Assembly: GCA_964614265.1 (NCBI GenBank)
Contig: CAZTKT010000001.1
Coordinates: 1 to 54,707 of the forward strand
Reading direction: 5' to 3'
Source: an uncultured Candidatus Saccharibacteria bacterium
Lineage (GTDB): Bacteria; Patescibacteriota; Minisyncoccia; Phycocordibacterales; UBA918
DNA: 54,707 bases
How positions within the stretch are numbered: position 1 is the first letter of the stretch; each line of letters begins with the position of its first letter. The translations under genes were made by a program, and so were the position numbers. The notes below the pieces were generated by a model. It was not told the origin of the DNA and searched no databases. It saw nothing but the letters and a program-made list of their open reading frames with translations. Of this stretch, positions 1 through 54,707 are shown in pieces.

Positions 1-54
1 TGGGAGTATTATCAGCATGCCGCCAAACTGTCACCGATGTGGTCGTCTTGGACA
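1..54. repeat. Left arm of an inverted repeat (partner 969-1022)
   Basis: Bases 1-39 are the perfect reverse complement of 984-1022. The match extends to 54 nt with 2 mismatches. Confidence 0.9.
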
Positions 55-66
55 AGATATTGCTGA
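1..66 (+). mobile_element. 3-prime end of a DDE (rve-type) transposase gene entering from the left window edge
   Basis: Frame 1 reads WEYYQHAAKLSPMWSSWTRYC, ending at TGA 64-66. The same WEYYQHAAKLSPM peptide is encoded in inverted orientation at 984-1022, directly after an integrase-core C-terminal motif (YMRPHQSLGYDTS). Confidence 0.5.
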
Positions 67-952
67 TAGAGCCCGAAGAATACGTGAACGCTCCGTTTAC
101 TGAAACAGTCATTCCATTTTTGGTTGGTTCAGTAAGTGATCCTTTCAAGGATTGGTAGGCGTCAACGACCATCTGTGGAGCACATGTCTGTCCCGAAGTG
201 TTGGAAGCACACACAAAGACCACATATTGCCTATCCTGCGCATAGGTATGAGACAGAGGAAAGTAGCCAGTTTCTTTCGTACCATCGCCCCAATTAAAAC
301 TGAATGGTCCGGTCGCATTCTGAACTCCGCCATTGACCTGGACATATCGTTCTGTTTGTCCTGCGATAAAGGCGCTTATGGCAGGTGCGCTAGCTGATGG
401 AACGATAAATATTTCTCCCGACCAGCCGCAATTGGTTCCTCCTGGCTGCATTTTTCCATCGCACACCGCGACCTTCCAACTGTTGCCACTTCGTATCGGC
501 AAATCAGCACTCGTAACCGCATAGTCAATGTAGTAATTGGTGCCGACTGAAGGAGAGCCGATAAATTTGGAGTATCCTTCGGCGTTTCCTCCGCCACTGA
601 GATATACGGAGGTGTCGGCAGATGCAGAAAACGGCAACCACGTAATGTGGTATGTCTGCCCAACAATCCACTGGTCTCCTTGTTGCGGCGAAAGAGCAGT
701 GATTAAGGGAGTAGCGCTAGATGAAACATGGATGGTCGCAGCGCGGATCGTTTTGGATGCTTGTATAAGGGTCGCGGTGTAGGTGCCGGCAGTTGTGTAA
801 TCATAGCCAGCGACCCCAGTTGTGCTATCGCAAGTAGTATTTACATTACAGCCAGTGTTCAGTGCTACGATCGGTGACCCGTCGCCAAAGTTGACACTAT
901 ACTTTGACCCCGAAGAAAGACCAGTTGCCTTGAAATTGACATGGAGAGGCAT
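1..952 (-). CDS. PKD-repeat surface-protein fragment; partial because it runs off the left edge, and possibly truncated at both ends by IS sequence
   Basis: Hand translation from ATG 952-950 gives about 317 open codons. It contains two PKD-like signatures (VNFGDGSP...YTTAGTYTATL and FNWGDGTKETGYFPLSHTY) with a Kre9/KNH-like block between them (GDQWIVGQTYHITW). No signal peptide follows the ATG. The last about 60 nt read into the transposase-end repeat. Confidence 0.6.
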   Translation of the reverse strand, partial: MPLHVNFKATGLSSGSKYSVNFGDGSPIVALNTGCNVNTTCDSTTGVAGYDYTTAGTYTATLIQASKTIRAATIHVSSSATPLITALSPQQGDQWIVGQTYHITWLPFSASADTSVYLSGGGNAEGYSKFIGSPSVGTNYYIDYAVTSADLPIRSGNSWKVAVCDGKMQPGGTNCGWSGEIFIVPSASAPAISAFIAGQTERYVQVNGGVQNATGPFSFNWGDGTKETGYFPLSHTYAQDRQYVVFVCASNTSGQTCAPQMVVDAYQSLKGSLTEPTKNGMTVSVNGAFTYSSGSISNILSKTTTSVTVWRHADNTP

Positions 953-963
953 TTTTCCGGATT

Positions 964-1201
964 GTGGCTGTCCGAGACGACCGCATCGGTGACAGTTTGG
1001 CGGCATGCTGATAATACTCCCACGAAGTGTCGTATCCAAGTGATTGGTGGGGACGCATGTAGGTGTATTCAGTGAGCCAGCTCGGTGAGCTCGTGGTTGA
1101 AGCGTCCGGTGTCGGTACTTGAGGTGTCTAAACTCAAGGAATTCACGCCGTAGGGTTCCGTTGAAGCGTTCATTGTACCTCAAATGCCTATTTCTGAGGT
1201 G
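964..1201 (-). pseudogene. Degraded C-terminal remnant of an rve-type (IS3/IS481-like) transposase
   Basis: One minus-strand frame reads NERFNGTLRREFLEFRHLKY. A second frame reads WLTEYTYMRPHQSLGYDTSWEYYQHAAKLSPM. The frames are broken, and there is no catalytic core upstream because the dnaK stop lies at 1257. Confidence 0.55.
969..1022. repeat. Right arm of an inverted repeat (partner 1-54)
   Basis: catcggtgacagtttggcggcatgctgataatactccca at 984-1022 is the reverse complement of 1-39. The flanking 15 nt match at 13/15. Confidence 0.9.
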
Positions 1202-1256
1202 TCACCGATGTATCTCATCACATCTTCAGCGTGTCCAGGAGGAATAGTCTCTTGAC

Positions 1257-3152
1257 CTAGCTTTTCTTCTCTCCATCCTCAACATCAGCATCGCGGATAG
1301 TTTCGTCTTGTGGAGGGGCGGTCTCTCCGGTAGCGTCTCCACTTGTGGACGTAGCTTTTGCCATCGCCTCACCGATTTTTGAGAGTTCGGTGGAGAGCGC
1401 AGTGATCGCGGTCGTAATAGCATCACTATCATCTTTTTCTCGCGCCTCTTTAAGGGTTTTTATGTGTGTCTCAACACCGGTTTTGATATCTTCCGGTAGT
1501 TTGTCCTTGTGGTCGGTCAGTGCTTTTTCTGCGGTGTAGAGGAGTTGGTCGGCGCTGTTGCGAACGTCGATGAGTTTCTTTTTCTTTTCATCCTCATCGC
1601 TGTGCACTTCTGCGTCTTTTTTCATGCGCTCAATGTCGTCAGGTGTAAGCCCCGAGCTTGCTTCGATGCGGATTGATTGTACCTTACCGGAAGTTTTGTC
1701 TTTTGCGGTGACATTGAGAACACCGTTTGAGTCAACATCAAAGATTACTTCTACCTGTGGCAGGCCACGTGGTGCCGGTGGAATCCCATCGAGAATAAAA
1801 CGCCCAAGGGACTTGTTGTCAGTTGCCATCGGACGTTCACCTTGGGTGATGTGGATCTCAACAGAGGTTTGATTGTCAGCGGCAGTCGAAAATACCTGTT
1901 CTTTCTTTGTCGGAATGTGAGAGTTTTTCTCGATGAGTTTTGTTGCCACACCGCCGAGTGTTTCAATGCCGAGTGAGAGCGGAATGACATCGACGAGAGT
2001 AATATCATTGACATCACCTTGGAAAATACCTGCTTGGATTGCGGCGCCTGCGGCGACGACTTCGTCAGGATTGATCGTCTTATTTGGCTCTTTTCCAAAG
2101 AGTTCTTTGACTGCCTGTTGGATCGCGGGCATACGTGTCTGTCCGCCGACGAGGATGATTTCATCGATGTCTCCTTTTGAGAATGGTGAGGCTTCGAGCG
2201 CGCGCTTGGTGATCTCAATCGAACGATCAATGTATTCACGTGCAATGTCCTCGAGTTTTGCTCGCGTTAGTTTGATCAAGAGGTGCTTCGGTCCTTCCGC
2301 GTCGGAGGTAATAAACGGAATGTTGATCTCGGTTTCGCCGGTGGTGGAAAGTTCATGCTTTGCTTTTTCTGCCGATTCAACGAGGCGCTGGCGTGGGAGT
2401 GGATCTTTGCCGATGTCGATGCCGTCAGTCTTTTTGAATTCAGCAATGAGCCAACGAACGATACCCTGATCGATGTCGTGTCCGCCCATGTGCGCATCAC
2501 CATCTGTCGCCTTTACCTCGATGACACCATCCCCGACCTCGAGTACTGTCACATCAAACGTACCACCACCAAAGTCAAAGACGACAAGTTTTTCTTCGTT
2601 CTTTTTATTGAAGCCATAGGCGAGTGCGGCCGCGGTTGGTTCATTTAAGATACGTTTTACATCGAGTCCCGCGATTTTCCCCGCGTCTTGGGTTGCCTTT
2701 CGTTGTGCATCATTAAAATATGCTGGTACAGTGATAACTGCTTCAGTGATCTTTTCTCCGAGCTTTGCTTCCGCGTCTGCCTTAAGCTTTGAGAGAATCA
2801 TTGCGGAGATTTCCTCTGCGCGATAGTCTTTGTCACCCATTTTCACTAAGACACCACCGGTAGGTCCTTCTTTGACCTCGTACGGGACGATATCTTTATC
2901 ACGTTGCACCGCTTCTTCTTTGAAGCTGTGGCCCATGAAGCGCTTGATACCAAAGATGGTATTTTGCGGATTGGTGACTGACTGACGCTTTGCGATTTGT
3001 CCCACGAGTCGCTCACCGGTCTTTGAGATTGCGATCACTGATGGTGTTGTTCGATTCCCTTCGCTATTTTCAATGATGACCGGCTCACCGCCCTCGATGA
3101 TTGCCACCGCTGAATTTGTGGTACCCAAATCGATTCCAAGAATTTTTGCCAT
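1257..3152 (-). CDS. dnaK: Molecular chaperone DnaK (Hsp70)
   Basis: 631-aa ORF with [17 protein letters not shown] and a C-terminal lid; Hsp70 features run the full length. Confidence 0.98.
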
Positions 3153-3195
3153 ATCGTTGTTGTGATTATACTGTTAAGTACATACGGTCTTGTGA

Positions 3196-3801
3196 CTATC
3201 TCTTTGTTTCATGTGTCCCCACCACCACAGTTGCAGGACGTATCAAATGCTCTCCGATCGTATATCCGTTCTGTAAGACGTTCAGAATTATATGGTGTTG
3301 TGCGGGATCTGTCACGGGCAGCTCTGAAACTGCCTCGTGTCGGTGTGGATCAAACGTTTCTCCAAGTGGCGTGAGCGTGTCGACATGATACGTCCGCATG
3401 ACGGTGAGGAGTTGCTGATAGACCTGCTCAAGACCAGTACGCCACTCGTTTTTTGTTTCGCTTTCGCTCACCGTACTGCGCAAGGCTATCTCGAAACTGT
3501 CGCAGAGCGGGAGCAATGTCTCGATGAATCGAGCGGTATTACGTGTGCGATCCTGTTCTCGCTCCTCTTCCATCCGTCGCTTACTATTAAGATAGTCTGC
3601 CTTTGCGCGTTGCCATCCATCGAGATACTCTTGCCGCTCTTTCTGGCAGATGTGCAATTTTTCTTTATAGTGACGCAGTTTCTCCTCGATGGACGCCTCA
3701 ATATCATCTATTTCTTGATCTATTGGATCGGCAGTATCAAAGATCAGTTCGTCTGCAACGGGATCGTGCGCATTGTTGTGGTCTCTTTTTTTCTTAACCA
3801 T
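3196..3801 (-). CDS. grpE: Nucleotide exchange factor GrpE
   Basis: 201 aa with a coiled-coil N-terminus and GETFDPHRHEAV in the C-terminal domain; it lies immediately upstream of dnaK. Confidence 0.93.
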   Translation of the reverse strand: MVKKKRDHNNAHDPVADELIFDTADPIDQEIDDIEASIEEKLRHYKEKLHICQKERQEYLDGWQRAKADYLNSKRRMEEEREQDRTRNTARFIETLLPLCDSFEIALRSTVSESETKNEWRTGLEQVYQQLLTVMRTYHVDTLTPLGETFDPHRHEAVSELPVTDPAQHHIILNVLQNGYTIGEHLIRPATVVVGTHETKR

Positions 3802-3810
3802 AGCCGACGT

Positions 3811-3839
3811 ATTATAAATCGCTTTTTATTTGGCGTCAA
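3811..3839 (-). promoter_or_regulatory. Sigma70-like promoter of grpE (TTGACG-17-TATAAT)
   Basis: On the minus strand, ttgacg (3839-3834), a 17-nt spacer and tataat (3816-3811). Only 9 nt separate the -10 box from the grpE ATG at 3801. Confidence 0.5.
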
Positions 3840-3947
3840 CAGGCGATTGACAAATAGACATAAAATGTCATGATGGCCATAGATGATCCAGGATCTCACC
3901 AGGGGATCCTTTATTTGTAGAGGTCTTCGTAGAAAAAGGAGTTGTGT

Positions 3948-4361
3948 ATGGAGGTGGTAAAGGTAGAAGCAAATATTCGTTACTTTGGCCAACCAAAGGC
4001 CAAAGGAGCTTTCATGGCAGAGAGGATCGCTTGCCCGACTTGTAAGCAGGTGGTTCAGTTAGAGCTTGATCGTCGTATTTTAATTGAAGGGTACATAGTC
4101 GTTGAAGAGAGAGTGTATGGCATATGTGGATGCCAGCAGGCGTTGCATCCAAATAACCCTGGTACTCGAGGTTTTTTAGGGCATCAAGAAATCCCAGGAG
4201 TTACGGCGCCAGCGTGTGTCTGTGGAGTGTGTGACCAGGGAATGGCTATGACTGATCGTGAAGAAGTAAAGGGTGGTCACATTGTGATCGGCGAGCAGGT
4301 CTATGGGTCATGCGCGTGCCAGAGGGCGTCGATCACGGATCCAGGTACGTTGTTTCTCTAG
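3948..4361 (+). CDS. Small Cys-rich protein made of two tandem repeats (putative zinc-ribbon-like); hypothetical
   Basis: AAGGAG at 3936-3941 sits 6 nt before ATG 3948. Repeat 1 is ACPTCKQV...VYGICGCQQALHPNNPGT and repeat 2 is ACVCGVCDQG...VYGSCACQRASITDPGT. Confidence 0.6.
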   Translation: MEVVKVEANIRYFGQPKAKGAFMAERIACPTCKQVVQLELDRRILIEGYIVVEERVYGICGCQQALHPNNPGTRGFLGHQEIPGVTAPACVCGVCDQGMAMTDREEVKGGHIVIGEQVYGSCACQRASITDPGTLFL

Positions 4362-4518
4362 AGAGGGACGCGGGGTAGTAGGTACAACAATCAATACTAC
4401 CCAGTGTCTCAACAACGAAAGTTCCATATATTATGGAGCTTTTTTATTTTGTTATGTGTGGTATCGCTGGAGACAGGGTGTTGTCTACGAGTCTCGGTGA
4501 GGAATGCCTGTACGGTCA

Positions 4519-5259
4519 TCACTCCACGGTAATTGCAGTAATCACCACCGGTTCACGGGGTATGTCTCGTTCATTGGTTGGTACTTTTGCGATGTCGTCG
4601 ACAATATCCATCCCTTGTATCACTTTTCCAAAGACGGGGTGACTTGAGCTTTCTGGTGGTTTGTCAAAATCAAGACCGGTGTTATCAGTAAGGTTGATGA
4701 AAAACTGACTTCCGCCGGTATCCGGTCCACTATTTGCCATTGCGATTGTCCCACGCATGTTTGTCAGTCGTGTGTCTGTGACGAACTCATCTTTGATCGC
4801 GTAGCCGGGGCCACCTGTGCCGTATGTTTCGGTCTTGTCTGTTTTTGAGTTTGGATCTCCTCCTTGAATCATAAATCCATTGATCACTCGATGAAACTTT
4901 GTATTCGCATAGAATCCCTTTTTAGCAAGGGTAAGGAAATTACCGGCAGTGACCGGCATCACGTCCTCATAGAGTTCAAGGACGATGTTTCCGTGATTCG
5001 TTTGGAGTGTTATCACTGGATTCTTTCCGTCAGTTTTTTTGTATTCCATAGTTGTGGTTGCGTGAGTATTTGTGGTTGTCGCGACGGTCGGCGTTGGAGT
5101 TTCGGGAGTTGGTAATGCGCGTGGAAATTCTTGCCCGGTCACTGCTTCCTTTTGAAAGAATGATATGTCACCCTTACTATACCCAACCCAGAGTGCTAAT
5201 CCTGCAATCAAAATTGTAGTTGCAATAAGTACACTCACTACTGCTCGTGGACTGCCCAT
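4519..5259 (-). CDS. Membrane-anchored cyclophilin-type peptidyl-prolyl isomerase
   Basis: N-terminal TM helix followed by FHRVINGFMIQGGDP and GTIAMANSGPDTGGSQFFI. Confidence 0.92.
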   Translation of the reverse strand: MGSPRAVVSVLIATTILIAGLALWVGYSKGDISFFQKEAVTGQEFPRALPTPETPTPTVATTTNTHATTTMEYKKTDGKNPVITLQTNHGNIVLELYEDVMPVTAGNFLTLAKKGFYANTKFHRVINGFMIQGGDPNSKTDKTETYGTGGPGYAIKDEFVTDTRLTNMRGTIAMANSGPDTGGSQFFINLTDNTGLDFDKPPESSSHPVFGKVIQGMDIVDDIAKVPTNERDIPREPVVITAITVE

Positions 5260-5261
5260 AC

Positions 5262-5705
5262 TTATTGTGATGTTACACTGATAACAACAGTACCCTGCTG
5301 ATCACCCATGCGCACCCCCACAGAATGTTCACCGATCGTTTTAATGGGTTGTGCGAGATCGAGTGCTGACGCGAGGATCGGCATATCCGCGCGAGCAGAG
5401 AGCGCTATCGCGATATCTGTCGCTCGCAACCCCTTAAAGAGATTGCCCTGCGTATTTGCGGGGGCACTGATCGAGAGTGGTGTGGTGGCCATCATGGAAA
5501 GAAACTGTCTAAATGCCTCCGCCCGAGTGGTATCTGCAACTACCGAGCGTGCTTTTTGTTCCTCGTATTGTTTCAGATTATGTGCTGTTGCGACAAGCGC
5601 GAGTCGACGTGGAATGAGATAATTTTGTGCATGTCCATCTGGTACTATCTTGACCTCATGTTTTCGACCCATCCGTGCGATATCTTGCAAGAGAATGACT
5701 TTCAT
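5262..5705 (-). CDS. rplI: Ribosomal protein L9
   Basis: MKVILLQDIARMGRKHEVKIVPDGHAQNYLIPRRLA. I chose the internal ATG at 5705 because the upstream gene's stop is at 5716. Confidence 0.9.
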   Translation of the reverse strand: MKVILLQDIARMGRKHEVKIVPDGHAQNYLIPRRLALVATAHNLKQYEEQKARSVVADTTRAEAFRQFLSMMATTPLSISAPANTQGNLFKGLRATDIAIALSARADMPILASALDLAQPIKTIGEHSVGVRMGDQQGTVVISVTSQ

Positions 5706-5715
5706 ATCAGTAGTA

Positions 5716-6978
5716 TTACTTAAAATATTTGAATGCGGCCTCAAGTTGTGCATCGATCCCCTTTGCCTGATCCTCCTGCTTGTTCTCAACTTCAATATCT
5801 GGTGTGAGACCACCTGCAGAAATCGACTTTCCTTCTGGAGTCAGCCAACGCGCAATCGTCACCTTTAAGGATGAACCTCCCGAGAGATTAAGTAACTCTT
5901 GGACAGATCCTTTTCCAAAAGTCTTTGTGCCGATGAGTGTTGCTACATGATGCTCTTGGAGAGCACCAGCAAGAATCTCTGATGCCGACGCGGAACCCTT
6001 ATCAACAAGCACTACTATCTTTTCTGGAGCCGATGCGCCCAAGAGTCGTCCGGTACTACGGTAGAGATGCTCGTCCTTCCCTGATCCAAAGTTTTCGCGC
6101 ACCACCACCTTGCCGGTCGGCAAGAAATAGCTTGCGATTGACACGGCGCTCTGCAAATAGCCACCAGGATTTCCTCTAAGATCGATGATGAGATTCTTCT
6201 TCTTACTCTTTACGTATGCGCGCAGACCTTCTTCGAATTTGCCTTCAGAGAGCGCTGAAAAATTGTATAGGTGGATGACAAAGACATTGTCATGTTCCTC
6301 TGTCTTCACTGTTGGGATATCAATAGTATCGCGTGTAACAGAAATTTCTTGTGGGGCTGTAGTATCTCCACGGAGCACGGTGAGTACTACTTTTGTCCCT
6401 TTCGGACCACGAATATGTTTAACGGCCACATCAACACTTAGATCTTTTGTTGATGTTCCATCGATGCGAATAATTTTGTCGCCCTGTCGGATTCCCGCGC
6501 GTTCAGCAGGAGAGTTTGGTATCGGTGCAATAACTGTTAACACTCCATCACGCGAACCAATCTCCATCCCCACACCTTCAAAGTTGCCCGCAACGTCCGA
6601 AGCAAACATTGCGGCATCTTCAGGATTAAAGTAGATCGTGTATGGATCACTGTAGGTGGCTACTAATCCACGGATCGCGCCATCAATACGGGCCTGTTCG
6701 TTGACTGGATCAGTAGAGCTTGCGGACACGAACCGCTCATTAAGCAGATTCCATACTTGCCAAAATCGAGAGAGATCAACAGTCTGTTCTCCTTGGGATG
6801 CCGCAAAAAGTGATTTTACGTTTGTCTCGAGACGTGCTCCAGAACCAATGTGTAAACCAGAAAAAAAGGCAATGGCCACAAACAGTACTGCAAGCCCTAT
6901 ACCTGTGGCAGGGAGTTGTCGACGCGCCCTCCCAACAGCCTTTGCCACAGCCTCTGATTCTGGTGTACGAGTTTCCAT
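5716..6978 (-). CDS. S41-family C-terminal processing protease (Ctp/Prc-like) with a PDZ domain
   Basis: TM anchor, a PDZ-like block (GVGMEI...SPAERAGIRQGDKIIRIDG), and GNPGGYL...SASASEI...GTKTFGKGSVQ. Start set at METRTPE (ATG 6978). Confidence 0.88.
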   Translation of the reverse strand: METRTPESEAVAKAVGRARRQLPATGIGLAVLFVAIAFFSGLHIGSGARLETNVKSLFAASQGEQTVDLSRFWQVWNLLNERFVSASSTDPVNEQARIDGAIRGLVATYSDPYTIYFNPEDAAMFASDVAGNFEGVGMEIGSRDGVLTVIAPIPNSPAERAGIRQGDKIIRIDGTSTKDLSVDVAVKHIRGPKGTKVVLTVLRGDTTAPQEISVTRDTIDIPTVKTEEHDNVFVIHLYNFSALSEGKFEEGLRAYVKSKKKNLIIDLRGNPGGYLQSAVSIASYFLPTGKVVVRENFGSGKDEHLYRSTGRLLGASAPEKIVVLVDKGSASASEILAGALQEHHVATLIGTKTFGKGSVQELLNLSGGSSLKVTIARWLTPEGKSISAGGLTPDIEVENKQEDQAKGIDAQLEAAFKYFK

Positions 6979-7064
6979 TTCTGCATTATGCCATACTTTA
7001 CCTAAAATATACAAAAGGTATGATGGGTACATTGTGGACGTGTTATACTTTCTACCTATACCGT

Positions 7065-8561
7065 ATGAGTATCTTCTTAGCAAATAAGCGAGACGACACT
7101 CCCCACGGCGTGTCACTCCCAACAAAAAAAACCACAGCGCTCAGTCAGAGCACGTTGTCTCTCCACAACACACTCACTGATACTCTGGAAGCATTTCTGC
7201 CACGCGATCCCACAAAGGTTACACTCTATACCTGTGGTCCAACGGTGTATGACAGTGTACACATCGGCAATCTGCGCGCGTACGTCTCTGCGGACATACT
7301 GAAACGTACGCTTGTCTATAACGGTTTCAGTGTCAATCACACAATGAATTTGACAGACTTCGGTCACCTCACTGATGACGCAGATGCTGGTGAGGATAAA
7401 ATGATGCGTGCACTCAAGCGTGCGGGTAAAAAGGTTACCCTTAAGAATATGCGTATCGTTGCGGATGGATTTAGCGATCTCTTCATACGCGATATGGCAG
7501 ATATCCACAACCAGACACCGACACAATACACAAAAGCCAGTGACTATGTAAAAGAACAGATCGTGCTTATTCGCACGCTGGTAGAAAAGGGGTATACCTA
7601 CCAGACCAGTGACGGAATCTATTTCGATGTTTCTCGATTTCCTGCCTATGGAGCGCTTGGTCATATCAATCTTGCAACACTGAAAGAAGGAGCGCGTATG
7701 AAAGTGAACACGGAAAAACGAAACCCCGCTGATTTTGCATTATGGAAATTTGGGGAGCTTGGGTGGGAGAGCATGTGGGGTAAGGGCTTTCCTGGGTGGC
7801 ATATCGAATGTACCGCAATGGCATTTGCGACTCTGGGAAAACAGATAGACATCCACACTGGCGGTATTGATCTCATCCCTACCCACCACAATAGCGAAAT
7901 TGCCCAAGCAGAATCAGCGACAGGAAAAAGTCCATACGTACGCTATTGGATACATAATGCATTCATCACGATCGACGAAACAAAGATTTCAAAATCACTG
8001 GGCAATGGTATCACCCTTCGTCAACTACGTGATCGTGGATACTCCCCACTCGCGTACCGCTATTGGCTTCTCACCGGACAGTATCGCTCTCCGATGAATT
8101 TTACATTTGAGGCACTTGACGGTGCGAAGCATGCGCTGTTTCGACTGAAGCGATTTGTCGTTGAGGCAATGGCGCGCGGCGGTGGGGTGATCATCGAACC
8201 GTATCGTCAGGCGATTCATCACGCACTCAACGATGATCTTGATACGCCGCGCGCCATTGCCCTCATCTGGGAATTGATCAAAGATGATGCTCATGCCGTC
8301 CCTGATAAAGTCGCAACGATTGTACACGTCGATACGGTCTTAGGTCTTGGTCTTGCTGATACGTCCGACAGTACTGGACACCCACTCGGTGTCATTGATA
8401 TTAGTGATCTCCCTGCAAAGGTCCAAGACCTCCTCGCAGAACGCGAACATGTACGAAAACAAAAAGACTGGGATCAGGCCGATGCCATCCGGCAAGCCAT
8501 TAACCTCGAAGGGTATCTCGTCGAAGACACTCCCCACGGCGTCCGGGTAACGAAGGCGTGA
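7065..8561 (+). CDS. cysS: Cysteinyl-tRNA synthetase
   Basis: HIGNLRAY (the HIGH motif) and KISKSLGN (the KMSKS motif). The start is uncertain: ATG 7065, or in-frame TTG 7155 which gives the canonical (M)SLHNTLT N-terminus. Confidence 0.93.
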   Translation: MSIFLANKRDDTPHGVSLPTKKTTALSQSTLSLHNTLTDTLEAFLPRDPTKVTLYTCGPTVYDSVHIGNLRAYVSADILKRTLVYNGFSVNHTMNLTDFGHLTDDADAGEDKMMRALKRAGKKVTLKNMRIVADGFSDLFIRDMADIHNQTPTQYTKASDYVKEQIVLIRTLVEKGYTYQTSDGIYFDVSRFPAYGALGHINLATLKEGARMKVNTEKRNPADFALWKFGELGWESMWGKGFPGWHIECTAMAFATLGKQIDIHTGGIDLIPTHHNSEIAQAESATGKSPYVRYWIHNAFITIDETKISKSLGNGITLRQLRDRGYSPLAYRYWLLTGQYRSPMNFTFEALDGAKHALFRLKRFVVEAMARGGGVIIEPYRQAIHHALNDDLDTPRAIALIWELIKDDAHAVPDKVATIVHVDTVLGLGLADTSDSTGHPLGVIDISDLPAKVQDLLAEREHVRKQKDWDQADAIRQAINLEGYLVEDTPHGVRVTKA

Positions 8562-8638
8562 GTGATAGGACGCTGTGGATATACTGTGGACAAAATGTGT
8601 ATGGGCGCTGAGATTGCGTTGTGGCATGACATGATACA

Positions 8639-10084
8639 ATGTTCTCTACCATGCCAGAATCCACTCCACAAAAATCACCATACGTCCCACAATCCACGCG
8701 TCCACCGATGCAAAAGAACTTGCGGGTGGTCCCCCACAACACCGATGCGGAACGAGCGCTCCTCGGCGCGATCATGCTCAAACCCGAGAGCATGCACGAC
8801 ATCTCTGTCTCCGTCTACCCAGAATCTTTTTATGCAGACAAGCACCGCGAAATCTTTACCGCGATGCTTGATATCTTTACCAAGAGCAACCCAATCGATT
8901 TGCTCTCTGTCACCCACAAACTGAAAGATCGCAAGGTGCTGGATCGTATCGGTGGTGCAAGTTATCTCACCGAACTGATCGAGAGTGTACCCGCCGCCGC
9001 AAACGCAAGTTACTACGCGGAAGTCGTACAAGACAAAGCAGTGCTTCGCGGACTTATCAGAGCCGCCGACGAAATCGCAGAGATTGGATTTTCAAATCCG
9101 GAAGAAGTGGACGAAGCGCTCGACAGTGCTGAGAAAAAAATCTATCAGGTCACCCAGTCACCGACGGCACAGAAGTTTACCCCAATCAAAAATTCTCTCG
9201 GCGAGGCGTGGGATCGGCTCGACCGACTCCATAATTCGAAGGACGAAATACGTGGTGTGCAGACTGGCTTTCCGGCACTGGATAGTTTACTCGCGGGTCT
9301 GCAAAAATCCGATCTCATCATTCTTGCCGCACGACCAAGTGTGGGTAAGACCGCATTTGCGCTCGATATCGCGCGCCACGCGGCCTGCCTTCACGGTGTA
9401 CCCGTTGGCATCTTCTCCCTTGAAATGAGCGATCAACAGCTCGTCGATCGCATGCTCGCCGCTGAAGCAAAGGTTGATGCGTGGAAACTCCGTACGGGGA
9501 AACTCTCAACCGATGAAGAATTTGCGCTCGTGCAAGAAGCAATGGGACGACTCTCTGAAGCGCCAATTCACATTGATGACCAGCCCGGCAATAGTATCCT
9601 CAAGATGCGTTCAGCGGCACGTCGTCTCAAAAACGAATTTGGTCTTGGACTGATCGTTGTTGATTATCTTCAGCTCATGATGCCCGCAAATATGCGCTAC
9701 CACGACTCGATGGTGCAACAAGTGACTGAGATCTCTCGTGCACTTAAAATAATGGCGCGCGAGCTTGATGTGCCCGTTCTTGCCCTCTCACAGCTCTCGC
9801 GTGCGGTCGAACAACGTGGTGGCAAACCCCGCCTCTCCGACCTTCGAGATTCCGGCTCGATCGAGCAAGATGCCGATGTTGTTATGTTTATTCACCGTGA
9901 TGATAAGACAAATGAAAACTCTGATCGACCAAACATCGCACAGATTCTCGTTGAGAAACATCGCAATGGTCCCACCGGCTCGATCGAGCTGTATTTTGAT
10001 GAGAAGCGTACAACCTTCCTCTCGCTTGAAAGCAAACGTGGTGGAGAAGATGCATTTGCCGCGACACACGATGATGATTTTTAA
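8639..10084 (+). CDS. dnaB: Replicative DNA helicase DnaB
   Basis: PHNTDAERALLGAIML N-terminal domain, Walker A (ARPSVGKT) and the RecA-like C-terminal domain. Confidence 0.96.
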   Translation: MFSTMPESTPQKSPYVPQSTRPPMQKNLRVVPHNTDAERALLGAIMLKPESMHDISVSVYPESFYADKHREIFTAMLDIFTKSNPIDLLSVTHKLKDRKVLDRIGGASYLTELIESVPAAANASYYAEVVQDKAVLRGLIRAADEIAEIGFSNPEEVDEALDSAEKKIYQVTQSPTAQKFTPIKNSLGEAWDRLDRLHNSKDEIRGVQTGFPALDSLLAGLQKSDLIILAARPSVGKTAFALDIARHAACLHGVPVGIFSLEMSDQQLVDRMLAAEAKVDAWKLRTGKLSTDEEFALVQEAMGRLSEAPIHIDDQPGNSILKMRSAARRLKNEFGLGLIVVDYLQLMMPANMRYHDSMVQQVTEISRALKIMARELDVPVLALSQLSRAVEQRGGKPRLSDLRDSGSIEQDADVVMFIHRDDKTNENSDRPNIAQILVEKHRNGPTGSIELYFDEKRTTFLSLESKRGGEDAFAATHDDDF

Positions 10085-10099
10085 TACCACACGGCGACT

Positions 10100-10714
10100 A
10101 TGACTTCCATTGAAGAGCTTTCCCGACAGTTTGAGCGTTTCCCGGGCATCGGCCCACGCCAAGCGCGACGGTTTGTCTACCATCTCTTGACTGAAGATCC
10201 ACAGGCGCTTCAGCTACTTGCCATGGCAATTGCTGACATACAAACAAAAGTTATTGAGTGCCCGCACTGTTTTCGCTATTTCGCGAGCTCCAATCGGGCA
10301 ACGCTCTGTGGCATCTGCGAAAACGGCGCTCGCAATCATGAGCTTCTCATCGTTGTCGAACGCGACTCCGACATCATGCCGATCGAATACTCGGGTACGT
10401 ACGACGGCTACTACTTCGTACTCGGCGGTACCGTTCCGCTTCTCGATCCTGAAGAAAACATAAAACTGCGCGGCGGCGCATTGCGTGGCATAACAGAGAT
10501 GCGCGCAGACGGCGGCCTCAAAGAAGTCATTCTTGCCTTCTCCGTCAATCCCGACGGAGAAAATACTGCCCGCTATGTCACGACCCTTCTCAAAGACCCT
10601 GGAGAAAAGCACGGCATAAAAATTTCTATCCTCGGACGCGGTCTTTCAACCGGCTCCGAACTTGAATACGCCGATCCTGAAACTATCAAGAATGCCCTGA
10701 AGAATCGCACCTAG
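10100..10714 (+). CDS. recR: Recombination protein RecR
   Basis: FPGIGPRQARRFVYHLL helix-hairpin-helix, a CPHC...CGIC zinc finger and a Toprim region. Confidence 0.95.
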   Translation: MTSIEELSRQFERFPGIGPRQARRFVYHLLTEDPQALQLLAMAIADIQTKVIECPHCFRYFASSNRATLCGICENGARNHELLIVVERDSDIMPIEYSGTYDGYYFVLGGTVPLLDPEENIKLRGGALRGITEMRADGGLKEVILAFSVNPDGENTARYVTTLLKDPGEKHGIKISILGRGLSTGSELEYADPETIKNALKNRT

Positions 10715-11271
10715 GCCTCGTCCTTCCCTCTGGCAGCTTTAAGCGCATTCGCGTACCACATAAGTTCATCGAGCATTTTGGAAATACGTTTGTAGTAGGA
10801 GTCATCTTGCATCACACTCTTTTCATCAAACAACTCTGCGATTTTTGAAAAATAGACCGCTTCAAGGATCGGCACAGCTTCAAGATCGATGAGTACGCTG
10901 CGTAATTGCTCTATCATGCGCGCGCCACCCATAGTTCCTGCCGAAACACCACAGATTGCGATCGGTTTGCGTTTATATTCGCCATCAGACATATCAAGCA
11001 TCATTTTGAGCTCCCCTGGATAGCCGTGGTTATACTCGGGAGAGACAATAATAAACGCATCAGCGCGTTGAGTTATGTTCGAGAGTTTTTTTGCTATCGT
11101 CGACTCCCCACTATCGTCTGTTGCCATTAGAGGGTACTCTCGTACATCAATAAATGCCGTCTCTACACTGATACGCTTTTCTACTATATTAAATACAAAA
11201 CGTGCGACATGTTCAGAACGACGTCCTTCACGAGCAGTCCCAAGAATAACTGGGATAAAGAGCGATGACAT
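10711..11271 (-). CDS. NAD(P)H-dependent FMN reductase family protein
   Basis: ILGTAREGRRSE and IIVSPEYNHGYPGELK, both typical of flavodoxin-like FMN reductases. Confidence 0.8.
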   Translation of the reverse strand: MSSLFIPVILGTAREGRRSEHVARFVFNIVEKRISVETAFIDVREYPLMATDDSGESTIAKKLSNITQRADAFIIVSPEYNHGYPGELKMMLDMSDGEYKRKPIAICGVSAGTMGGARMIEQLRSVLIDLEAVPILEAVYFSKIAELFDEKSVMQDDSYYKRISKMLDELMWYANALKAARGKDEA

Positions 11272-11297
11272 TGTGTGAGACGTTATCTACCTCCCTA

Positions 11298-11684
11298 TTA
11301 CACCAACGCTGTAATTTTTACTCGATCGTACTTCTGACGATGACCAATTTTTCGATCACGGTTACTCTTTGCCTTAAAGCGTACGATAGAAAGCTTCTTT
11401 CCTTTCTTCTCTCCCTGATAGATCGCAGTGACTTTTGCACCAGAGATGTATGGTGTACCAATGGTTGTGTCCGTACCATTATCGACCAGAAGTACCTTTT
11501 CAAATGAGACGACATCACCTTCTTTATACTCTTCGGGGAGTTGCTCGACGTCGAGAATGTCGCCCACACAGACCACGTGCTGTTTGCCCCCGCTTACAAT
11601 CACGGCAAACTCGCCATTCTTTGCCGTTCCCTTCGGTGTTGTTGTAAGTGCCTTTGTGGCGGTTTTTGACGTTTCGGGAGCCAT
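11298..11684 (-). CDS. rplU: Ribosomal protein L21 with an N-terminal extension
   Basis: FAVIVSGGKQHVVCVGDILDVEQL...KKLSIVRFKAKSNRDRKIGHRQ. Confidence 0.93.
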   Translation of the reverse strand: MAPETSKTATKALTTTPKGTAKNGEFAVIVSGGKQHVVCVGDILDVEQLPEEYKEGDVVSFEKVLLVDNGTDTTIGTPYISGAKVTAIYQGEKKGKKLSIVRFKAKSNRDRKIGHRQKYDRVKITALV

Positions 11685-11693
11685 AATCCACGC

Positions 11694-11722
11694 ATACTAC
11701 AAGAAATGAGCAGAAAACGCAA
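11694..11722 (-). promoter_or_regulatory. Candidate rplU promoter (TTGCGT-17-TAGTAT)
   Basis: On the minus strand, ttgcgt (11722-11717), a 17-nt spacer and tagtat (11699-11694). The ATG follows 9 nt after the -10 box. Confidence 0.4.
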
Positions 11723-11760
11723 CTGGTTGTGTAGACCAGGCATAACCCACCCTACAGACA

Positions 11761-11788
11761 TAAAAAATCACAACCGAAAGGGGTTGTG
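11761..11788 (-). terminator. Intrinsic terminator (minus strand)
   Basis: The minus strand reads cacaacc-ccttttc-ggttgtg followed by atttttta. Confidence 0.65.
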
Positions 11789-11976
11789 AGGGTTGCGGGT
11801 ACACGGATGTATGTTGGAAAGAACAGGCAGACTCGTGACCAAAAGGAAACCCCGACGCGAGGGTGGTGGTTCGCGTCGAGGTCGGCTGATGCGTGAGTGT
11901 TACATTTCACCAAAGAAATTAATCCTTTGGGCGGAGAAGGTAGTAGCTTCTCGCTCACACATCAGCTATGTGTCCA
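11762..11976 (-). ncRNA. Candidate structured RNA of about 215 nt, class unknown, bounded by its own promoter and terminator
   Basis: Candidate promoter TTGCAT-17-TACTAT at 12011-11983. Nested helices: closing stem 11885-11897/11954-11966 encloses hairpins gagaag/cttctc and ccaaag/ctttgg; an 8-bp GC-rich hairpin at 11853-11878; terminator at 11761-11788. No credible ORF. Confidence 0.35.
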
Positions 11977-12019
11977 AGCGACATAGTACCCCACTCCATC
12001 ACACTATGCAATAGGCACT

Positions 12020-13150
12020 TCATTCGTCACTCGCCTGTGGTCGATCAAGGGAAAGTTGCTCAACATCCATCCCACTACCGGTGATACGCAGGACATCCTT
12101 GTCTACCTTGCCGAGCTCTTTTTGTGCGGCGTTGTAGTGATTGACGGTGGTACCAAGAGCGGTACCCACTTTTTTAAAGTAATCATCGTATGCCTTGAGG
12201 TGTCGTGAAAGATCTTCTACATGTTTGCCGATTTGTTTTGCGGATTCCTCAATTTTGAATGCACGGAAACCATAGAGCACCGATTGGAGATACGCCGCAA
12301 AGGTCGTCGGGGACACGATGATCACATTCTTATCTTTATACGCATAGTCGATCAACGAACGTGTATTGACCTTGAGTGAGCCGACTTCATTGACTAATAG
12401 ATCGTAATAAATCGCTTCTGCGGGGATGTACATAAAGGCAAACGGAAGTGTCCCGTCTCGGGGACGAATGTATTTCGCCGTCTCGTCGATGCGTTTCTTC
12501 AGATCGCTGGTGAACTCTTTTTCAAGTGCTTGTCGGCGCATCTCGTCTGGCTCATCGACGAGACGGCGATAATTGTCCAATGAAAACTTTGCGTCAATCG
12601 GTATCATACCGTCCTTCGTTTCGATGACCGCATCTACTGTGTCGCCTCCCGGAAACTGATACTGCAAGTGATATGCGCCCGCAGGCAGGATGTTTTCAAG
12701 CGCGAGCTGGAGAGATGCTTCCCCGAGGTTTCCTCGCTGTTTCTGATGCTTCAAAACCTTTTCAAGGTTTTGAAGCTGTTCGGCAACCGTAAAGACTTGC
12801 TTTGACGATTCTGAAACTTGGCTTACTCCCTTTGCGACGCTTATGAGCTGTTCGTTGACTTCTTTGTTGATGTCTCGAATGAGCTTCTGTGATTCGGTAA
12901 ACTGTGTCTCAACTGCTGCATGCATGGTGCGCGTCGTCTCCCCCATTTTACGATCGAGGGTGCGAGAGAGCTCTTGTAGCTGTTGCTGGAGGAGCAACAT
13001 CTCAGTCCCCCGATTGTCGGTGCGTCCAGTCAGCGATCGTGACAGTCTAAAGAGAAAAAACCCAATGACCACCATAGTGGCCAAGATGACTACAGCCAAA
13101 AGCGGTAGAAGTGATTCCATAGGGATATAGCTTACCATACTACGAAACAT
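12020..13150 (-). CDS. rmuC: DNA recombination protein RmuC
   Basis: N-terminal TM helix and coiled coil, then IPIDAKFSLDNY, FMYIPAEAIYYDL and VIIVSPTTFAAYL. Confidence 0.9.
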   Translation of the reverse strand: MFRSMVSYIPMESLLPLLAVVILATMVVIGFFLFRLSRSLTGRTDNRGTEMLLLQQQLQELSRTLDRKMGETTRTMHAAVETQFTESQKLIRDINKEVNEQLISVAKGVSQVSESSKQVFTVAEQLQNLEKVLKHQKQRGNLGEASLQLALENILPAGAYHLQYQFPGGDTVDAVIETKDGMIPIDAKFSLDNYRRLVDEPDEMRRQALEKEFTSDLKKRIDETAKYIRPRDGTLPFAFMYIPAEAIYYDLLVNEVGSLKVNTRSLIDYAYKDKNVIIVSPTTFAAYLQSVLYGFRAFKIEESAKQIGKHVEDLSRHLKAYDDYFKKVGTALGTTVNHYNAAQKELGKVDKDVLRITGSGMDVEQLSLDRPQASDE

Positions 13151-13167
13151 GCTATACTGAACGCACT

Positions 13168-13620
13168 ATGCCCCTACACACCACCATAAAAGACCAGCTC
13201 AAAGATGCAATGAAGACAAAGGATGAAGTGCGCCTGCGGACCGTTCGCAATATGCTCACGACCTTCACGAATGAGCTTGTCGCCACAGGAAAGAAACCAC
13301 AAGACATACTTGCTGATGAAGATGTGCTCGTGGTCATCAAACGTCTCGCGAAACAGCGAAAAGACTCGATTGAACAGTTCCAGAAAGGTGGACGTCAGGA
13401 TTTGGTCGTCGGAGAAGAAAAAGAGCTTGCGATACTTGAAACGTATCTGCCCCAACTCATGACGCAAGAGGAAATAGAGCCAATCGCTCGTGCACAGAAA
13501 GAGAAACTCGGCGTCACAGGTAAGTCACAGATGGGCAAACTTATGGGGGCAATCATGAAAGAGCTTGGAGGAAAGGCGGATGGTGGAGATGTAAAAGTAG
13601 TAGTTGAGAAACTCTTTTAG
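13168..13620 (+). CDS. GatB/YqeY domain protein
   Basis: 150 aa: IKDQLKDAMKTKDEVRLRTVRNML...MGKLMGAIMKELGGKADG. Confidence 0.88.
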   Translation: MPLHTTIKDQLKDAMKTKDEVRLRTVRNMLTTFTNELVATGKKPQDILADEDVLVVIKRLAKQRKDSIEQFQKGGRQDLVVGEEKELAILETYLPQLMTQEEIEPIARAQKEKLGVTGKSQMGKLMGAIMKELGGKADGGDVKVVVEKLF

Positions 13621-13811
13621 ACTCCTAGTTCAGTTGCCTGATTCAGTGTATTGAGAAATGTTGGAATCGCAAAAAGCAGTCCAATAGCGGGCAATACCAC
13701 AAGAACCACACTGATGATAATCGTCGTCAAAAAATATTTCCGAGTCTTCTCCACCGAGACGTAAATCTGATCTATTTTTTCTTCAAGAAGTTTTAGTCGT
13801 TGTTCATCCAT
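13617..13811 (-). CDS. Small single-pass membrane protein, hypothetical
   Basis: 64 aa with an amphipathic N-terminus and one hydrophobic helix (IIISVVLVVLPAIGLLFAI). Confidence 0.4.
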   Translation of the reverse strand: MDEQRLKLLEEKIDQIYVSVEKTRKYFLTTIIISVVLVVLPAIGLLFAIPTFLNTLNQATELGV

Positions 13812-13861
13812 ATAGGCAAGTATACTCCGAGACGTCTAATCGTGCGTACCTGTCATGTGCA

Positions 13862-14263
13862 CTATCTAGCGAGCATCATCACACGTCCCTGAGACACCGT
13901 CACTTGTTTTAACTCCCTCCGGCACGCACGATACTCTGGGCAGGTGGTTGCGACGAGCGCCCAGAACTGGGGTGAATGATTGAGTTGTGCAAGATGGCAG
14001 AGTTCGTGGATGATGACGTAGTCAGCGAGGTGCGCCGGAAGGAAGGCTATTTTGTAGTTAAAATTGAGATTGCCATGTGCGGAACAGCTTCCCCAGCATG
14101 ACTTTTGATTTTTGATCGCCACTCGCTTGTAGGTAAAGTGGTAGTGTTCGTTGAGTTCGGCAAGTCGCGCGTGCACATGTGCACGCGCGACTTCTTTATG
14201 CGCGAGGTAGTGTTTCGTCGGTTGTTTCCGCACGCGCCTTCGTTTTCGACGAAACACCCACAT
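13862..14263 (-). CDS. YgjP/DUF45-type (M48-like) metal-dependent hydrolase
   Basis: WGSCSAHGNLNFNYK...YVIIHELCHLAQLNHSPQFW contains an HExxH motif. Start set at MWVFRRK, just after the msrB stop. Confidence 0.8.
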   Translation of the reverse strand: MWVFRRKRRRVRKQPTKHYLAHKEVARAHVHARLAELNEHYHFTYKRVAIKNQKSCWGSCSAHGNLNFNYKIAFLPAHLADYVIIHELCHLAQLNHSPQFWALVATTCPEYRACRRELKQVTVSQGRVMMLAR

Positions 14264-14264
14264 G

Positions 14265-14675
14265 TTAGGAACCGGTGTTCTCTTCTTCAAACCCAAGACA
14301 TACAGAGTTCATACAGTATCGCTTCCCGGTTTCTGTGGGACCATCGTCAAAAAGATGCCCGAGATGCGAGCCACAGTGCGCGCAGACGGTCTCAATTCGC
14401 CTCATGCCATGAGATATATCGGGGATCTCTCTAACCGCGCCCGGTAGCGCCTTGTCAAAACTGGGCCATCCCGTACCTGAGTCAAACTTTGCATCGGAGG
14501 GAAAGAGCGGGTTGTCACAGGCGGCACATCGATACATCCCATCACGATTTTCTTTCAGGAGCTTTCCAGAAAATGGCGCCTCTGTGTTCCCTTCACGCAA
14601 GACAGCATATGCCTCGGGAGACAATTTCTGCTTCCATTCATCTTCAGTGCTTTCTGATTGTGGATGTGTATTCAT
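14265..14675 (-). CDS. msrB: Peptide-methionine (R)-S-oxide reductase MsrB
   Basis: YRCAACDNPLF...GTGWPSF...CAHCGSHLGHLFDDGP. Confidence 0.95.
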   Translation of the reverse strand: MNTHPQSESTEDEWKQKLSPEAYAVLREGNTEAPFSGKLLKENRDGMYRCAACDNPLFPSDAKFDSGTGWPSFDKALPGAVREIPDISHGMRRIETVCAHCGSHLGHLFDDGPTETGKRYCMNSVCLGFEEENTGS

Positions 14676-14689
14676 ACTAATACGGTTAG

Positions 14690-15223
14690 TTAGTTCTTTT
14701 TTGGTACATGCTGTGCAACAAATGAGTCTCGTCCTGACGCCTGACGGTAGAGAGTATACCGTGTGGGATTCTTTTTGTCATAGTTCTGGTGATACTCTTC
14801 TGCCGGCCAAAATTTGGCGCGAGGGAGCACTGCGACCGCGAGCGGTTTGTCGTACACCTTCATTGCTTCGACATCGTGAAGCACTTTTTCGGCGGTTGTT
14901 TTTTCTTCGTCTGTTTCGTAATAGATCGCGGGACTGTACGCCATCCCGCGATCATGAAAGGAACCCTCCCCATCGGTCGGATCGATACTCTGTATAAAGA
15001 AACGGACAAGCTCTTCGTACGTGGTACGACTAGTATCATAGGTGACTTCCACGACTTCACGGTGCCCACCTTGAGCATAATTATCGTAGGTCGGATGGTC
15101 AGTTGTCCCTCCGGCGTATCCCGAGATTGCATTTGACACACTGGGCACTTTTTTAATATCGGCACCGATGCACCAAAAGCATCCTCCTGCAAAAAGTGCG
15201 GTTTTATCTGTACGATCAGACAT
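14690..15223 (-). CDS. msrA: Peptide-methionine (S)-S-oxide reductase MsrA
   Basis: ALFAGGCFWC...GHREVVEVTYD...EEYHQNY. Start set at MSDRTDK (ATG 15223). Confidence 0.94.
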   Translation of the reverse strand: MSDRTDKTALFAGGCFWCIGADIKKVPSVSNAISGYAGGTTDHPTYDNYAQGGHREVVEVTYDTSRTTYEELVRFFIQSIDPTDGEGSFHDRGMAYSPAIYYETDEEKTTAEKVLHDVEAMKVYDKPLAVAVLPRAKFWPAEEYHQNYDKKNPTRYTLYRQASGRDSFVAQHVPKKN

Positions 15224-16901
15224 GTTGTTTTTGATTATGGATGATATGAATCGCCATGAGCAGACGAATATCATTGTATGAGCATTGCTCCTTCAGATGA
15301 TAATAAATGGGTGCGAGCTTCTCGCCTCCAAGCTTTTCGGCCGCTGCTGTCACGGCATCAAGTTGCTTCGGGTCAAATTTGATATGCGCAATATCGCCAG
15401 GACTCAGTGCCCCCTCTTTTGCCAGCCGGTCGATGTGGTTGGTGATAGTCTCGACGCTCATTGCCCGCGCGCGAGCGATCTCTTCAATACTCTGGCCATT
15501 GACGAGAAGTAATCGCGTTTTCTCATAGGTTGAGGTTTTATCCACACCGCGCGCGGGTTTTACCTCAAGTGGAATGCGCTCAAGTGTCCCACCACTCGCC
15601 TTAATAAACTGTGTATGCATCTTACTTTTTTCATCTACATTCATCTCATAAAATGCTGTGCGTACTGCGTTGGACTGTTCTTGAAACTCCTCATCGTGTG
15701 CCCGCACTTGTGGATGCACCTCAAGCGCGCGCTGATTGCATCCACGGAGGAGCAGACCCGCGAGTGAACGTACTCGCGAGAGCGCCACATATCCTTGTCC
15801 GTATTCAAACGCATTTGAGAGGTCCATATCAGCGGCATCAAGCGACATACCTTGGCTCTTATGGACGGTAATTGCCCAGGCCAGCCGCAATGGTACTTGT
15901 GTCACTTCAGCCAGTACTGCGTCACCTTCCGAGATTGACCAACTTGCGGGAGAGATAGTAAGCTCTTCCCCACCGAGCGTTGCGATCACCGGATACCCAA
16001 TCTTTTCTTCATACCGCACAATCTGTCCAAGTGTCCCATTGACGTACCCCACATCAAAATTATTTTTTGTGCACATCACCATTGCCCCTATCTTTAATTC
16101 CAGATTTTCGGGCGAGAGACAACTTTTTTTTAATCCCTCAATAAGAGGTCGTGCACCTCTACTCTCCATCGCAAATATTTTTTTCTCTCCCGCAAGAGCC
16201 TGAAGGCGTTCAGCATTCATACGATCCACATCTGCGTTGTGTGTGTAGAGTCGAGTTGGTTCAATTCCATCAGGGAAACTTGTTTCCTTGCACGACTCCA
16301 ATATGTCGTACGTCGATTCATCAACCGTACTACTGCGTAAGGCAGAAAGGAGTCCTGCAAGTGAGTCATCTGATTGTCGAAATTGCTCATGGAGATAACA
16401 GACCATCAGCCCGAGCTCATGCCACAGTGGTGCGGCAAAAGCAAATTGCACTTCTCCCGTGCGCCCAATCGGTGGTAATTGAAAGAAATCTCCCACGAGT
16501 ACCACCTGCAACCCACCAAATGGTTCCCGATTTCGTCGAACCGAACGGAGCACTTGATCAACCATATGAACGACATTTGCATCAAGCATTGATATCTCAT
16601 CGATCACAAGCACCTTTGCATGCGCTATGCGTTTCGCAACACGCTCGCGCGTGGTGATTTGTTCGAGATCATATGGCGTCAGAGCATCCTTAATCCCAAT
16701 CCCCGACCATGCATGGATCGTCATCCCTCCTATATGCGTCGCTGCGATGCCGGTCGAGGCTGTCACGGCTACATCAATACCATGTTCACGTAGGTATGTA
16801 GTGTACGCATTGAGCGTATGCGTCTTTCCGGCTCCCGGCTCTCCGGTAAGGAACACATTTGCACCTGTTTTCAGCACGTCGAGTGCTTCAGATTGGGTCA
16901 T
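15216..16901 (-). CDS. Pif1/RecD-family SF1 DNA helicase with a C-terminal HTH
   Basis: GEPGAGKTH (motif I), TASTGIAA, VIDEISM, VLVGDFFQLPP and ITVHKSQG, with an IEEIARARAMSVETITNHI HTH tail. Confidence 0.9.
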   Translation of the reverse strand: MTQSEALDVLKTGANVFLTGEPGAGKTHTLNAYTTYLREHGIDVAVTASTGIAATHIGGMTIHAWSGIGIKDALTPYDLEQITTRERVAKRIAHAKVLVIDEISMLDANVVHMVDQVLRSVRRNREPFGGLQVVLVGDFFQLPPIGRTGEVQFAFAAPLWHELGLMVCYLHEQFRQSDDSLAGLLSALRSSTVDESTYDILESCKETSFPDGIEPTRLYTHNADVDRMNAERLQALAGEKKIFAMESRGARPLIEGLKKSCLSPENLELKIGAMVMCTKNNFDVGYVNGTLGQIVRYEEKIGYPVIATLGGEELTISPASWSISEGDAVLAEVTQVPLRLAWAITVHKSQGMSLDAADMDLSNAFEYGQGYVALSRVRSLAGLLLRGCNQRALEVHPQVRAHDEEFQEQSNAVRTAFYEMNVDEKSKMHTQFIKASGGTLERIPLEVKPARGVDKTSTYEKTRLLLVNGQSIEEIARARAMSVETITNHIDRLAKEGALSPGDIAHIKFDPKQLDAVTAAAEKLGGEKLAPIYYHLKEQCSYNDIRLLMAIHIIHNQKQHV

Positions 16902-16949
16902 GGGGGCTATTATACATCTTCTATAGTCCCTTGGCTTTTTGTGAGCAAT

Positions 16950-17279
16950 TTAAAACATACCCAAAAAACCGAAGAGAAACATCATACCGAGAATAGTGAG
17001 GACAATGATGCCCCCAAGTCCCATGCCAGATTTCTTGCCACCAATATCATGGTGAAGCAGTTTGTGATTTTCCCGGTCAAGACATGTGACCACGATCACC
17101 AATGAGGCGAACGCAAAGATCCCCATCGTGACAAGTGATTTGTATACCGTGTCACCCTCAAGCACTTCCCAAATAGAGAGAACGCCGACGAGCGCGAGTA
17201 ACGAAACTGAGACAATGAGAACAACCAATGTCATACCATCCCTAAACAACCTCCGAACACTGCCCCCTGATCCACTCAT
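16950..17279 (-). CDS. Small polytopic membrane protein, hypothetical
   Basis: 109 aa with three hydrophobic helices. Its ATG overlaps the TGA of the IS630-like ORF (ATGA). Confidence 0.5.
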   Translation of the reverse strand: MSGSGGSVRRLFRDGMTLVVLIVSVSLLALVGVLSIWEVLEGDTVYKSLVTMGIFAFASLVIVVTCLDRENHKLLHHDIGGKKSGMGLGGIIVLTILGMMFLFGFLGMF

Positions 17280-18293
17280 ATCCAGGTAATTGCTTCATAC
17301 CGTCGGTGTCGTCGGCTCAATTCATTGAGCCTCTTTTCAATCACTTTCTCTTGTTCTTCTATTGTTTTGAATATCTGATTGGCCGTCGCCTTCCTGATTT
17401 CCTCGAAGAATCGCTCGGCAGGATTCAGTCCCGGTGAATAGGGTGGCAGAAACAGGACGATGAGTCCCGGAATCTCCCGATGTACCAGGGGCCGGTGGCA
17501 GGGAGCATTGTCCCAAACCACGATCACCATCTTGTCTGGATGCTGTTTCTTGAGTTCCAAGAGAAAGACATGCGTAGCTTCACTATCAAAGCCGTCAATT
17601 GATGAAATATGAAAGCTCTCTCCTGAGAGCGGAGAAACGGCTGAAAAGAGATACCGATTGTCGAATGATTGTTGGCTGTCGATCGTGGTGCGCTCCCCGA
17701 CTTTTGACCAGCTTCGTCTGAAATTCGAGATGAGGCCATAGCGCATTTCGTCGGCAAAATACAGCTCGAATGGTTTCTCTTTCAGTGGCGTGAGGAACGG
17801 AATGAGACCCCCTTTTTAAACGCTTCCTGCTTTTCTTTGTTTCCTTGTACGGGGTGTGGTCTCGCTGATTTGTATGAATAATTGAGTTTGTCCATCCGAT
17901 ACCACACCGTCTGCTCGGGAATTTCTTTTTTGTGATGCTCTCTGATCCACTGCTGCATACGGGGGATTGACCAATATCCCTTTTTTGTATCGATTTCTTT
18001 CACTAACGCATCGAAAATCGCGGTATCCCACTTTGGGTTGCCCTCTGGACGACCGCCTTTGTTTGAAATGAGACCCATAGTCCCTTAGTCCCTTTTTCAT
18101 TGTATCGGTGAAGCCATGTGGTCACGCTTCCAGGATTCACGGTGAGTTGGTCCACAATTTCGTACCGTTTCTTTCCTTTTGTTGCTAATATAATTGCTTT
18201 TAATCTTGTTTTGTATGCTTCGTCAGTGGCTTTCTTTAGCTTTTCCTTCAATGCTTCGATAGTGTCGTGTGCTTTTATGGTGATATATGACAT
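17276..18293 (-). mobile_element. IS630/Tc1-mariner-family transposase gene split over three frames
   Basis: Three ORF pieces: an HTH (18293-18003, ending WLHRYNEKGTKGL), a second HTH (18078-17782, GGRPEGNPKWD...MQQWI) and a DDE domain (17746-17276, VVWDNAPCH...LPPYSPGLNPAERFFEEI). Fused, they total about 339 aa. I could not identify terminal inverted repeats. Confidence 0.8.
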
Positions 18294-18349
18294 ATGCCCC
18301 CAGTGTACGGCATATTTTTAAAGTATTTGTGAGTTAGTTGGGGATGGTA

Positions 18350-18856
18350 TTAGATGTTCCTCAATCTATATGGAATGCCAAAAAAAGTATCCTCACCAAT
18401 AATTTTTTCGATAATCACTCTGCTTCGATGAGCGCCATAACTTATTTCAATATCACCCTTGCCAGTGCCCAGACACCCAGAATCAGGGTACAGGTTGAGA
18501 GGATACAGGTTGTACGGCTCACCCCACGAGAATCTAATAAAATTTTCTTCGTCTTGAACATCACCCTGCTTACCAGTGTCACTTATTCCCCATACCAGTG
18601 TTACATCTGAGTCGCGAATGTTCTTGACAACTTCTGTAATGATGCGCTCAACCACGTCTTTATGTTCTCTCACTACTCTTCCAACTTCCTCGAGGTTCGG
18701 CAGTTGATCACAAGTTAAATAATGATTCTTGTTGTCATATATCACATTCTCAACGAGTTTAGATAATGGATGTGCCTTACGCTCAACAATGATAGCAATG
18801 ACACCTACTGCAATGAGTACAAGAAGAATGAGCAGAAATACTTTAATTTTAGTCAT
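18350..18856 (-). CDS. N-terminally anchored extracytoplasmic protein, hypothetical
   Basis: 168 aa: MTKIKVFLLILLVLIAVGVIAIIV anchor followed by a soluble domain. No family recognised. Confidence 0.6.
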   Translation of the reverse strand: MTKIKVFLLILLVLIAVGVIAIIVERKAHPLSKLVENVIYDNKNHYLTCDQLPNLEEVGRVVREHKDVVERIITEVVKNIRDSDVTLVWGISDTGKQGDVQDEENFIRFSWGEPYNLYPLNLYPDSGCLGTGKGDIEISYGAHRSRVIIEKIIGEDTFFGIPYRLRNI

Positions 18857-18885
18857 GATATATTTGACCTTAAGCTAATATAAAT

Positions 18886-18922
18886 ATAGCCCCGTCTTCA
18901 CATAAATGGAAGACGGGGCTAT
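18886..18922 (-). terminator. 14-bp stem hairpin downstream of the lipoprotein gene
   Basis: atagccccgtcttc-N9-gaagacggggctat. On the minus strand it is followed by a moderately T-rich tract. Confidence 0.5.
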
Positions 18923-18943
18923 TGTGTGAGGTTTCAGCGCTCG

Positions 18944-19849
18944 TTAGTTGCAGTAGTCATAATGCCACCAACGCACGTACGATACCCACCATGTTGCGAG
19001 ATGCGGCCATATATAACTCAGCACCTCTGGATTGGGCTCGGGAGTCTGTGTCTGCCAAGTCCAATAATTCCTATCTTGATTGGGTTCGAGGATAAGCGCT
19101 TGTGTCCGAAACGCTCCCTGGTTACTGCAGCCCGCGGCGTAGGTGCCGACACTATAGTCGTTCTTATTGCTCAGGCAGGCATAATTCGGAGTTTTGTGAT
19201 AGCCCAATCTTAACAGGGCACTCACTGCCTCACCTCGTGTAGCATATCTCCTGCTTGAGGTGACACGATCGGGACAACGCGCTGGAGCTGCACGACTACT
19301 GCAGTGGTTCCTGGTCACTGCGCTATCTGGAACACTCTCCATTTCCTGGTCATCACCAATCTCGACATCTCCCTCCACGACACGCTGAAAGAATGGCTCG
19401 ATGAAAGAAAAATCTTCCTCCATCACCCCCGGATTCATGTCATCTCCTGCGGCATCAATCAAACGATTATGCACCGACACCAGCTTTTCGGCGAGGACAA
19501 TTGCTTCGGTAGAAACGCCCGCACGAATCGCGCCCTCCGTCGAGAATTGTTGTCTGCCACCCCCATCTGTTTTCACAAAGGGAGTGGCTTCCTCAATTTG
19601 TGCTTGCAAAGCCTGCCCTGTCGCACTTACTGCGGCTGTACTCTGCGTAGTCGGATTTGTTGCTGTAGTCTCGATTTGCCCAGTGGTGGAATCTCCACCT
19701 CCCGAGCACATCGTCAACGTCAATAAGCATGATCCGAGAAGAATGGTTTGTACACAACGCACCCCCCCATCTTCTGTCACCCCCTGCTCGACTGAAACAA
19801 ACATGCAATCGAACATCCTGGTCGAGCCATCATACGCCTTGCTTTTCAC
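18944..19849 (-). CDS. Putative lipoprotein with a Cys/Trp-rich C-terminal domain, hypothetical
   Basis: Lipobox-like LLTLTMC-SGGG. The real start is probably the internal GTG near 19762. The domain order is a Thr-rich linker, a helical region, an acidic tract, then ...NYWTWQTQTPEPNPEVLSYIWPHLATWWVSYVRWWHYDYCN. Confidence 0.6.
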   Translation of the reverse strand: MKSKAYDGSTRMFDCMFVSVEQGVTEDGGVRCVQTILLGSCLLTLTMCSGGGDSTTGQIETTATNPTTQSTAAVSATGQALQAQIEEATPFVKTDGGGRQQFSTEGAIRAGVSTEAIVLAEKLVSVHNRLIDAAGDDMNPGVMEEDFSFIEPFFQRVVEGDVEIGDDQEMESVPDSAVTRNHCSSRAAPARCPDRVTSSRRYATRGEAVSALLRLGYHKTPNYACLSNKNDYSVGTYAAGCSNQGAFRTQALILEPNQDRNYWTWQTQTPEPNPEVLSYIWPHLATWWVSYVRWWHYDYCN

Positions 19850-19985
19850 CTCCTTTGAAAGGACATCGTTTGGTCTCTGGGCAAGAGATTAGCAGAACCC
19901 CCCCCTCATTGTCAAGCGTCCCGCCCACAAAAACTGTTAACGAACTCCGAGCGGCTCGCCCATATATCGGTTACCGTGGCGCCAT

Positions 19986-21173
19986 ATGCATATGGCAACA
20001 AAACAACATATATTCAAGGAGCACCTGAAGGAGTGGCTCTCATGCAGAGGAGATCGGAAGAAGCGGGGTGAGATCACGAAACATATCGTGTATGTGACAA
20101 AGATGCACCAAAATTCGGTCTCGCGGACGTTCAAGCGACTCCAACTGCACGATCCCTGCGCTGAGGAACGACGAGGGCGCAAGACATACTATACCCCAGA
20201 TGTCACCGCAGCTTTGAGGGATATCTGGGAAGCGGGCGACGAGTGTGGCGGAGAGCTTCTGCATCCGCAGATTGCCGAGTTTGTGGCAATACTCATTCGC
20301 GATGGACAGTGGTCGCACTCTGACGAAGCGACTGCCAAACTTCGGGCCATGAGTGAACATACGGTACGGAGACACATTGCGAAGTTTCAGAGAGCAACCG
20401 GAATGCGAAAAGGTCTTTCTTCGACAAAACCCTCAGCACTGAAATCCATCATTCCAATCTTCAAGGGACCCTGGAAGGATCTACCGCCGGGGCACCTGCA
20501 GATCGACACAGTGGCGCACTGCGGGGATACACTACTTGGTGATTTTGTGTACACACTCTCAGCCATTGACGCCTGCGCATATTGGGTTGGCCTCTCTGCG
20601 CAATGGAACAAGGGGCAGGAGGCGACGGTCGACAGCATGCGCAGTATCAAGCACACACTGCCGTTCGTGTGGATCGAAGCACACCCAGATACCGGCAGTG
20701 AGTTCATCAACTGGCACTGCAAAGGATGGTGTGATACAGAGAAGGTACATATGTCACGATCTGAACCAGGAAAGTCCAATGACAATATGTATGTGGAAGA
20801 GCGCAATGGCCATGTGGTGCGCAAGTATCTTGGGTATCGGCGATTTGATTGCCCAACGGTCGTGCTATTGATGAATAACTTCTATCGAGTGCTCGGTCTG
20901 TATCTCAACCACTTTAAGGCGGTCAGACGGCAGGTCTCGCGGGAACGGGTCGGATCGAAATATGTGCGGAAGTATGAAAAAGTTGCACGGACACCGTATC
21001 AACGCGTACTTGAACATCCGGCGATCAACGAGATCGTCAAAAAGAAACTGCGCGCAGAGCATGATGCACTCAACCCGCTTTCACTCAAACGAGAGGTGGA
21101 CAAACTGATCACAATCGTGAACAATCAACAAACGCGCCACGACAAGCGACAGTGTGACTGCTCATTTCGTTAA
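19986..21173 (+). mobile_element. Intact DDE (rve-like) transposase, 395 aa
   Basis: N-terminal HTH region, then LQIDTVAHCG, HPDTGSEFIN and KSNDNMYVEERNGHVVRKYLGY. From memory this resembles ISNCY/ISDol1-like integrase-core transposases; unverified. Confidence 0.75.
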
Positions 21174-21210
21174 CCATTTATTTTGGGCGAGAGCGTCACC
21201 CAGTTCTTTT

Positions 21211-21759
21211 TTACACGGGGACAGGTCCTTGCGCCAAAAGTGTACCCACGAGCATAAAGAATAGAACGAGAACAATGGACAAAAGTACCAGCGTTGTATC
21301 AACCCGTACATGAGACTGCGCATGTACACCTCGAGAGACGGAAACACGATTGCTTCTCTCCAAACACGCGAGGAGAGTGATGGCTGAAGGAAGCACAAAG
21401 AAGCCCATCGCATATGCGGAAGAGTCCACCATTCCACCCGTCAACCACGTCCAAGATATAAGTATACCGACCAATCCAAGAGACCCAATAGAGACTATTC
21501 CAGAAAAAAATGTCACTGAGCGAGAAAAAATCATTGCGAGTCCATCATGACGAACCCCGCCACCTTTCTGTTGCATCTCCAACAGACGTCCGGTGATGAG
21601 TAAGATAATCGCGAGTATCGAGAGAAGTCGGATAAAGGCAAGAGATTCCATAGTGAGTGTTCTGGACAAGAATGCAAATATGCCAGTGACTGCCACCACC
21701 AAAAATACTGCCGTACTCAAGAAAAAGAACAACTCCCCACTATCTTGTATTTTTTTCAT
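21211..21759 (-). CDS. Polytopic membrane protein, hypothetical
   Basis: About 5-6 hydrophobic helices. Start set at MKKIQDSGELFFF. Confidence 0.55.
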   Translation of the reverse strand: MKKIQDSGELFFFLSTAVFLVVAVTGIFAFLSRTLTMESLAFIRLLSILAIILLITGRLLEMQQKGGGVRHDGLAMIFSRSVTFFSGIVSIGSLGLVGILISWTWLTGGMVDSSAYAMGFFVLPSAITLLACLERSNRVSVSRGVHAQSHVRVDTTLVLLSIVLVLFFMLVGTLLAQGPVPV

Positions 21760-21865
21760 ATATTTATGGTAAACATAATATATGAACACAGTACCATGTG
21801 GGAACACTTACACAAGAAGAGAATGGGGGATAATCACATGGTCACATTGTGTGCCTCTGCACTTT

Positions 21866-22195
21866 TTATATCCGGATACGTTCGAAATTGACGATGTGAC
21901 CGCGTGCGTCGATGGAAATTCCTTCTGTTGCATATAATCGCATCCGCTCTTTTCGATGTCCCTCATTCATCCAAATTTTTCCACCAGCATACACAATACG
22001 GTGAAAAGGAATGTCGTGTATGCCACTCTGGTATGCTTTACCAAGGATGCTCGTGATACTTCGAGACGCCATTGGGCCCGCGCCTGCGGCGCGGGCCACA
22101 TCTCCATACGTCGTCACTCGCCCTGCAGGTATACTTCGTACCAACGCAACCACTCGTTCACTAAATGTTTTTACATGCATGGATACACAAGACAT
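21866..22195 (-). CDS. MGMT-fold DNA-binding protein lacking the acceptor cysteine (alkyltransferase-like, ATL-type)
   Basis: IPAGRVTTYGDVA...IPFHRIV, with Phe where the PCHRV cysteine would be. The long ORF 21866-22432 overlaps rpsI, so the start is set at the internal Met (22195 or 22180). Confidence 0.7.
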   Translation of the reverse strand: MSCVSMHVKTFSERVVALVRSIPAGRVTTYGDVARAAGAGPMASRSITSILGKAYQSGIHDIPFHRIVYAGGKIWMNEGHRKERMRLYATEGISIDARGHIVNFERIRI

Positions 22196-22244
22196 GCGTA
22201 TGTTATTAGACCCCCTATGCTTTCTAGGAAGAAAGATATTTATT

Positions 22245-22655
22245 TTACCGCTTTGACCACTGAGGTGCTTTTCTGGCTTTCTTGAGACCAAATTTTCGAC
22301 GTTCCTTGCTTCGTGGGTCGCGCATGAGAAAGCCTGCTTGTTTGAGAGGAATACGACGTTCTGGATCTTCTTTGACAAGCGCTCGTGCGATACCAAGTCG
22401 GATCGCATCTGCATGTCCACGAATACCACCACCGAGTACTTTGACGGTCACGGTATAGTTGCCGGTTGTTTCATTGATTGCAAAAACCGCGAGGACGGTG
22501 TGCTCAAGTGCGGGTGAATGAAAATACTCTGACAGACTTTTATCATTGATAGTGATAGTCTGTTCTTTTGCCGGAGTGAGGCGCACACGTGCAGACGCGG
22601 TCTTTCTTCGTCCGATGCCTTCATGATATCTTGCGAGAAGTTTCTTTTCAGCCAT
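22245..22655 (-). CDS. rpsI: Ribosomal protein S9
   Basis: GRRKTASARVRL...GGGIRGHADAIRLGIARAL...RDPRSKERRKFGLKKARKAPQWSKR. Confidence 0.97.
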   Translation of the reverse strand: MAEKKLLARYHEGIGRRKTASARVRLTPAKEQTITINDKSLSEYFHSPALEHTVLAVFAINETTGNYTVTVKVLGGGIRGHADAIRLGIARALVKEDPERRIPLKQAGFLMRDPRSKERRKFGLKKARKAPQWSKR

Positions 22656-22659
22656 ATAA

Positions 22660-23022
22660 TTATTCTGTTATTGAAAGGTTTTTCATACGAATGCTATGTA
22701 GTTTGTTCTTTGGCAACATACCCGCGATGGTGCGCGTCAGCGCTTCCCCATATCCGCGTCGAGTAGCAAGATGACCGAGCTTCTCGACACGCTGTCCTCC
22801 AGGATACCCGGAGTAGGTTTTGTACGTTGTTTGCTCGCGCTTTTTTTCAGAAATGTCGAGTAGACGGGCATTCGTAACAGTAACCCGTACCGGGAACGCA
22901 ATGTGTTTCGCAAAATCTGGCGAATGCTTACCAAGTAATACTGAGGCAGCTTCGGTCGCAACGATGCCGAGGCGCTTGCCTTGTGCATCGATGGCGTATG
23001 TTGTTTTTGTGATTGGTTGCAT
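22660..23022 (-). CDS. rplM: Ribosomal protein L13
   Basis: IDAQGKRLGIVATEAASVLLGKH...YSGYPGG. Start set at MQPITK. Confidence 0.95.
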   Translation of the reverse strand: MQPITKTTYAIDAQGKRLGIVATEAASVLLGKHSPDFAKHIAFPVRVTVTNARLLDISEKKREQTTYKTYSGYPGGQRVEKLGHLATRRGYGEALTRTIAGMLPKNKLHSIRMKNLSITE

Positions 23023-23041
23023 ATGAGGTGAGCGTTGCGTA

Positions 23042-23392
23042 TTACACAAGTTCGATGACTGCCTCTCGGCGCCCCGAAGTGGTTGGGCCGGTCTTTACGA
23101 CGCGGGTGTATCCACCGGGACGATCAGCATACTCCGTTGCAGTACTAAAAAATTTTTGTACGACTTCTGTAGTTGGTTCACCGAGACGTGAGGAGATGAG
23201 ACGTCGTGCGGAAATGGAATTATCCTTTGCACAGGTGATCAGTCGTTCAATGAATGGTCTGAGCTCCTTTGCCTTTGCTTCGGTCGTGAGGATTTTTCTA
23301 TGAGTGATCAGAGACACCGCAAGACCGCGCAAGAGTGCAGACCTACCTCTTCGGGTGCGTGAAAGAACGCGGTTATGGTTGTGATGTCGCAT
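23042..23392 (-). CDS. rplQ: Ribosomal protein L17
   Basis: MRHHNHNRVLSRTRRGRSALLRGLAVSLITHRKILTTEAKAKELRPFIERLIT. Confidence 0.95.
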   Translation of the reverse strand: MRHHNHNRVLSRTRRGRSALLRGLAVSLITHRKILTTEAKAKELRPFIERLITCAKDNSISARRLISSRLGEPTTEVVQKFFSTATEYADRPGGYTRVVKTGPTTSGRREAVIELV

Positions 23393-23399
23393 ATGATTG

Positions 23400-24368
23400 T
23401 TACTCTTTGAGAGTGACGCCGATTGCACTCAGTACCTCCTCGATTTCCAAGAGCCCTTTTGGTCCAATACCCTCGATCGCAAGGATATCATCTTTTTTCT
23501 TTCGAACAAGCCCACCAACGGTACGGATATTTGCTTCTTCTAAAGCGTGTGCACTTCGGCTTGAGAGATCAAGGCTTTCGATGCGTGTTTTGAGCACGTC
23601 AATTTCATTTTTTGTTTCTGGTGTAGATACTGTCTCAAGTGGTGCTGAGACCGTAAGTAGTGTCTCCTCTGTACTCTCCTGGAAACCAACGATCGCCTTT
23701 AGTTGATGAATCATTATTTCAATCGAACGCTCGAGAGCTTCACGAGGGGTGAGTGAACCATCAGTCTCAATAAAGACTCGAAGACGATTATAGTCAGTTT
23801 GATCACCGACACGCATGTTTTCTACTTCATAGTTGACTCGACGGATGGGGGTAAAGACGGCATCGAGTGCGACCGTGCCGATGTCCACCTTTTCTTTCTG
23901 GTGGACATCTCTTGGTACATAGCCCAATCCACGCTCCACAAGCATTTCGAGCTCAAGAGTAGTGCTTTTTGCGGTAATTTCGGCGACATATTGATCAGGA
24001 TTGAGAATTTCAATTTGACCAGGTGCCTTGATCGCCGAAGCGGTGATGATACCAGGTTGAGATACTTTTAGTGACATCGTCAATGGCTCATCGCTGTGCA
24101 TTGCCATACGAATTCGCTTTAAGTTGAGGACGATGGTTAACATGTCCTCTTTAACACCATCGAGGGCTGAAAATTCATGCTGTACGCCCTCGATCTTTAC
24201 CTGCGTGATAGCTGCACCAAGAAGCGATGAGAGAATGATACGACGAAGCGAATTGCCGAGGGTGTGGCCATATCCCGGATACAGACCATCAATCTCGTAG
24301 ACACCAGAAAAACCTTCTTCGGTGACAATGCGAGGCTTTGATGGTAGTGCAACGTTGGTTTCAAGCAT
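23400..24368 (-). CDS. rpoA: DNA-directed RNA polymerase alpha subunit
   Basis: GYGHTLGNSLRRILLSSL N-terminal domain and a C-terminal domain with LDLSSRSAHALEEANIRTVGGL. Confidence 0.97.
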   Translation of the reverse strand: MLETNVALPSKPRIVTEEGFSGVYEIDGLYPGYGHTLGNSLRRIILSSLLGAAITQVKIEGVQHEFSALDGVKEDMLTIVLNLKRIRMAMHSDEPLTMSLKVSQPGIITASAIKAPGQIEILNPDQYVAEITAKSTTLELEMLVERGLGYVPRDVHQKEKVDIGTVALDAVFTPIRRVNYEVENMRVGDQTDYNRLRVFIETDGSLTPREALERSIEIMIHQLKAIVGFQESTEETLLTVSAPLETVSTPETKNEIDVLKTRIESLDLSSRSAHALEEANIRTVGGLVRKKKDDILAIEGIGPKGLLEIEEVLSAIGVTLKE

Positions 24369-24397
24369 ATGAAATAGTTAGTTTTGTAATCGTTGAC

Positions 24398-25012
24398 TTA
24401 CCTACTGTAATACTCGAATACTTGTTCAAGATCAAAGAGCAGTTCTTGTGCATCATATGACGGGATGGCAGTTAAACTACCAGCAATCTTTCCGGTATCA
24501 AACTGCAACCATGACGGAACACTTTTCCCCTTACTCTCTTCCTCAAGGTTTTGGAAGAGGATTGAACTCTTGCTCCCTTCTCGTACGCCGATAGTCTGAT
24601 TTTTTACTACGTTATATGAAGGAATGGTCACCTTACGTCCATCTACTAAAATGTGCCCATGGGACACCATTTGGCGTGCCAACCGACGAGTCTTCGCGAG
24701 TCCTAAACGATAGACAATATTATCGAGTCGCGACTCAAGACGAAGCATCAGTGTGGTGCTAGGGTTGCTACTCTTATCAACCGATTCTTTGACATACCGT
24801 GATAACTGTCGTTCAGAAATACCGTAGGTGTATCGCATTTTCTGCTTTTCAAGCAACTGACGTTTGTAGTCACTCATGTTGGCCGGTCGTTTCCCTTTGC
24901 TCTTAGTCGTCTTTTGACGTGCTTGCGCAAGTGTAAACCGCTGTGTTTGACACTTCTCAAACACCGCTCCACCAAGGCGCTTACAGATTTTATATTTTGG
25001 TCCAATAATCAT
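24398..25012 (-). CDS. rpsD: Ribosomal protein S4
   Basis: [11 protein letters not shown]...[34 protein letters not shown] (S4 domain). Confidence 0.96.
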
Positions 25013-25027
25013 ATAGTGGTATGAAAG

Positions 25028-25459
25028 TTATACTCGTCGCGGCTTTGGCGGTCGAGGGCCATTGTGGGGAACGGGAGTACGATCGCTGATACGAGTGATA
25101 TTGATCCCCTTCCCCGCAAATGCGCGGAGTGCTGATTCGCGCCCAGCACCCACACCACGCACGACTACCACAGCCTCCTTCATGCCCATTTGATGAGCTT
25201 TGTCTCCAATAATTTCGCCTACTTTTGCAGCCGCAAAGGGCGTGCTCTTTCGAGACCCCTTGAAGCCAATTGCGCCACTTGATGCGCTAATCAATGCGTT
25301 TCCCTTCATGTCAGCGAGGGTGAGGATGGTGTTATTAAATGTTGCCAGCACATTGAGTGTGCCAATATCAACTTTTTTCTTTGGGATACGCGAAAGTGCC
25401 TTTGACGCATTTTGCGAGTCTGATCCGCCACTTTTTTTGATGATTCGTTTCTTACCCAT
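25028..25459 (-). CDS. rpsK: Ribosomal protein S11
   Basis: FNNTILTLADMKGNALISASSGAIGFKGSRKSTPFAA...DRTPVPHNGPRPPKPRRV. Confidence 0.97.
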   Translation of the reverse strand: MGKKRIIKKSGGSDSQNASKALSRIPKKKVDIGTLNVLATFNNTILTLADMKGNALISASSGAIGFKGSRKSTPFAAAKVGEIIGDKAHQMGMKEAVVVVRGVGAGRESALRAFAGKGINITRISDRTPVPHNGPRPPKPRRV

Positions 25460-25492
25460 AGGTCGTTACGTGAATGTGCGGTATTGGATCGG

Positions 25493-25870
25493 CTATGTCT
25501 TTTCGAGCTTCCTGCGTCCTGAACCCATTGTCTTCTTGACACCCTTCAGCGTGCGAGCATTGGTACGGGTTCGCTGTCCTCGCACAGGGAGACGTTTGAT
25601 GTGTCGTATTCCACGGTACGACTTGATGTCCTTGAGGCGCTTAATGTTACCGCTAATTTCTCGTCGTAACTCCCCCTCTATAGCAAGGGCCTCTACTTTC
25701 TCGCGTACGCTGTTCTCTTCTGTTGTAGAGAGGTCCGCTGGATGTTTGGTATGTGGAATCTTTGCATCATCCAATATTCGTGCGGCCTGACTTCTCCCGA
25801 CACCATAAATCGTGGTGAGTCCGAAGACAAGTTGCTTACTATCAGGAATAGAGATACCGGCGATACGCAT
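25493..25870 (-). CDS. rpsM: Ribosomal protein S13
   Basis: MRIAGISIPDSKQLVFGLTTIYGVGRS...YRGIRHIKRLPVRGQRTRTNART. Confidence 0.97.
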   Translation of the reverse strand: MRIAGISIPDSKQLVFGLTTIYGVGRSQAARILDDAKIPHTKHPADLSTTEENSVREKVEALAIEGELRREISGNIKRLKDIKSYRGIRHIKRLPVRGQRTRTNARTLKGVKKTMGSGRRKLEKT

Positions 25871-25881
25871 ATAGTTGAATA

Positions 25882-25998
25882 TTATCCTTGTCGTTGCTTA
25901 TGGCGTGGCTTTCGTTTGTTGACCACATAGACGCGTCCTCGTCGGCGCACGATGATATCGTCTGGACTCATTTTTTTGACGGAAGATCGTACTTTCAT
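25882..25998 (-). CDS. rpmJ: Ribosomal protein L36, Cys-less form (below the ORF-track size cutoff)
   Basis: Hand translation gives [38 protein letters not shown]-stop. The gene sits in the canonical position between infA and rpsM. Confidence 0.85.
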
Positions 25999-26000
25999 AT

Positions 26001-26219
26001 TTAAAGTCGTTTGGTGATTCGAGCTTTTCCGCCATATGGTTCGGGCACCATACCTACCCGATCGCCAACGAGAACACGTATGCGAAACTTCCTCATCTTG
26101 CCAGCAAGATATGCGAGGGTACGTGAACCATCGTCGAGTATAACCCGAAAAAGCGTATTAGGCAACGCCTCCTCGACTGTTCCATATACGAGGTTGTCTT
26201 CTTTAATTTGGTCTTCCAT
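26001..26219 (-). CDS. infA: Translation initiation factor IF-1
   Basis: [43 protein letters not shown] (S1-like fold). Start set at MEDQIKE. Confidence 0.93.
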
Positions 26220-26273
26220 TGGATCAAGCCAGAACAGTCTAACAAATAGGGGGAAAATAGTCAAACGAAGGGG

Positions 26274-27638
26274 CTATTCCTTTGGCGTATCAATAACCTC
26301 AATGATCTTTATTTTCTTCGCATCCTTCGGGAACGACTGTTTCCAGAATGGACGTATGACGGTCGTTGCGCGCTCTATTGCGGGCTGATATTTCAAGAGG
26401 ATGCCCGTGAGGTCTGACTTTGAAGCGCCGACGATGAGTTGACGGAGTTTTTCTTGGTCATAGGTCCACACTATTTTTGCAGTACCAGCCAGGCTGAAAT
26501 CTATTTTATTCCAACTCATCGGTTCACTGTGGACACTCGAAGAAGCATAGGAGAACGCCAATGATTGCGGATCTTCAATACGAACATCCTCATTTTGATA
26601 GCCAACAACGGTATTTTGTGCGACATACCGTGCAAAATCTGCATCCGCAAACATCGGTGCTTCAAGAACGGCATGTTCTTTCAATGTGGCTTGTTTGTCC
26701 CCAGTACTTTCTGACGGGAGCGAGCTGAATCTTATCCGAGCGCCAGCACTATAGACGATGAAGCCTGCTGGTTGTTCGCTTTTGAGTCGTGCAAGAAGTT
26801 TGTCTTTCAGTTCTAATTTTATTGTCTCTGTGGAGCTTGCGAGTACTGATGCTTCTACAATCAATCTGGTTCCCTTAAAACCACCCTGCATCGATGCCTT
26901 TGATTCAGCATACATAGTATCAAACTGCGGACTTCCCTTTAGTCCAGGGATAGTGAAACGGGTTGGTGCGATATTGTATGAGTCTCCTGTCCCATCAGCA
27001 GATACCCTTGTGGTGAGTGTACCGGGTACTTTTTCTTTGGAAGCGTTTGTAGTGTATCCCGGAATAACTACTGAATCAGCAATACGAAACACGTGTCCAT
27101 CTTTTGCCTCAAAGCGGGTACTTTTAATTAATCGTTGCGGTTCGCTACTAAAAGTATTATATATCGTGATTTCGCCCTTTGCTAGTTCTTCCACTTCTTC
27201 AGATCCTGTTGCATCGACGGTTCGTTCTCCCGTCTCCTCAAGTGTCAATAGCTCATAGCCGAGCGTACCGGTATTTGGCTGTTGATATGCAGAAAGTGTC
27301 GCCTGTACGGTCACTGCCTTTGACTTTGGATACACAGTGATCTCTGCTCCTTGGAGAAACAATGTCGCGAGAAATCCAATACCGAAGAATAAAACGATTG
27401 CAATAACGATAAGATGCATCCTCTTGCCTCGAGGCAGTTTGCGTTTCGTGGTTTTCTCTGCCATTTGGTATTCGTCATGATCTGCCATATCTTCTTCTGA
27501 AAGACTTACTGCTGTATGCACGGGTGCAGAGTAGGCACTGGGCGGAACGACATCCTGCATAGGCGATTTTGTGCGTGGGCGCGCACTTCGCTCTGCCGCC
27601 GGACGAATATCTCCTAAATTCCATTTCTGTTGTGCCAT
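26274..27638 (-). CDS. Bitopic membrane protein with a large extracytoplasmic beta-rich domain, hypothetical
   Basis: Cytoplasmic N-terminus, one TM helix (HLIVIAIVLFFGIGFLATLFL), then about 360 aa outside the membrane. No family recognised with confidence. Confidence 0.6.
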   Translation of the reverse strand: MAQQKWNLGDIRPAAERSARPRTKSPMQDVVPPSAYSAPVHTAVSLSEEDMADHDEYQMAEKTTKRKLPRGKRMHLIVIAIVLFFGIGFLATLFLQGAEITVYPKSKAVTVQATLSAYQQPNTGTLGYELLTLEETGERTVDATGSEEVEELAKGEITIYNTFSSEPQRLIKSTRFEAKDGHVFRIADSVVIPGYTTNASKEKVPGTLTTRVSADGTGDSYNIAPTRFTIPGLKGSPQFDTMYAESKASMQGGFKGTRLIVEASVLASSTETIKLELKDKLLARLKSEQPAGFIVYSAGARIRFSSLPSESTGDKQATLKEHAVLEAPMFADADFARYVAQNTVVGYQNEDVRIEDPQSLAFSYASSSVHSEPMSWNKIDFSLAGTAKIVWTYDQEKLRQLIVGASKSDLTGILLKYQPAIERATTVIRPFWKQSFPKDAKKIKIIEVIDTPKE

Positions 27639-27656
27639 GATACCAAAAGTATACAA

Positions 27657-28874
27657 TTATTTTGAATAAGTATCTATCTCGTCACATGTGTGTAACTTGT
27701 GGAAAAAACGTGCGGCTAATGCAAGGCGAGGATCGATAGGTACCTCAGCAGGGAGTGTCACTAACTCACGCATTGCCTCTGGCGAGAGCGGAATAATTGT
27801 TTGCGTCTCACGTCCAGTCGCCTGTTTTGTGGCAGATGCAACACTGTCAACAAAAAATTCTTTTGTTGGTTGGTCAAGGATAACAAAAATAGTTTGTGGG
27901 AGCACATATCGTACGGTAAGTGTGCGCATGACCTGTTCAAGTTGGTCTGCGTATGTTTTTTGTGCTTGTGCAAGTAGTGGCGCATGCGACTTTGGTACCG
28001 AACCTTGTGCGTAGGCACGGAGATACCCTCGAGCTTCCTCGGGGATGGTGTGAGAGAGGGTGGCGATATCTCGAATGATTGCATGGGCCCCCACTTCAAG
28101 GGTCGCTGTCTCGTACAGTATTGTATCTTGTATAAGTGTAACCTCAGTTGCTTCTCCAGAAATATCAACTATCATTGCGTGTGTAACGAGTGGGTAGAGA
28201 TCTCGTAGGACACAATAGAGAATGAGCGCCGATGTGTGTACACGTAGTGCAATGGATTGGTGCATGTGTCGTTCGATATCCTCAAGTGCGGTCAAAATAG
28301 AGATCGGTACTAGGCCACGGAGATGTGCAATAGTAATTTCCGACACCTCCTTATGGTATGGATTTTGTACGTGATATCCATTGAGGGTAATGTCTACGAT
28401 GAGTTTTTCAACGAGTTGTTGCCCAGTATCGGCAGCAATCTTTTTGTCGTCAGTGCCATGCGCTTTTTCGGTCTCATATGCACGTGCGATGATGTCCTCG
28501 ATGAGTTTTGGGGTGGTCGTAAACGGAGTTTTTTGTTCAAAATGGATGATTTGTGTGGTGGTGTATGACCACGGCGCACCGCAAGAGACAAGTATGTTCT
28601 CGATCCGTAGCCGCTTGTCTTTTTTGTATAACGCTCGCATCCCGTTTTGTTCAAGCTCAAGCATTGTGGAAAAGAGTGCGTGTCGCATTGCTCGCACATG
28701 ATCTTCCGGCGTATATTTTGCCCGGATCGACATGAACTCTCGGTGTATGTACAGCACATCGGGAAGCGTCTTCTTTTTTTCAGAGAGGACGATACTGACT
28801 GCAACACTTCCCGAACCAATATCAACAATGGCGCCACAGCGAGTATTTTGTATGCGTTTACTAAACAACCCCAT
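27657..28874 (-). CDS. Actin-fold (ASKHA) ATPase, FtsA/PilM/Ppx-like
   Basis: Phosphate-1-like AIVDIGSGSVAVSIV and phosphate-2-like AMIVDISGEATEVTL. 405 aa. Confidence 0.6.
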   Translation of the reverse strand: MGLFSKRIQNTRCGAIVDIGSGSVAVSIVLSEKKKTLPDVLYIHREFMSIRAKYTPEDHVRAMRHALFSTMLELEQNGMRALYKKDKRLRIENILVSCGAPWSYTTTQIIHFEQKTPFTTTPKLIEDIIARAYETEKAHGTDDKKIAADTGQQLVEKLIVDITLNGYHVQNPYHKEVSEITIAHLRGLVPISILTALEDIERHMHQSIALRVHTSALILYCVLRDLYPLVTHAMIVDISGEATEVTLIQDTILYETATLEVGAHAIIRDIATLSHTIPEEARGYLRAYAQGSVPKSHAPLLAQAQKTYADQLEQVMRTLTVRYVLPQTIFVILDQPTKEFFVDSVASATKQATGRETQTIIPLSPEAMRELVTLPAEVPIDPRLALAARFFHKLHTCDEIDTYSK

Positions 28875-28974
28875 AATTTACATAGTATATCGTATTGTGA
28901 GTAATACGATATGTTTGTAATCCACTGCTCCACGTACGTTGGGTATGGTACACAGTACGTTATGAACTGTATTT

Positions 28975-30846
28975 TTATTGTAATACTGCCTTCACCCGTC
29001 TGATACCAGCGGCAGACGATTCTTCGGAGATAATTTTAAAAACACCAGTAAGCGTTGCGGTGTTTTCTACGTGTGGGCCTCCGCAGAGCTCACGTGAATA
29101 GACCGTCCCATCCACACCACGCACGGTGTACACTTTTACTTCGTCTGGGTATCGTTCCCAGAAACTTCCTTCGATGGCGGGATCATGTTGCGCGGCATCT
29201 TTTGAGAGAGTTTCGATGGTGACTGATGCGCCTGCCCTAATAGCATTGGTGACGTACTGCCCGACGCGGTCGAGTGTCTCGCGGTCTACTTTCTTGGGAT
29301 AGGTGAAATCAAAACGGAGACGCTCTCCGGTGATATTGGAGCCAGCCTGATGCACCTCATCTCCGAGTTCTTTTCGTAATCCTGCAAGCAAGAGGTGTGT
29401 GGCGGTATGATACTGCACGACTTTTTCCGAGTGATCGGCAAGCCCGCCCTTGAACTTGTGTTCCGCACCGGCACGGGAGGTTTCTTGATGTTTTTTCATG
29501 GCCTCTTTGAAACCAAGATTATCTACGAGGATATTTCGTTCATCTGCAATTTCTTGCGTCAGCTCTATTGGAAAGCCGTGTGTTGTGAAAAGAAAAAACG
29601 CTTCCTCACCTGAAAGAGATCCCTTTTTGGCCATCTTCTCAAACCGCCTCATTCCATGTTTTAAAGTAATGCGAAATCCTTTTTCCTCCTCCTCAATTTC
29701 CCATTCGATACTACCTACTTGCTTCGCAAGGCTTGGATAGTGTGTTTGGTATATGGTGATCACACTCTTCGCCAGATTCTTTAATTCGCCTTCAGGTATA
29801 CCAAGTATGTCTGCATATCTGATACTTCGACGAAGTAACCTTCTTACAAAATAACCCCGGTCTACATTTAAAGGAACGACTCCATCTCCGATGAGAAACG
29901 TTGCCGCACGAATATGATCAGCGATCACACGAAACGCAACGAGGTTATCCGTGTACTTTTTTCCTGACAGTGTTTCAAGTTGGGAAATGATGGGGGCAAG
30001 GAGATCAATCTTAAAAATATCAGGATCATCCTGTGCCGCCGCAGTCATGCGCTCCAGTCCCCCACCGAAGTCCACATTTTTTTGCGGCAATTTGGAAAAG
30101 GTGCCATCGGTATTTTTTACATACTCCATGAAGACATTGTTGCCGATCTCCATAAAGCGCCCGCAGTCGCAGTTTGGGTGGCAGTGTTCGCCATACTTGG
30201 TATCATGTTCGGTACCAAAATCATAAAACATCTCCGAGTCAGGTCCGCCCGGCTCGCCTGCCGGCATCTTTTCCGGCACGCCGGCACGGCTCCACCAGTT
30301 TTTCTTCGCTTCGTAATAGAAAATTCGTTCGCCATCCTTGATGCCGCGTGCGCCACCCTCCGCCTCCGAGCCGATGTGTGCGACTTCGTGCGAGACACCG
30401 ACTTCTCCGAGGAGTCTCTGCCAGATGGCAACCGACTCATCATCTTTCGGAAGATTATTCTTTTCGTCACCCGCAAAGACGGTGAAATAAAGTCTCTGTG
30501 GATCCAAGTCAACTTTCTTTGTCAAAAATTCAAACATCCACGAAAGCTGTTCTTCTTTGAAATAATCGCCAAACGACCAATTCCCCAGCATCTCAAAAAA
30601 GGTCGTATGCCGGTTGTCCCCCACTTCTTCGATGTCGTCGCTACGGAATGCTTTTTGCGAGTCTACGATACGTGTCCCCTTTGGGTGCGTCTCCCCCATC
30701 AGATACGGGAGCATGGGTTGCATCCCACTACCGGTAAAGAGTGTGGTCGGATCATTCTCTGGCACGAGCGCAGAGGATGGCACAATGGCGTGCGCTTTTG
30801 CCTTGAAAAACTCTAGGTATTTTTGACGTATGAGATTGCCGGACAT
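28975..30846 (-). CDS. alaS: Alanyl-tRNA synthetase, short form (catalytic, tRNA-binding and editing domains; no C-Ala domain)
   Basis: FTGSGMQP...RHTTFFEMLGNWSFGDYFK, an editing domain (HTATHLL...CGGPHVENT), and an end at 623 aa. Confidence 0.95.
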   Translation of the reverse strand: MSGNLIRQKYLEFFKAKAHAIVPSSALVPENDPTTLFTGSGMQPMLPYLMGETHPKGTRIVDSQKAFRSDDIEEVGDNRHTTFFEMLGNWSFGDYFKEEQLSWMFEFLTKKVDLDPQRLYFTVFAGDEKNNLPKDDESVAIWQRLLGEVGVSHEVAHIGSEAEGGARGIKDGERIFYYEAKKNWWSRAGVPEKMPAGEPGGPDSEMFYDFGTEHDTKYGEHCHPNCDCGRFMEIGNNVFMEYVKNTDGTFSKLPQKNVDFGGGLERMTAAAQDDPDIFKIDLLAPIISQLETLSGKKYTDNLVAFRVIADHIRAATFLIGDGVVPLNVDRGYFVRRLLRRSIRYADILGIPEGELKNLAKSVITIYQTHYPSLAKQVGSIEWEIEEEEKGFRITLKHGMRRFEKMAKKGSLSGEEAFFLFTTHGFPIELTQEIADERNILVDNLGFKEAMKKHQETSRAGAEHKFKGGLADHSEKVVQYHTATHLLLAGLRKELGDEVHQAGSNITGERLRFDFTYPKKVDRETLDRVGQYVTNAIRAGASVTIETLSKDAAQHDPAIEGSFWERYPDEVKVYTVRGVDGTVYSRELCGGPHVENTATLTGVFKIISEESSAAGIRRVKAVLQ

Positions 30847-30860
30847 AAGATGGGTAATTT

Positions 30861-33800
30861 TTACTGATTCTGCAAGAAAGTCTCAATAACTGCAAGCATA
30901 CGTGTATATCCCTCTGGTTTGAGGCTCTCAATAAAATTACCGTGATACGGATTCTTCAGGTTCATTCCTGGGTCAAGAATCTTGTATTTTTTCTTGAATT
31001 GTTCGAGCGGTGTCTGCGTTCCATTCTCGTATGCCATGTCCCAAAATGATTGGAACGCTTCTCGCATATTACCATTATGATACAAAATCCAATTCTCGAC
31101 ACCGATACCACCAAATCCTCCGTGTTCTACTCGCTTGTACGCATTGCCTGCATTTAGCAGTTCTTTCGTTAAGACGATAGTAGCGACGGTTTGCTGATAC
31201 AATTCCTCTCCGCAATTTTTCCGTACCCAGTCTAGTTTTTCGGATACAGCACTGTGAGAGCCGAATTCTGCTGGGTCTGATTTCTTTGCAAAACCGATGT
31301 CAATATCAATGGCATTTTCAAGTGCAAGACCGCCGATCTGACTCACTCCCATCGCGCGTAATTGATAATAACCACTTGCTTCAGAATGCGATTTGTCTTC
31401 GGTAAAGATAAATTTCTCTTTTACCTGTGTAGCAATTTCTTGGGCACGTGAAAAATCGTGTTGATCGAGCTGAAGGATGAGATCGAAATCATAACTGCCG
31501 GCAGTATTTGTATTTCTTCCTGTGGATCCGATATCGAGAAGCTGTGCACCAATAATACTTGCGTCATATTCTTCTTTAAGTTCGATATTGAGTTCACCCA
31601 AGGCGTTCATGACTGTAGTACGGATATGCGTCGATACTTCAGATAATTTCTCATGGTCTTGCGCCTTTGTTTCCCATACCCGTTGCATCTGCGCTTTGAG
31701 GGGATTATCTTCAGGAATCTGGTTGACCGTAAGCGCGTCTCCATCGAATCGATTGAGTCCATTGAACGTCTTTCGGTACTCGTTATACATCTGCGGAGTA
31801 AAGATAACCGTTCCGTTCGTGTCGCACACAGGGATGTACCAACCATTTTGTGCAATTTCATAATAGGCTTTTTCCAGAGATTTTGGTTCTTGCATCAAGG
31901 ACTCTCTGGCGACCATGAAGTCGATCTCAGTTGAAGGAAATCCTGTTCTGATACCGTAATGTTTTCCTCCTCCTGTAGGAAATAATTCCATATGATCACG
32001 ATCATATGATGTATCTCCACCTAGCTCTGTGTGCTGGAACTGTCCTCTATCACGCACTACGAAGATCAGGTTCCCAAAACCTGTTGCCATTGAACTTTGC
32101 ATTGCTCCGAGAAAGCCACTTCCCATGTCTTCGTTATTCACTCTGCTCACATCTGTATCAAGAGGGGTCGAATCACTTTGTGCAGAGGAGCCAAGAAATT
32201 CCTTTGCGACCGAACCATTTTGTAAAATGCCTGGAAGGTATTGTAACGGCGTCCCCTTGAGTAGGTCGCCGGCATGTAGTATAAGACCCTCCGAATGGCT
32301 GCGGTAAAGCTCAAGATTCCGCTCATGCGCCGCTGTTTTTGTCTCACGCATCTGCACGAGCACTCCATCCAAGCTCTCAATACCAAGAGGTCGTAAAAAC
32401 ATCTCTGCAATCCGGGCATTCAATGATGCGCCTTCGGCGACTCCCAAGCTCTCTCGGAGGTATTGATAGTGCTCCGCAAGTGTCATCTCGTCGCGCACCA
32501 GTTCCGTGTTTTTTCCCAGTGTCGAGTTAAAGAAAAGTGTGTGGAATTTTTCTAAGGTATAGGCAAACTTTTTCTGTTCTTCCGCTGATAATGTCTCTAT
32601 ACCATCGCTGTCCACGCGCTGCAAAAGCTTCTCTCCGCTCTGAAGCGTTTCGATATATTGACGCAATGAACGGTTTGCCGAGTCCGTGTGTATGCGCAAA
32701 AGATCATTGTAAATAATAGAGGAGCGTCGACGAGCTCCTGCTGCAGTTAAAGTGGGGCTTCCTGGGAACCCTCTTTTTAAGCTTGTCTCAATGTCTGTGG
32801 CAGAATGCAAAATGTCAAACACTTTGTAGATCTTTCCGACTGCAGGGAGATTATTCTTTATAAATACATCCTCAATTTTTTTATAGACCACTACTGGATT
32901 GTCTACAGTCAAGAGTTGTTGCATGAACGAATCTTTCACTCGTTGAATTTCTTGCGAAGGAGATGCATCAATCTGAAGACATATCTCAATATAATCTACA
33001 CGTTTTTCTTTTGGAATAGCCCCTAACTCTTTAGTATGTTTCCATAAATGATTTCGGAGATATGGTTGATCCCTGGTTTGCTCAAAAACATCAAGTAAAT
33101 CATACTGAACAACATCTAATATTTTCGGAATGGCGTCTGTAAAAAAATGCGTTCCCATGTAGCCTGGAGAAGAGAAGCCATACTCGCAAAGTTTTTCTGC
33201 AGTCTCAAAAAAAGATGTCTCATTGTCGATAATCGTCCTGTCACGAGACGCACTAATGAGATCAGGGATGTCGTCAAATTGTAGAATGTACTTCACGGCA
33301 GTCTGTAGGCGCGTGTAAAATTGTACAGTATGTTCATCGAATAATTCTTTCTGCATGTGCTCGTCCTCGCATACCTGTTTAAAATACTGCATGCTATAGC
33401 TGAGTTGGCCATGAACGTTATTATCCGTCAAATTACACTGAAACTTTTGTTCTAATTGGTCTAGCACCTCTAAAGAATGTGGAATTTCCAAAATCTCTGT
33501 ATAAAAAGGGGCTTGCCTAATATTGAAACTCCCGAACTTTTTTATTATTTCTGCTGCCCTGCCAGAGGCCATCCCCTCACGCCAATAGGGGTTATGGAAA
33601 AGTCCAAGAATCTGTCCGCCGGCTGGAGCACGGATTTCGTCGTTTTGGGTGTAGAAATCATATCGGAGGAAATCCGGAAGCTCTACTTGATACCCGAGTG
33701 TGTTTTTCATCTGTAATACAAATTCCTTAAACTCTGGCCGGAACACTTCAGAAAGAATCTCTTGCGATTTTTCATTTTTAAGAATGTCGAGTAGCCCACC

Positions 33801-35231
33801 AATTTCTGGTCTGATATCAAGTTCACGACAGAGTTCTAGGAATGGAATTGCAGCCGGGTATTCACGCAACATTTTGTATGTCTCAATGTTTTGCAAATGC
33901 GGAGTGTTTCCTTGTAGGATTGAGACACTTTCTAGAAAATGTGCGAGATCAGGATCATTACGCATCTCCTGCACTATTGGGACTTCTAGTAGCGTGTGAA
34001 TTTTTTCAGCTGTAGTCTGATTTCTCTCCTCGGTAGTGTGTCTTCTCCCGTACGAGGCTTCATATAAAAGTTCATCCAGAAGCCACGGAGTTGTACGAAC
34101 AATTCTTGCACACTCTCCAGCAAGCTCTGCGTCATCGAGCATCAATACATCATTCCAATGCTCACGTGGGGAGACAGAGCGGTTGTGGTGTTTTTGTCGC
34201 AATCTTATCGCGGTGAGTAGCGTAAACAGATCATCATCTGAGACCATTTTTATTGTTGTGTCCCAATGATCACCAAGTGATATGTGAAAACCAAGTTGTT
34301 GTAGTTGAGCGATTTTTTCTAAATTTGTGTCACTTATTTCTTCCTGTTTGACAGAGTCGAAAGCATAGTCCTTTATCATGTCAGCGACATACGGTTCTGA
34401 AAGTATTAATTCGTACTGGTGGTTATTATATCCAAAATAACGAGAACCGACATGTATGCCAGCCTGTTCTAATTTTTCCAATACCCTATTGATTTCTGGA
34501 GACTCGACGAAATCGTGAAGCGCTTCAAACTGATACTTCATCATATGCCCATCAATATGAAATCCCAGCCTTTTCAATCTCTCAATCATCACCACCGGGT
34601 CATTTGCCTTGCCCAAAAGCTCAGCTAGTTTCTTCTCTTCTTTTGGTGACACACGATATGGCACTTCTCTCTCTATTGAAAATTCTACCTGTCCCTCTCG
34701 ATACGAATCATGTATGTCATGAATCGTATATCCTTCCCGTCTATATTTTTCTACTTCCCTATTTGCTCTCCCTGATTTGACATACTTGTGGTGCGATTCG
34801 GTATTGATCAACTGCTGTTCCAAATAACGAGTAAACGCAATAAGATCATCTGGATTTTCTATGCCGGCACGTCGTAACTGGGCGCGTTTTCTGCGTTCCT
34901 TCAGTTTTGCAATTAAGCCTGATGTGCTACGGCTCCGTTCTAATTCTGCTCGCGCGTCAGCGAGTGTCGGAAGTGGCACGGATTCAACCGTAGGTAGTGT
35001 CTCTGGCACTTCTGCAGGAAGCCTTTCCCTACGTTTCCCTTCTATATATTGTTCAGCCCGATCTAAAAGCTGTGCAGTATTCTCATGATACTCGCGTTCC
35101 CGTCTTTGCTCGAGAGTCTCGACAGGAATGGTCGGAGCTTCAGTCGCTGAAGGTAGGGTCTCACCCGCTTCTGGTTGAGGCGGTGGGACCCTCTCGGTAT
35201 TTTGAGTATGATGATGAAAACGTTCTGGCAT
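30861..35231 (-). CDS. Orphan 1456-aa protein with a C-terminal Pol-beta-type nucleotidyltransferase module
   Basis: LLDIGSTGRNTNTAGSYDFDLIL (G-S...D-x-D), AIDIDIGF and VEHGGFGGIGVENWILYH all lie in the last ~260 aa. I see no signal peptide or TM helix, and the upstream ~1150 aa are unrecognised. Confidence 0.75.
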   Translation of the reverse strand: MPERFHHHTQNTERVPPPQPEAGETLPSATEAPTIPVETLEQRREREYHENTAQLLDRAEQYIEGKRRERLPAEVPETLPTVESVPLPTLADARAELERSRSTSGLIAKLKERRKRAQLRRAGIENPDDLIAFTRYLEQQLINTESHHKYVKSGRANREVEKYRREGYTIHDIHDSYREGQVEFSIEREVPYRVSPKEEKKLAELLGKANDPVVMIERLKRLGFHIDGHMMKYQFEALHDFVESPEINRVLEKLEQAGIHVGSRYFGYNNHQYELILSEPYVADMIKDYAFDSVKQEEISDTNLEKIAQLQQLGFHISLGDHWDTTIKMVSDDDLFTLLTAIRLRQKHHNRSVSPREHWNDVLMLDDAELAGECARIVRTTPWLLDELLYEASYGRRHTTEERNQTTAEKIHTLLEVPIVQEMRNDPDLAHFLESVSILQGNTPHLQNIETYKMLREYPAAIPFLELCRELDIRPEIGGLLDILKNEKSQEILSEVFRPEFKEFVLQMKNTLGYQVELPDFLRYDFYTQNDEIRAPAGGQILGLFHNPYWREGMASGRAAEIIKKFGSFNIRQAPFYTEILEIPHSLEVLDQLEQKFQCNLTDNNVHGQLSYSMQYFKQVCEDEHMQKELFDEHTVQFYTRLQTAVKYILQFDDIPDLISASRDRTIIDNETSFFETAEKLCEYGFSSPGYMGTHFFTDAIPKILDVVQYDLLDVFEQTRDQPYLRNHLWKHTKELGAIPKEKRVDYIEICLQIDASPSQEIQRVKDSFMQQLLTVDNPVVVYKKIEDVFIKNNLPAVGKIYKVFDILHSATDIETSLKRGFPGSPTLTAAGARRRSSIIYNDLLRIHTDSANRSLRQYIETLQSGEKLLQRVDSDGIETLSAEEQKKFAYTLEKFHTLFFNSTLGKNTELVRDEMTLAEHYQYLRESLGVAEGASLNARIAEMFLRPLGIESLDGVLVQMRETKTAAHERNLELYRSHSEGLILHAGDLLKGTPLQYLPGILQNGSVAKEFLGSSAQSDSTPLDTDVSRVNNEDMGSGFLGAMQSSMATGFGNLIFVVRDRGQFQHTELGGDTSYDRDHMELFPTGGGKHYGIRTGFPSTEIDFMVARESLMQEPKSLEKAYYEIAQNGWYIPVCDTNGTVIFTPQMYNEYRKTFNGLNRFDGDALTVNQIPEDNPLKAQMQRVWETKAQDHEKLSEVSTHIRTTVMNALGELNIELKEEYDASIIGAQLLDIGSTGRNTNTAGSYDFDLILQLDQHDFSRAQEIATQVKEKFIFTEDKSHSEASGYYQLRAMGVSQIGGLALENAIDIDIGFAKKSDPAEFGSHSAVSEKLDWVRKNCGEELYQQTVATIVLTKELLNAGNAYKRVEHGGFGGIGVENWILYHNGNMREAFQSFWDMAYENGTQTPLEQFKKKYKILDPGMNLKNPYHGNFIESLKPEGYTRMLAVIETFLQNQ

Positions 35232-35248
35232 ACGTACCTAGTATAGTA

Positions 35249-36505
35249 CTACACCGGTCCCGCGCCAGAGATAACAATCTTATCGGGATCAAGGTATTGG
35301 CGTAGGGCACTGTTGACGTCTTTTTTCGTCAGTCCTGCAATGGCATCATACTGCGCGACAAGTGCGGTTGCAGTCATGCCGGCACAGCGTGCGTCATGAT
35401 AGAGCGCAAGGGTCTTTGCATCTGACTCGTGCGCAAGGGTGAATTGGTTTTTGAGTAGTTCTTTGAAACGAACGAGCTCGGTCTCAGTGATACCTTTTTC
35501 GATAATTTTTTTGATCTCTGCGGTGGTGGAGGTGATACCATGCGTGAGATCTTTGGGGGTGAAAAACGTAAAGATGTACCACATACCAGAGCGATCTGTG
35601 GTGATCCCCTCTGTGCGTGCGTAGATGGTATATGTCAGTCCTTGTTTCTCGCGAACGGTGCTCATGAGTCGACCGCTAAAGCCTCCCCATTTTCCCAGTA
35701 CGCTTAATCCAAATTGGAATGGGAGCAGGGTTTGGTCAGAGAGGGTGAGCGGAAAGGTGTTGCCGATAAAGAGCTCGACATTTGTCTTGCCGGGGACTGA
35801 TTGATACTGTGTGATCGCATCATGTGCGGGAACGATGAGCTGGTATGGTGACGAATCAGCAGATGTTTCTGTGAGTGCGAAGAGTGCAAGGATTGCTTCT
35901 TGCGCTTTCTGTGTCCCCGATATACTTACAATGCGGGGACGACGAAGGAGACGTGTATGTAAATCGACGTAGGTTTTTCGGGTGATCGATTTAAGCGCGG
36001 TGCGACGTGTGGCAACAGATGGTCGATAGTATGGATGTGCTTTTGTATAGAGGAGTTGGGTGAAGGTATTGTATGCACGAGTGCGGGCGTTGTCTGCCTC
36101 ATCATGCAGTGCCTGACGATACTGTATGTGAACCTGGGTAATCTCTTTTGGATTGAATGCTGGTGCACGAAGCATCTCGCTCATAAGACGAAGGAATGGG
36201 GTGAGGTGTTCTGATAGTGTACAACCACTTATCGTGATACCGAATGAATCACTACTGATCGAGAGCTCTGCGCCTATTTTTTCAAGTGCATCAGCGAATG
36301 CGTCCCGTGTTTTTGTCTTGGTGCCTCGTTGAAGGAGCTCGGCGTAGAGTGGCGCGAGCATGCGATCGGCAACTGTATCTAGCGGTATGGTTATCTTAAC
36401 GCGTGTCACTGCATCTGTTTGCGGAATGATGCGGGTGACCTCGAGGCATCCAACGGTACTGGTGGTAGGTGTTCGCATAGTGCTAGTGGGAAATAAAATT
36501 ACCAA
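35249..36505 (-). CDS. M16-family peptidase-like protein lacking the HxxEH motif (non-catalytic partner type)
   Basis: 418 aa with M16 N/C-domain-like sequence and no zinc motif. It is adjacent to the HxxEH-bearing paralog. Confidence 0.75.
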   Translation of the reverse strand: MVILFPTSTMRTPTTSTVGCLEVTRIIPQTDAVTRVKITIPLDTVADRMLAPLYAELLQRGTKTKTRDAFADALEKIGAELSISSDSFGITISGCTLSEHLTPFLRLMSEMLRAPAFNPKEITQVHIQYRQALHDEADNARTRAYNTFTQLLYTKAHPYYRPSVATRRTALKSITRKTYVDLHTRLLRRPRIVSISGTQKAQEAILALFALTETSADSSPYQLIVPAHDAITQYQSVPGKTNVELFIGNTFPLTLSDQTLLPFQFGLSVLGKWGGFSGRLMSTVREKQGLTYTIYARTEGITTDRSGMWYIFTFFTPKDLTHGITSTTAEIKKIIEKGITETELVRFKELLKNQFTLAHESDAKTLALYHDARCAGMTATALVAQYDAIAGLTKKDVNSALRQYLDPDKIVISGAGPV

Positions 36506-37775
36506 TGGTGCGACGTTCTCTGGTGAAGTATGTACGCGCGACGTTTTGAATATCCTGCGGTGTCACTCGAGCGATGTCCTCTGAAAAGGTATAGTAGCGA
36601 GTCCAATCACCGAGCGCGATACATTCGGTGAGATTGCTTGTGATAGAGGAGGAGCCATCGCGTCCAAAGATTTCTTCTGCACGAATGGTGGTTTTGAGTG
36701 TCTCAAGACGTTTTGGGGAGATTGTTTTTTTCATGAGTGTCATTAATTCGGTATTGATGATGTGCTCGACTTCTGTATGAGACGCGGTCGCGGTGATCTG
36801 TGCGTAGATGGTGAAAAGCTCGTCATCAAACGTGGGGGTAATGGAACAATCGACAGATGATGCTTGATGAGTATCAACGAGTACTTTTTCAAATCGACTT
36901 TGGGGGCCATCGGAGAGATATGCCGCAATGACATGCAGAACTGCCCACTCAAAGGTGCGACCACCGGGCACTTTATAACTGGTCGCGTGGAGATTGATCG
37001 GATTAGTGCGTACTACTTCGACTTGACGTTCTCCTTCTTGTGTGGGTTCAATGATGTGTTCGTCGGGGATGTGGTGTGGAGAGCGTGAGATAGCACCAAA
37101 TGCCTCACTTGTTGCATGGAGCGCATCGTCTCTCGTGATGTCGCCGACAATGGTGAGTACCGCATTATTGGGCCAGTAGTAGGTGTCATAGAATTGTTTC
37201 AGACTTTGTGTCGTCATTGCTTCAAGATCCGGTTTATGACCGATGGTGTCGTGACTATAGCCGTGAGAGACGTATGCCGCCTGGGTAAGAGCAGTCATCA
37301 GCGCATCGAGGGGAATACCCGCGTGCATCTCGTATTCGCTTAAGACATTAGCGCGTTCGGGAAGAAACTCGCTGTCTTCGATCAGTAGGTTGCGCATGCG
37401 TCCGGCTTCTACCGTGAGTGCTTGGGGGAGGTAGGCACGCGGAACGGTAAAGAAGTAGTTAGTCCGATCGAGCCACGTGGTCGCGTTCATGGTCGCGCCA
37501 GCGTCCTCAAGTATTTTATGACCAGGAATTTTTATTTTTTTACCGAAGCCGTCATGGGTTGGCTTAAAAAGCATATGCTCGAGCATGTGGGCGAGGCCAG
37601 TTCTCCCACGCTCTTCATGACGACTGCCAACGAGATACACGATGTTGCTCGTGACGGTACCGCTTCCGGGGATGTACATATGGAGCACACGGAGACCATT
37701 TTTCTGTAACTGAAATTCACTCACAGCTTGCACTGTCTTGATGTATGAGAAACCAGGAATGGTATCGTTACGCAT
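36483..37775 (-). CDS. M16-family zinc metallopeptidase (insulinase-like)
   Basis: GLAHMLEHMLFK contains HxxEH. The start is uncertain between 37775 and 37850 because the ORF's 5-prime end overlaps the HD gene. Confidence 0.85.
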   Translation of the reverse strand: MRNDTIPGFSYIKTVQAVSEFQLQKNGLRVLHMYIPGSGTVTSNIVYLVGSRHEERGRTGLAHMLEHMLFKPTHDGFGKKIKIPGHKILEDAGATMNATTWLDRTNYFFTVPRAYLPQALTVEAGRMRNLLIEDSEFLPERANVLSEYEMHAGIPLDALMTALTQAAYVSHGYSHDTIGHKPDLEAMTTQSLKQFYDTYYWPNNAVLTIVGDITRDDALHATSEAFGAISRSPHHIPDEHIIEPTQEGERQVEVVRTNPINLHATSYKVPGGRTFEWAVLHVIAAYLSDGPQSRFEKVLVDTHQASSVDCSITPTFDDELFTIYAQITATASHTEVEHIINTELMTLMKKTISPKRLETLKTTIRAEEIFGRDGSSSITSNLTECIALGDWTRYYTFSEDIARVTPQDIQNVARTYFTRERRTIGNFISH

Positions 37776-38361
37776 GTTCTTCTTCGGCATAGATAAAATT
37801 TTTATATTCATCAAAGACATGATTGAATTCGTGCATAATATCGTTTTCAAGACGACTATTTAAAATATTACTGATACTCTGATATACCATGACGCGCTCG
37901 CTTTCGGTACCGCCAAAATCTTTTTTGAATCGTTCACGATCGGTATAGTATTCCTCAATCATTGATCGCATGTTGTGGATCTTGTCCGCCGCCGCCACAA
38001 TGAGAGCTTTCTGCGACGCGTTTTTTAATTGTGTAACATAGTGCGTGCGCTTTTCTCTCCAGGCGTTGTGTGCATCTACTTCCTCTCGGGAGGATGGCTC
38101 AGTCACTTCTTGCACAATAGTGCAAACCCCATACCCAAAATCTTCTTCTAGTTCTTCTTGTGTGTAATCGGTATCTTCAAGTGTGTCGTGGAGAAGCCCC
38201 GCAATGATGGTGTCCTCGTCGTCTGTATAATCGGCGATGATGCAGGCGACCGAGAATGGGTGCGAGATATAGGGAAACGGAATGCGTCCCCTTCGCGTTT
38301 GACCGTCATGGAGCACGCTTGCCGCCCTGATTGCCTGCTCGATGCGGTAGGAATACATCAT
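37768..38361 (-). CDS. Stand-alone HD-domain (RelA/SpoT-type) hydrolase, small alarmone hydrolase-like
   Basis: AASVLHDGQTRRG...YISHPFSVA...GLLHDTLEDT. Confidence 0.8.
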   Translation of the reverse strand: MMYSYRIEQAIRAASVLHDGQTRRGRIPFPYISHPFSVACIIADYTDDEDTIIAGLLHDTLEDTDYTQEELEEDFGYGVCTIVQEVTEPSSREEVDAHNAWREKRTHYVTQLKNASQKALIVAAADKIHNMRSMIEEYYTDRERFKKDFGGTESERVMVYQSISNILNSRLENDIMHEFNHVFDEYKNFIYAEEEHA

Positions 38362-38960
38362 ATGAATTGCGGAATGATTTTGAAATCTGTCATGAGTGTT
38401 GTGATGAGCTCGCGGTTGTAAATGGCGGCCGCGGGGTGGTACTGGGGAATGATGTGAATCGGTCCGTAGGGTGCGTTCGCCTGATAGGATTTTCCATGCG
38501 CGACACTGATCGGTTCAAGCTCAAGTTCGAGATCAAAGAGACGCATCAGATACTGCATCGCATAGCGTCCGAGAGTGACGATTACTTTGGGCTCTATGAT
38601 TGCTATTTGGTGGTCAAGGAACGGGCCATATGCCTCGATCTCGGCGGGAGTTGGGTCGCGGTTCTCCGGCGGTCGATCTTTGACAATATTAGTAATGTAC
38701 ACGTCAGTGCGTGGTATCGCAATACTTGCAAGGAGTGCATCGAGTGTCTTCCCCGCCGCACCACAGAACGGCCGTCCGGTCTTTGCTTCATTTCTTCCTG
38801 GTGCTTCACCGACAAACATAATGTGCGCATCGTGACTTCCCTCTCCAATCACCGGAAGGTAGTGATGTTCAGTGCGATAGGCGTACAGTGGAGAGGACGT
38901 GAGCGCGAGCACCGCATCGCGGATTTCTTTCATCGAGGTATGTTTTTCGTCTGTGGTCAT
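38358..38960 (-). CDS. Family 4 uracil-DNA glycosylase
   Basis: MFVGEAPGRNEAKTGRPFCGAAGKTLD and IPQYHPAAA. Confidence 0.9.
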   Translation of the reverse strand: MTTDEKHTSMKEIRDAVLALTSSPLYAYRTEHHYLPVIGEGSHDAHIMFVGEAPGRNEAKTGRPFCGAAGKTLDALLASIAIPRTDVYITNIVKDRPPENRDPTPAEIEAYGPFLDHQIAIIEPKVIVTLGRYAMQYLMRLFDLELELEPISVAHGKSYQANAPYGPIHIIPQYHPAAAIYNRELITTLMTDFKIIPQFI

Positions 38961-39685
38961 GCGGCTTTATCCCCACGAGCTTCTCTGTCGAGAGAGTCTA
39001 TCTGACGTTGGAGATCAGTATATCGACGTTGCGCGGCACGCATTTTGTTTACGGTTACCCCTAATGTCTTTTTCTTTCTTTCGTGCTCTTGTTTTTGAGA
39101 TGGCAACGTTCTCTTCAGTTCTGCGATCTCTCGTTTAATCTCTGCTTCTCTCTTCGGGATGTCTGCAAGTCTTGTTTGGAGTTGTTTTAGTGCAGGTGGT
39201 AGGCCTTTTTTGGCACCAGCGAGAGCGTGTTGTGCCACAGTAAGTGCCTGTTGATTTTTAGTCTGTTCTGCTTTGAGTGCATTAAGCTCTGCGGTACGTG
39301 TCGCCTGTTCTGATTGGAGACTTGTGATCTCTCTCGCTGCACTTGTATGTTGTTTCTCGAGAACAGGAATTCTTTTCATTTCGTCATTGACGAGCGTCTC
39401 TAAGTGTTTGATTTCTTGTGGTAAGGTATCATTCGCGACCCCAAGAGATTTCTGTTCCGCCGCTAGTTTTTGTGCATCGGAACTTGGTTGTAGGAGCTTT
39501 TTTTCTTCAGTCGTGAGCGTCGCTATCGTCTGCTCTTCTTTTTTTATTTCATCTTCTAGTGCACGGATTTCGGCAGGGAGTTTCTGTGCCTCTGCTTCTA
39601 ATGCAGTGAGCTCTTGTTTTGCCTCTAAGACCTGTTTGCGAGTCTCGGCGAGTTGTCTCTGCACCGCCAATGGATTTGATGCCAT
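38957..39685 (-). CDS. Coiled-coil protein, hypothetical
   Basis: 242 aa that are almost entirely heptad-like and rich in E, K, Q, A and L. It shares 4-nt ATGA overlaps with its neighbours. Confidence 0.6.
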   Translation of the reverse strand: MASNPLAVQRQLAETRKQVLEAKQELTALEAEAQKLPAEIRALEDEIKKEEQTIATLTTEEKKLLQPSSDAQKLAAEQKSLGVANDTLPQEIKHLETLVNDEMKRIPVLEKQHTSAAREITSLQSEQATRTAELNALKAEQTKNQQALTVAQHALAGAKKGLPPALKQLQTRLADIPKREAEIKREIAELKRTLPSQKQEHERKKKTLGVTVNKMRAAQRRYTDLQRQIDSLDREARGDKAA

Positions 39686-39697
39686 ATTATGTATCGA

Positions 39698-39958
39698 TTA
39701 TGTATAGACTTTTTCACTTTCAAGTATAGCACGCTTCTTTTGCTCCCCACCACGGTTGTAGCCACCGAGATGCCCATCGCTTCTAATGACGCGATGGCAG
39801 GGAATCTCTGGGTCGAAATTGGTCGCCATGATACGCGCCACTGCTCGCGCCGCTCGTGGATTTCCCGCACGCGTTGCGACCTCTTTATAACTCAAGGTCT
39901 CTCCCTTAGGAATCCTGTGAACAACTGCCCGTACGGTGTCTGTAAATAAAGAAGTCAT
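39698..39958 (-). CDS. ogt: Single-domain methylated-DNA-protein-cysteine methyltransferase (MGMT C-terminal domain)
   Basis: IPKGETLSYKEVA...IPCHRVIRSDGHLGGY (intact PCHRV). Confidence 0.85.
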   Translation of the reverse strand: MTSLFTDTVRAVVHRIPKGETLSYKEVATRAGNPRAARAVARIMATNFDPEIPCHRVIRSDGHLGGYNRGGEQKKRAILESEKVYT

Positions 39959-39970
39959 GATCGTGAGGTA

Positions 39971-40804
39971 TTATGCCAATATATCAAGAAGTGTCTGCTG
40001 TGCAGGTTCTGTTTGTTTGCGTGCGCGTACTTCCTCGAGCAACTGTTTTCCGGCAATGGCTCGATACGCGCAGTAAGTACACAGTGCGGATGCGTCCGGA
40101 GTGAAGGGTGCCATCAGACAGGCGTACAGATGCGTCAGTGTCTGCGGTATCCACGAGTCGTCTCCGGTGTACGAGATGATAGAAATCTCAAACTCAAGTC
40201 GTGCATCAAATCGATCTGGCTTTGTACTGCCATTGGCGTACACAAAATACGCAATGTTTGATGTTTTAAAACCATTTTTGCGAAAGAGCCATTGATAGAC
40301 TTCCACTTGCCGTTTGTACCCGTCTTGCCACTGTGCATCAAGAGAGACGTCACCTTGCTTGCTGGTTGCTTTGTAATCAACGATATGAAGTTCCCCATCG
40401 GGGTTGATCCATACATCGTCGATCCCGCCACGAATAATGAGATTTATTTCCGGATCATGGTACTTGATGCCGTTTTTCAGAGAATCGCGCCAGAGACCAA
40501 GATCAATGTGTTTAAATGGTACCGCGGTGATCTCATACTCCTCCATGAGTGGGTGCGGATTTCCTGATTCTCGGAGAATGTCGAATTCTTTTTTTAGCAG
40601 TTCGTCTACGGCCACGTTGAGCGTAAATGGATACCCGTCAGGACGCTTGATACCATGTCGTTGATCGAGGTAGAAACAACGTGGACATTCACGAAAGAGA
40701 TCGATTTTTGAACGACTAACCGCAAACGGTGTCTTACTCTTTGGTCCGTGTCGTACTGGATCAAAGCAGAATTTCTTCCCTCGAACTTTGTACAGAAATG
40801 TCAT
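39971..40804 (-). CDS. PD-(D/E)XK nuclease with Cas4/AddB-like cysteine pattern
   Basis: CPRCFYL near the N-terminus, GGIDDV...IVDYKATSK (D...D-x-K), and a C-terminal C...CTYCAY. Confidence 0.75.
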   Translation of the reverse strand: MTFLYKVRGKKFCFDPVRHGPKSKTPFAVSRSKIDLFRECPRCFYLDQRHGIKRPDGYPFTLNVAVDELLKKEFDILRESGNPHPLMEEYEITAVPFKHIDLGLWRDSLKNGIKYHDPEINLIIRGGIDDVWINPDGELHIVDYKATSKQGDVSLDAQWQDGYKRQVEVYQWLFRKNGFKTSNIAYFVYANGSTKPDRFDARLEFEISIISYTGDDSWIPQTLTHLYACLMAPFTPDASALCTYCAYRAIAGKQLLEEVRARKQTEPAQQTLLDILA

Positions 40805-40847
40805 GGGGAAAGTATACCATGGTGGCCAGATCTGATGGAGTGTGGGG

Positions 40848-40890
40848 CAAAAACCATCCCCCTCAGGACGAAGTCCTGAGGGGGATGGTT
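40848..40890 (-). terminator. Strong intrinsic terminator
   Basis: ccatccccctcaggac-gaa-gtcctgagggggatgg, a 16-bp stem with A/T runs on both sides. It lies downstream of the 40927-41487 gene. Confidence 0.75.
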
Positions 40891-40926
40891 TGGCTACTAC
40901 TTCGGGGGTGTTGCTCCAACTGTTAC

Positions 40927-41487
40927 CTACTGCGCGACAAACGTCGTCTCAACCAATCCGCCACTCTTGTTGGTCATTGGCGTATCTGTCTTTCGATCAA
41001 ACACATGATCGCCACTTTCGTTATAGAAAATAACGCGATAGGTTTTTCCTGCTACGGTTTTTCGCATGAGTTCTACCTGTGTTGGTTTCAGACCAACGGT
41101 CGTCTCATATCGAGCGGCACCAATGGCGCTTCCTGGTTTCCCATCGACATCCTCATGTACCGCAATCCACCCTTGTGCAGACGGATATGAAACATTGTCT
41201 CCAAGCGAGACGTTCATCCCCGCAGATTGGTTTATGACGCTAAAGGTAAAATCGCTTGCGACAGACTCTGTCTTTGAGGCAGAGGTCTCAGTGTTTGTTG
41301 TTTCCGTTTTATCCATTCCAGTGTCACTTCCCTTTTGCGTTGTGCCGGTATCGATTCTATTGGTTGTTTTTGATGGTGCTGGCGTATTGGGTGTTCCAGA
41401 GAACAACCATACTAAAAATCCACCAATCAATAATCCTGCAACAAATGCTACCACTGTTTTCTTGCTTGCCTGTGTTTTGTCATCCAT
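40927..41487 (-). CDS. Membrane-anchored secreted protein with a Thr-rich linker, hypothetical
   Basis: TM helix VVAFVAGLLIGGFLVWLF, a T/S-rich spacer, and a C-terminal domain GWIAVHEDVDGKPGSAIGAA. Confidence 0.6.
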   Translation of the reverse strand: MDDKTQASKKTVVAFVAGLLIGGFLVWLFSGTPNTPAPSKTTNRIDTGTTQKGSDTGMDKTETTNTETSASKTESVASDFTFSVINQSAGMNVSLGDNVSYPSAQGWIAVHEDVDGKPGSAIGAARYETTVGLKPTQVELMRKTVAGKTYRVIFYNESGDHVFDRKTDTPMTNKSGGLVETTFVAQ

Positions 41488-41547
41488 ATGCGTTGATCTT
41501 TCAAGAATTACGGTCGATTAATAATCGAGGGGTAGTATAACACCTCC

Positions 41548-42393
41548 TTATGTACTTGTGCAGAGGTTGACACTCTCAGTTACTATGGTCTCTATTTTCT
41601 GTGGTGAAAGACCCAATGATCGCAACATGTCTCGATTTTTTTCTACCTCTGTACAGAGGATTATCCCGTTTTCTAATAAGAGTCGTTTCTCTTGCACGGA
41701 GAGACTCATGAGTGCTGTAATAGGGTACAAACCAAGCTCCTCGATATGGTCTTGTAATGTTTTCCCTTTCGGGTAATTCCAGCTTAGCAGTTGCACTCCG
41801 GTACATTGTGCATATTGTGTTGCTACATTCGTGAACTTGGTATTAGTGATGATGTATGAATCAACAATCGGGCACGTATGTGCCTGTGACACATAGGTGC
41901 CTTGTAGGTCTTGAAAGCGAGCATGTGAATAGAGTGCTACTTGGAGATCGGATTTTGTGCCGGGGTCAGAATGAAACTTTGCTTCTGCAATAAAACAATG
42001 ATCGTTCTTATAGGCAACCAGATCAATTTCGTGCTCAACACATTTTCCTTGCAATATGACTCCCACCTTCGTCTCATATCCCTGTGCCTGAAACATTTTA
42101 CCTAAGAAGTCTTCAAACGGAAATCCTGTTGGACCAAGATTAAAAAGTGCGCGTCGGAGCGAGTATCGCACCGCGACGGTTTTATGGGTTTTTTTCAGGA
42201 GCGATCGTGCGTGGCGATAGATGTCGTTTGTTGAGGCTTCTGCGGTGATCTCTGATTCAACGTGTGCAACGATATCGTTGATTATTTCTGCACTTGCTCC
42301 AGATCGGTGTAGTGAGTGAATGAGTTTTCGGCGGTCAAACGGTTCAGTTGTTCCGTCAACTTTTGTAATGATTGGTGTGTGTTGCGCATCCAT
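41548..42393 (-). CDS. ATP-cone domain fused to a Mrr-like PD-(D/E)XK nuclease domain
   Basis: N-terminal ITKVDGTTEPFDRRKLIHSLHRSG (ATP-cone-like), then HEIDLVAYKNDHCFIAEAKFH (D...E-x-K). Confidence 0.7.
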   Translation of the reverse strand: MDAQHTPIITKVDGTTEPFDRRKLIHSLHRSGASAEIINDIVAHVESEITAEASTNDIYRHARSLLKKTHKTVAVRYSLRRALFNLGPTGFPFEDFLGKMFQAQGYETKVGVILQGKCVEHEIDLVAYKNDHCFIAEAKFHSDPGTKSDLQVALYSHARFQDLQGTYVSQAHTCPIVDSYIITNTKFTNVATQYAQCTGVQLLSWNYPKGKTLQDHIEELGLYPITALMSLSVQEKRLLLENGIILCTEVEKNRDMLRSLGLSPQKIETIVTESVNLCTST

Positions 42394-42405
42394 GGCGATA
42401 GTATA

Positions 42406-43560
42406 TCAGACAGCGGTGGTTTCTGTCTGTACGTGTGTAATAATCCCCCCACCAAGGCATCGTGTGCCGTCATATGCCACACAGGATTGTCCGGGTGTTG
42501 GAGCGTCGCATACTTCTGTGGGGGTAATAGTGGCGCTCTGTACGCCAGTGATGTCAACGAGTGCACGTGTTGGTGTTTGTCGATATCGTGTTTGGATGGT
42601 GATGACATGAGGTGGTTCCCCCCCAATCCAATTGGTGTCAGAGAGAGTGAATGAATGTGGAGTATGTACTGCCAGTACTGGTTTTGTATGCGAGACCGTA
42701 AGAATATTTTCTGGAATATTTTTTGCAACAATATAGTACGGTGCCATATCTGGACTCGTCTGCTGTGTGTGGAATCCATGCCGTTGCCCAACTGTATAAA
42801 ATACCGCACCATCGTGTTCGCCGACTATCTTTCCCGATGTATCTACGACCGCTCCGGTGGTGGCTGGTATAAAGTGTTTGAGAAATGATTTCATATCGAG
42901 CTCGCCCAAGAAGCACACCCCCTGGCTGTCTGGTTTTGTCGCGGTCGTAAGTCCATAGCGCGCTGCTTCAGTGCGGATATCCGCTTTGAGGGTATCGCCA
43001 ATAGGAAAGAGTGTCCGCGTGAGTTGGGCATGAGAAAGTGTCCAGAGAAAGTAGCTTTGATCTTTCTGGGGGTCAGCCCCGCGCCGGAGAGTGATGCTCC
43101 CCGCATCGTTCTTCGGCGCATCGGAGGAATCATCACGCTGTGCATAATGTCCTGTTGCAATATAATCGGCACCCTGTGCATCAGCAAATTCCAAAAATGC
43201 TCCGAACTTCACATGCTTGTTGCACATGACGTCTGGGTTCGGTGTTTGACCTGCCTTGTATGTTGCTACCAGATAGTCCGCAACTTCGCTCTTGTATCGT
43301 TCCGTCGCATCACAGGTAAGGAACGGGATCCCTAAGGTCGCACAGACACGCATTGCGTCGAGACGCTCTTGTTCCCAATTGCAATGGAGAAACGACGGAT
43401 GCCACACTTTTATAAATACACCGACTACGTAGTAGCCAGCATGCAGAAGTCGCGCTGCCGCAACAGAAGAATCAACGCCTCCAGAGAGGCCGACAAACAC
43501 TGTTTTCTTTGTAGTGCCATTCATGTCGTGCATGGTGGCGTAGGAATGCGCACTAGTCAA
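42406..43560 (-). CDS. mnmA: tRNA 2-thiouridine(34) synthase MnmA
   Basis: VFVGLSGGVDSSVAA PP-loop and DSQGVCFLG. The start may be an internal Met. Confidence 0.94.
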   Translation of the reverse strand: MTSAHSYATMHDMNGTTKKTVFVGLSGGVDSSVAAARLLHAGYYVVGVFIKVWHPSFLHCNWEQERLDAMRVCATLGIPFLTCDATERYKSEVADYLVATYKAGQTPNPDVMCNKHVKFGAFLEFADAQGADYIATGHYAQRDDSSDAPKNDAGSITLRRGADPQKDQSYFLWTLSHAQLTRTLFPIGDTLKADIRTEAARYGLTTATKPDSQGVCFLGELDMKSFLKHFIPATTGAVVDTSGKIVGEHDGAVFYTVGQRHGFHTQQTSPDMAPYYIVAKNIPENILTVSHTKPVLAVHTPHSFTLSDTNWIGGEPPHVITIQTRYRQTPTRALVDITGVQSATITPTEVCDAPTPGQSCVAYDGTRCLGGGIITHVQTETTAV

Positions 43561-44563
43561 GGTAGCGTGTTGCGTTTTTCTTATGTTCTTGGTACGTCCG
43601 CGCGTAGTGGAACGTACCGTCTGGAGCCGTTAGGTAGTAGAGAAATGGAGATTCTGTCGGCGAGAGTGCTGCAGTGAGCGCGGTGAGTCCCGGATTATTT
43701 AGTGGAGTCGGCGGAAGTCCCTTATATTTATATGTGTTGTAGGGGGAGTCTGTTTTCAAATCATCAACGGTCACTTTCGAACTTGCTTTATTAAATAAAT
43801 AAGAAAAACTTGCGTCTACTTGGAGTGGCATATCATGATCGAGGCGTTTCCAGAGGATACCCGCGATACGTCGCATAGATTCTTCGTTATTGCCTTCTCG
43901 CTCGAGAATTGATGCCATGGTGATGATATCCGGTACGGATCGTGTTGGGCTGTCTGATGGAGTTGCAAGCCCCATAATTTTTTGTTTGAAAGTGTCTTCC
44001 ATGAGCGTAACAAACTGTTCCGCAGTAAATGTCTCAGGAACATAGTACGTATCGGGGAAAAGGTACCCTTCCTTACCTGCGGTAGCACGTTCAAATGCTC
44101 CTGGCGTGATAGTAGATAGTTGTGCACTCACTAATGCATCTATTTGGGCATTCCGCAGGCCCTCGGGGATGGTGATGCGTATCAATGGGACGCCGTGGCT
44201 ACCAGCGAGGAGCGCGTGGGCTACTACCAGTGTAGAGAGAGGCTGGTCAAACTGGTAGGTACCCGCTTTTACCCCATTTGTACCAGACTGCGCAATCAAG
44301 AGAAATTGTAATAAGAGAGAGGAGCGAACCACGTGCTTCTCTGCAAGAATCTTTGCGGATCCTGCGAGTGATGTTCCTTGTGGAATACCAATACGAATGC
44401 CCACAGGAAACGTACGAGGTGGATTTACCATCCATACTGCCAGGAGACTGCCCCCGCACACGATCAGACCACTGACGAGTGAGACGAGAACGATGCGACT
44501 CGGAAGAAACTTTTTCCAGTCAAATGGTATGCGAGGGGGTCTCGAGAGAATAGTATTTTCCAT
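43553..44563 (-). CDS. mltG: Endolytic murein transglycosylase MltG (YceG-like)
   Basis: TM anchor, MASILEREG and YNTYKYKGLPPTPLNNPG. Confidence 0.92.
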   Translation of the reverse strand: MENTILSRPPRIPFDWKKFLPSRIVLVSLVSGLIVCGGSLLAVWMVNPPRTFPVGIRIGIPQGTSLAGSAKILAEKHVVRSSLLLQFLLIAQSGTNGVKAGTYQFDQPLSTLVVAHALLAGSHGVPLIRITIPEGLRNAQIDALVSAQLSTITPGAFERATAGKEGYLFPDTYYVPETFTAEQFVTLMEDTFKQKIMGLATPSDSPTRSVPDIITMASILEREGNNEESMRRIAGILWKRLDHDMPLQVDASFSYLFNKASSKVTVDDLKTDSPYNTYKYKGLPPTPLNNPGLTALTAALSPTESPFLYYLTAPDGTFHYARTYQEHKKNATRYLD

Positions 44564-44647
44564 ACAGTAATATGTCTTTAGATGTATCTTTCAACCACAT
44601 GCACCGAAGTAAAACAGTTTTTTAAAAAAGTGTGCATATATTCAAGG

Positions 44648-45973
44648 TCACGGTTTTCCTGTGGGAAGATTTGGCGGTGCCTCCACGCGAGCTGACGGAA
44701 TGCGTCCGAGTGTCGGTGTCCGTGCCACCTTACCCGGAAAGTGAAAGATAGTGGCAAGTTCTTCAACTGTCATGATGAATTGCTTATCATCTTGACTCTG
44801 ATTGTCGTAGACACGACGCTTGTATTCATTGATCTCGCGTTTTTTCATCGCGTGTTTCCGACGACCTTTGGGATCTTGCCACCAGTTCCAGTCAAAGTCA
44901 GTACGCCATCGGAGGCCAAACTGATTGAGCATGTTGTCATTATATTGGAACCAAGACGTAATGATGGCACCGATACGCTCGCCAGGAAGAAAAAACCCTT
45001 TTTTGGCAGCATAGATGGCGCGAATAGCGACATTAAATGGTATTTTGGAATATCCTCGCTCGAGCGCCTTGATGACATTACGTTCTCCTTCAGTGAGCCG
45101 TGGTTGGGATTCGAGTTCTGCTGGACCAAGTCGATCGCTCCCTCGTCCAGATATTTTATTGATCTCTGCCTTTATGGCGTCTTTCCAGTCGGATGACTTT
45201 CGCAGATTCCCTGTTTTAAAAGTTTCTCCGCGGTGTGCGGTAATGAGAATCTGAATCCAGATACGTTCATTTGGACCAATACTCCCGAGCATATCGAGCA
45301 TCTGTGTGATGGGATCAATCTTCAGCTCCTCCTTCGGATCTTTGTCGAGACCATAGTCAATGTATGTCTTTATGGGGTATACACTATCTTTTCGTAGGCC
45401 AAAATGCATGCCGAATACATCAAAATCAGTGAGCTCTCCATCAATCTCGGCGGCGTAGTCTATGGGAAGCTGTCGTATCTCGATGCCCGGATACTGTGAA
45501 TAGAGCTGTGCCTCGATAATATTCTTATATTTTTGGGGAGGCAAATTAATAAAAAAACGGACAGTGCCCCCAATGGAGACGAGCTCGAGTGAAAAGGTCG
45601 GAGGATGTTTACCATCCCAGTATGTTTGTATGTGGTTGTCCACGCTTGCCGTTTGATAAAGATGTCCAAGGGCAAGCTCCATCGCGAGAGGTGATTTGAG
45701 AATTTCTTCGGGTAGAAGAATCTCAAGGGTGACTCGACCAAGTCGAGCATAGAAGTGTGTTCGTATATACAATTTCCACATATCAAAAAAGAGCAAGAAA
45801 AGTATTGTGGGGAGCCAGATGGGACTGAGCGCGATTGCAAAGGCAAAGATCCGTAATGCCCCAATGTTCATCCACTGCACGATTGTGGTCAACAATACAA
45901 GTCCAAGAATGACGCCGACAATCGCGACATTTACTCCCAAGCCTTCTAGAAACTTACGGGGCTTCTCCATCAT
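44648..45973 (-). CDS. Polytopic membrane protein with a large soluble C-terminal region, hypothetical
   Basis: Three N-terminal TM helices, then TLEILLPEEILKSPLAMELALGHLY...FSLELVSIGGTVRFFINLP. No family named with confidence. Confidence 0.6.
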   Translation of the reverse strand: MMEKPRKFLEGLGVNVAIVGVILGLVLLTTIVQWMNIGALRIFAFAIALSPIWLPTILFLLFFDMWKLYIRTHFYARLGRVTLEILLPEEILKSPLAMELALGHLYQTASVDNHIQTYWDGKHPPTFSLELVSIGGTVRFFINLPPQKYKNIIEAQLYSQYPGIEIRQLPIDYAAEIDGELTDFDVFGMHFGLRKDSVYPIKTYIDYGLDKDPKEELKIDPITQMLDMLGSIGPNERIWIQILITAHRGETFKTGNLRKSSDWKDAIKAEINKISGRGSDRLGPAELESQPRLTEGERNVIKALERGYSKIPFNVAIRAIYAAKKGFFLPGERIGAIITSWFQYNDNMLNQFGLRWRTDFDWNWWQDPKGRRKHAMKKREINEYKRRVYDNQSQDDKQFIMTVEELATIFHFPGKVARTPTLGRIPSARVEAPPNLPTGKP

Positions 45974-46066
45974 TCTTGCTATGGTACCACATGCACTACG
46001 CACGCACGTGTGCACTATTCACTGTTGGTGTATGCGTAACAATTTGTGCAGGCGTTGTTATCCTCA

Positions 46067-47101
46067 TTACCCAACAATCGTATACTGTCCATCAGGAAGT
46101 CGTTTGAATAACGCTCGATCTTGGAGATTAACCATGATTGTGTTGTCCTTCACATAGCGTTCTTTTCGTACACGATCAATGATCTCGTTGTATGAAAGTG
46201 GGCCACTCTCGGTGAGGATATCACGCAAAATGTCTTTTACGACACCGGCACTATACCCCCATTCAGTCAGTGCATAGAGCCCACGACCTACGAGAACGAA
46301 CCGTTTATCCTTAATCAATTCATTGTGACACGTAGCGACATGTGCTTTTCGGTTAAAGAGTTGCTCGATTGATTCTGCCACTTCACGGAAGTGCATTGGA
46401 GAGCCATGTCGTTTAACTGCTAGATATGCAAAGTCACGCACACCCTTTGCACGCACATTTGGACTTGAGGTGAGACCCCATTCGCCAAGTGGATTTTGGC
46501 CCAATACCTTCGATAGAGCGAGCCACTGTCGGACAAACTCCTCTTTTTTCTTTTCTGCATCAAGATCCTGCAATTTTTCTTTCAGCAGCGCAATGAGGTC
46601 AGCTTCAGACATAAGTGAATCCTCCGTCAGTGATTCATGGACATCAATCAGTGCCTGCTCTACGATCCCCGCGAGTTCTTTATCGAGGAACCATCGATCA
46701 TTAAAAAAAACGTTCTCCTTTGTTCGGGAGAACGGTACGCCCAATCGCAACATGAAAAAGAGGTGGTTGTTTGTCCCTTGATTTGCGTCTAGAGATTGCA
46801 AAAAATTTTGTTCAGCAACAAAGCCTCCCTGCTGTGCAATCAGTTCCTCAAGCTCGGTAAAGAGCTCTTCGTAGTCTTTATATACGGGCGATTTCTGGAT
46901 CAGGGCGAGGGCGTAGTTTTCAATCTGCCGAACACGCTCTCGGGTTATCCCATAGGTTTGACCGATAGCATCGAGTGTCTGTGGGGTGCTGACACTCGGA
47001 GTGAGACCAAACCGTTTTTCGAGCACATCACGGGCACGCGTGGGCAACACTCCAAGCAGTTTCTTTGCGACCTGTTTTGGTTGGAAGGATATGCTGTTCA
47101 T
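46067..47101 (-). CDS. Sigma-70 region-4-like HTH fused to a C-terminal HARE-HTH domain
   Basis: LPTRARDVLEKRFGL...TLDAIGQTYGITRERVRQIENYALALI, followed later by PMHFREVAESI...KDKRFVLVGRGLYALTEWGY. Confidence 0.7.
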   Translation of the reverse strand: MNSISFQPKQVAKKLLGVLPTRARDVLEKRFGLTPSVSTPQTLDAIGQTYGITRERVRQIENYALALIQKSPVYKDYEELFTELEELIAQQGGFVAEQNFLQSLDANQGTNNHLFFMLRLGVPFSRTKENVFFNDRWFLDKELAGIVEQALIDVHESLTEDSLMSEADLIALLKEKLQDLDAEKKKEEFVRQWLALSKVLGQNPLGEWGLTSSPNVRAKGVRDFAYLAVKRHGSPMHFREVAESIEQLFNRKAHVATCHNELIKDKRFVLVGRGLYALTEWGYSAGVVKDILRDILTESGPLSYNEIIDRVRKERYVKDNTIMVNLQDRALFKRLPDGQYTIVG

Positions 47102-47134
47102 GACGATATGTTGCTGTGTACTGATAGTACGTCA

Positions 47135-47163
47135 TTTTTAGCATACTATTCTAAAATAGTCAA
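47135..47163 (-). promoter_or_regulatory. Candidate promoter of the sigma-r4/HARE-HTH gene
   Basis: On the minus strand, ttgact (47163-47158), a 17-nt spacer and TGc-taaaaa (47140-47135, extended -10). Confidence 0.4.
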
Positions 47164-47228
47164 GCCGTGCCATCAGACTCTGGATATTAGGGATTTTGTG
47201 CCTGTTATGTACAGCAATATCTTGCTGC

Positions 47229-49724
47229 TTATGTTCGGGTCAGAATGCTCAGAATTTTTCCAGGAACATAGACAATTCTCGCGATCGTGTCGCGTGTAAT
47301 TTTGCTTGCGATACGTGGTTCTCTGAGCGCCATCTCGATCACTGACGGCTCATCGGCATCAACCGCAACAGAAATGGTCGCACGTACCTTGCCATCTATT
47401 TGTACGGCAATCGTCACCGTCTCTGACACAAGGAGTGTCACATCAGCAATCGGCCACTCTGCAAGATGGATCGAGGATTGCTTCCCTCTCGTTTCCCAAA
47501 GTTCTTCGGTAAGGTGTGGTGCAAATGGTGCGAGGAGACGCACGAATATCTCATAACTATCCGTGGTGAGCCCCTCTTTTTCTGCGGCGTTGAGGAAGAT
47601 CATCAGTGCACTGATTGCGGTATTAAATTTGAACGCCTCAATATCACGGGTAACCTTGTCGATGGTACGGTGTAAGAGTGTGGTGAGAGTCTTCGGCTCA
47701 TCTTTTCTGGTGTGTTCCGCGAGGCCATTGACTCGCTCGAGGAAACGTCTTATACCCGCGATCCCACCCATATTCCACGGGTAGTTTGCCACTTCAGCGT
47801 ACGGACCCATAAACGCAAGGTACATTTTCACACTATCAGCACCAAGACGTTGCACCTGCTCATCTGGGTCGATGACATTCCCCTTCGACTTACTCATCTT
47901 GTTGCCGTCAGGACCAAGGATCAGTCCTCTATTAATACGCACCGTGTATGGTTCGGAGACCGTCGTTAGACCCAGATCATAGAGTACTTTTTGAAAGAAA
48001 CGAGAATAGAGAACGTGCATGGTGGTATGTTCTGCTCCACCAAAATATGTATTGGTCGGCATCCACGCCTCCTGCGCTTCTTTTGAGGCAAATTGTTTCG
48101 TGTTTTGGGGATCAGTATAGCGCAAAAAATACCATGATGAATCAACGAATGTATCCAGTGTCTCCACTTCTGGTGTCCATCCTTCGCCGAATATATCAGT
48201 GACTCTTTTTTTCAGTGACTCTGATTTTGCTAATGGGGGAATACCGGTGGGGGTAAAATCGACATCGTCGGGCAAAAGCCACGGCAGATGTTCTTCGGGA
48301 ACCGCATGTGGCTTCCCTTCTGGATCGTAGACGATCGGAATTGGGCATCCCCAATATCGTTGTCGACCAACAGACCAGTCGCGGAGTCGATAGGTATGCG
48401 TTATTTTACCGCCCACTTTTTCCGTAATTTTGATCTTTGCTTCTTTTGTATGAAGTTCATCAAAGTCACCGGAATTAATCAAGATGCCTTCCCCTGTTGT
48501 GGGAAATTCAATAAGGCTCGAAGATAATGTCTTGATTATGAAAGCGTAGTTGCTAGTTCCCTTTGCTGGTACGTTCTCTTCAGGAATGTGTCCAGAAGAA
48601 GTAGTGTGAAATATTGTGTGATCTGGTGGTGACACAACTGCTCTTACAGGTAGGTTATATTTCTTCGCAAAAGAGAAGTCGCGATGATCATGCGCTGGTA
48701 CTGCCATGATCGCACCAGTGCCATAGCTTCCGATGACATAGTCAGCGACAAAGATAGGAATTTGTTCATTGTTTGCGGGATTGAGCGCCATCACTCCTTC
48801 TAGTTTGACTCCCGATTTCTCTTTTTCCTCTTTCATGCGCTCCATCTCCTTCTTCTTTTTTGCCTCATCTACATAGACGCGTACAGCATCAATGTTTTGA
48901 ATCGTGCCCGCAAGTTTCTCAATAAGTCTGTGCTCGGGTGCAAGTACGATATATGTCGCGCCAAACAGTGTGTCAGGGCGTGTAGTGAAAACAGTAATTT
49001 TTTCCTCTGTTCCAGAGACAGCGAAAGTAATCTCTGCACCTTCAGAACGACCAATCCAGTTGCGTTGTGAATCTTTGATCTGTTCAGGCCACTGTAGTGG
49101 TTCTAAATCGTCAATAAGTCGATCTGCGTACTGCGTAATTTTGAGCAACCACTGAGGCATTTCTTTTTGTTCGATGTCACTTCCACAGCGCTCACAGGTG
49201 CCGTTTACCACTTGCTCATTGGCAAGAACTGTCTTGCAAGAAGGACACCAATTCACTAATGATGTACCCCGATACGCAAGATTTTTCTTAAAACATTGAA
49301 TGAAGATCCACTGTGTCCAACGATAATATTCTGGATCAGAGGTAATCACTTTTCTCGACCAATCATAGGAGTTACCCATACTCTCAAGCTGTTTTTCCAT
49401 ATGAGCAATGTTCCCATACGTCCATTTTTTTGGATCGAGCTTATTTTTTATCGCGGCATTTTCGGCAGGAAGGCCGAACGAGTCAAAGCCGATGGGATAG
49501 AGCACGTGCTTCCCTTGCATGCGTTTTGCACGCGCAAAAATATCTGGGACCGCAAATGCGTGCCAATGACCAATGTGCAAGTTTCCAGAGGGGTAGGGAT
49601 ATTCAGTCAAGATATATTGTTTCTCTTTTCCGGCATGGTCATTTGAGACTTCATGCAGCTTGCTTTCCTGCCATCGCTGTTGCCACTTTTTTTCTATATC
49701 TTGATGATTAAATTTTTTATGCAT
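47229..49724 (-). CDS. leuS: Leucyl-tRNA synthetase
   Basis: YPSGNLHIGHWHAF (the HIGH motif), KMSKSKGN and a CP1 editing insertion. Start set at MHKKFNHQDIEKKWQ. Confidence 0.96.
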   Translation of the reverse strand: MHKKFNHQDIEKKWQQRWQESKLHEVSNDHAGKEKQYILTEYPYPSGNLHIGHWHAFAVPDIFARAKRMQGKHVLYPIGFDSFGLPAENAAIKNKLDPKKWTYGNIAHMEKQLESMGNSYDWSRKVITSDPEYYRWTQWIFIQCFKKNLAYRGTSLVNWCPSCKTVLANEQVVNGTCERCGSDIEQKEMPQWLLKITQYADRLIDDLEPLQWPEQIKDSQRNWIGRSEGAEITFAVSGTEEKITVFTTRPDTLFGATYIVLAPEHRLIEKLAGTIQNIDAVRVYVDEAKKKKEMERMKEEKEKSGVKLEGVMALNPANNEQIPIFVADYVIGSYGTGAIMAVPAHDHRDFSFAKKYNLPVRAVVSPPDHTIFHTTSSGHIPEENVPAKGTSNYAFIIKTLSSSLIEFPTTGEGILINSGDFDELHTKEAKIKITEKVGGKITHTYRLRDWSVGRQRYWGCPIPIVYDPEGKPHAVPEEHLPWLLPDDVDFTPTGIPPLAKSESLKKRVTDIFGEGWTPEVETLDTFVDSSWYFLRYTDPQNTKQFASKEAQEAWMPTNTYFGGAEHTTMHVLYSRFFQKVLYDLGLTTVSEPYTVRINRGLILGPDGNKMSKSKGNVIDPDEQVQRLGADSVKMYLAFMGPYAEVANYPWNMGGIAGIRRFLERVNGLAEHTRKDEPKTLTTLLHRTIDKVTRDIEAFKFNTAISALMIFLNAAEKEGLTTDSYEIFVRLLAPFAPHLTEELWETRGKQSSIHLAEWPIADVTLLVSETVTIAVQIDGKVRATISVAVDADEPSVIEMALREPRIASKITRDTIARIVYVPGKILSILTRT

Positions 49725-49794
49725 ACTCAAATTACTATCTACGTGTCGATGCTGTACACACCATCCCTCCATCTTAGCAACACCCTATAAATGT

Positions 49795-50814
49795 TTATTG
49801 TACGTGATACTCATCTGCCTTTGTTGCTTCTGGGAATGACTGTACTCCCCCAGTCTGCTTATCTTTTTGTATGAGATTCGAGTCAATTCTACGCTTAAAG
49901 CAGGTACGGCCAATGTCATGGTCCCAGGTGCTATTTCCCAGTAGTCCGGACATTGGCAACTCTGGCACAGATATGTTTCGTCCAAAGACACCAGAGACCG
50001 GGGAGCCGTTGGTCGCATTATACTCCTCTGAAGAGACTGCAAACGTTGCACAGAGCAGAAAACTTCGTGGGTCATCGAGTCGATATTCGTACTCAGTCCT
50101 TCCTGCTGGAGCTGGGGGTACCGAAAATCCCATTAGTGGGCTCTCGAGCTCAGTGAGTGTCCCAGGCAGATGCCCGTTCTGTTGCCAATAGTTGACTAGC
50201 TGTTGCTGGATCATCGTGAGATCTTGTATCTGTTGTAGATCGAGCCGGATGTTGCGCTGAGTCGTCGGACTTCCCATGATGAAAAATCCACCAGCAACAA
50301 CGAGCGCAACGAGCGCAAGTGCTCCCAACCCGACCATCTGTGATGAGTGCTCTCTTCGTCTCCAGTATTCACGGACATCACGCATGAAATACCAGAAGAT
50401 CGTTCCCATAATGACCAGTAATACTACTACTTTACAGAGCAATGGTTTCGCGAGTGTGCCACCGAGGAATGCGTTGAGCAGTACGATGAGATCACCAACG
50501 ATCGTTGTGCCTGCAATAAACAGTGTGATGTATGTCAACCAACGACGAATGGCAAATGTATATCGGGCTGGTTCATGACGAGCTTCTTTTTGGAGTCGGC
50601 GCATGAGAAAGAGGAACATCGGAAGCAAGATGATCAGCGACGCAATCGCAAAGCGCATTGGCCCTGAATACGGGTCGGCGTACATATTCTGGAGTGGGTC
50701 TGGAAAGAGGTAGTCAACCATGCGGAACAGAAGTGTCAGAAGCGCAATGGTTGAGAGGTAGAGGCTCAAAAACGTCCCTACGTGCAGAAAGAAGTCTCGT
50801 GGTGTATTTTTCAT
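49795..50814 (-). CDS. Polytopic membrane protein with an extracytoplasmic C-terminal domain (DUF5671-like from memory)
   Basis: Start set at MKNTPRDFFLHVGTFLSLYLSTIALL. About 6 TM helices. Confidence 0.55.
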   Translation of the reverse strand: MKNTPRDFFLHVGTFLSLYLSTIALLTLLFRMVDYLFPDPLQNMYADPYSGPMRFAIASLIILLPMFLFLMRRLQKEARHEPARYTFAIRRWLTYITLFIAGTTIVGDLIVLLNAFLGGTLAKPLLCKVVVLLVIMGTIFWYFMRDVREYWRRREHSSQMVGLGALALVALVVAGGFFIMGSPTTQRNIRLDLQQIQDLTMIQQQLVNYWQQNGHLPGTLTELESPLMGFSVPPAPAGRTEYEYRLDDPRSFLLCATFAVSSEEYNATNGSPVSGVFGRNISVPELPMSGLLGNSTWDHDIGRTCFKRRIDSNLIQKDKQTGGVQSFPEATKADEYHVQ

Positions 50815-50898
50815 AGTAATAGAAGACTTATATAAACTAACGGTGTAATTATGCCTTAAAAGAGATTCTGTGCAAATGAGGTGGAGGGATACGGTCGT

Positions 50899-50927
50899 TT
50901 GACGGTGGGGTAGAAAACTGCTACTAT
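50899..50927 (+). promoter_or_regulatory. Candidate rpmG promoter (TTGACG-17-TACTAT)
   Basis: ttgacg at 50899-50904, a 17-nt spacer and tactat at 50922-50927. The ATG follows 14 nt later. Confidence 0.45.
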
Positions 50928-50941
50928 CCCAGTACAAATCT

Positions 50942-51115
50942 ATGTCACAAGACAGACTCATACGACTGGTATCTGACGGAGACGCACAGGGCGTTGGGAA
51001 GGGACACGTCTATTACACAACGAAGAATAAGCGCAAACTTGCGGAAAAGAAATTTGCGTTTAAAAAGTATAATCCTATTTCTCGCTCACATACGATGTAT
51101 AAGGAGAAGAAGTAA
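50942..51115 (+). CDS. rpmG: Ribosomal protein L33 (below the ORF-track size cutoff)
   Basis: Hand translation gives MSQDRLIRLVSDGDAQGVGKGHVYYTTKNKRKLAEKKFAFKKYNPISRSHTMYKEKK-stop. Confidence 0.85.
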   Translation: MSQDRLIRLVSDGDAQGVGKGHVYYTTKNKRKLAEKKFAFKKYNPISRSHTMYKEKK

Positions 51116-51136
51116 GCGGGGGTAAAGGGATAAAAA

Positions 51137-51176
51137 GGAAAGTGCCGCGACCAGAGGTTGCGGCACTTTCCTTTTT
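51137..51176. terminator. Bidirectional intrinsic terminator between the convergent rpmG and aldolase genes
   Basis: ggaaagtgccgc-N11-gcggcactttcc, flanked by an A-run upstream and a T-run downstream. Confidence 0.75.
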
Positions 51177-51187
51177 AGTCACCCACC

Positions 51188-52216
51188 TTACTCTGTCATT
51201 TCCTCCAACGCAGGTTCATAGTCACCAGTCTGGGCTTTTGCATTGAGCATGAGGCGCTTGAGGAGGACACGTTGCGCACTATCTTTGTTTGTGGCGCTAT
51301 CTCCTTTCCATGCAGTGAGTACAGGCTCTTCAATTGCACGTGAGTATGAAAAGGTAATTGGCCAGGGCTGTGCTCCGTGGCGGGCAATTGCTTGTAGGTT
51401 TTCTGTTGCACGTACGGGGGTCTGTCCACCAGAGAGCAGTATGATGCCGGCGACGTCTTTTGGTACTCCCGCATGAAAGGCGCGTAGGGTTGCATCCGCG
51501 ACCTCTTCGGGGGACGATTGATCCTTGCTTCCATCACCCGCGAGGACCATGCTTGATTTTAGGATGATACAACTAAGATCGATATGATATTCGTTGAGAG
51601 TTTCAAATAGAACGGTACAGGTACGTTCGGTAACTTCTTGCGCACGGGCAATAGTATGATTTCCGTGAAGAAGCACCTCTGGCTCGAGAATCGGTACCAT
51701 ATCTACACTATGTGCGAGTGCCGCATAGCGCGTGAGCAACACGGCATTTATTTTTAGACACTCATCAGTAGGAAGTTCTTCATCGATACTCACTACGGCG
51801 CGCCACTTTGTAAACCGAGCACCAAGATCGTAATAGTCATGCAAACGTGCCGAGAGGCCATCGAGACCTTCGGTCACTACTTCACCCGGAAATCCATCAA
51901 ACGGCACCGTCCCCATGTCTACCTTAATTCCGGGAATAATGCCGTGTGCGGTCAAAAGATCAGGGAAACGCGTACCATCTGCCGTTGTACTTTTGAGTGA
52001 TTCATCATAAAAAATTACTCCAGAAAGATAGGCATCAATACCGGGCGCCGTAAATAAGAGCTCGCGGTACTCATGGCGCATCTCAGGAGTAGTGAGTGCG
52101 CCGACTGCCTCAAGACGTGTGTTCATGGTACGCACACTTTCGTCTGCCGCAAGGATTCCCTTCCCTTTCGCCAGTAGTGCGCGTACAATAGCGCGCATGT
52201 TTTCTTGTTTTTTCAT
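51188..52216 (-). CDS. fba: Class I (Schiff-base, muscle-type) fructose-bisphosphate aldolase
   Basis: KGKGILAADESVRTMNTRL, about 342 aa in length, and ILLSGGQ. Confidence 0.88.
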   Translation of the reverse strand: MKKQENMRAIVRALLAKGKGILAADESVRTMNTRLEAVGALTTPEMRHEYRELLFTAPGIDAYLSGVIFYDESLKSTTADGTRFPDLLTAHGIIPGIKVDMGTVPFDGFPGEVVTEGLDGLSARLHDYYDLGARFTKWRAVVSIDEELPTDECLKINAVLLTRYAALAHSVDMVPILEPEVLLHGNHTIARAQEVTERTCTVLFETLNEYHIDLSCIILKSSMVLAGDGSKDQSSPEEVADATLRAFHAGVPKDVAGIILLSGGQTPVRATENLQAIARHGAQPWPITFSYSRAIEEPVLTAWKGDSATNKDSAQRVLLKRLMLNAKAQTGDYEPALEEMTE

Positions 52217-52250
52217 TGTCTTCAGTGTATCAGAGAACTGAAGAAAAAAA

Positions 52251-53060
52251 GTGCTTGTGCACAGTTATTTGACACCGCATCGTATGAACACACACAATCA
52301 GACAACACGTGAACGAATGTGGTTATTACATGAGAAATATGCTGATGTGGAGACACCTGCATTTTTTGCAGATCTGTTGCGCCTTGAGGGTGGTACGCCA
52401 CTTGCATATGTGATTGGGCACGTGCCATTCCTCAATACAACAATATATGTAGACTCACAGCCACTCATCCCTCGTCCGGAGACGGAGCAGTGGGTCAGCG
52501 AGGCAATTATTGATATACGTGCGTATCTGGCACGCACACAAAAGCAAGAGGCGCATATATTGGATCTCTGTGCTGGTTCAGGATGTGTGGGAGTGGCGGT
52601 TATGGAGGCGGTATCTATGGCGCGCGTCGATTTCGAAGAAATCGACGCGCGCCATCACCCAACCATCGAAAAAAATATCTCGTCAAACCATCTCGATCAC
52701 ACGCACACTCACATCTATGGAGGAGATTTATTCATGAATATTCCTCCATACCGCTATGACTTCATTCTTGCCAATCCGCCATACATTGATCCCGCTCGTA
52801 TCGAGCGCGTAGCCCACAATGTCATCGCACACGAACCTACAAACGCATTATTTGGGGGCACTGACGGTATTGAGCTTATTACGCGTATTCTTACCGATGC
52901 ACCCCAGTATCTTCTATCAGGTGGCGTGCTGTATATTGAGCATGAACCAGAACAACGGACGGCAATCCACACTCTCGCACACGCACTCCCCTACGCTTCA
53001 TACAAAACACATACTGACCAATGGAAGCGGGAGCGTTATACACGACTTGTACGAGCATAA
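52251..53060 (+). CDS. prmC: Release-factor glutamine N5-methyltransferase PrmC/HemK
   Basis: PLAYVIGHVPF...LIPRPETE...DLCAGSGCVG...ILANPPYI. An alternative start is ATG 52284. Confidence 0.9.
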   Translation: MLVHSYLTPHRMNTHNQTTRERMWLLHEKYADVETPAFFADLLRLEGGTPLAYVIGHVPFLNTTIYVDSQPLIPRPETEQWVSEAIIDIRAYLARTQKQEAHILDLCAGSGCVGVAVMEAVSMARVDFEEIDARHHPTIEKNISSNHLDHTHTHIYGGDLFMNIPPYRYDFILANPPYIDPARIERVAHNVIAHEPTNALFGGTDGIELITRILTDAPQYLLSGGVLYIEHEPEQRTAIHTLAHALPYASYKTHTDQWKRERYTRLVRA

Positions 53061-53089
53061 TTAGTACAGTGTGGCAAAATAGAGTACAT

Positions 53090-53305
53090 ATGATACCCGC
53101 CATATCACTCTCGCTCCCCAGCTTCTTATGGCTCATCTTTTTCCTTACGATGTTTGGAACCACCGTCTACTCTGCATTCCTTATTTATCATTGGCACGCC
53201 TACGGTGATCGAGTGGCTGTTGCGGTGCATGTGACCATACTCTACCTCATTGGAGCCATCTTTTTCTTGATGAGTATGGCGACTGCTCTTACGACGTTGT
53301 CATAA
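53090..53305 (+). CDS. Small two-helix membrane protein, hypothetical
   Basis: MIPAISLSLPSFLWLIFFLTMFGTTVY...VTILYLIGAIFFLMSMA. Confidence 0.45.
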   Translation: MIPAISLSLPSFLWLIFFLTMFGTTVYSAFLIYHWHAYGDRVAVAVHVTILYLIGAIFFLMSMATALTTLS

Positions 53306-53310
53306 ACACT

Positions 53311-53898
53311 ATGCACCAACTCACTGCACGCATTCAGTTAGAAGAACAGGAACATATCGTGCTCATCGTGCGCAAACATTGGTTCATGTTGGTTCGTGAT
53401 GCCATCATCCCACTCTTGTGTTTCGTCGTGCCTGTCTCCCTCTATCTCTTCTTTGGTGCCCGTGTGCAGGCACTTGCCCATATAGCAACGTTCCCCCATG
53501 AATCAGCGATCGCCTTTTTTTGTATCTCACTGTGGGGACTGATCACATGGATGATACTGTTCTTTATGTGGACTGATTACTATCTTGATATGTGGACCAT
53601 CACTGATCAACGCATTATCGCAATTGATCAGCGTGGTCTTTTTCGGCGTTCTATTGCGAGCTTCCGCTATGAGCGTCTCCAAGACATCAACATAGAAATA
53701 GATGGGCCGGTTGCTACATTTCTCGATTTTGGCACTCTTCGTGCGCAGACCGCCGGTGGTGACAAAGAGGCATTTCATATCAGTGGTGTACCAAATCCAC
53801 GAGACATAAAAACACAAATATTACGCACTGCTGATCAAGCATTGGCGAGAGGATATGCCTCTGACAACATGTCAAAGCCATCAGTAATGAACCTTTAA
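53311..53898 (+). CDS. Membrane protein with a bacterial PH (YdbS/YdbT-like) domain
   Basis: Two TM helices, then WTITDQRIIAIDQRGLFRRSIASFRYERLQDINIE...FGTLRAQTAGG. Confidence 0.7.
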   Translation: MHQLTARIQLEEQEHIVLIVRKHWFMLVRDAIIPLLCFVVPVSLYLFFGARVQALAHIATFPHESAIAFFCISLWGLITWMILFFMWTDYYLDMWTITDQRIIAIDQRGLFRRSIASFRYERLQDINIEIDGPVATFLDFGTLRAQTAGGDKEAFHISGVPNPRDIKTQILRTADQALARGYASDNMSKPSVMNL

Positions 53899-53933
53899 AC
53901 AAAAGAGTTGATGTATGTCCTAGTAGCACAATA

Positions 53934-53971
53934 GAAAAACCCTCGAGTTCAACGTGTGTTGAACCCGAGGG
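53934..53971 (-). terminator. Intrinsic terminator of the 53979-54542 gene
   Basis: The minus strand reads ccctcgggttcaac-acac-gttgaactcgaggg (13 of 14 bp paired) followed by ttttt. Confidence 0.65.
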
Positions 53972-53978
53972 CGTAGCA

Positions 53979-54542
53979 CTACTCTCGCACCCGCCACTGG
54001 CCACTGTTCAGGGTGACCGTACAGTCGCCCTCCTTTGATAAGCAGGCCCAGGTTTCTTGGGCAACCTCGATTTCCGGCAGATAAAGTACTAGAACCTTCC
54101 CTAGGGATAACCCCTGGAGTGGCACCTCCCAGAATACGTGCCCGGCGGAAGATCTAAGGTGAAGTGATGCACCCATGAGTGCATCTACAACAAACTCTTT
54201 TTTCCCCCCACCCACATAATGCAAGATGCCCTTCTGATCGACGATGGTCATGTGGGACAACTGCACCACAACCTTGGGACGCTGGCTAGATGGAACTGTC
54301 TCGTGATATGGCAAAGCAGTGGGTGTGCCATATACACAAGGCACTTTCCCGTCGCTTGCCAAGACAACGCGACTGGGCACCGACGGGTCACATACAAAAT
54401 ATATTGTTTTCATCACCGGTGCCGTTGGGACCTCCGGCGGTCTTCCACCGCATCCGACGATAATGAAGAACGGTACTGCCAACAGACCAACTCGACAAAG
54501 TCTACCAACAATGCTACCAACAATCATCTCCCACCCCCCCAA
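53979..54542 (-). CDS. Putative lipoprotein, hypothetical
   Basis: LLAVPFFIIVGC-GG lipobox. The start may be Met-6 (54527). Confidence 0.6.
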   Translation of the reverse strand: MGGWEMIVGSIVGRLCRVGLLAVPFFIIVGCGGRPPEVPTAPVMKTIYFVCDPSVPSRVVLASDGKVPCVYGTPTALPYHETVPSSQRPKVVVQLSHMTIVDQKGILHYVGGGKKEFVVDALMGASLHLRSSAGHVFWEVPLQGLSLGKVLVLYLPEIEVAQETWACLSKEGDCTVTLNSGQWRVRE

Positions 54543-54600
54543 AGTGACAATACAACACGATGACGATCAGAGACCGTCATCAACCACTCGGTTGTATAGC

Positions 54601-54609
54601 ATTATATCA
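54601..54609 (-). promoter_or_regulatory. Candidate extended -10 element (TGaTATAAT) for the lipoprotein gene
   Basis: The minus strand reads ttgatataat about 58 nt upstream of ATG 54542. There is no properly spaced -35. Confidence 0.35.
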
Positions 54610-54707
54610 ACACCATGTCAATCCCCATAGCAAGAAAGCATCTACACTTGTGGGACAAGCAAGACGCGAGCATTCTGAAAACCTAGTATTGAAGTTTCGC
54701 GGAAGAT

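Follow-up and report, generated by a model that had tools for sequence, protein, structure and literature searches.

A 1456-residue protein from an uncultured Saccharibacteria bacterium belongs to a large unnamed family with a C-terminal nucleotidyltransferase module

The largest open reading frame (ORF) in the window, the 54,707-nt stretch of DNA analysed here, is a real gene, and its 1456-aa product is typical of a large bacterial family that has no name, whose standard architecture it shares. The protein joins the CPR version of an N-terminal region to a C-terminal module of about 700 aa (aa ~757-1456). Four parts make up the module: first a helical domain, then an alpha/beta domain, next a long linker helix and, last, a Pol-beta nucleotidyltransferase (NTase) that has a helical neck. 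This enzyme keeps every catalytic element (G-S, D-x-D, the third Asp, and K and Y-K in the neck) and is therefore very likely to be active as a Mg2+-dependent NMP transferase. The whole protein may plausibly, if short of probably, act within the cell as a conflict enzyme and tail RNA 3′ ends.

Gene and locus

The gene lies on the (-) strand of the window.

30861..35231, (-) strand: complete ORF from an ATG start to the stop codon, 1456 aa

It is located 14 nt 5′ of alaS and 17 nt 3′ of a pair of M16 peptidase genes, all on one strand, and is probably co-transcribed with them. Promoter and terminator signals in the gaps flanking the gene are not above chance. The size of the ORF and both distances agree with the preliminary description, and every sequence feature listed there was located where it had been placed. 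That description had also seen no signal peptide or transmembrane (TM) helix; indeed, the N-terminus contains nothing signal-peptide-like and no TM-grade hydrophobic segment was found in the protein, the maximum Kyte-Doolittle mean over 19 residues being 1.21.

The same-strand string in the window also includes ribosomal protein genes, and this tight housekeeping arrangement was counted against a conflict role. The GC3 of the gene is 0.40 versus 0.49-0.52 for the neighbouring genes (about 0.50), and the gene context differs at P0002, a full-length homolog with 56% identity; both were counted in favour of a conflict role.

The C-terminal module

The sequence ahead of the NTase had been described as one unrecognised scaffold of ~1150 aa. 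This picture has to be revised: aa ~757-1215 belong to the NTase-bearing module and contain a second domain that carries invariant Asp, Glu, Lys, His and Arg residues, and the lineage-specific part is aa 1-~725 only. Structure models of two module parts, both of high confidence, have pLDDT values of 91.7 (NTase-containing, AlphaFold2) and 88.6.

32298..32963, (-) strand: all-helical first domain of the module, aa ~757-978, from predicted structure and conservation
31707..32297, (-) strand: alpha/beta domain, aa ~979-1175, in models with pLDDT mostly >90
31593..31703, (-) strand: single long helix between the two catalytic-looking domains, aa ~1177-1213, at model residues 218-254
30864..31592, (-) strand: Pol-beta NTase core and helical neck of the class I CCA-adding enzyme/PAP/TUTase/OAS type, aa ~1214-1456
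31482..31529, (-) strand: catalytic motif G1235-S1236 ... D1248-x-D1250, 100% conserved among 168 relatives
31299..31301, (-) strand: codon of the third catalytic carboxylate, D1311, within AIDIDIGF, 99% conserved

The near-invariant residues of the helical domain are E761, N793, P796, K800, S825-P826, D843 and N853. In gut Firmicutes a separate gene lies upstream, and this domain forms the C-terminal end of its product; at locus L005, aa 725-905 of the window protein align with aa 798-978 of a 1015-aa upstream protein (E 4e-22).

The alpha/beta domain had been noted as a conserved-looking block, and outside the NTase most invariant residues do fall there. D989, K992, E1011, D1020, T1022-P1023, D1025, D1027, E1082, H1091, R1095 and P1134 are 97-100% conserved, and the domain includes the blocks LILHAGDLLKG... 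(aa 983-1014), GFGNLIFVVRD (aa 1051-1061) and HMELFPTGGGKHYGIRTGF (aa 1080-1098). The domain looks catalytic and is a putative second active site. Among its top 50 Foldseek matches, about 40 are PARP, tankyrase, exotoxin A or DarT, with a best E of 0.054; these ADP-ribosyltransferase (ART) matches are weak (E 0.05-2, target-normalised TM 0.2-0.4) and not significant, and the modelled fold appears only weakly ART-like. ART domains of the H-Y-E clade are nevertheless the sole recurrent structural match. Read by eye, the first strand, which ends in a basic residue plus Gly (K992-G993), and the helix behind it, PLQYLPGILQNG, look like the PARP H-G-S/helix element, but the H-Y-E or R-S-E triad of ARTs is not evident, and position 992 is Lys. 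No sequence-level match was found for the domain, and no ART Pfam model matched in 46 members at a permissive threshold; the dependence of this assignment on Foldseek values, without sequence support, was counted against the conflict-enzyme reading. We know of no ART counterpart of the invariant D-x-T-P-x-D-T-D loop.

The last ~240-260 aa had been recognised as a Pol-beta-type NTase, and both model and conservation bear this out. The catalytic strand pair is in LLDIGSTGRNTNTAGSYDFDLIL (aa 1231-1253, nt 31473-31541), AIDIDIGF is at aa 1307-1314, and the neck helix VEHGGFGGIGVENWILYH is at aa 1368-1385. G1235-S1236, D1248, D1250, D1311, K1356, Y1365-K1366 and E1379 are 99-100% conserved among the 168 relatives, which have 27-67% identity. 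In the high-confidence AlphaFold2 model, G-S joins strand 1229-1233 to a short helix, D-x-D stands at the start of strand 1248-1255, and D1311 is in strand 1302-1316, which places all of them on the Pol-beta core. In the Foldseek ranking, CCA-adding enzyme, PAP and TUTases come first (E 3e-7 to 5e-5), followed by CD-NTases and cGAS; single values are ~3e-7 for AfCCA (1uet/1r89), 2e-6 for PAP (1f5a), 5e-6 for Cid1, 2e-5 for Trf4, 2e-4 for CdnC and 7e-4 for cGAS. The relatives proposed from sequence (archaeal class I CCA-adding enzymes and PAP/OAS/cGAS types) are thus the best structural neighbours, together with TUTases and CD-NTases. Sequence matches agree but are weak: Pfam NTP_transf_2 was detected in 13 of 46 relatives scanned, and SMODS and PADLOC cyclase models (E ~1e-3) also match.

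The variable N-terminal region

34932..35231, (-) strand: acidic, Pro-rich N-terminus, aa 1-100, with 13 Pro and 20 Asp/Glu and no signal peptide
33189..35180, (-) strand: lineage-specific N-terminal region, aa ~18-681, common to 39 of the sequences compared
34272..34583, (-) strand: helix-Gly-strand motif in three copies, LKRLGFHI (aa 219), LEQAGIHV (aa 254) and LQQLGFHI (aa 310)

The first 100 aa are the least conserved part of the protein, with 40% identity to P0002. The ETLP tetrapeptide noted there is present, but in two copies only (aa 24 and 77), and these are not kept in homologs. The three copies of the GFHI-type motif are real and non-random: among 200,000 shuffles, none had three or more matches to L-x2-[LA]-G-[FI]-H-[IV], and 0.056% had at least one. 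The His, however, varies among homologs, in which the motif takes the form of a looser [ND]P-x3-h-x2-L-x3-G-h-x-h repeat.

Pfam and PDB searches with aa ~18-681 gave no match, and in profile-profile comparison the region did not resemble its counterparts in Bacilli or Gammaproteobacteria members. Across the family, the N-terminal regions joined to the module measure ~600-900 aa, are lineage-specific and are mutually unrelated. Conversely, the window-type region is followed by the module in 36 of the 39 sequences and by unrelated C-termini in the other three (P0003-P0005). Both kinds of exchange were counted for the conflict-enzyme reading.

Family distribution and mobility

The protein had been called an orphan, a label that no longer fits. 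P0002 matches it over the full length, at least 36 of the sequences compared have both the window-type N-terminal region and the module, and the module matches 1352 representatives of clusters at 50% identity. Family proteins are usually 1300-1700 aa long. The module is present in 449 of ~186,000 species genomes; most carriers are CPR/Patescibacteria, and the others include Micavibrio, Bdellovibrio-like bacteria, Gammaproteobacteria, and gut Bacilli/Clostridia. No name or Pfam model was found for the members, and the 1456-aa protein is recognised by none of Pfam, NCBIfam, PHROGs and PDB sequences. No characterised family matched it along its whole length, and it may be a new NTase-based effector or signalling protein, as had been suggested.

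Most members are chromosomal and lie amid housekeeping genes. Those of gut Firmicutes are cargo of a mobilisable transposon: P0050, an identical 550-aa protein on 170 contigs (listed in 323 blocks of the collection), is found at the loci read in a cassette bounded by a serine recombinase, a Mob_Pre relaxase and TnpV. Its mobility was counted for a conflict role, as were the HEPN_RiboL-PSP-like N-terminal extensions of a few members, for which the matches are weak or "faint". The phage and plasmid collections contained no match. The 101 immediate neighbours of family genes represent 111 different Pfam families with sporadic PADLOC matches only; they include no conserved neighbour, antitoxin-like or immunity-like gene, and no defence island was found. 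These collection and neighbourhood results were counted against a conflict role.

Possible functions

Class I CCA-adding enzymes, PAP, Cid1/TUTases, Trf4 and GLD2 are template-independent RNA 3′-end polymerases. Because these are the nearest structural relatives, the likeliest chemistry is that the NTase would add nucleotides to the 3′-OH of RNA. This acceptor is proposed solely from the ranking of structural neighbours, in which CD-NTase, cGAS and OAS folds match also. The alpha/beta domain would give a second activity, possibly NAD+-dependent and ART-like, or substrate binding, and the variable N-terminal region would serve lineage-specific targeting or sensing and regulation. The protein would act inside the producing cell as a toxin-like or abortive-infection type enzyme in genetic conflict. 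Such a role is preferred to housekeeping because the distribution is sporadic, synteny between relatives is lacking, composition in the window is atypical, both halves are shuffled, and the gene is cargo of a mobilisable transposon.

A rather unlikely alternative is a secreted or injected effector, which episymbiotic or predatory bacteria (CPR, Micavibrio, Bdellovibrio-like) would deliver into host or prey, where the NTase, and possibly the ART-like domain, would modify a host macromolecule and the N-terminal region would serve delivery or host targeting. Many of the 80 best loci are labelled as host-dependent or predatory (33 CPR, plus Micavibrio and Pseudobdellovibrionaceae), although a CPR query biases this ranking towards CPR and some MAG labels are unreliable. 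Lineage-specific N-terminal regions and shuffling of both halves are typical effector traits, and the absence of an immunity gene among the neighbours is expected if the producer lacks the target. However, neither signal peptide nor TM segment was found, no secretion-system gene is among the neighbours, and gut Bacilli/Clostridia also carry the family, there as cargo of a mobilisable transposon.

It is unlikely that the NTase acts like CD-NTase, cGAS or OAS in making a cyclic or linear oligonucleotide second messenger from free NTPs, with the other domains as sensor or regulator. PADLOC oligonucleotide-cyclase models match aa 1204-1274 weakly (E 1e-3 to 6e-3), Pfam SMODS is found in 4 of 46 relatives, and the Foldseek E values for CdnC, CdnD and cGAS are 2e-4 to 1e-3. 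The sequence matches span the generic G-S/D-x-D strand pair only, though, the Foldseek scores of RNA-tailing enzymes are better by 2-3 orders of magnitude, and genes for a CBASS-type effector, Cap or receptor are not conserved beside the gene.

Also improbable is protein nucleotidylylation, in which the enzyme would AMPylate or otherwise NMPylate a partner, a target or its own N-terminal region, as MNT antitoxins do on HEPN toxins or as DrrA/GlnE-type adenylyltransferases do. Pol-beta NTases of conflict systems often modify proteins (PMC5512222), and the HEPN-like extensions, faint as they are, could fit. The NTase has a helical neck of the PAP/OAS type and is not a minimal MNT-type domain, and MNT, DrrA, GlnE and KNTase structures are absent from the top 50 Foldseek matches.

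A housekeeping enzyme of RNA maturation in reduced genomes, for example for alternative 3′-end tailing or repair, is suggested by the position among translation genes, by aminoacyl-tRNA synthetase (aaRS) genes beside some other family genes and by the CCA-adding enzyme as closest fold, but is very improbable given the rarity of the module, aaRS neighbours at chance level (4 of 101), the change of context even at the 56%-identical homolog, the atypical GC3, the missing tRNA-binding domains and the mobile-element carriage in Firmicutes.

Comparison with known systems

The class I CCA-adding enzyme of A. fulgidus (1uet/1r89), PAP (1f5a), Cid1 (4fhy), Trf4 (3nyb) and GLD2 (6lbj) have a Pol-beta core followed by a helical neck, as here, and share with the 1456-aa protein the G-S-x-G-R-x-T ... 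D-x-D strand pair, the third Asp and the neck Lys/Tyr. Their matches span ~290-370 aligned columns at 9-17% sequence identity, of which only ~240 aa correspond; the CCA-adding match covers ~297 columns in the C-half only. The tRNA-binding body and tail of class I CCA-adding enzymes, whose absence was counted against the conflict-enzyme reading, and an RRM-type RNA-binding domain are both missing, and Pfam tRNA_NucTransf2 and PAP_central match neither the protein nor 46 relatives. Unlike in these enzymes, the NTase is at the C-terminus, behind a second conserved domain.

CD-NTases (the CBASS cyclases), cGAS and OAS have the same fold class of NTase plus helical domain, but score below the RNA-tailing enzymes. 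No CBASS operon partner was found beside family genes, and the 1456-aa gene is far larger, with extra conserved domains.

Polyvalent proteins of phages and conjugative elements are large multidomain proteins with enzymes that modify proteins or nucleic acids, including ARTs and Pol-beta NTases (Iyer et al. 2017, PMC5512222). The large multidomain makeup, and the mobilisable element that carries the Firmicutes members, recall them. Their NTase, however, consists of a minimal NTox45-like domain that is in most cases fused to ArdC-N, and their ARTs are of the H-Y-D, Tox-ART-HYD2 type (PMC5512222), whereas the window NTase is CCA/PAP-like with a neck. MuF, ArdC, zincin-like metallopeptidase and other polyvalent hub domains were not found, and the family differs further in its chromosomal setting and in matching no phage or plasmid collection.

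MenT or AbiEii structures are absent from the top 50 Foldseek matches of the window NTase, family genes have no antitoxin gene beside them, and PADLOC assignment is limited to the weak cyclase matches. The NTase toxins MenT and AbiEii are conflict enzymes that block tRNA 3′ ends by nucleotidylation or in another way, and the single-polypeptide defence enzymes CapRel and DSR2 combine a helical sensor region and an enzymatic effector in one large protein. The likeness is one of logic, neither of sequence nor of fold, and by this analogy their logic would serve as a working model for the 1456-aa protein.

The gene and its neighbors

The gene has the coordinates and length assigned to it in the preliminary description, and it is the largest ORF of the window.

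30861..35231, minus strand: window ORF, 1456 aa, ATG start

It lies in a string of genes on the same strand; as had been described, an M16 peptidase pair ends 17 nt upstream and alaS begins 14 nt downstream. Promoter and terminator signals in the gaps flanking the gene are no higher than chance, and a search of the window found no second copy of it. The product has neither a signal-peptide-like N-terminus nor a transmembrane segment (the Kyte-Doolittle 19-residue mean peaks at 1.21, below transmembrane grade), in agreement with the earlier reading. Despite the tight packing, the GC3 of the gene is 0.40, about 10 points below the 0.49-0.52 of the flanking alaS (28975-30846) and M16 genes (35249-37850), and its surroundings are unlike those of P0002, a full-length homolog with 56% identity. 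The low GC3 and the differing context are a hint of mobility.

Downstream of alaS are two adjoining minus-strand genes, 27657-28874 (405 aa) and 26274-27656 (~454-460 aa), for which the annotation precomputed for the source contig lists no Pfam match. Both sit between alaS and the infA/rpsM/rpsK/rpsD/rpoA cluster.

A large family shares the C-terminal module

The window protein is unrecognized by Pfam, NCBIfam, PHROGs and PDB sequences. A search with the full-length sequence returned five clusters only; residues 1 to ~700 are common to all five, and the C-terminal half is shared with P0002 only. When aa 960-1456 alone were used, 68 clusters with end-to-end matches were found, in which the match is always C-terminal and follows an N-terminal extension of 0 to 1025 aa. 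A profile search run exhaustively over 1.84 billion representatives yielded 1352 proteins at E<=1e-3 (857 at E<=1e-30), these family representatives being clusters at 50% identity. The profile match in the window protein spans aa 757-1455. The best 150 of the 1352 are 673-6114 aa long, and nearly all have a match of ~700 aa, the module, at or near the C-terminus.

With each GTDB species represented by one genome, a scan located the module at 449 loci. The family genes at these loci are mostly 1300-1700 aa long, so the 1456 aa of the window protein are normal for the family. The protein had been taken for an orphan, a view that the 1352 representatives and 449 loci overturn: it is typical of a large family that has no name.

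Among the best 80 of the 449 loci, 33 are labeled CPR/Patescibacteria from many classes, ~21 gut Bacilli/Clostridia, 11 Gammaproteobacteria, 10 unclassified 'bacterium', two Micavibrio, one Pseudobdellovibrionaceae and two Bacteroidota. Some of these MAG labels are unreliable, since a locus labeled 'Rikenellaceae bacterium UBA9571' (L032) is ~89% position-identical to a Candidatus Daviesbacteria contig (L053), with equal ORF coordinates; this likeness probably stems from a public MAG that is mis-binned or contaminated. The GC content of the module loci ranges from 25% to 63%, so that the family does span phyla despite the doubts about labels.

Several members are giants. The frames at L044 (Patescibacteria) and L054 ('Gammaproteobacteria') exceed 4480 aa and are open past both ends of their 13.4-kb loci; loci L052, L046, L019 and L058 provide further examples. 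In P0147 (6114 aa), P0157 (4932 aa) and a few other relatives, the module is internal, not C-terminal. In one Micavibrio MAG the module gene occurs twice, as differing copies (L051, on CAYRUU010000030, and L063, on CAYRUU010000038), and each seems to be split off an ORF that precedes it (771+646 aa and 281+757 aa).

The nucleotidyltransferase domain

AlphaFold2 models calculated with family alignments for aa 960-1456 (mean pLDDT 91.7, pTM 0.89) and aa 725-1180 (mean pLDDT 88.6, pTM 0.87) give the following organization of the module.

aa ~757-978: helical domain
aa ~979-1175: alpha/beta domain
aa ~1177-1213: single long helix
aa ~1214-1456: nucleotidyltransferase (NTase) core and helical neck

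In the model, G1235-S1236 follows strand 1229-1233, D1248-F-D1250 opens strand 1248-1255, and D1311 lies within strand 1302-1316. The G-S, D-x-D and D1311 residues thus fall on the canonical Pol-beta strand and loop places. The hG[GS] and [DE]h[DE]h motifs of the Pol-beta NTase superfamily and a third carboxylate on the same sheet are all present, and the window protein is a member of that superfamily. G1235, S1236, R1239, D1248, D1250, K1356, Y1365, K1366 and E1379 are kept in 100% of 168 relatives (27-67% identity), and D1311 is kept in 99%.

Foldseek matched the model to many NTases in the PDB with probability 1.00. The archaeal class I CCA-adding enzyme (E ~3e-7) comes first, ahead of PAP (2e-6), Cid1 (5e-6), Trf4 (2e-5) and GLD2 (5e-5), followed by NF90/NF45, CdnC (2e-4) and cGAS (7e-4); each of these alignments is confined to the C-half of the aa 960-1456 model. 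This ranking, the strand and loop placement and the residue conservation support both the NTase call made from the sequence and the comparison drawn there with class I CCA-adding enzymes. In sequence-profile searches the window protein has no Pfam match, and 13 of 46 relatives match PF01909 below the curated cut-off (best E 4e-4). PADLOC oligonucleotide-cyclase models match weakly (E 1e-3 to 6e-3) at aa 1204-1274, exactly the G-S/D-x-D region. As modeled, the window protein is shown to bear an intact CCA/PAP/TUTase-like Pol-beta NTase, which is clearly active-looking and predicted to be of the RNA-tailing type.

The alpha/beta and helical domains

The alpha/beta domain corresponds to a block that had been noted as apparently conserved, and its conservation indeed equals that of the NTase. 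D989, K992, E1011, D1020, T1022, P1023, D1025, D1027, E1082, H1091, R1095 and P1134 are kept in 97-100% of members (E1082 in 98%), and position 1052 is Tyr in 91% of members and Phe in the window protein. This pattern suggests a putative second active site.

Of the 50 best Foldseek matches of this domain in the PDB, about 40 are PARP4, tankyrases, exotoxin A (ExoA), PARP12, DarT and RCD1. ADP-ribosyltransferases (ARTs) of the H-Y-E clade are its sole recurrent structural match, and the matches are not significant (E 0.054-2.6, probability <=0.44, rmsd 8-16 A). No ART was matched in Pfam, including a permissive scan of 46 members, or among PDB sequences. For the N-half of the aa 960-1456 model, a profile search against PDB sequences, the permissive Pfam scan of the 46 members and a word-indexed search with the domain profile returned nothing or fragments only. 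The 'ART-like' character of the modeled domain should be taken as a lead and not as an established result. It is notable in itself that a domain predicted with confidence has no significant neighbor in the PDB.

The helical domain belongs to the same unit as the alpha/beta domain and the NTase. Window aa 725-905 match the C-terminal end of a 1015-aa protein encoded just upstream of P0050, a stand-alone member from gut Firmicutes (E 4e-22), which shows the collinear module to be split over two adjacent genes in these bacteria. Splits of the module were also found in other loci. P0073, a 359-aa CPR protein (L091, 7366-9080), has the helical end and the alpha/beta domain only; it is a version that naturally lacks the NTase or else a degenerated copy. 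Its gene is preceded by that of a 209-aa protein and directly followed by the gene for ribosomal protein L9.

The N-terminal region and its repeats

The region of aa ~18-680 recurs in 39 of the sequences collected, 36 of which also have the module. The other three, the CPR proteins P0003, P0004 and P0005, combine the N-terminal ~650 aa of the window protein with unrelated C-terminal halves of 600-1000 aa. Pfam scans of these alternative C-termini, and of the partner proteins of split versions, were empty. The P0003 gene (L002/L003) is followed 5 nt on by a Pfam-less 139-aa gene and then by an ABC transporter pair.

Pfam and PDB searches with the N-terminal region of the window protein were likewise empty. 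Comparison of this region with those of Bacilli and Gammaproteobacteria members by hhalign gave probabilities below 1%, also between the latter two. In the 19 very large relatives (1800-4900 aa), N-terminal Pfam matches are isolated only, e.g. Transglut_core in one. These results show the N-terminal region of the window protein to be lineage-specific. Its occurrence on other C-termini and the lack of relationship between the N-terminal regions of different lineages indicate that both halves behave as shuffled modules. Identity to P0002 is 59-70% in the C-terminal module and 40-53% in the N-terminal region; the module is under tighter constraint.

All the motifs quoted in the preliminary description occur at the positions it gave, but two of its repeat claims stand only in part. 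The L-x2-[LA]-G-[FI]-H-[IV] motif occurs three times, far beyond chance (three or more in 0 of 200,000 shuffles), but its His is not kept in homologs, which carry a looser helix-Gly-strand repeat unit in its place. The tetrapeptide of the 'ETLP repeats' is present, but in two copies only, and is unconserved among homologs.

Genomic context and a mobilizable element

The module gene has no conserved neighbor: the 101 immediate neighbors at 55 loci carry 111 different Pfam families. PADLOC matches among these neighbors are sporadic, with one member per model, and do not support a defense-island location. A phage or plasmid gene is not indicated either, as tblastn against phage (50,697) and plasmid (72,556) records found no match. 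A link to tRNA or aminoacyl-tRNA synthetases (aaRS) was considered on account of alaS in the window, a class-II aaRS-like gene at L001, aspS/serS at L010 and GatB_N on P0016. It was discarded; four aaRS, TGT and YqeY among 101 neighbors are at chance level for CPR genomes. A classical polymorphic toxin or toxin-antitoxin system was also rejected, there being no conserved small gene up- or downstream.

P0050 (550 aa) occurs as an identical protein on 170 contigs and is listed in 323 collection blocks. At all five loci examined (L005-L009), its gene lies in a fixed cassette (3868-10119 within ~1-10700) with the order serine recombinase, Mob_Pre relaxase, Bro-N, 165-aa, 1015-aa, 550-aa and 151-aa genes, and TnpV. 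The 1015-aa protein is Pfam-less. Beyond TnpV the sequence varies, with four or five different right-hand flanks among the five loci. P0050 is therefore cargo of a Tn4451-like mobilizable element (large serine recombinase, Mob_Pre relaxase, TnpV), together with Bro-N and the 165-, 1015- and 151-aa proteins. The identical protein on 170 contigs and the differing flanks suggest that the element has spread recently and widely.

Possible function and significance

The nearest folds of the NTase are template-independent RNA 3'-end polymerases, for which reason RNA is the favored acceptor: the enzyme would transfer NMP to an RNA 3'-OH. The alpha/beta domain would add another nucleotide-dependent activity, possibly NAD+-dependent, or bind the substrate, and the N-terminal region would target or regulate the enzyme. 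We infer a conflict-related, intracellular role because the gene is patchy, mobile and shuffled, is cargo of a mobile element in Firmicutes, and lacks an export signal. What speaks against a conflict role is that the gene has no defense-island surroundings, that no antitoxin accompanies it, and that in the window it is packed tightly into a string of housekeeping genes.

A role as an effector that episymbiotic or predatory bacteria export would suit the occurrence of the family in CPR and predatory lineages; the window protein has no signal-peptide-like N-terminus. For a second-messenger synthase there are the PADLOC cyclase, CdnC and cGAS matches, which are weak or rank behind the RNA 3'-end polymerases. 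Pol-beta NTases of conflict systems often modify proteins, as a protein AMPylase would; the helical neck of this NTase sets it apart from minimal MNT-type domains. The tight gene string would suit a housekeeping RNA enzyme; the patchy distribution and shuffling of the gene argue otherwise.

A more novel and less probable reading is that the module is an undescribed bifunctional enzyme that doubly modifies RNA ends, a divergent domain (ART-like or a new fold) being joined to a CCA/PAP-type RNA NTase behind lineage-specific sensor or targeting regions. It might serve as a single-polypeptide anti-phage/abortive-infection conflict system or as an effector of CPR bacteria or predators on their hosts. 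As part of this reading, the divergent domain would have its own active site in the invariant D-x-T-P-x-D-T-D / K / E / H-x-G-x-R residues.

Large proteins of CPR bacteria are mostly uncharacterized. Here an 'orphan' premise gives way to a dark family of wide occurrence that has two candidate active sites. Its clusters, more than 1300 at the 50% identity level, have no Pfam or NCBIfam model, name or solved relative, yield confident structure predictions, and occur in many CPR lineages, predatory bacteria and widespread mobile elements of gut Firmicutes. The second domain is equally conserved and catalytic-looking, and has no significant structural neighbor in the PDB. Knowledge of the substrate would give the Pol-beta NTase superfamily a new enzyme architecture and could bring to light a new mechanism of conflict or host interaction in CPR bacteria. 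The practical gain is a set of domain boundaries and catalytic residues to mutate.

Comparison with known systems

Class I CCA-adding enzymes have a head-neck-body-tail organization of 430-440 aa, in which body and tail bind the tRNA acceptor/T-arm. The window protein aligns over ~297 columns to head and neck only and ends ~240 aa past the start of the NTase core, and the alpha/beta domain matches neither body nor tail. Because the body and tail domains are absent, it is not a CCA-adding enzyme.

CBASS operons pair a cyclase with an effector, often with Cap2/Cap3 or HORMA/TRIP13, whereas no partner recurs among the 101 neighbors here. The PADLOC cyclase matches span just 50-70 residues, not the whole catalytic domain of a CD-NTase, and SMODS matches 4 of 46 relatives (best E 0.012). 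Without an operon partner and with profile matches that are weak and partial, the window protein is not a CBASS cyclase.

ARTs have a fold with a split beta-sheet, and their catalytic triad is H-Y-[EDQ] or R-S-E; the conserved set of the alpha/beta domain is K992, position 1052, E1082, H1091, R1095 and D1020/D1025/D1027. Polymorphic toxins start with a domain for trafficking or secretion, end in a toxin that varies, and have an immunity gene next to them, whereas the window protein has no signal or trafficking domain, and its family has a conserved C-terminus, a varying N-terminus and no conserved downstream gene. Polyvalent proteins belong to the genomes of phages and conjugative elements and carry hub domains (zincin-like metallopeptidase, MuF, ArdC-N) whose Pfam families are absent from the window protein and the 19 large relatives; its domain families are unlike those described in PMC5512222. 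By the definitions given there, the window protein is neither a polymorphic toxin nor a polyvalent protein. The parts of the literature searched hold no description of this architecture, which does not prove that none exists. What is new here is a large family with its own arrangement of domains; the enzyme superfamily to which it belongs is known.
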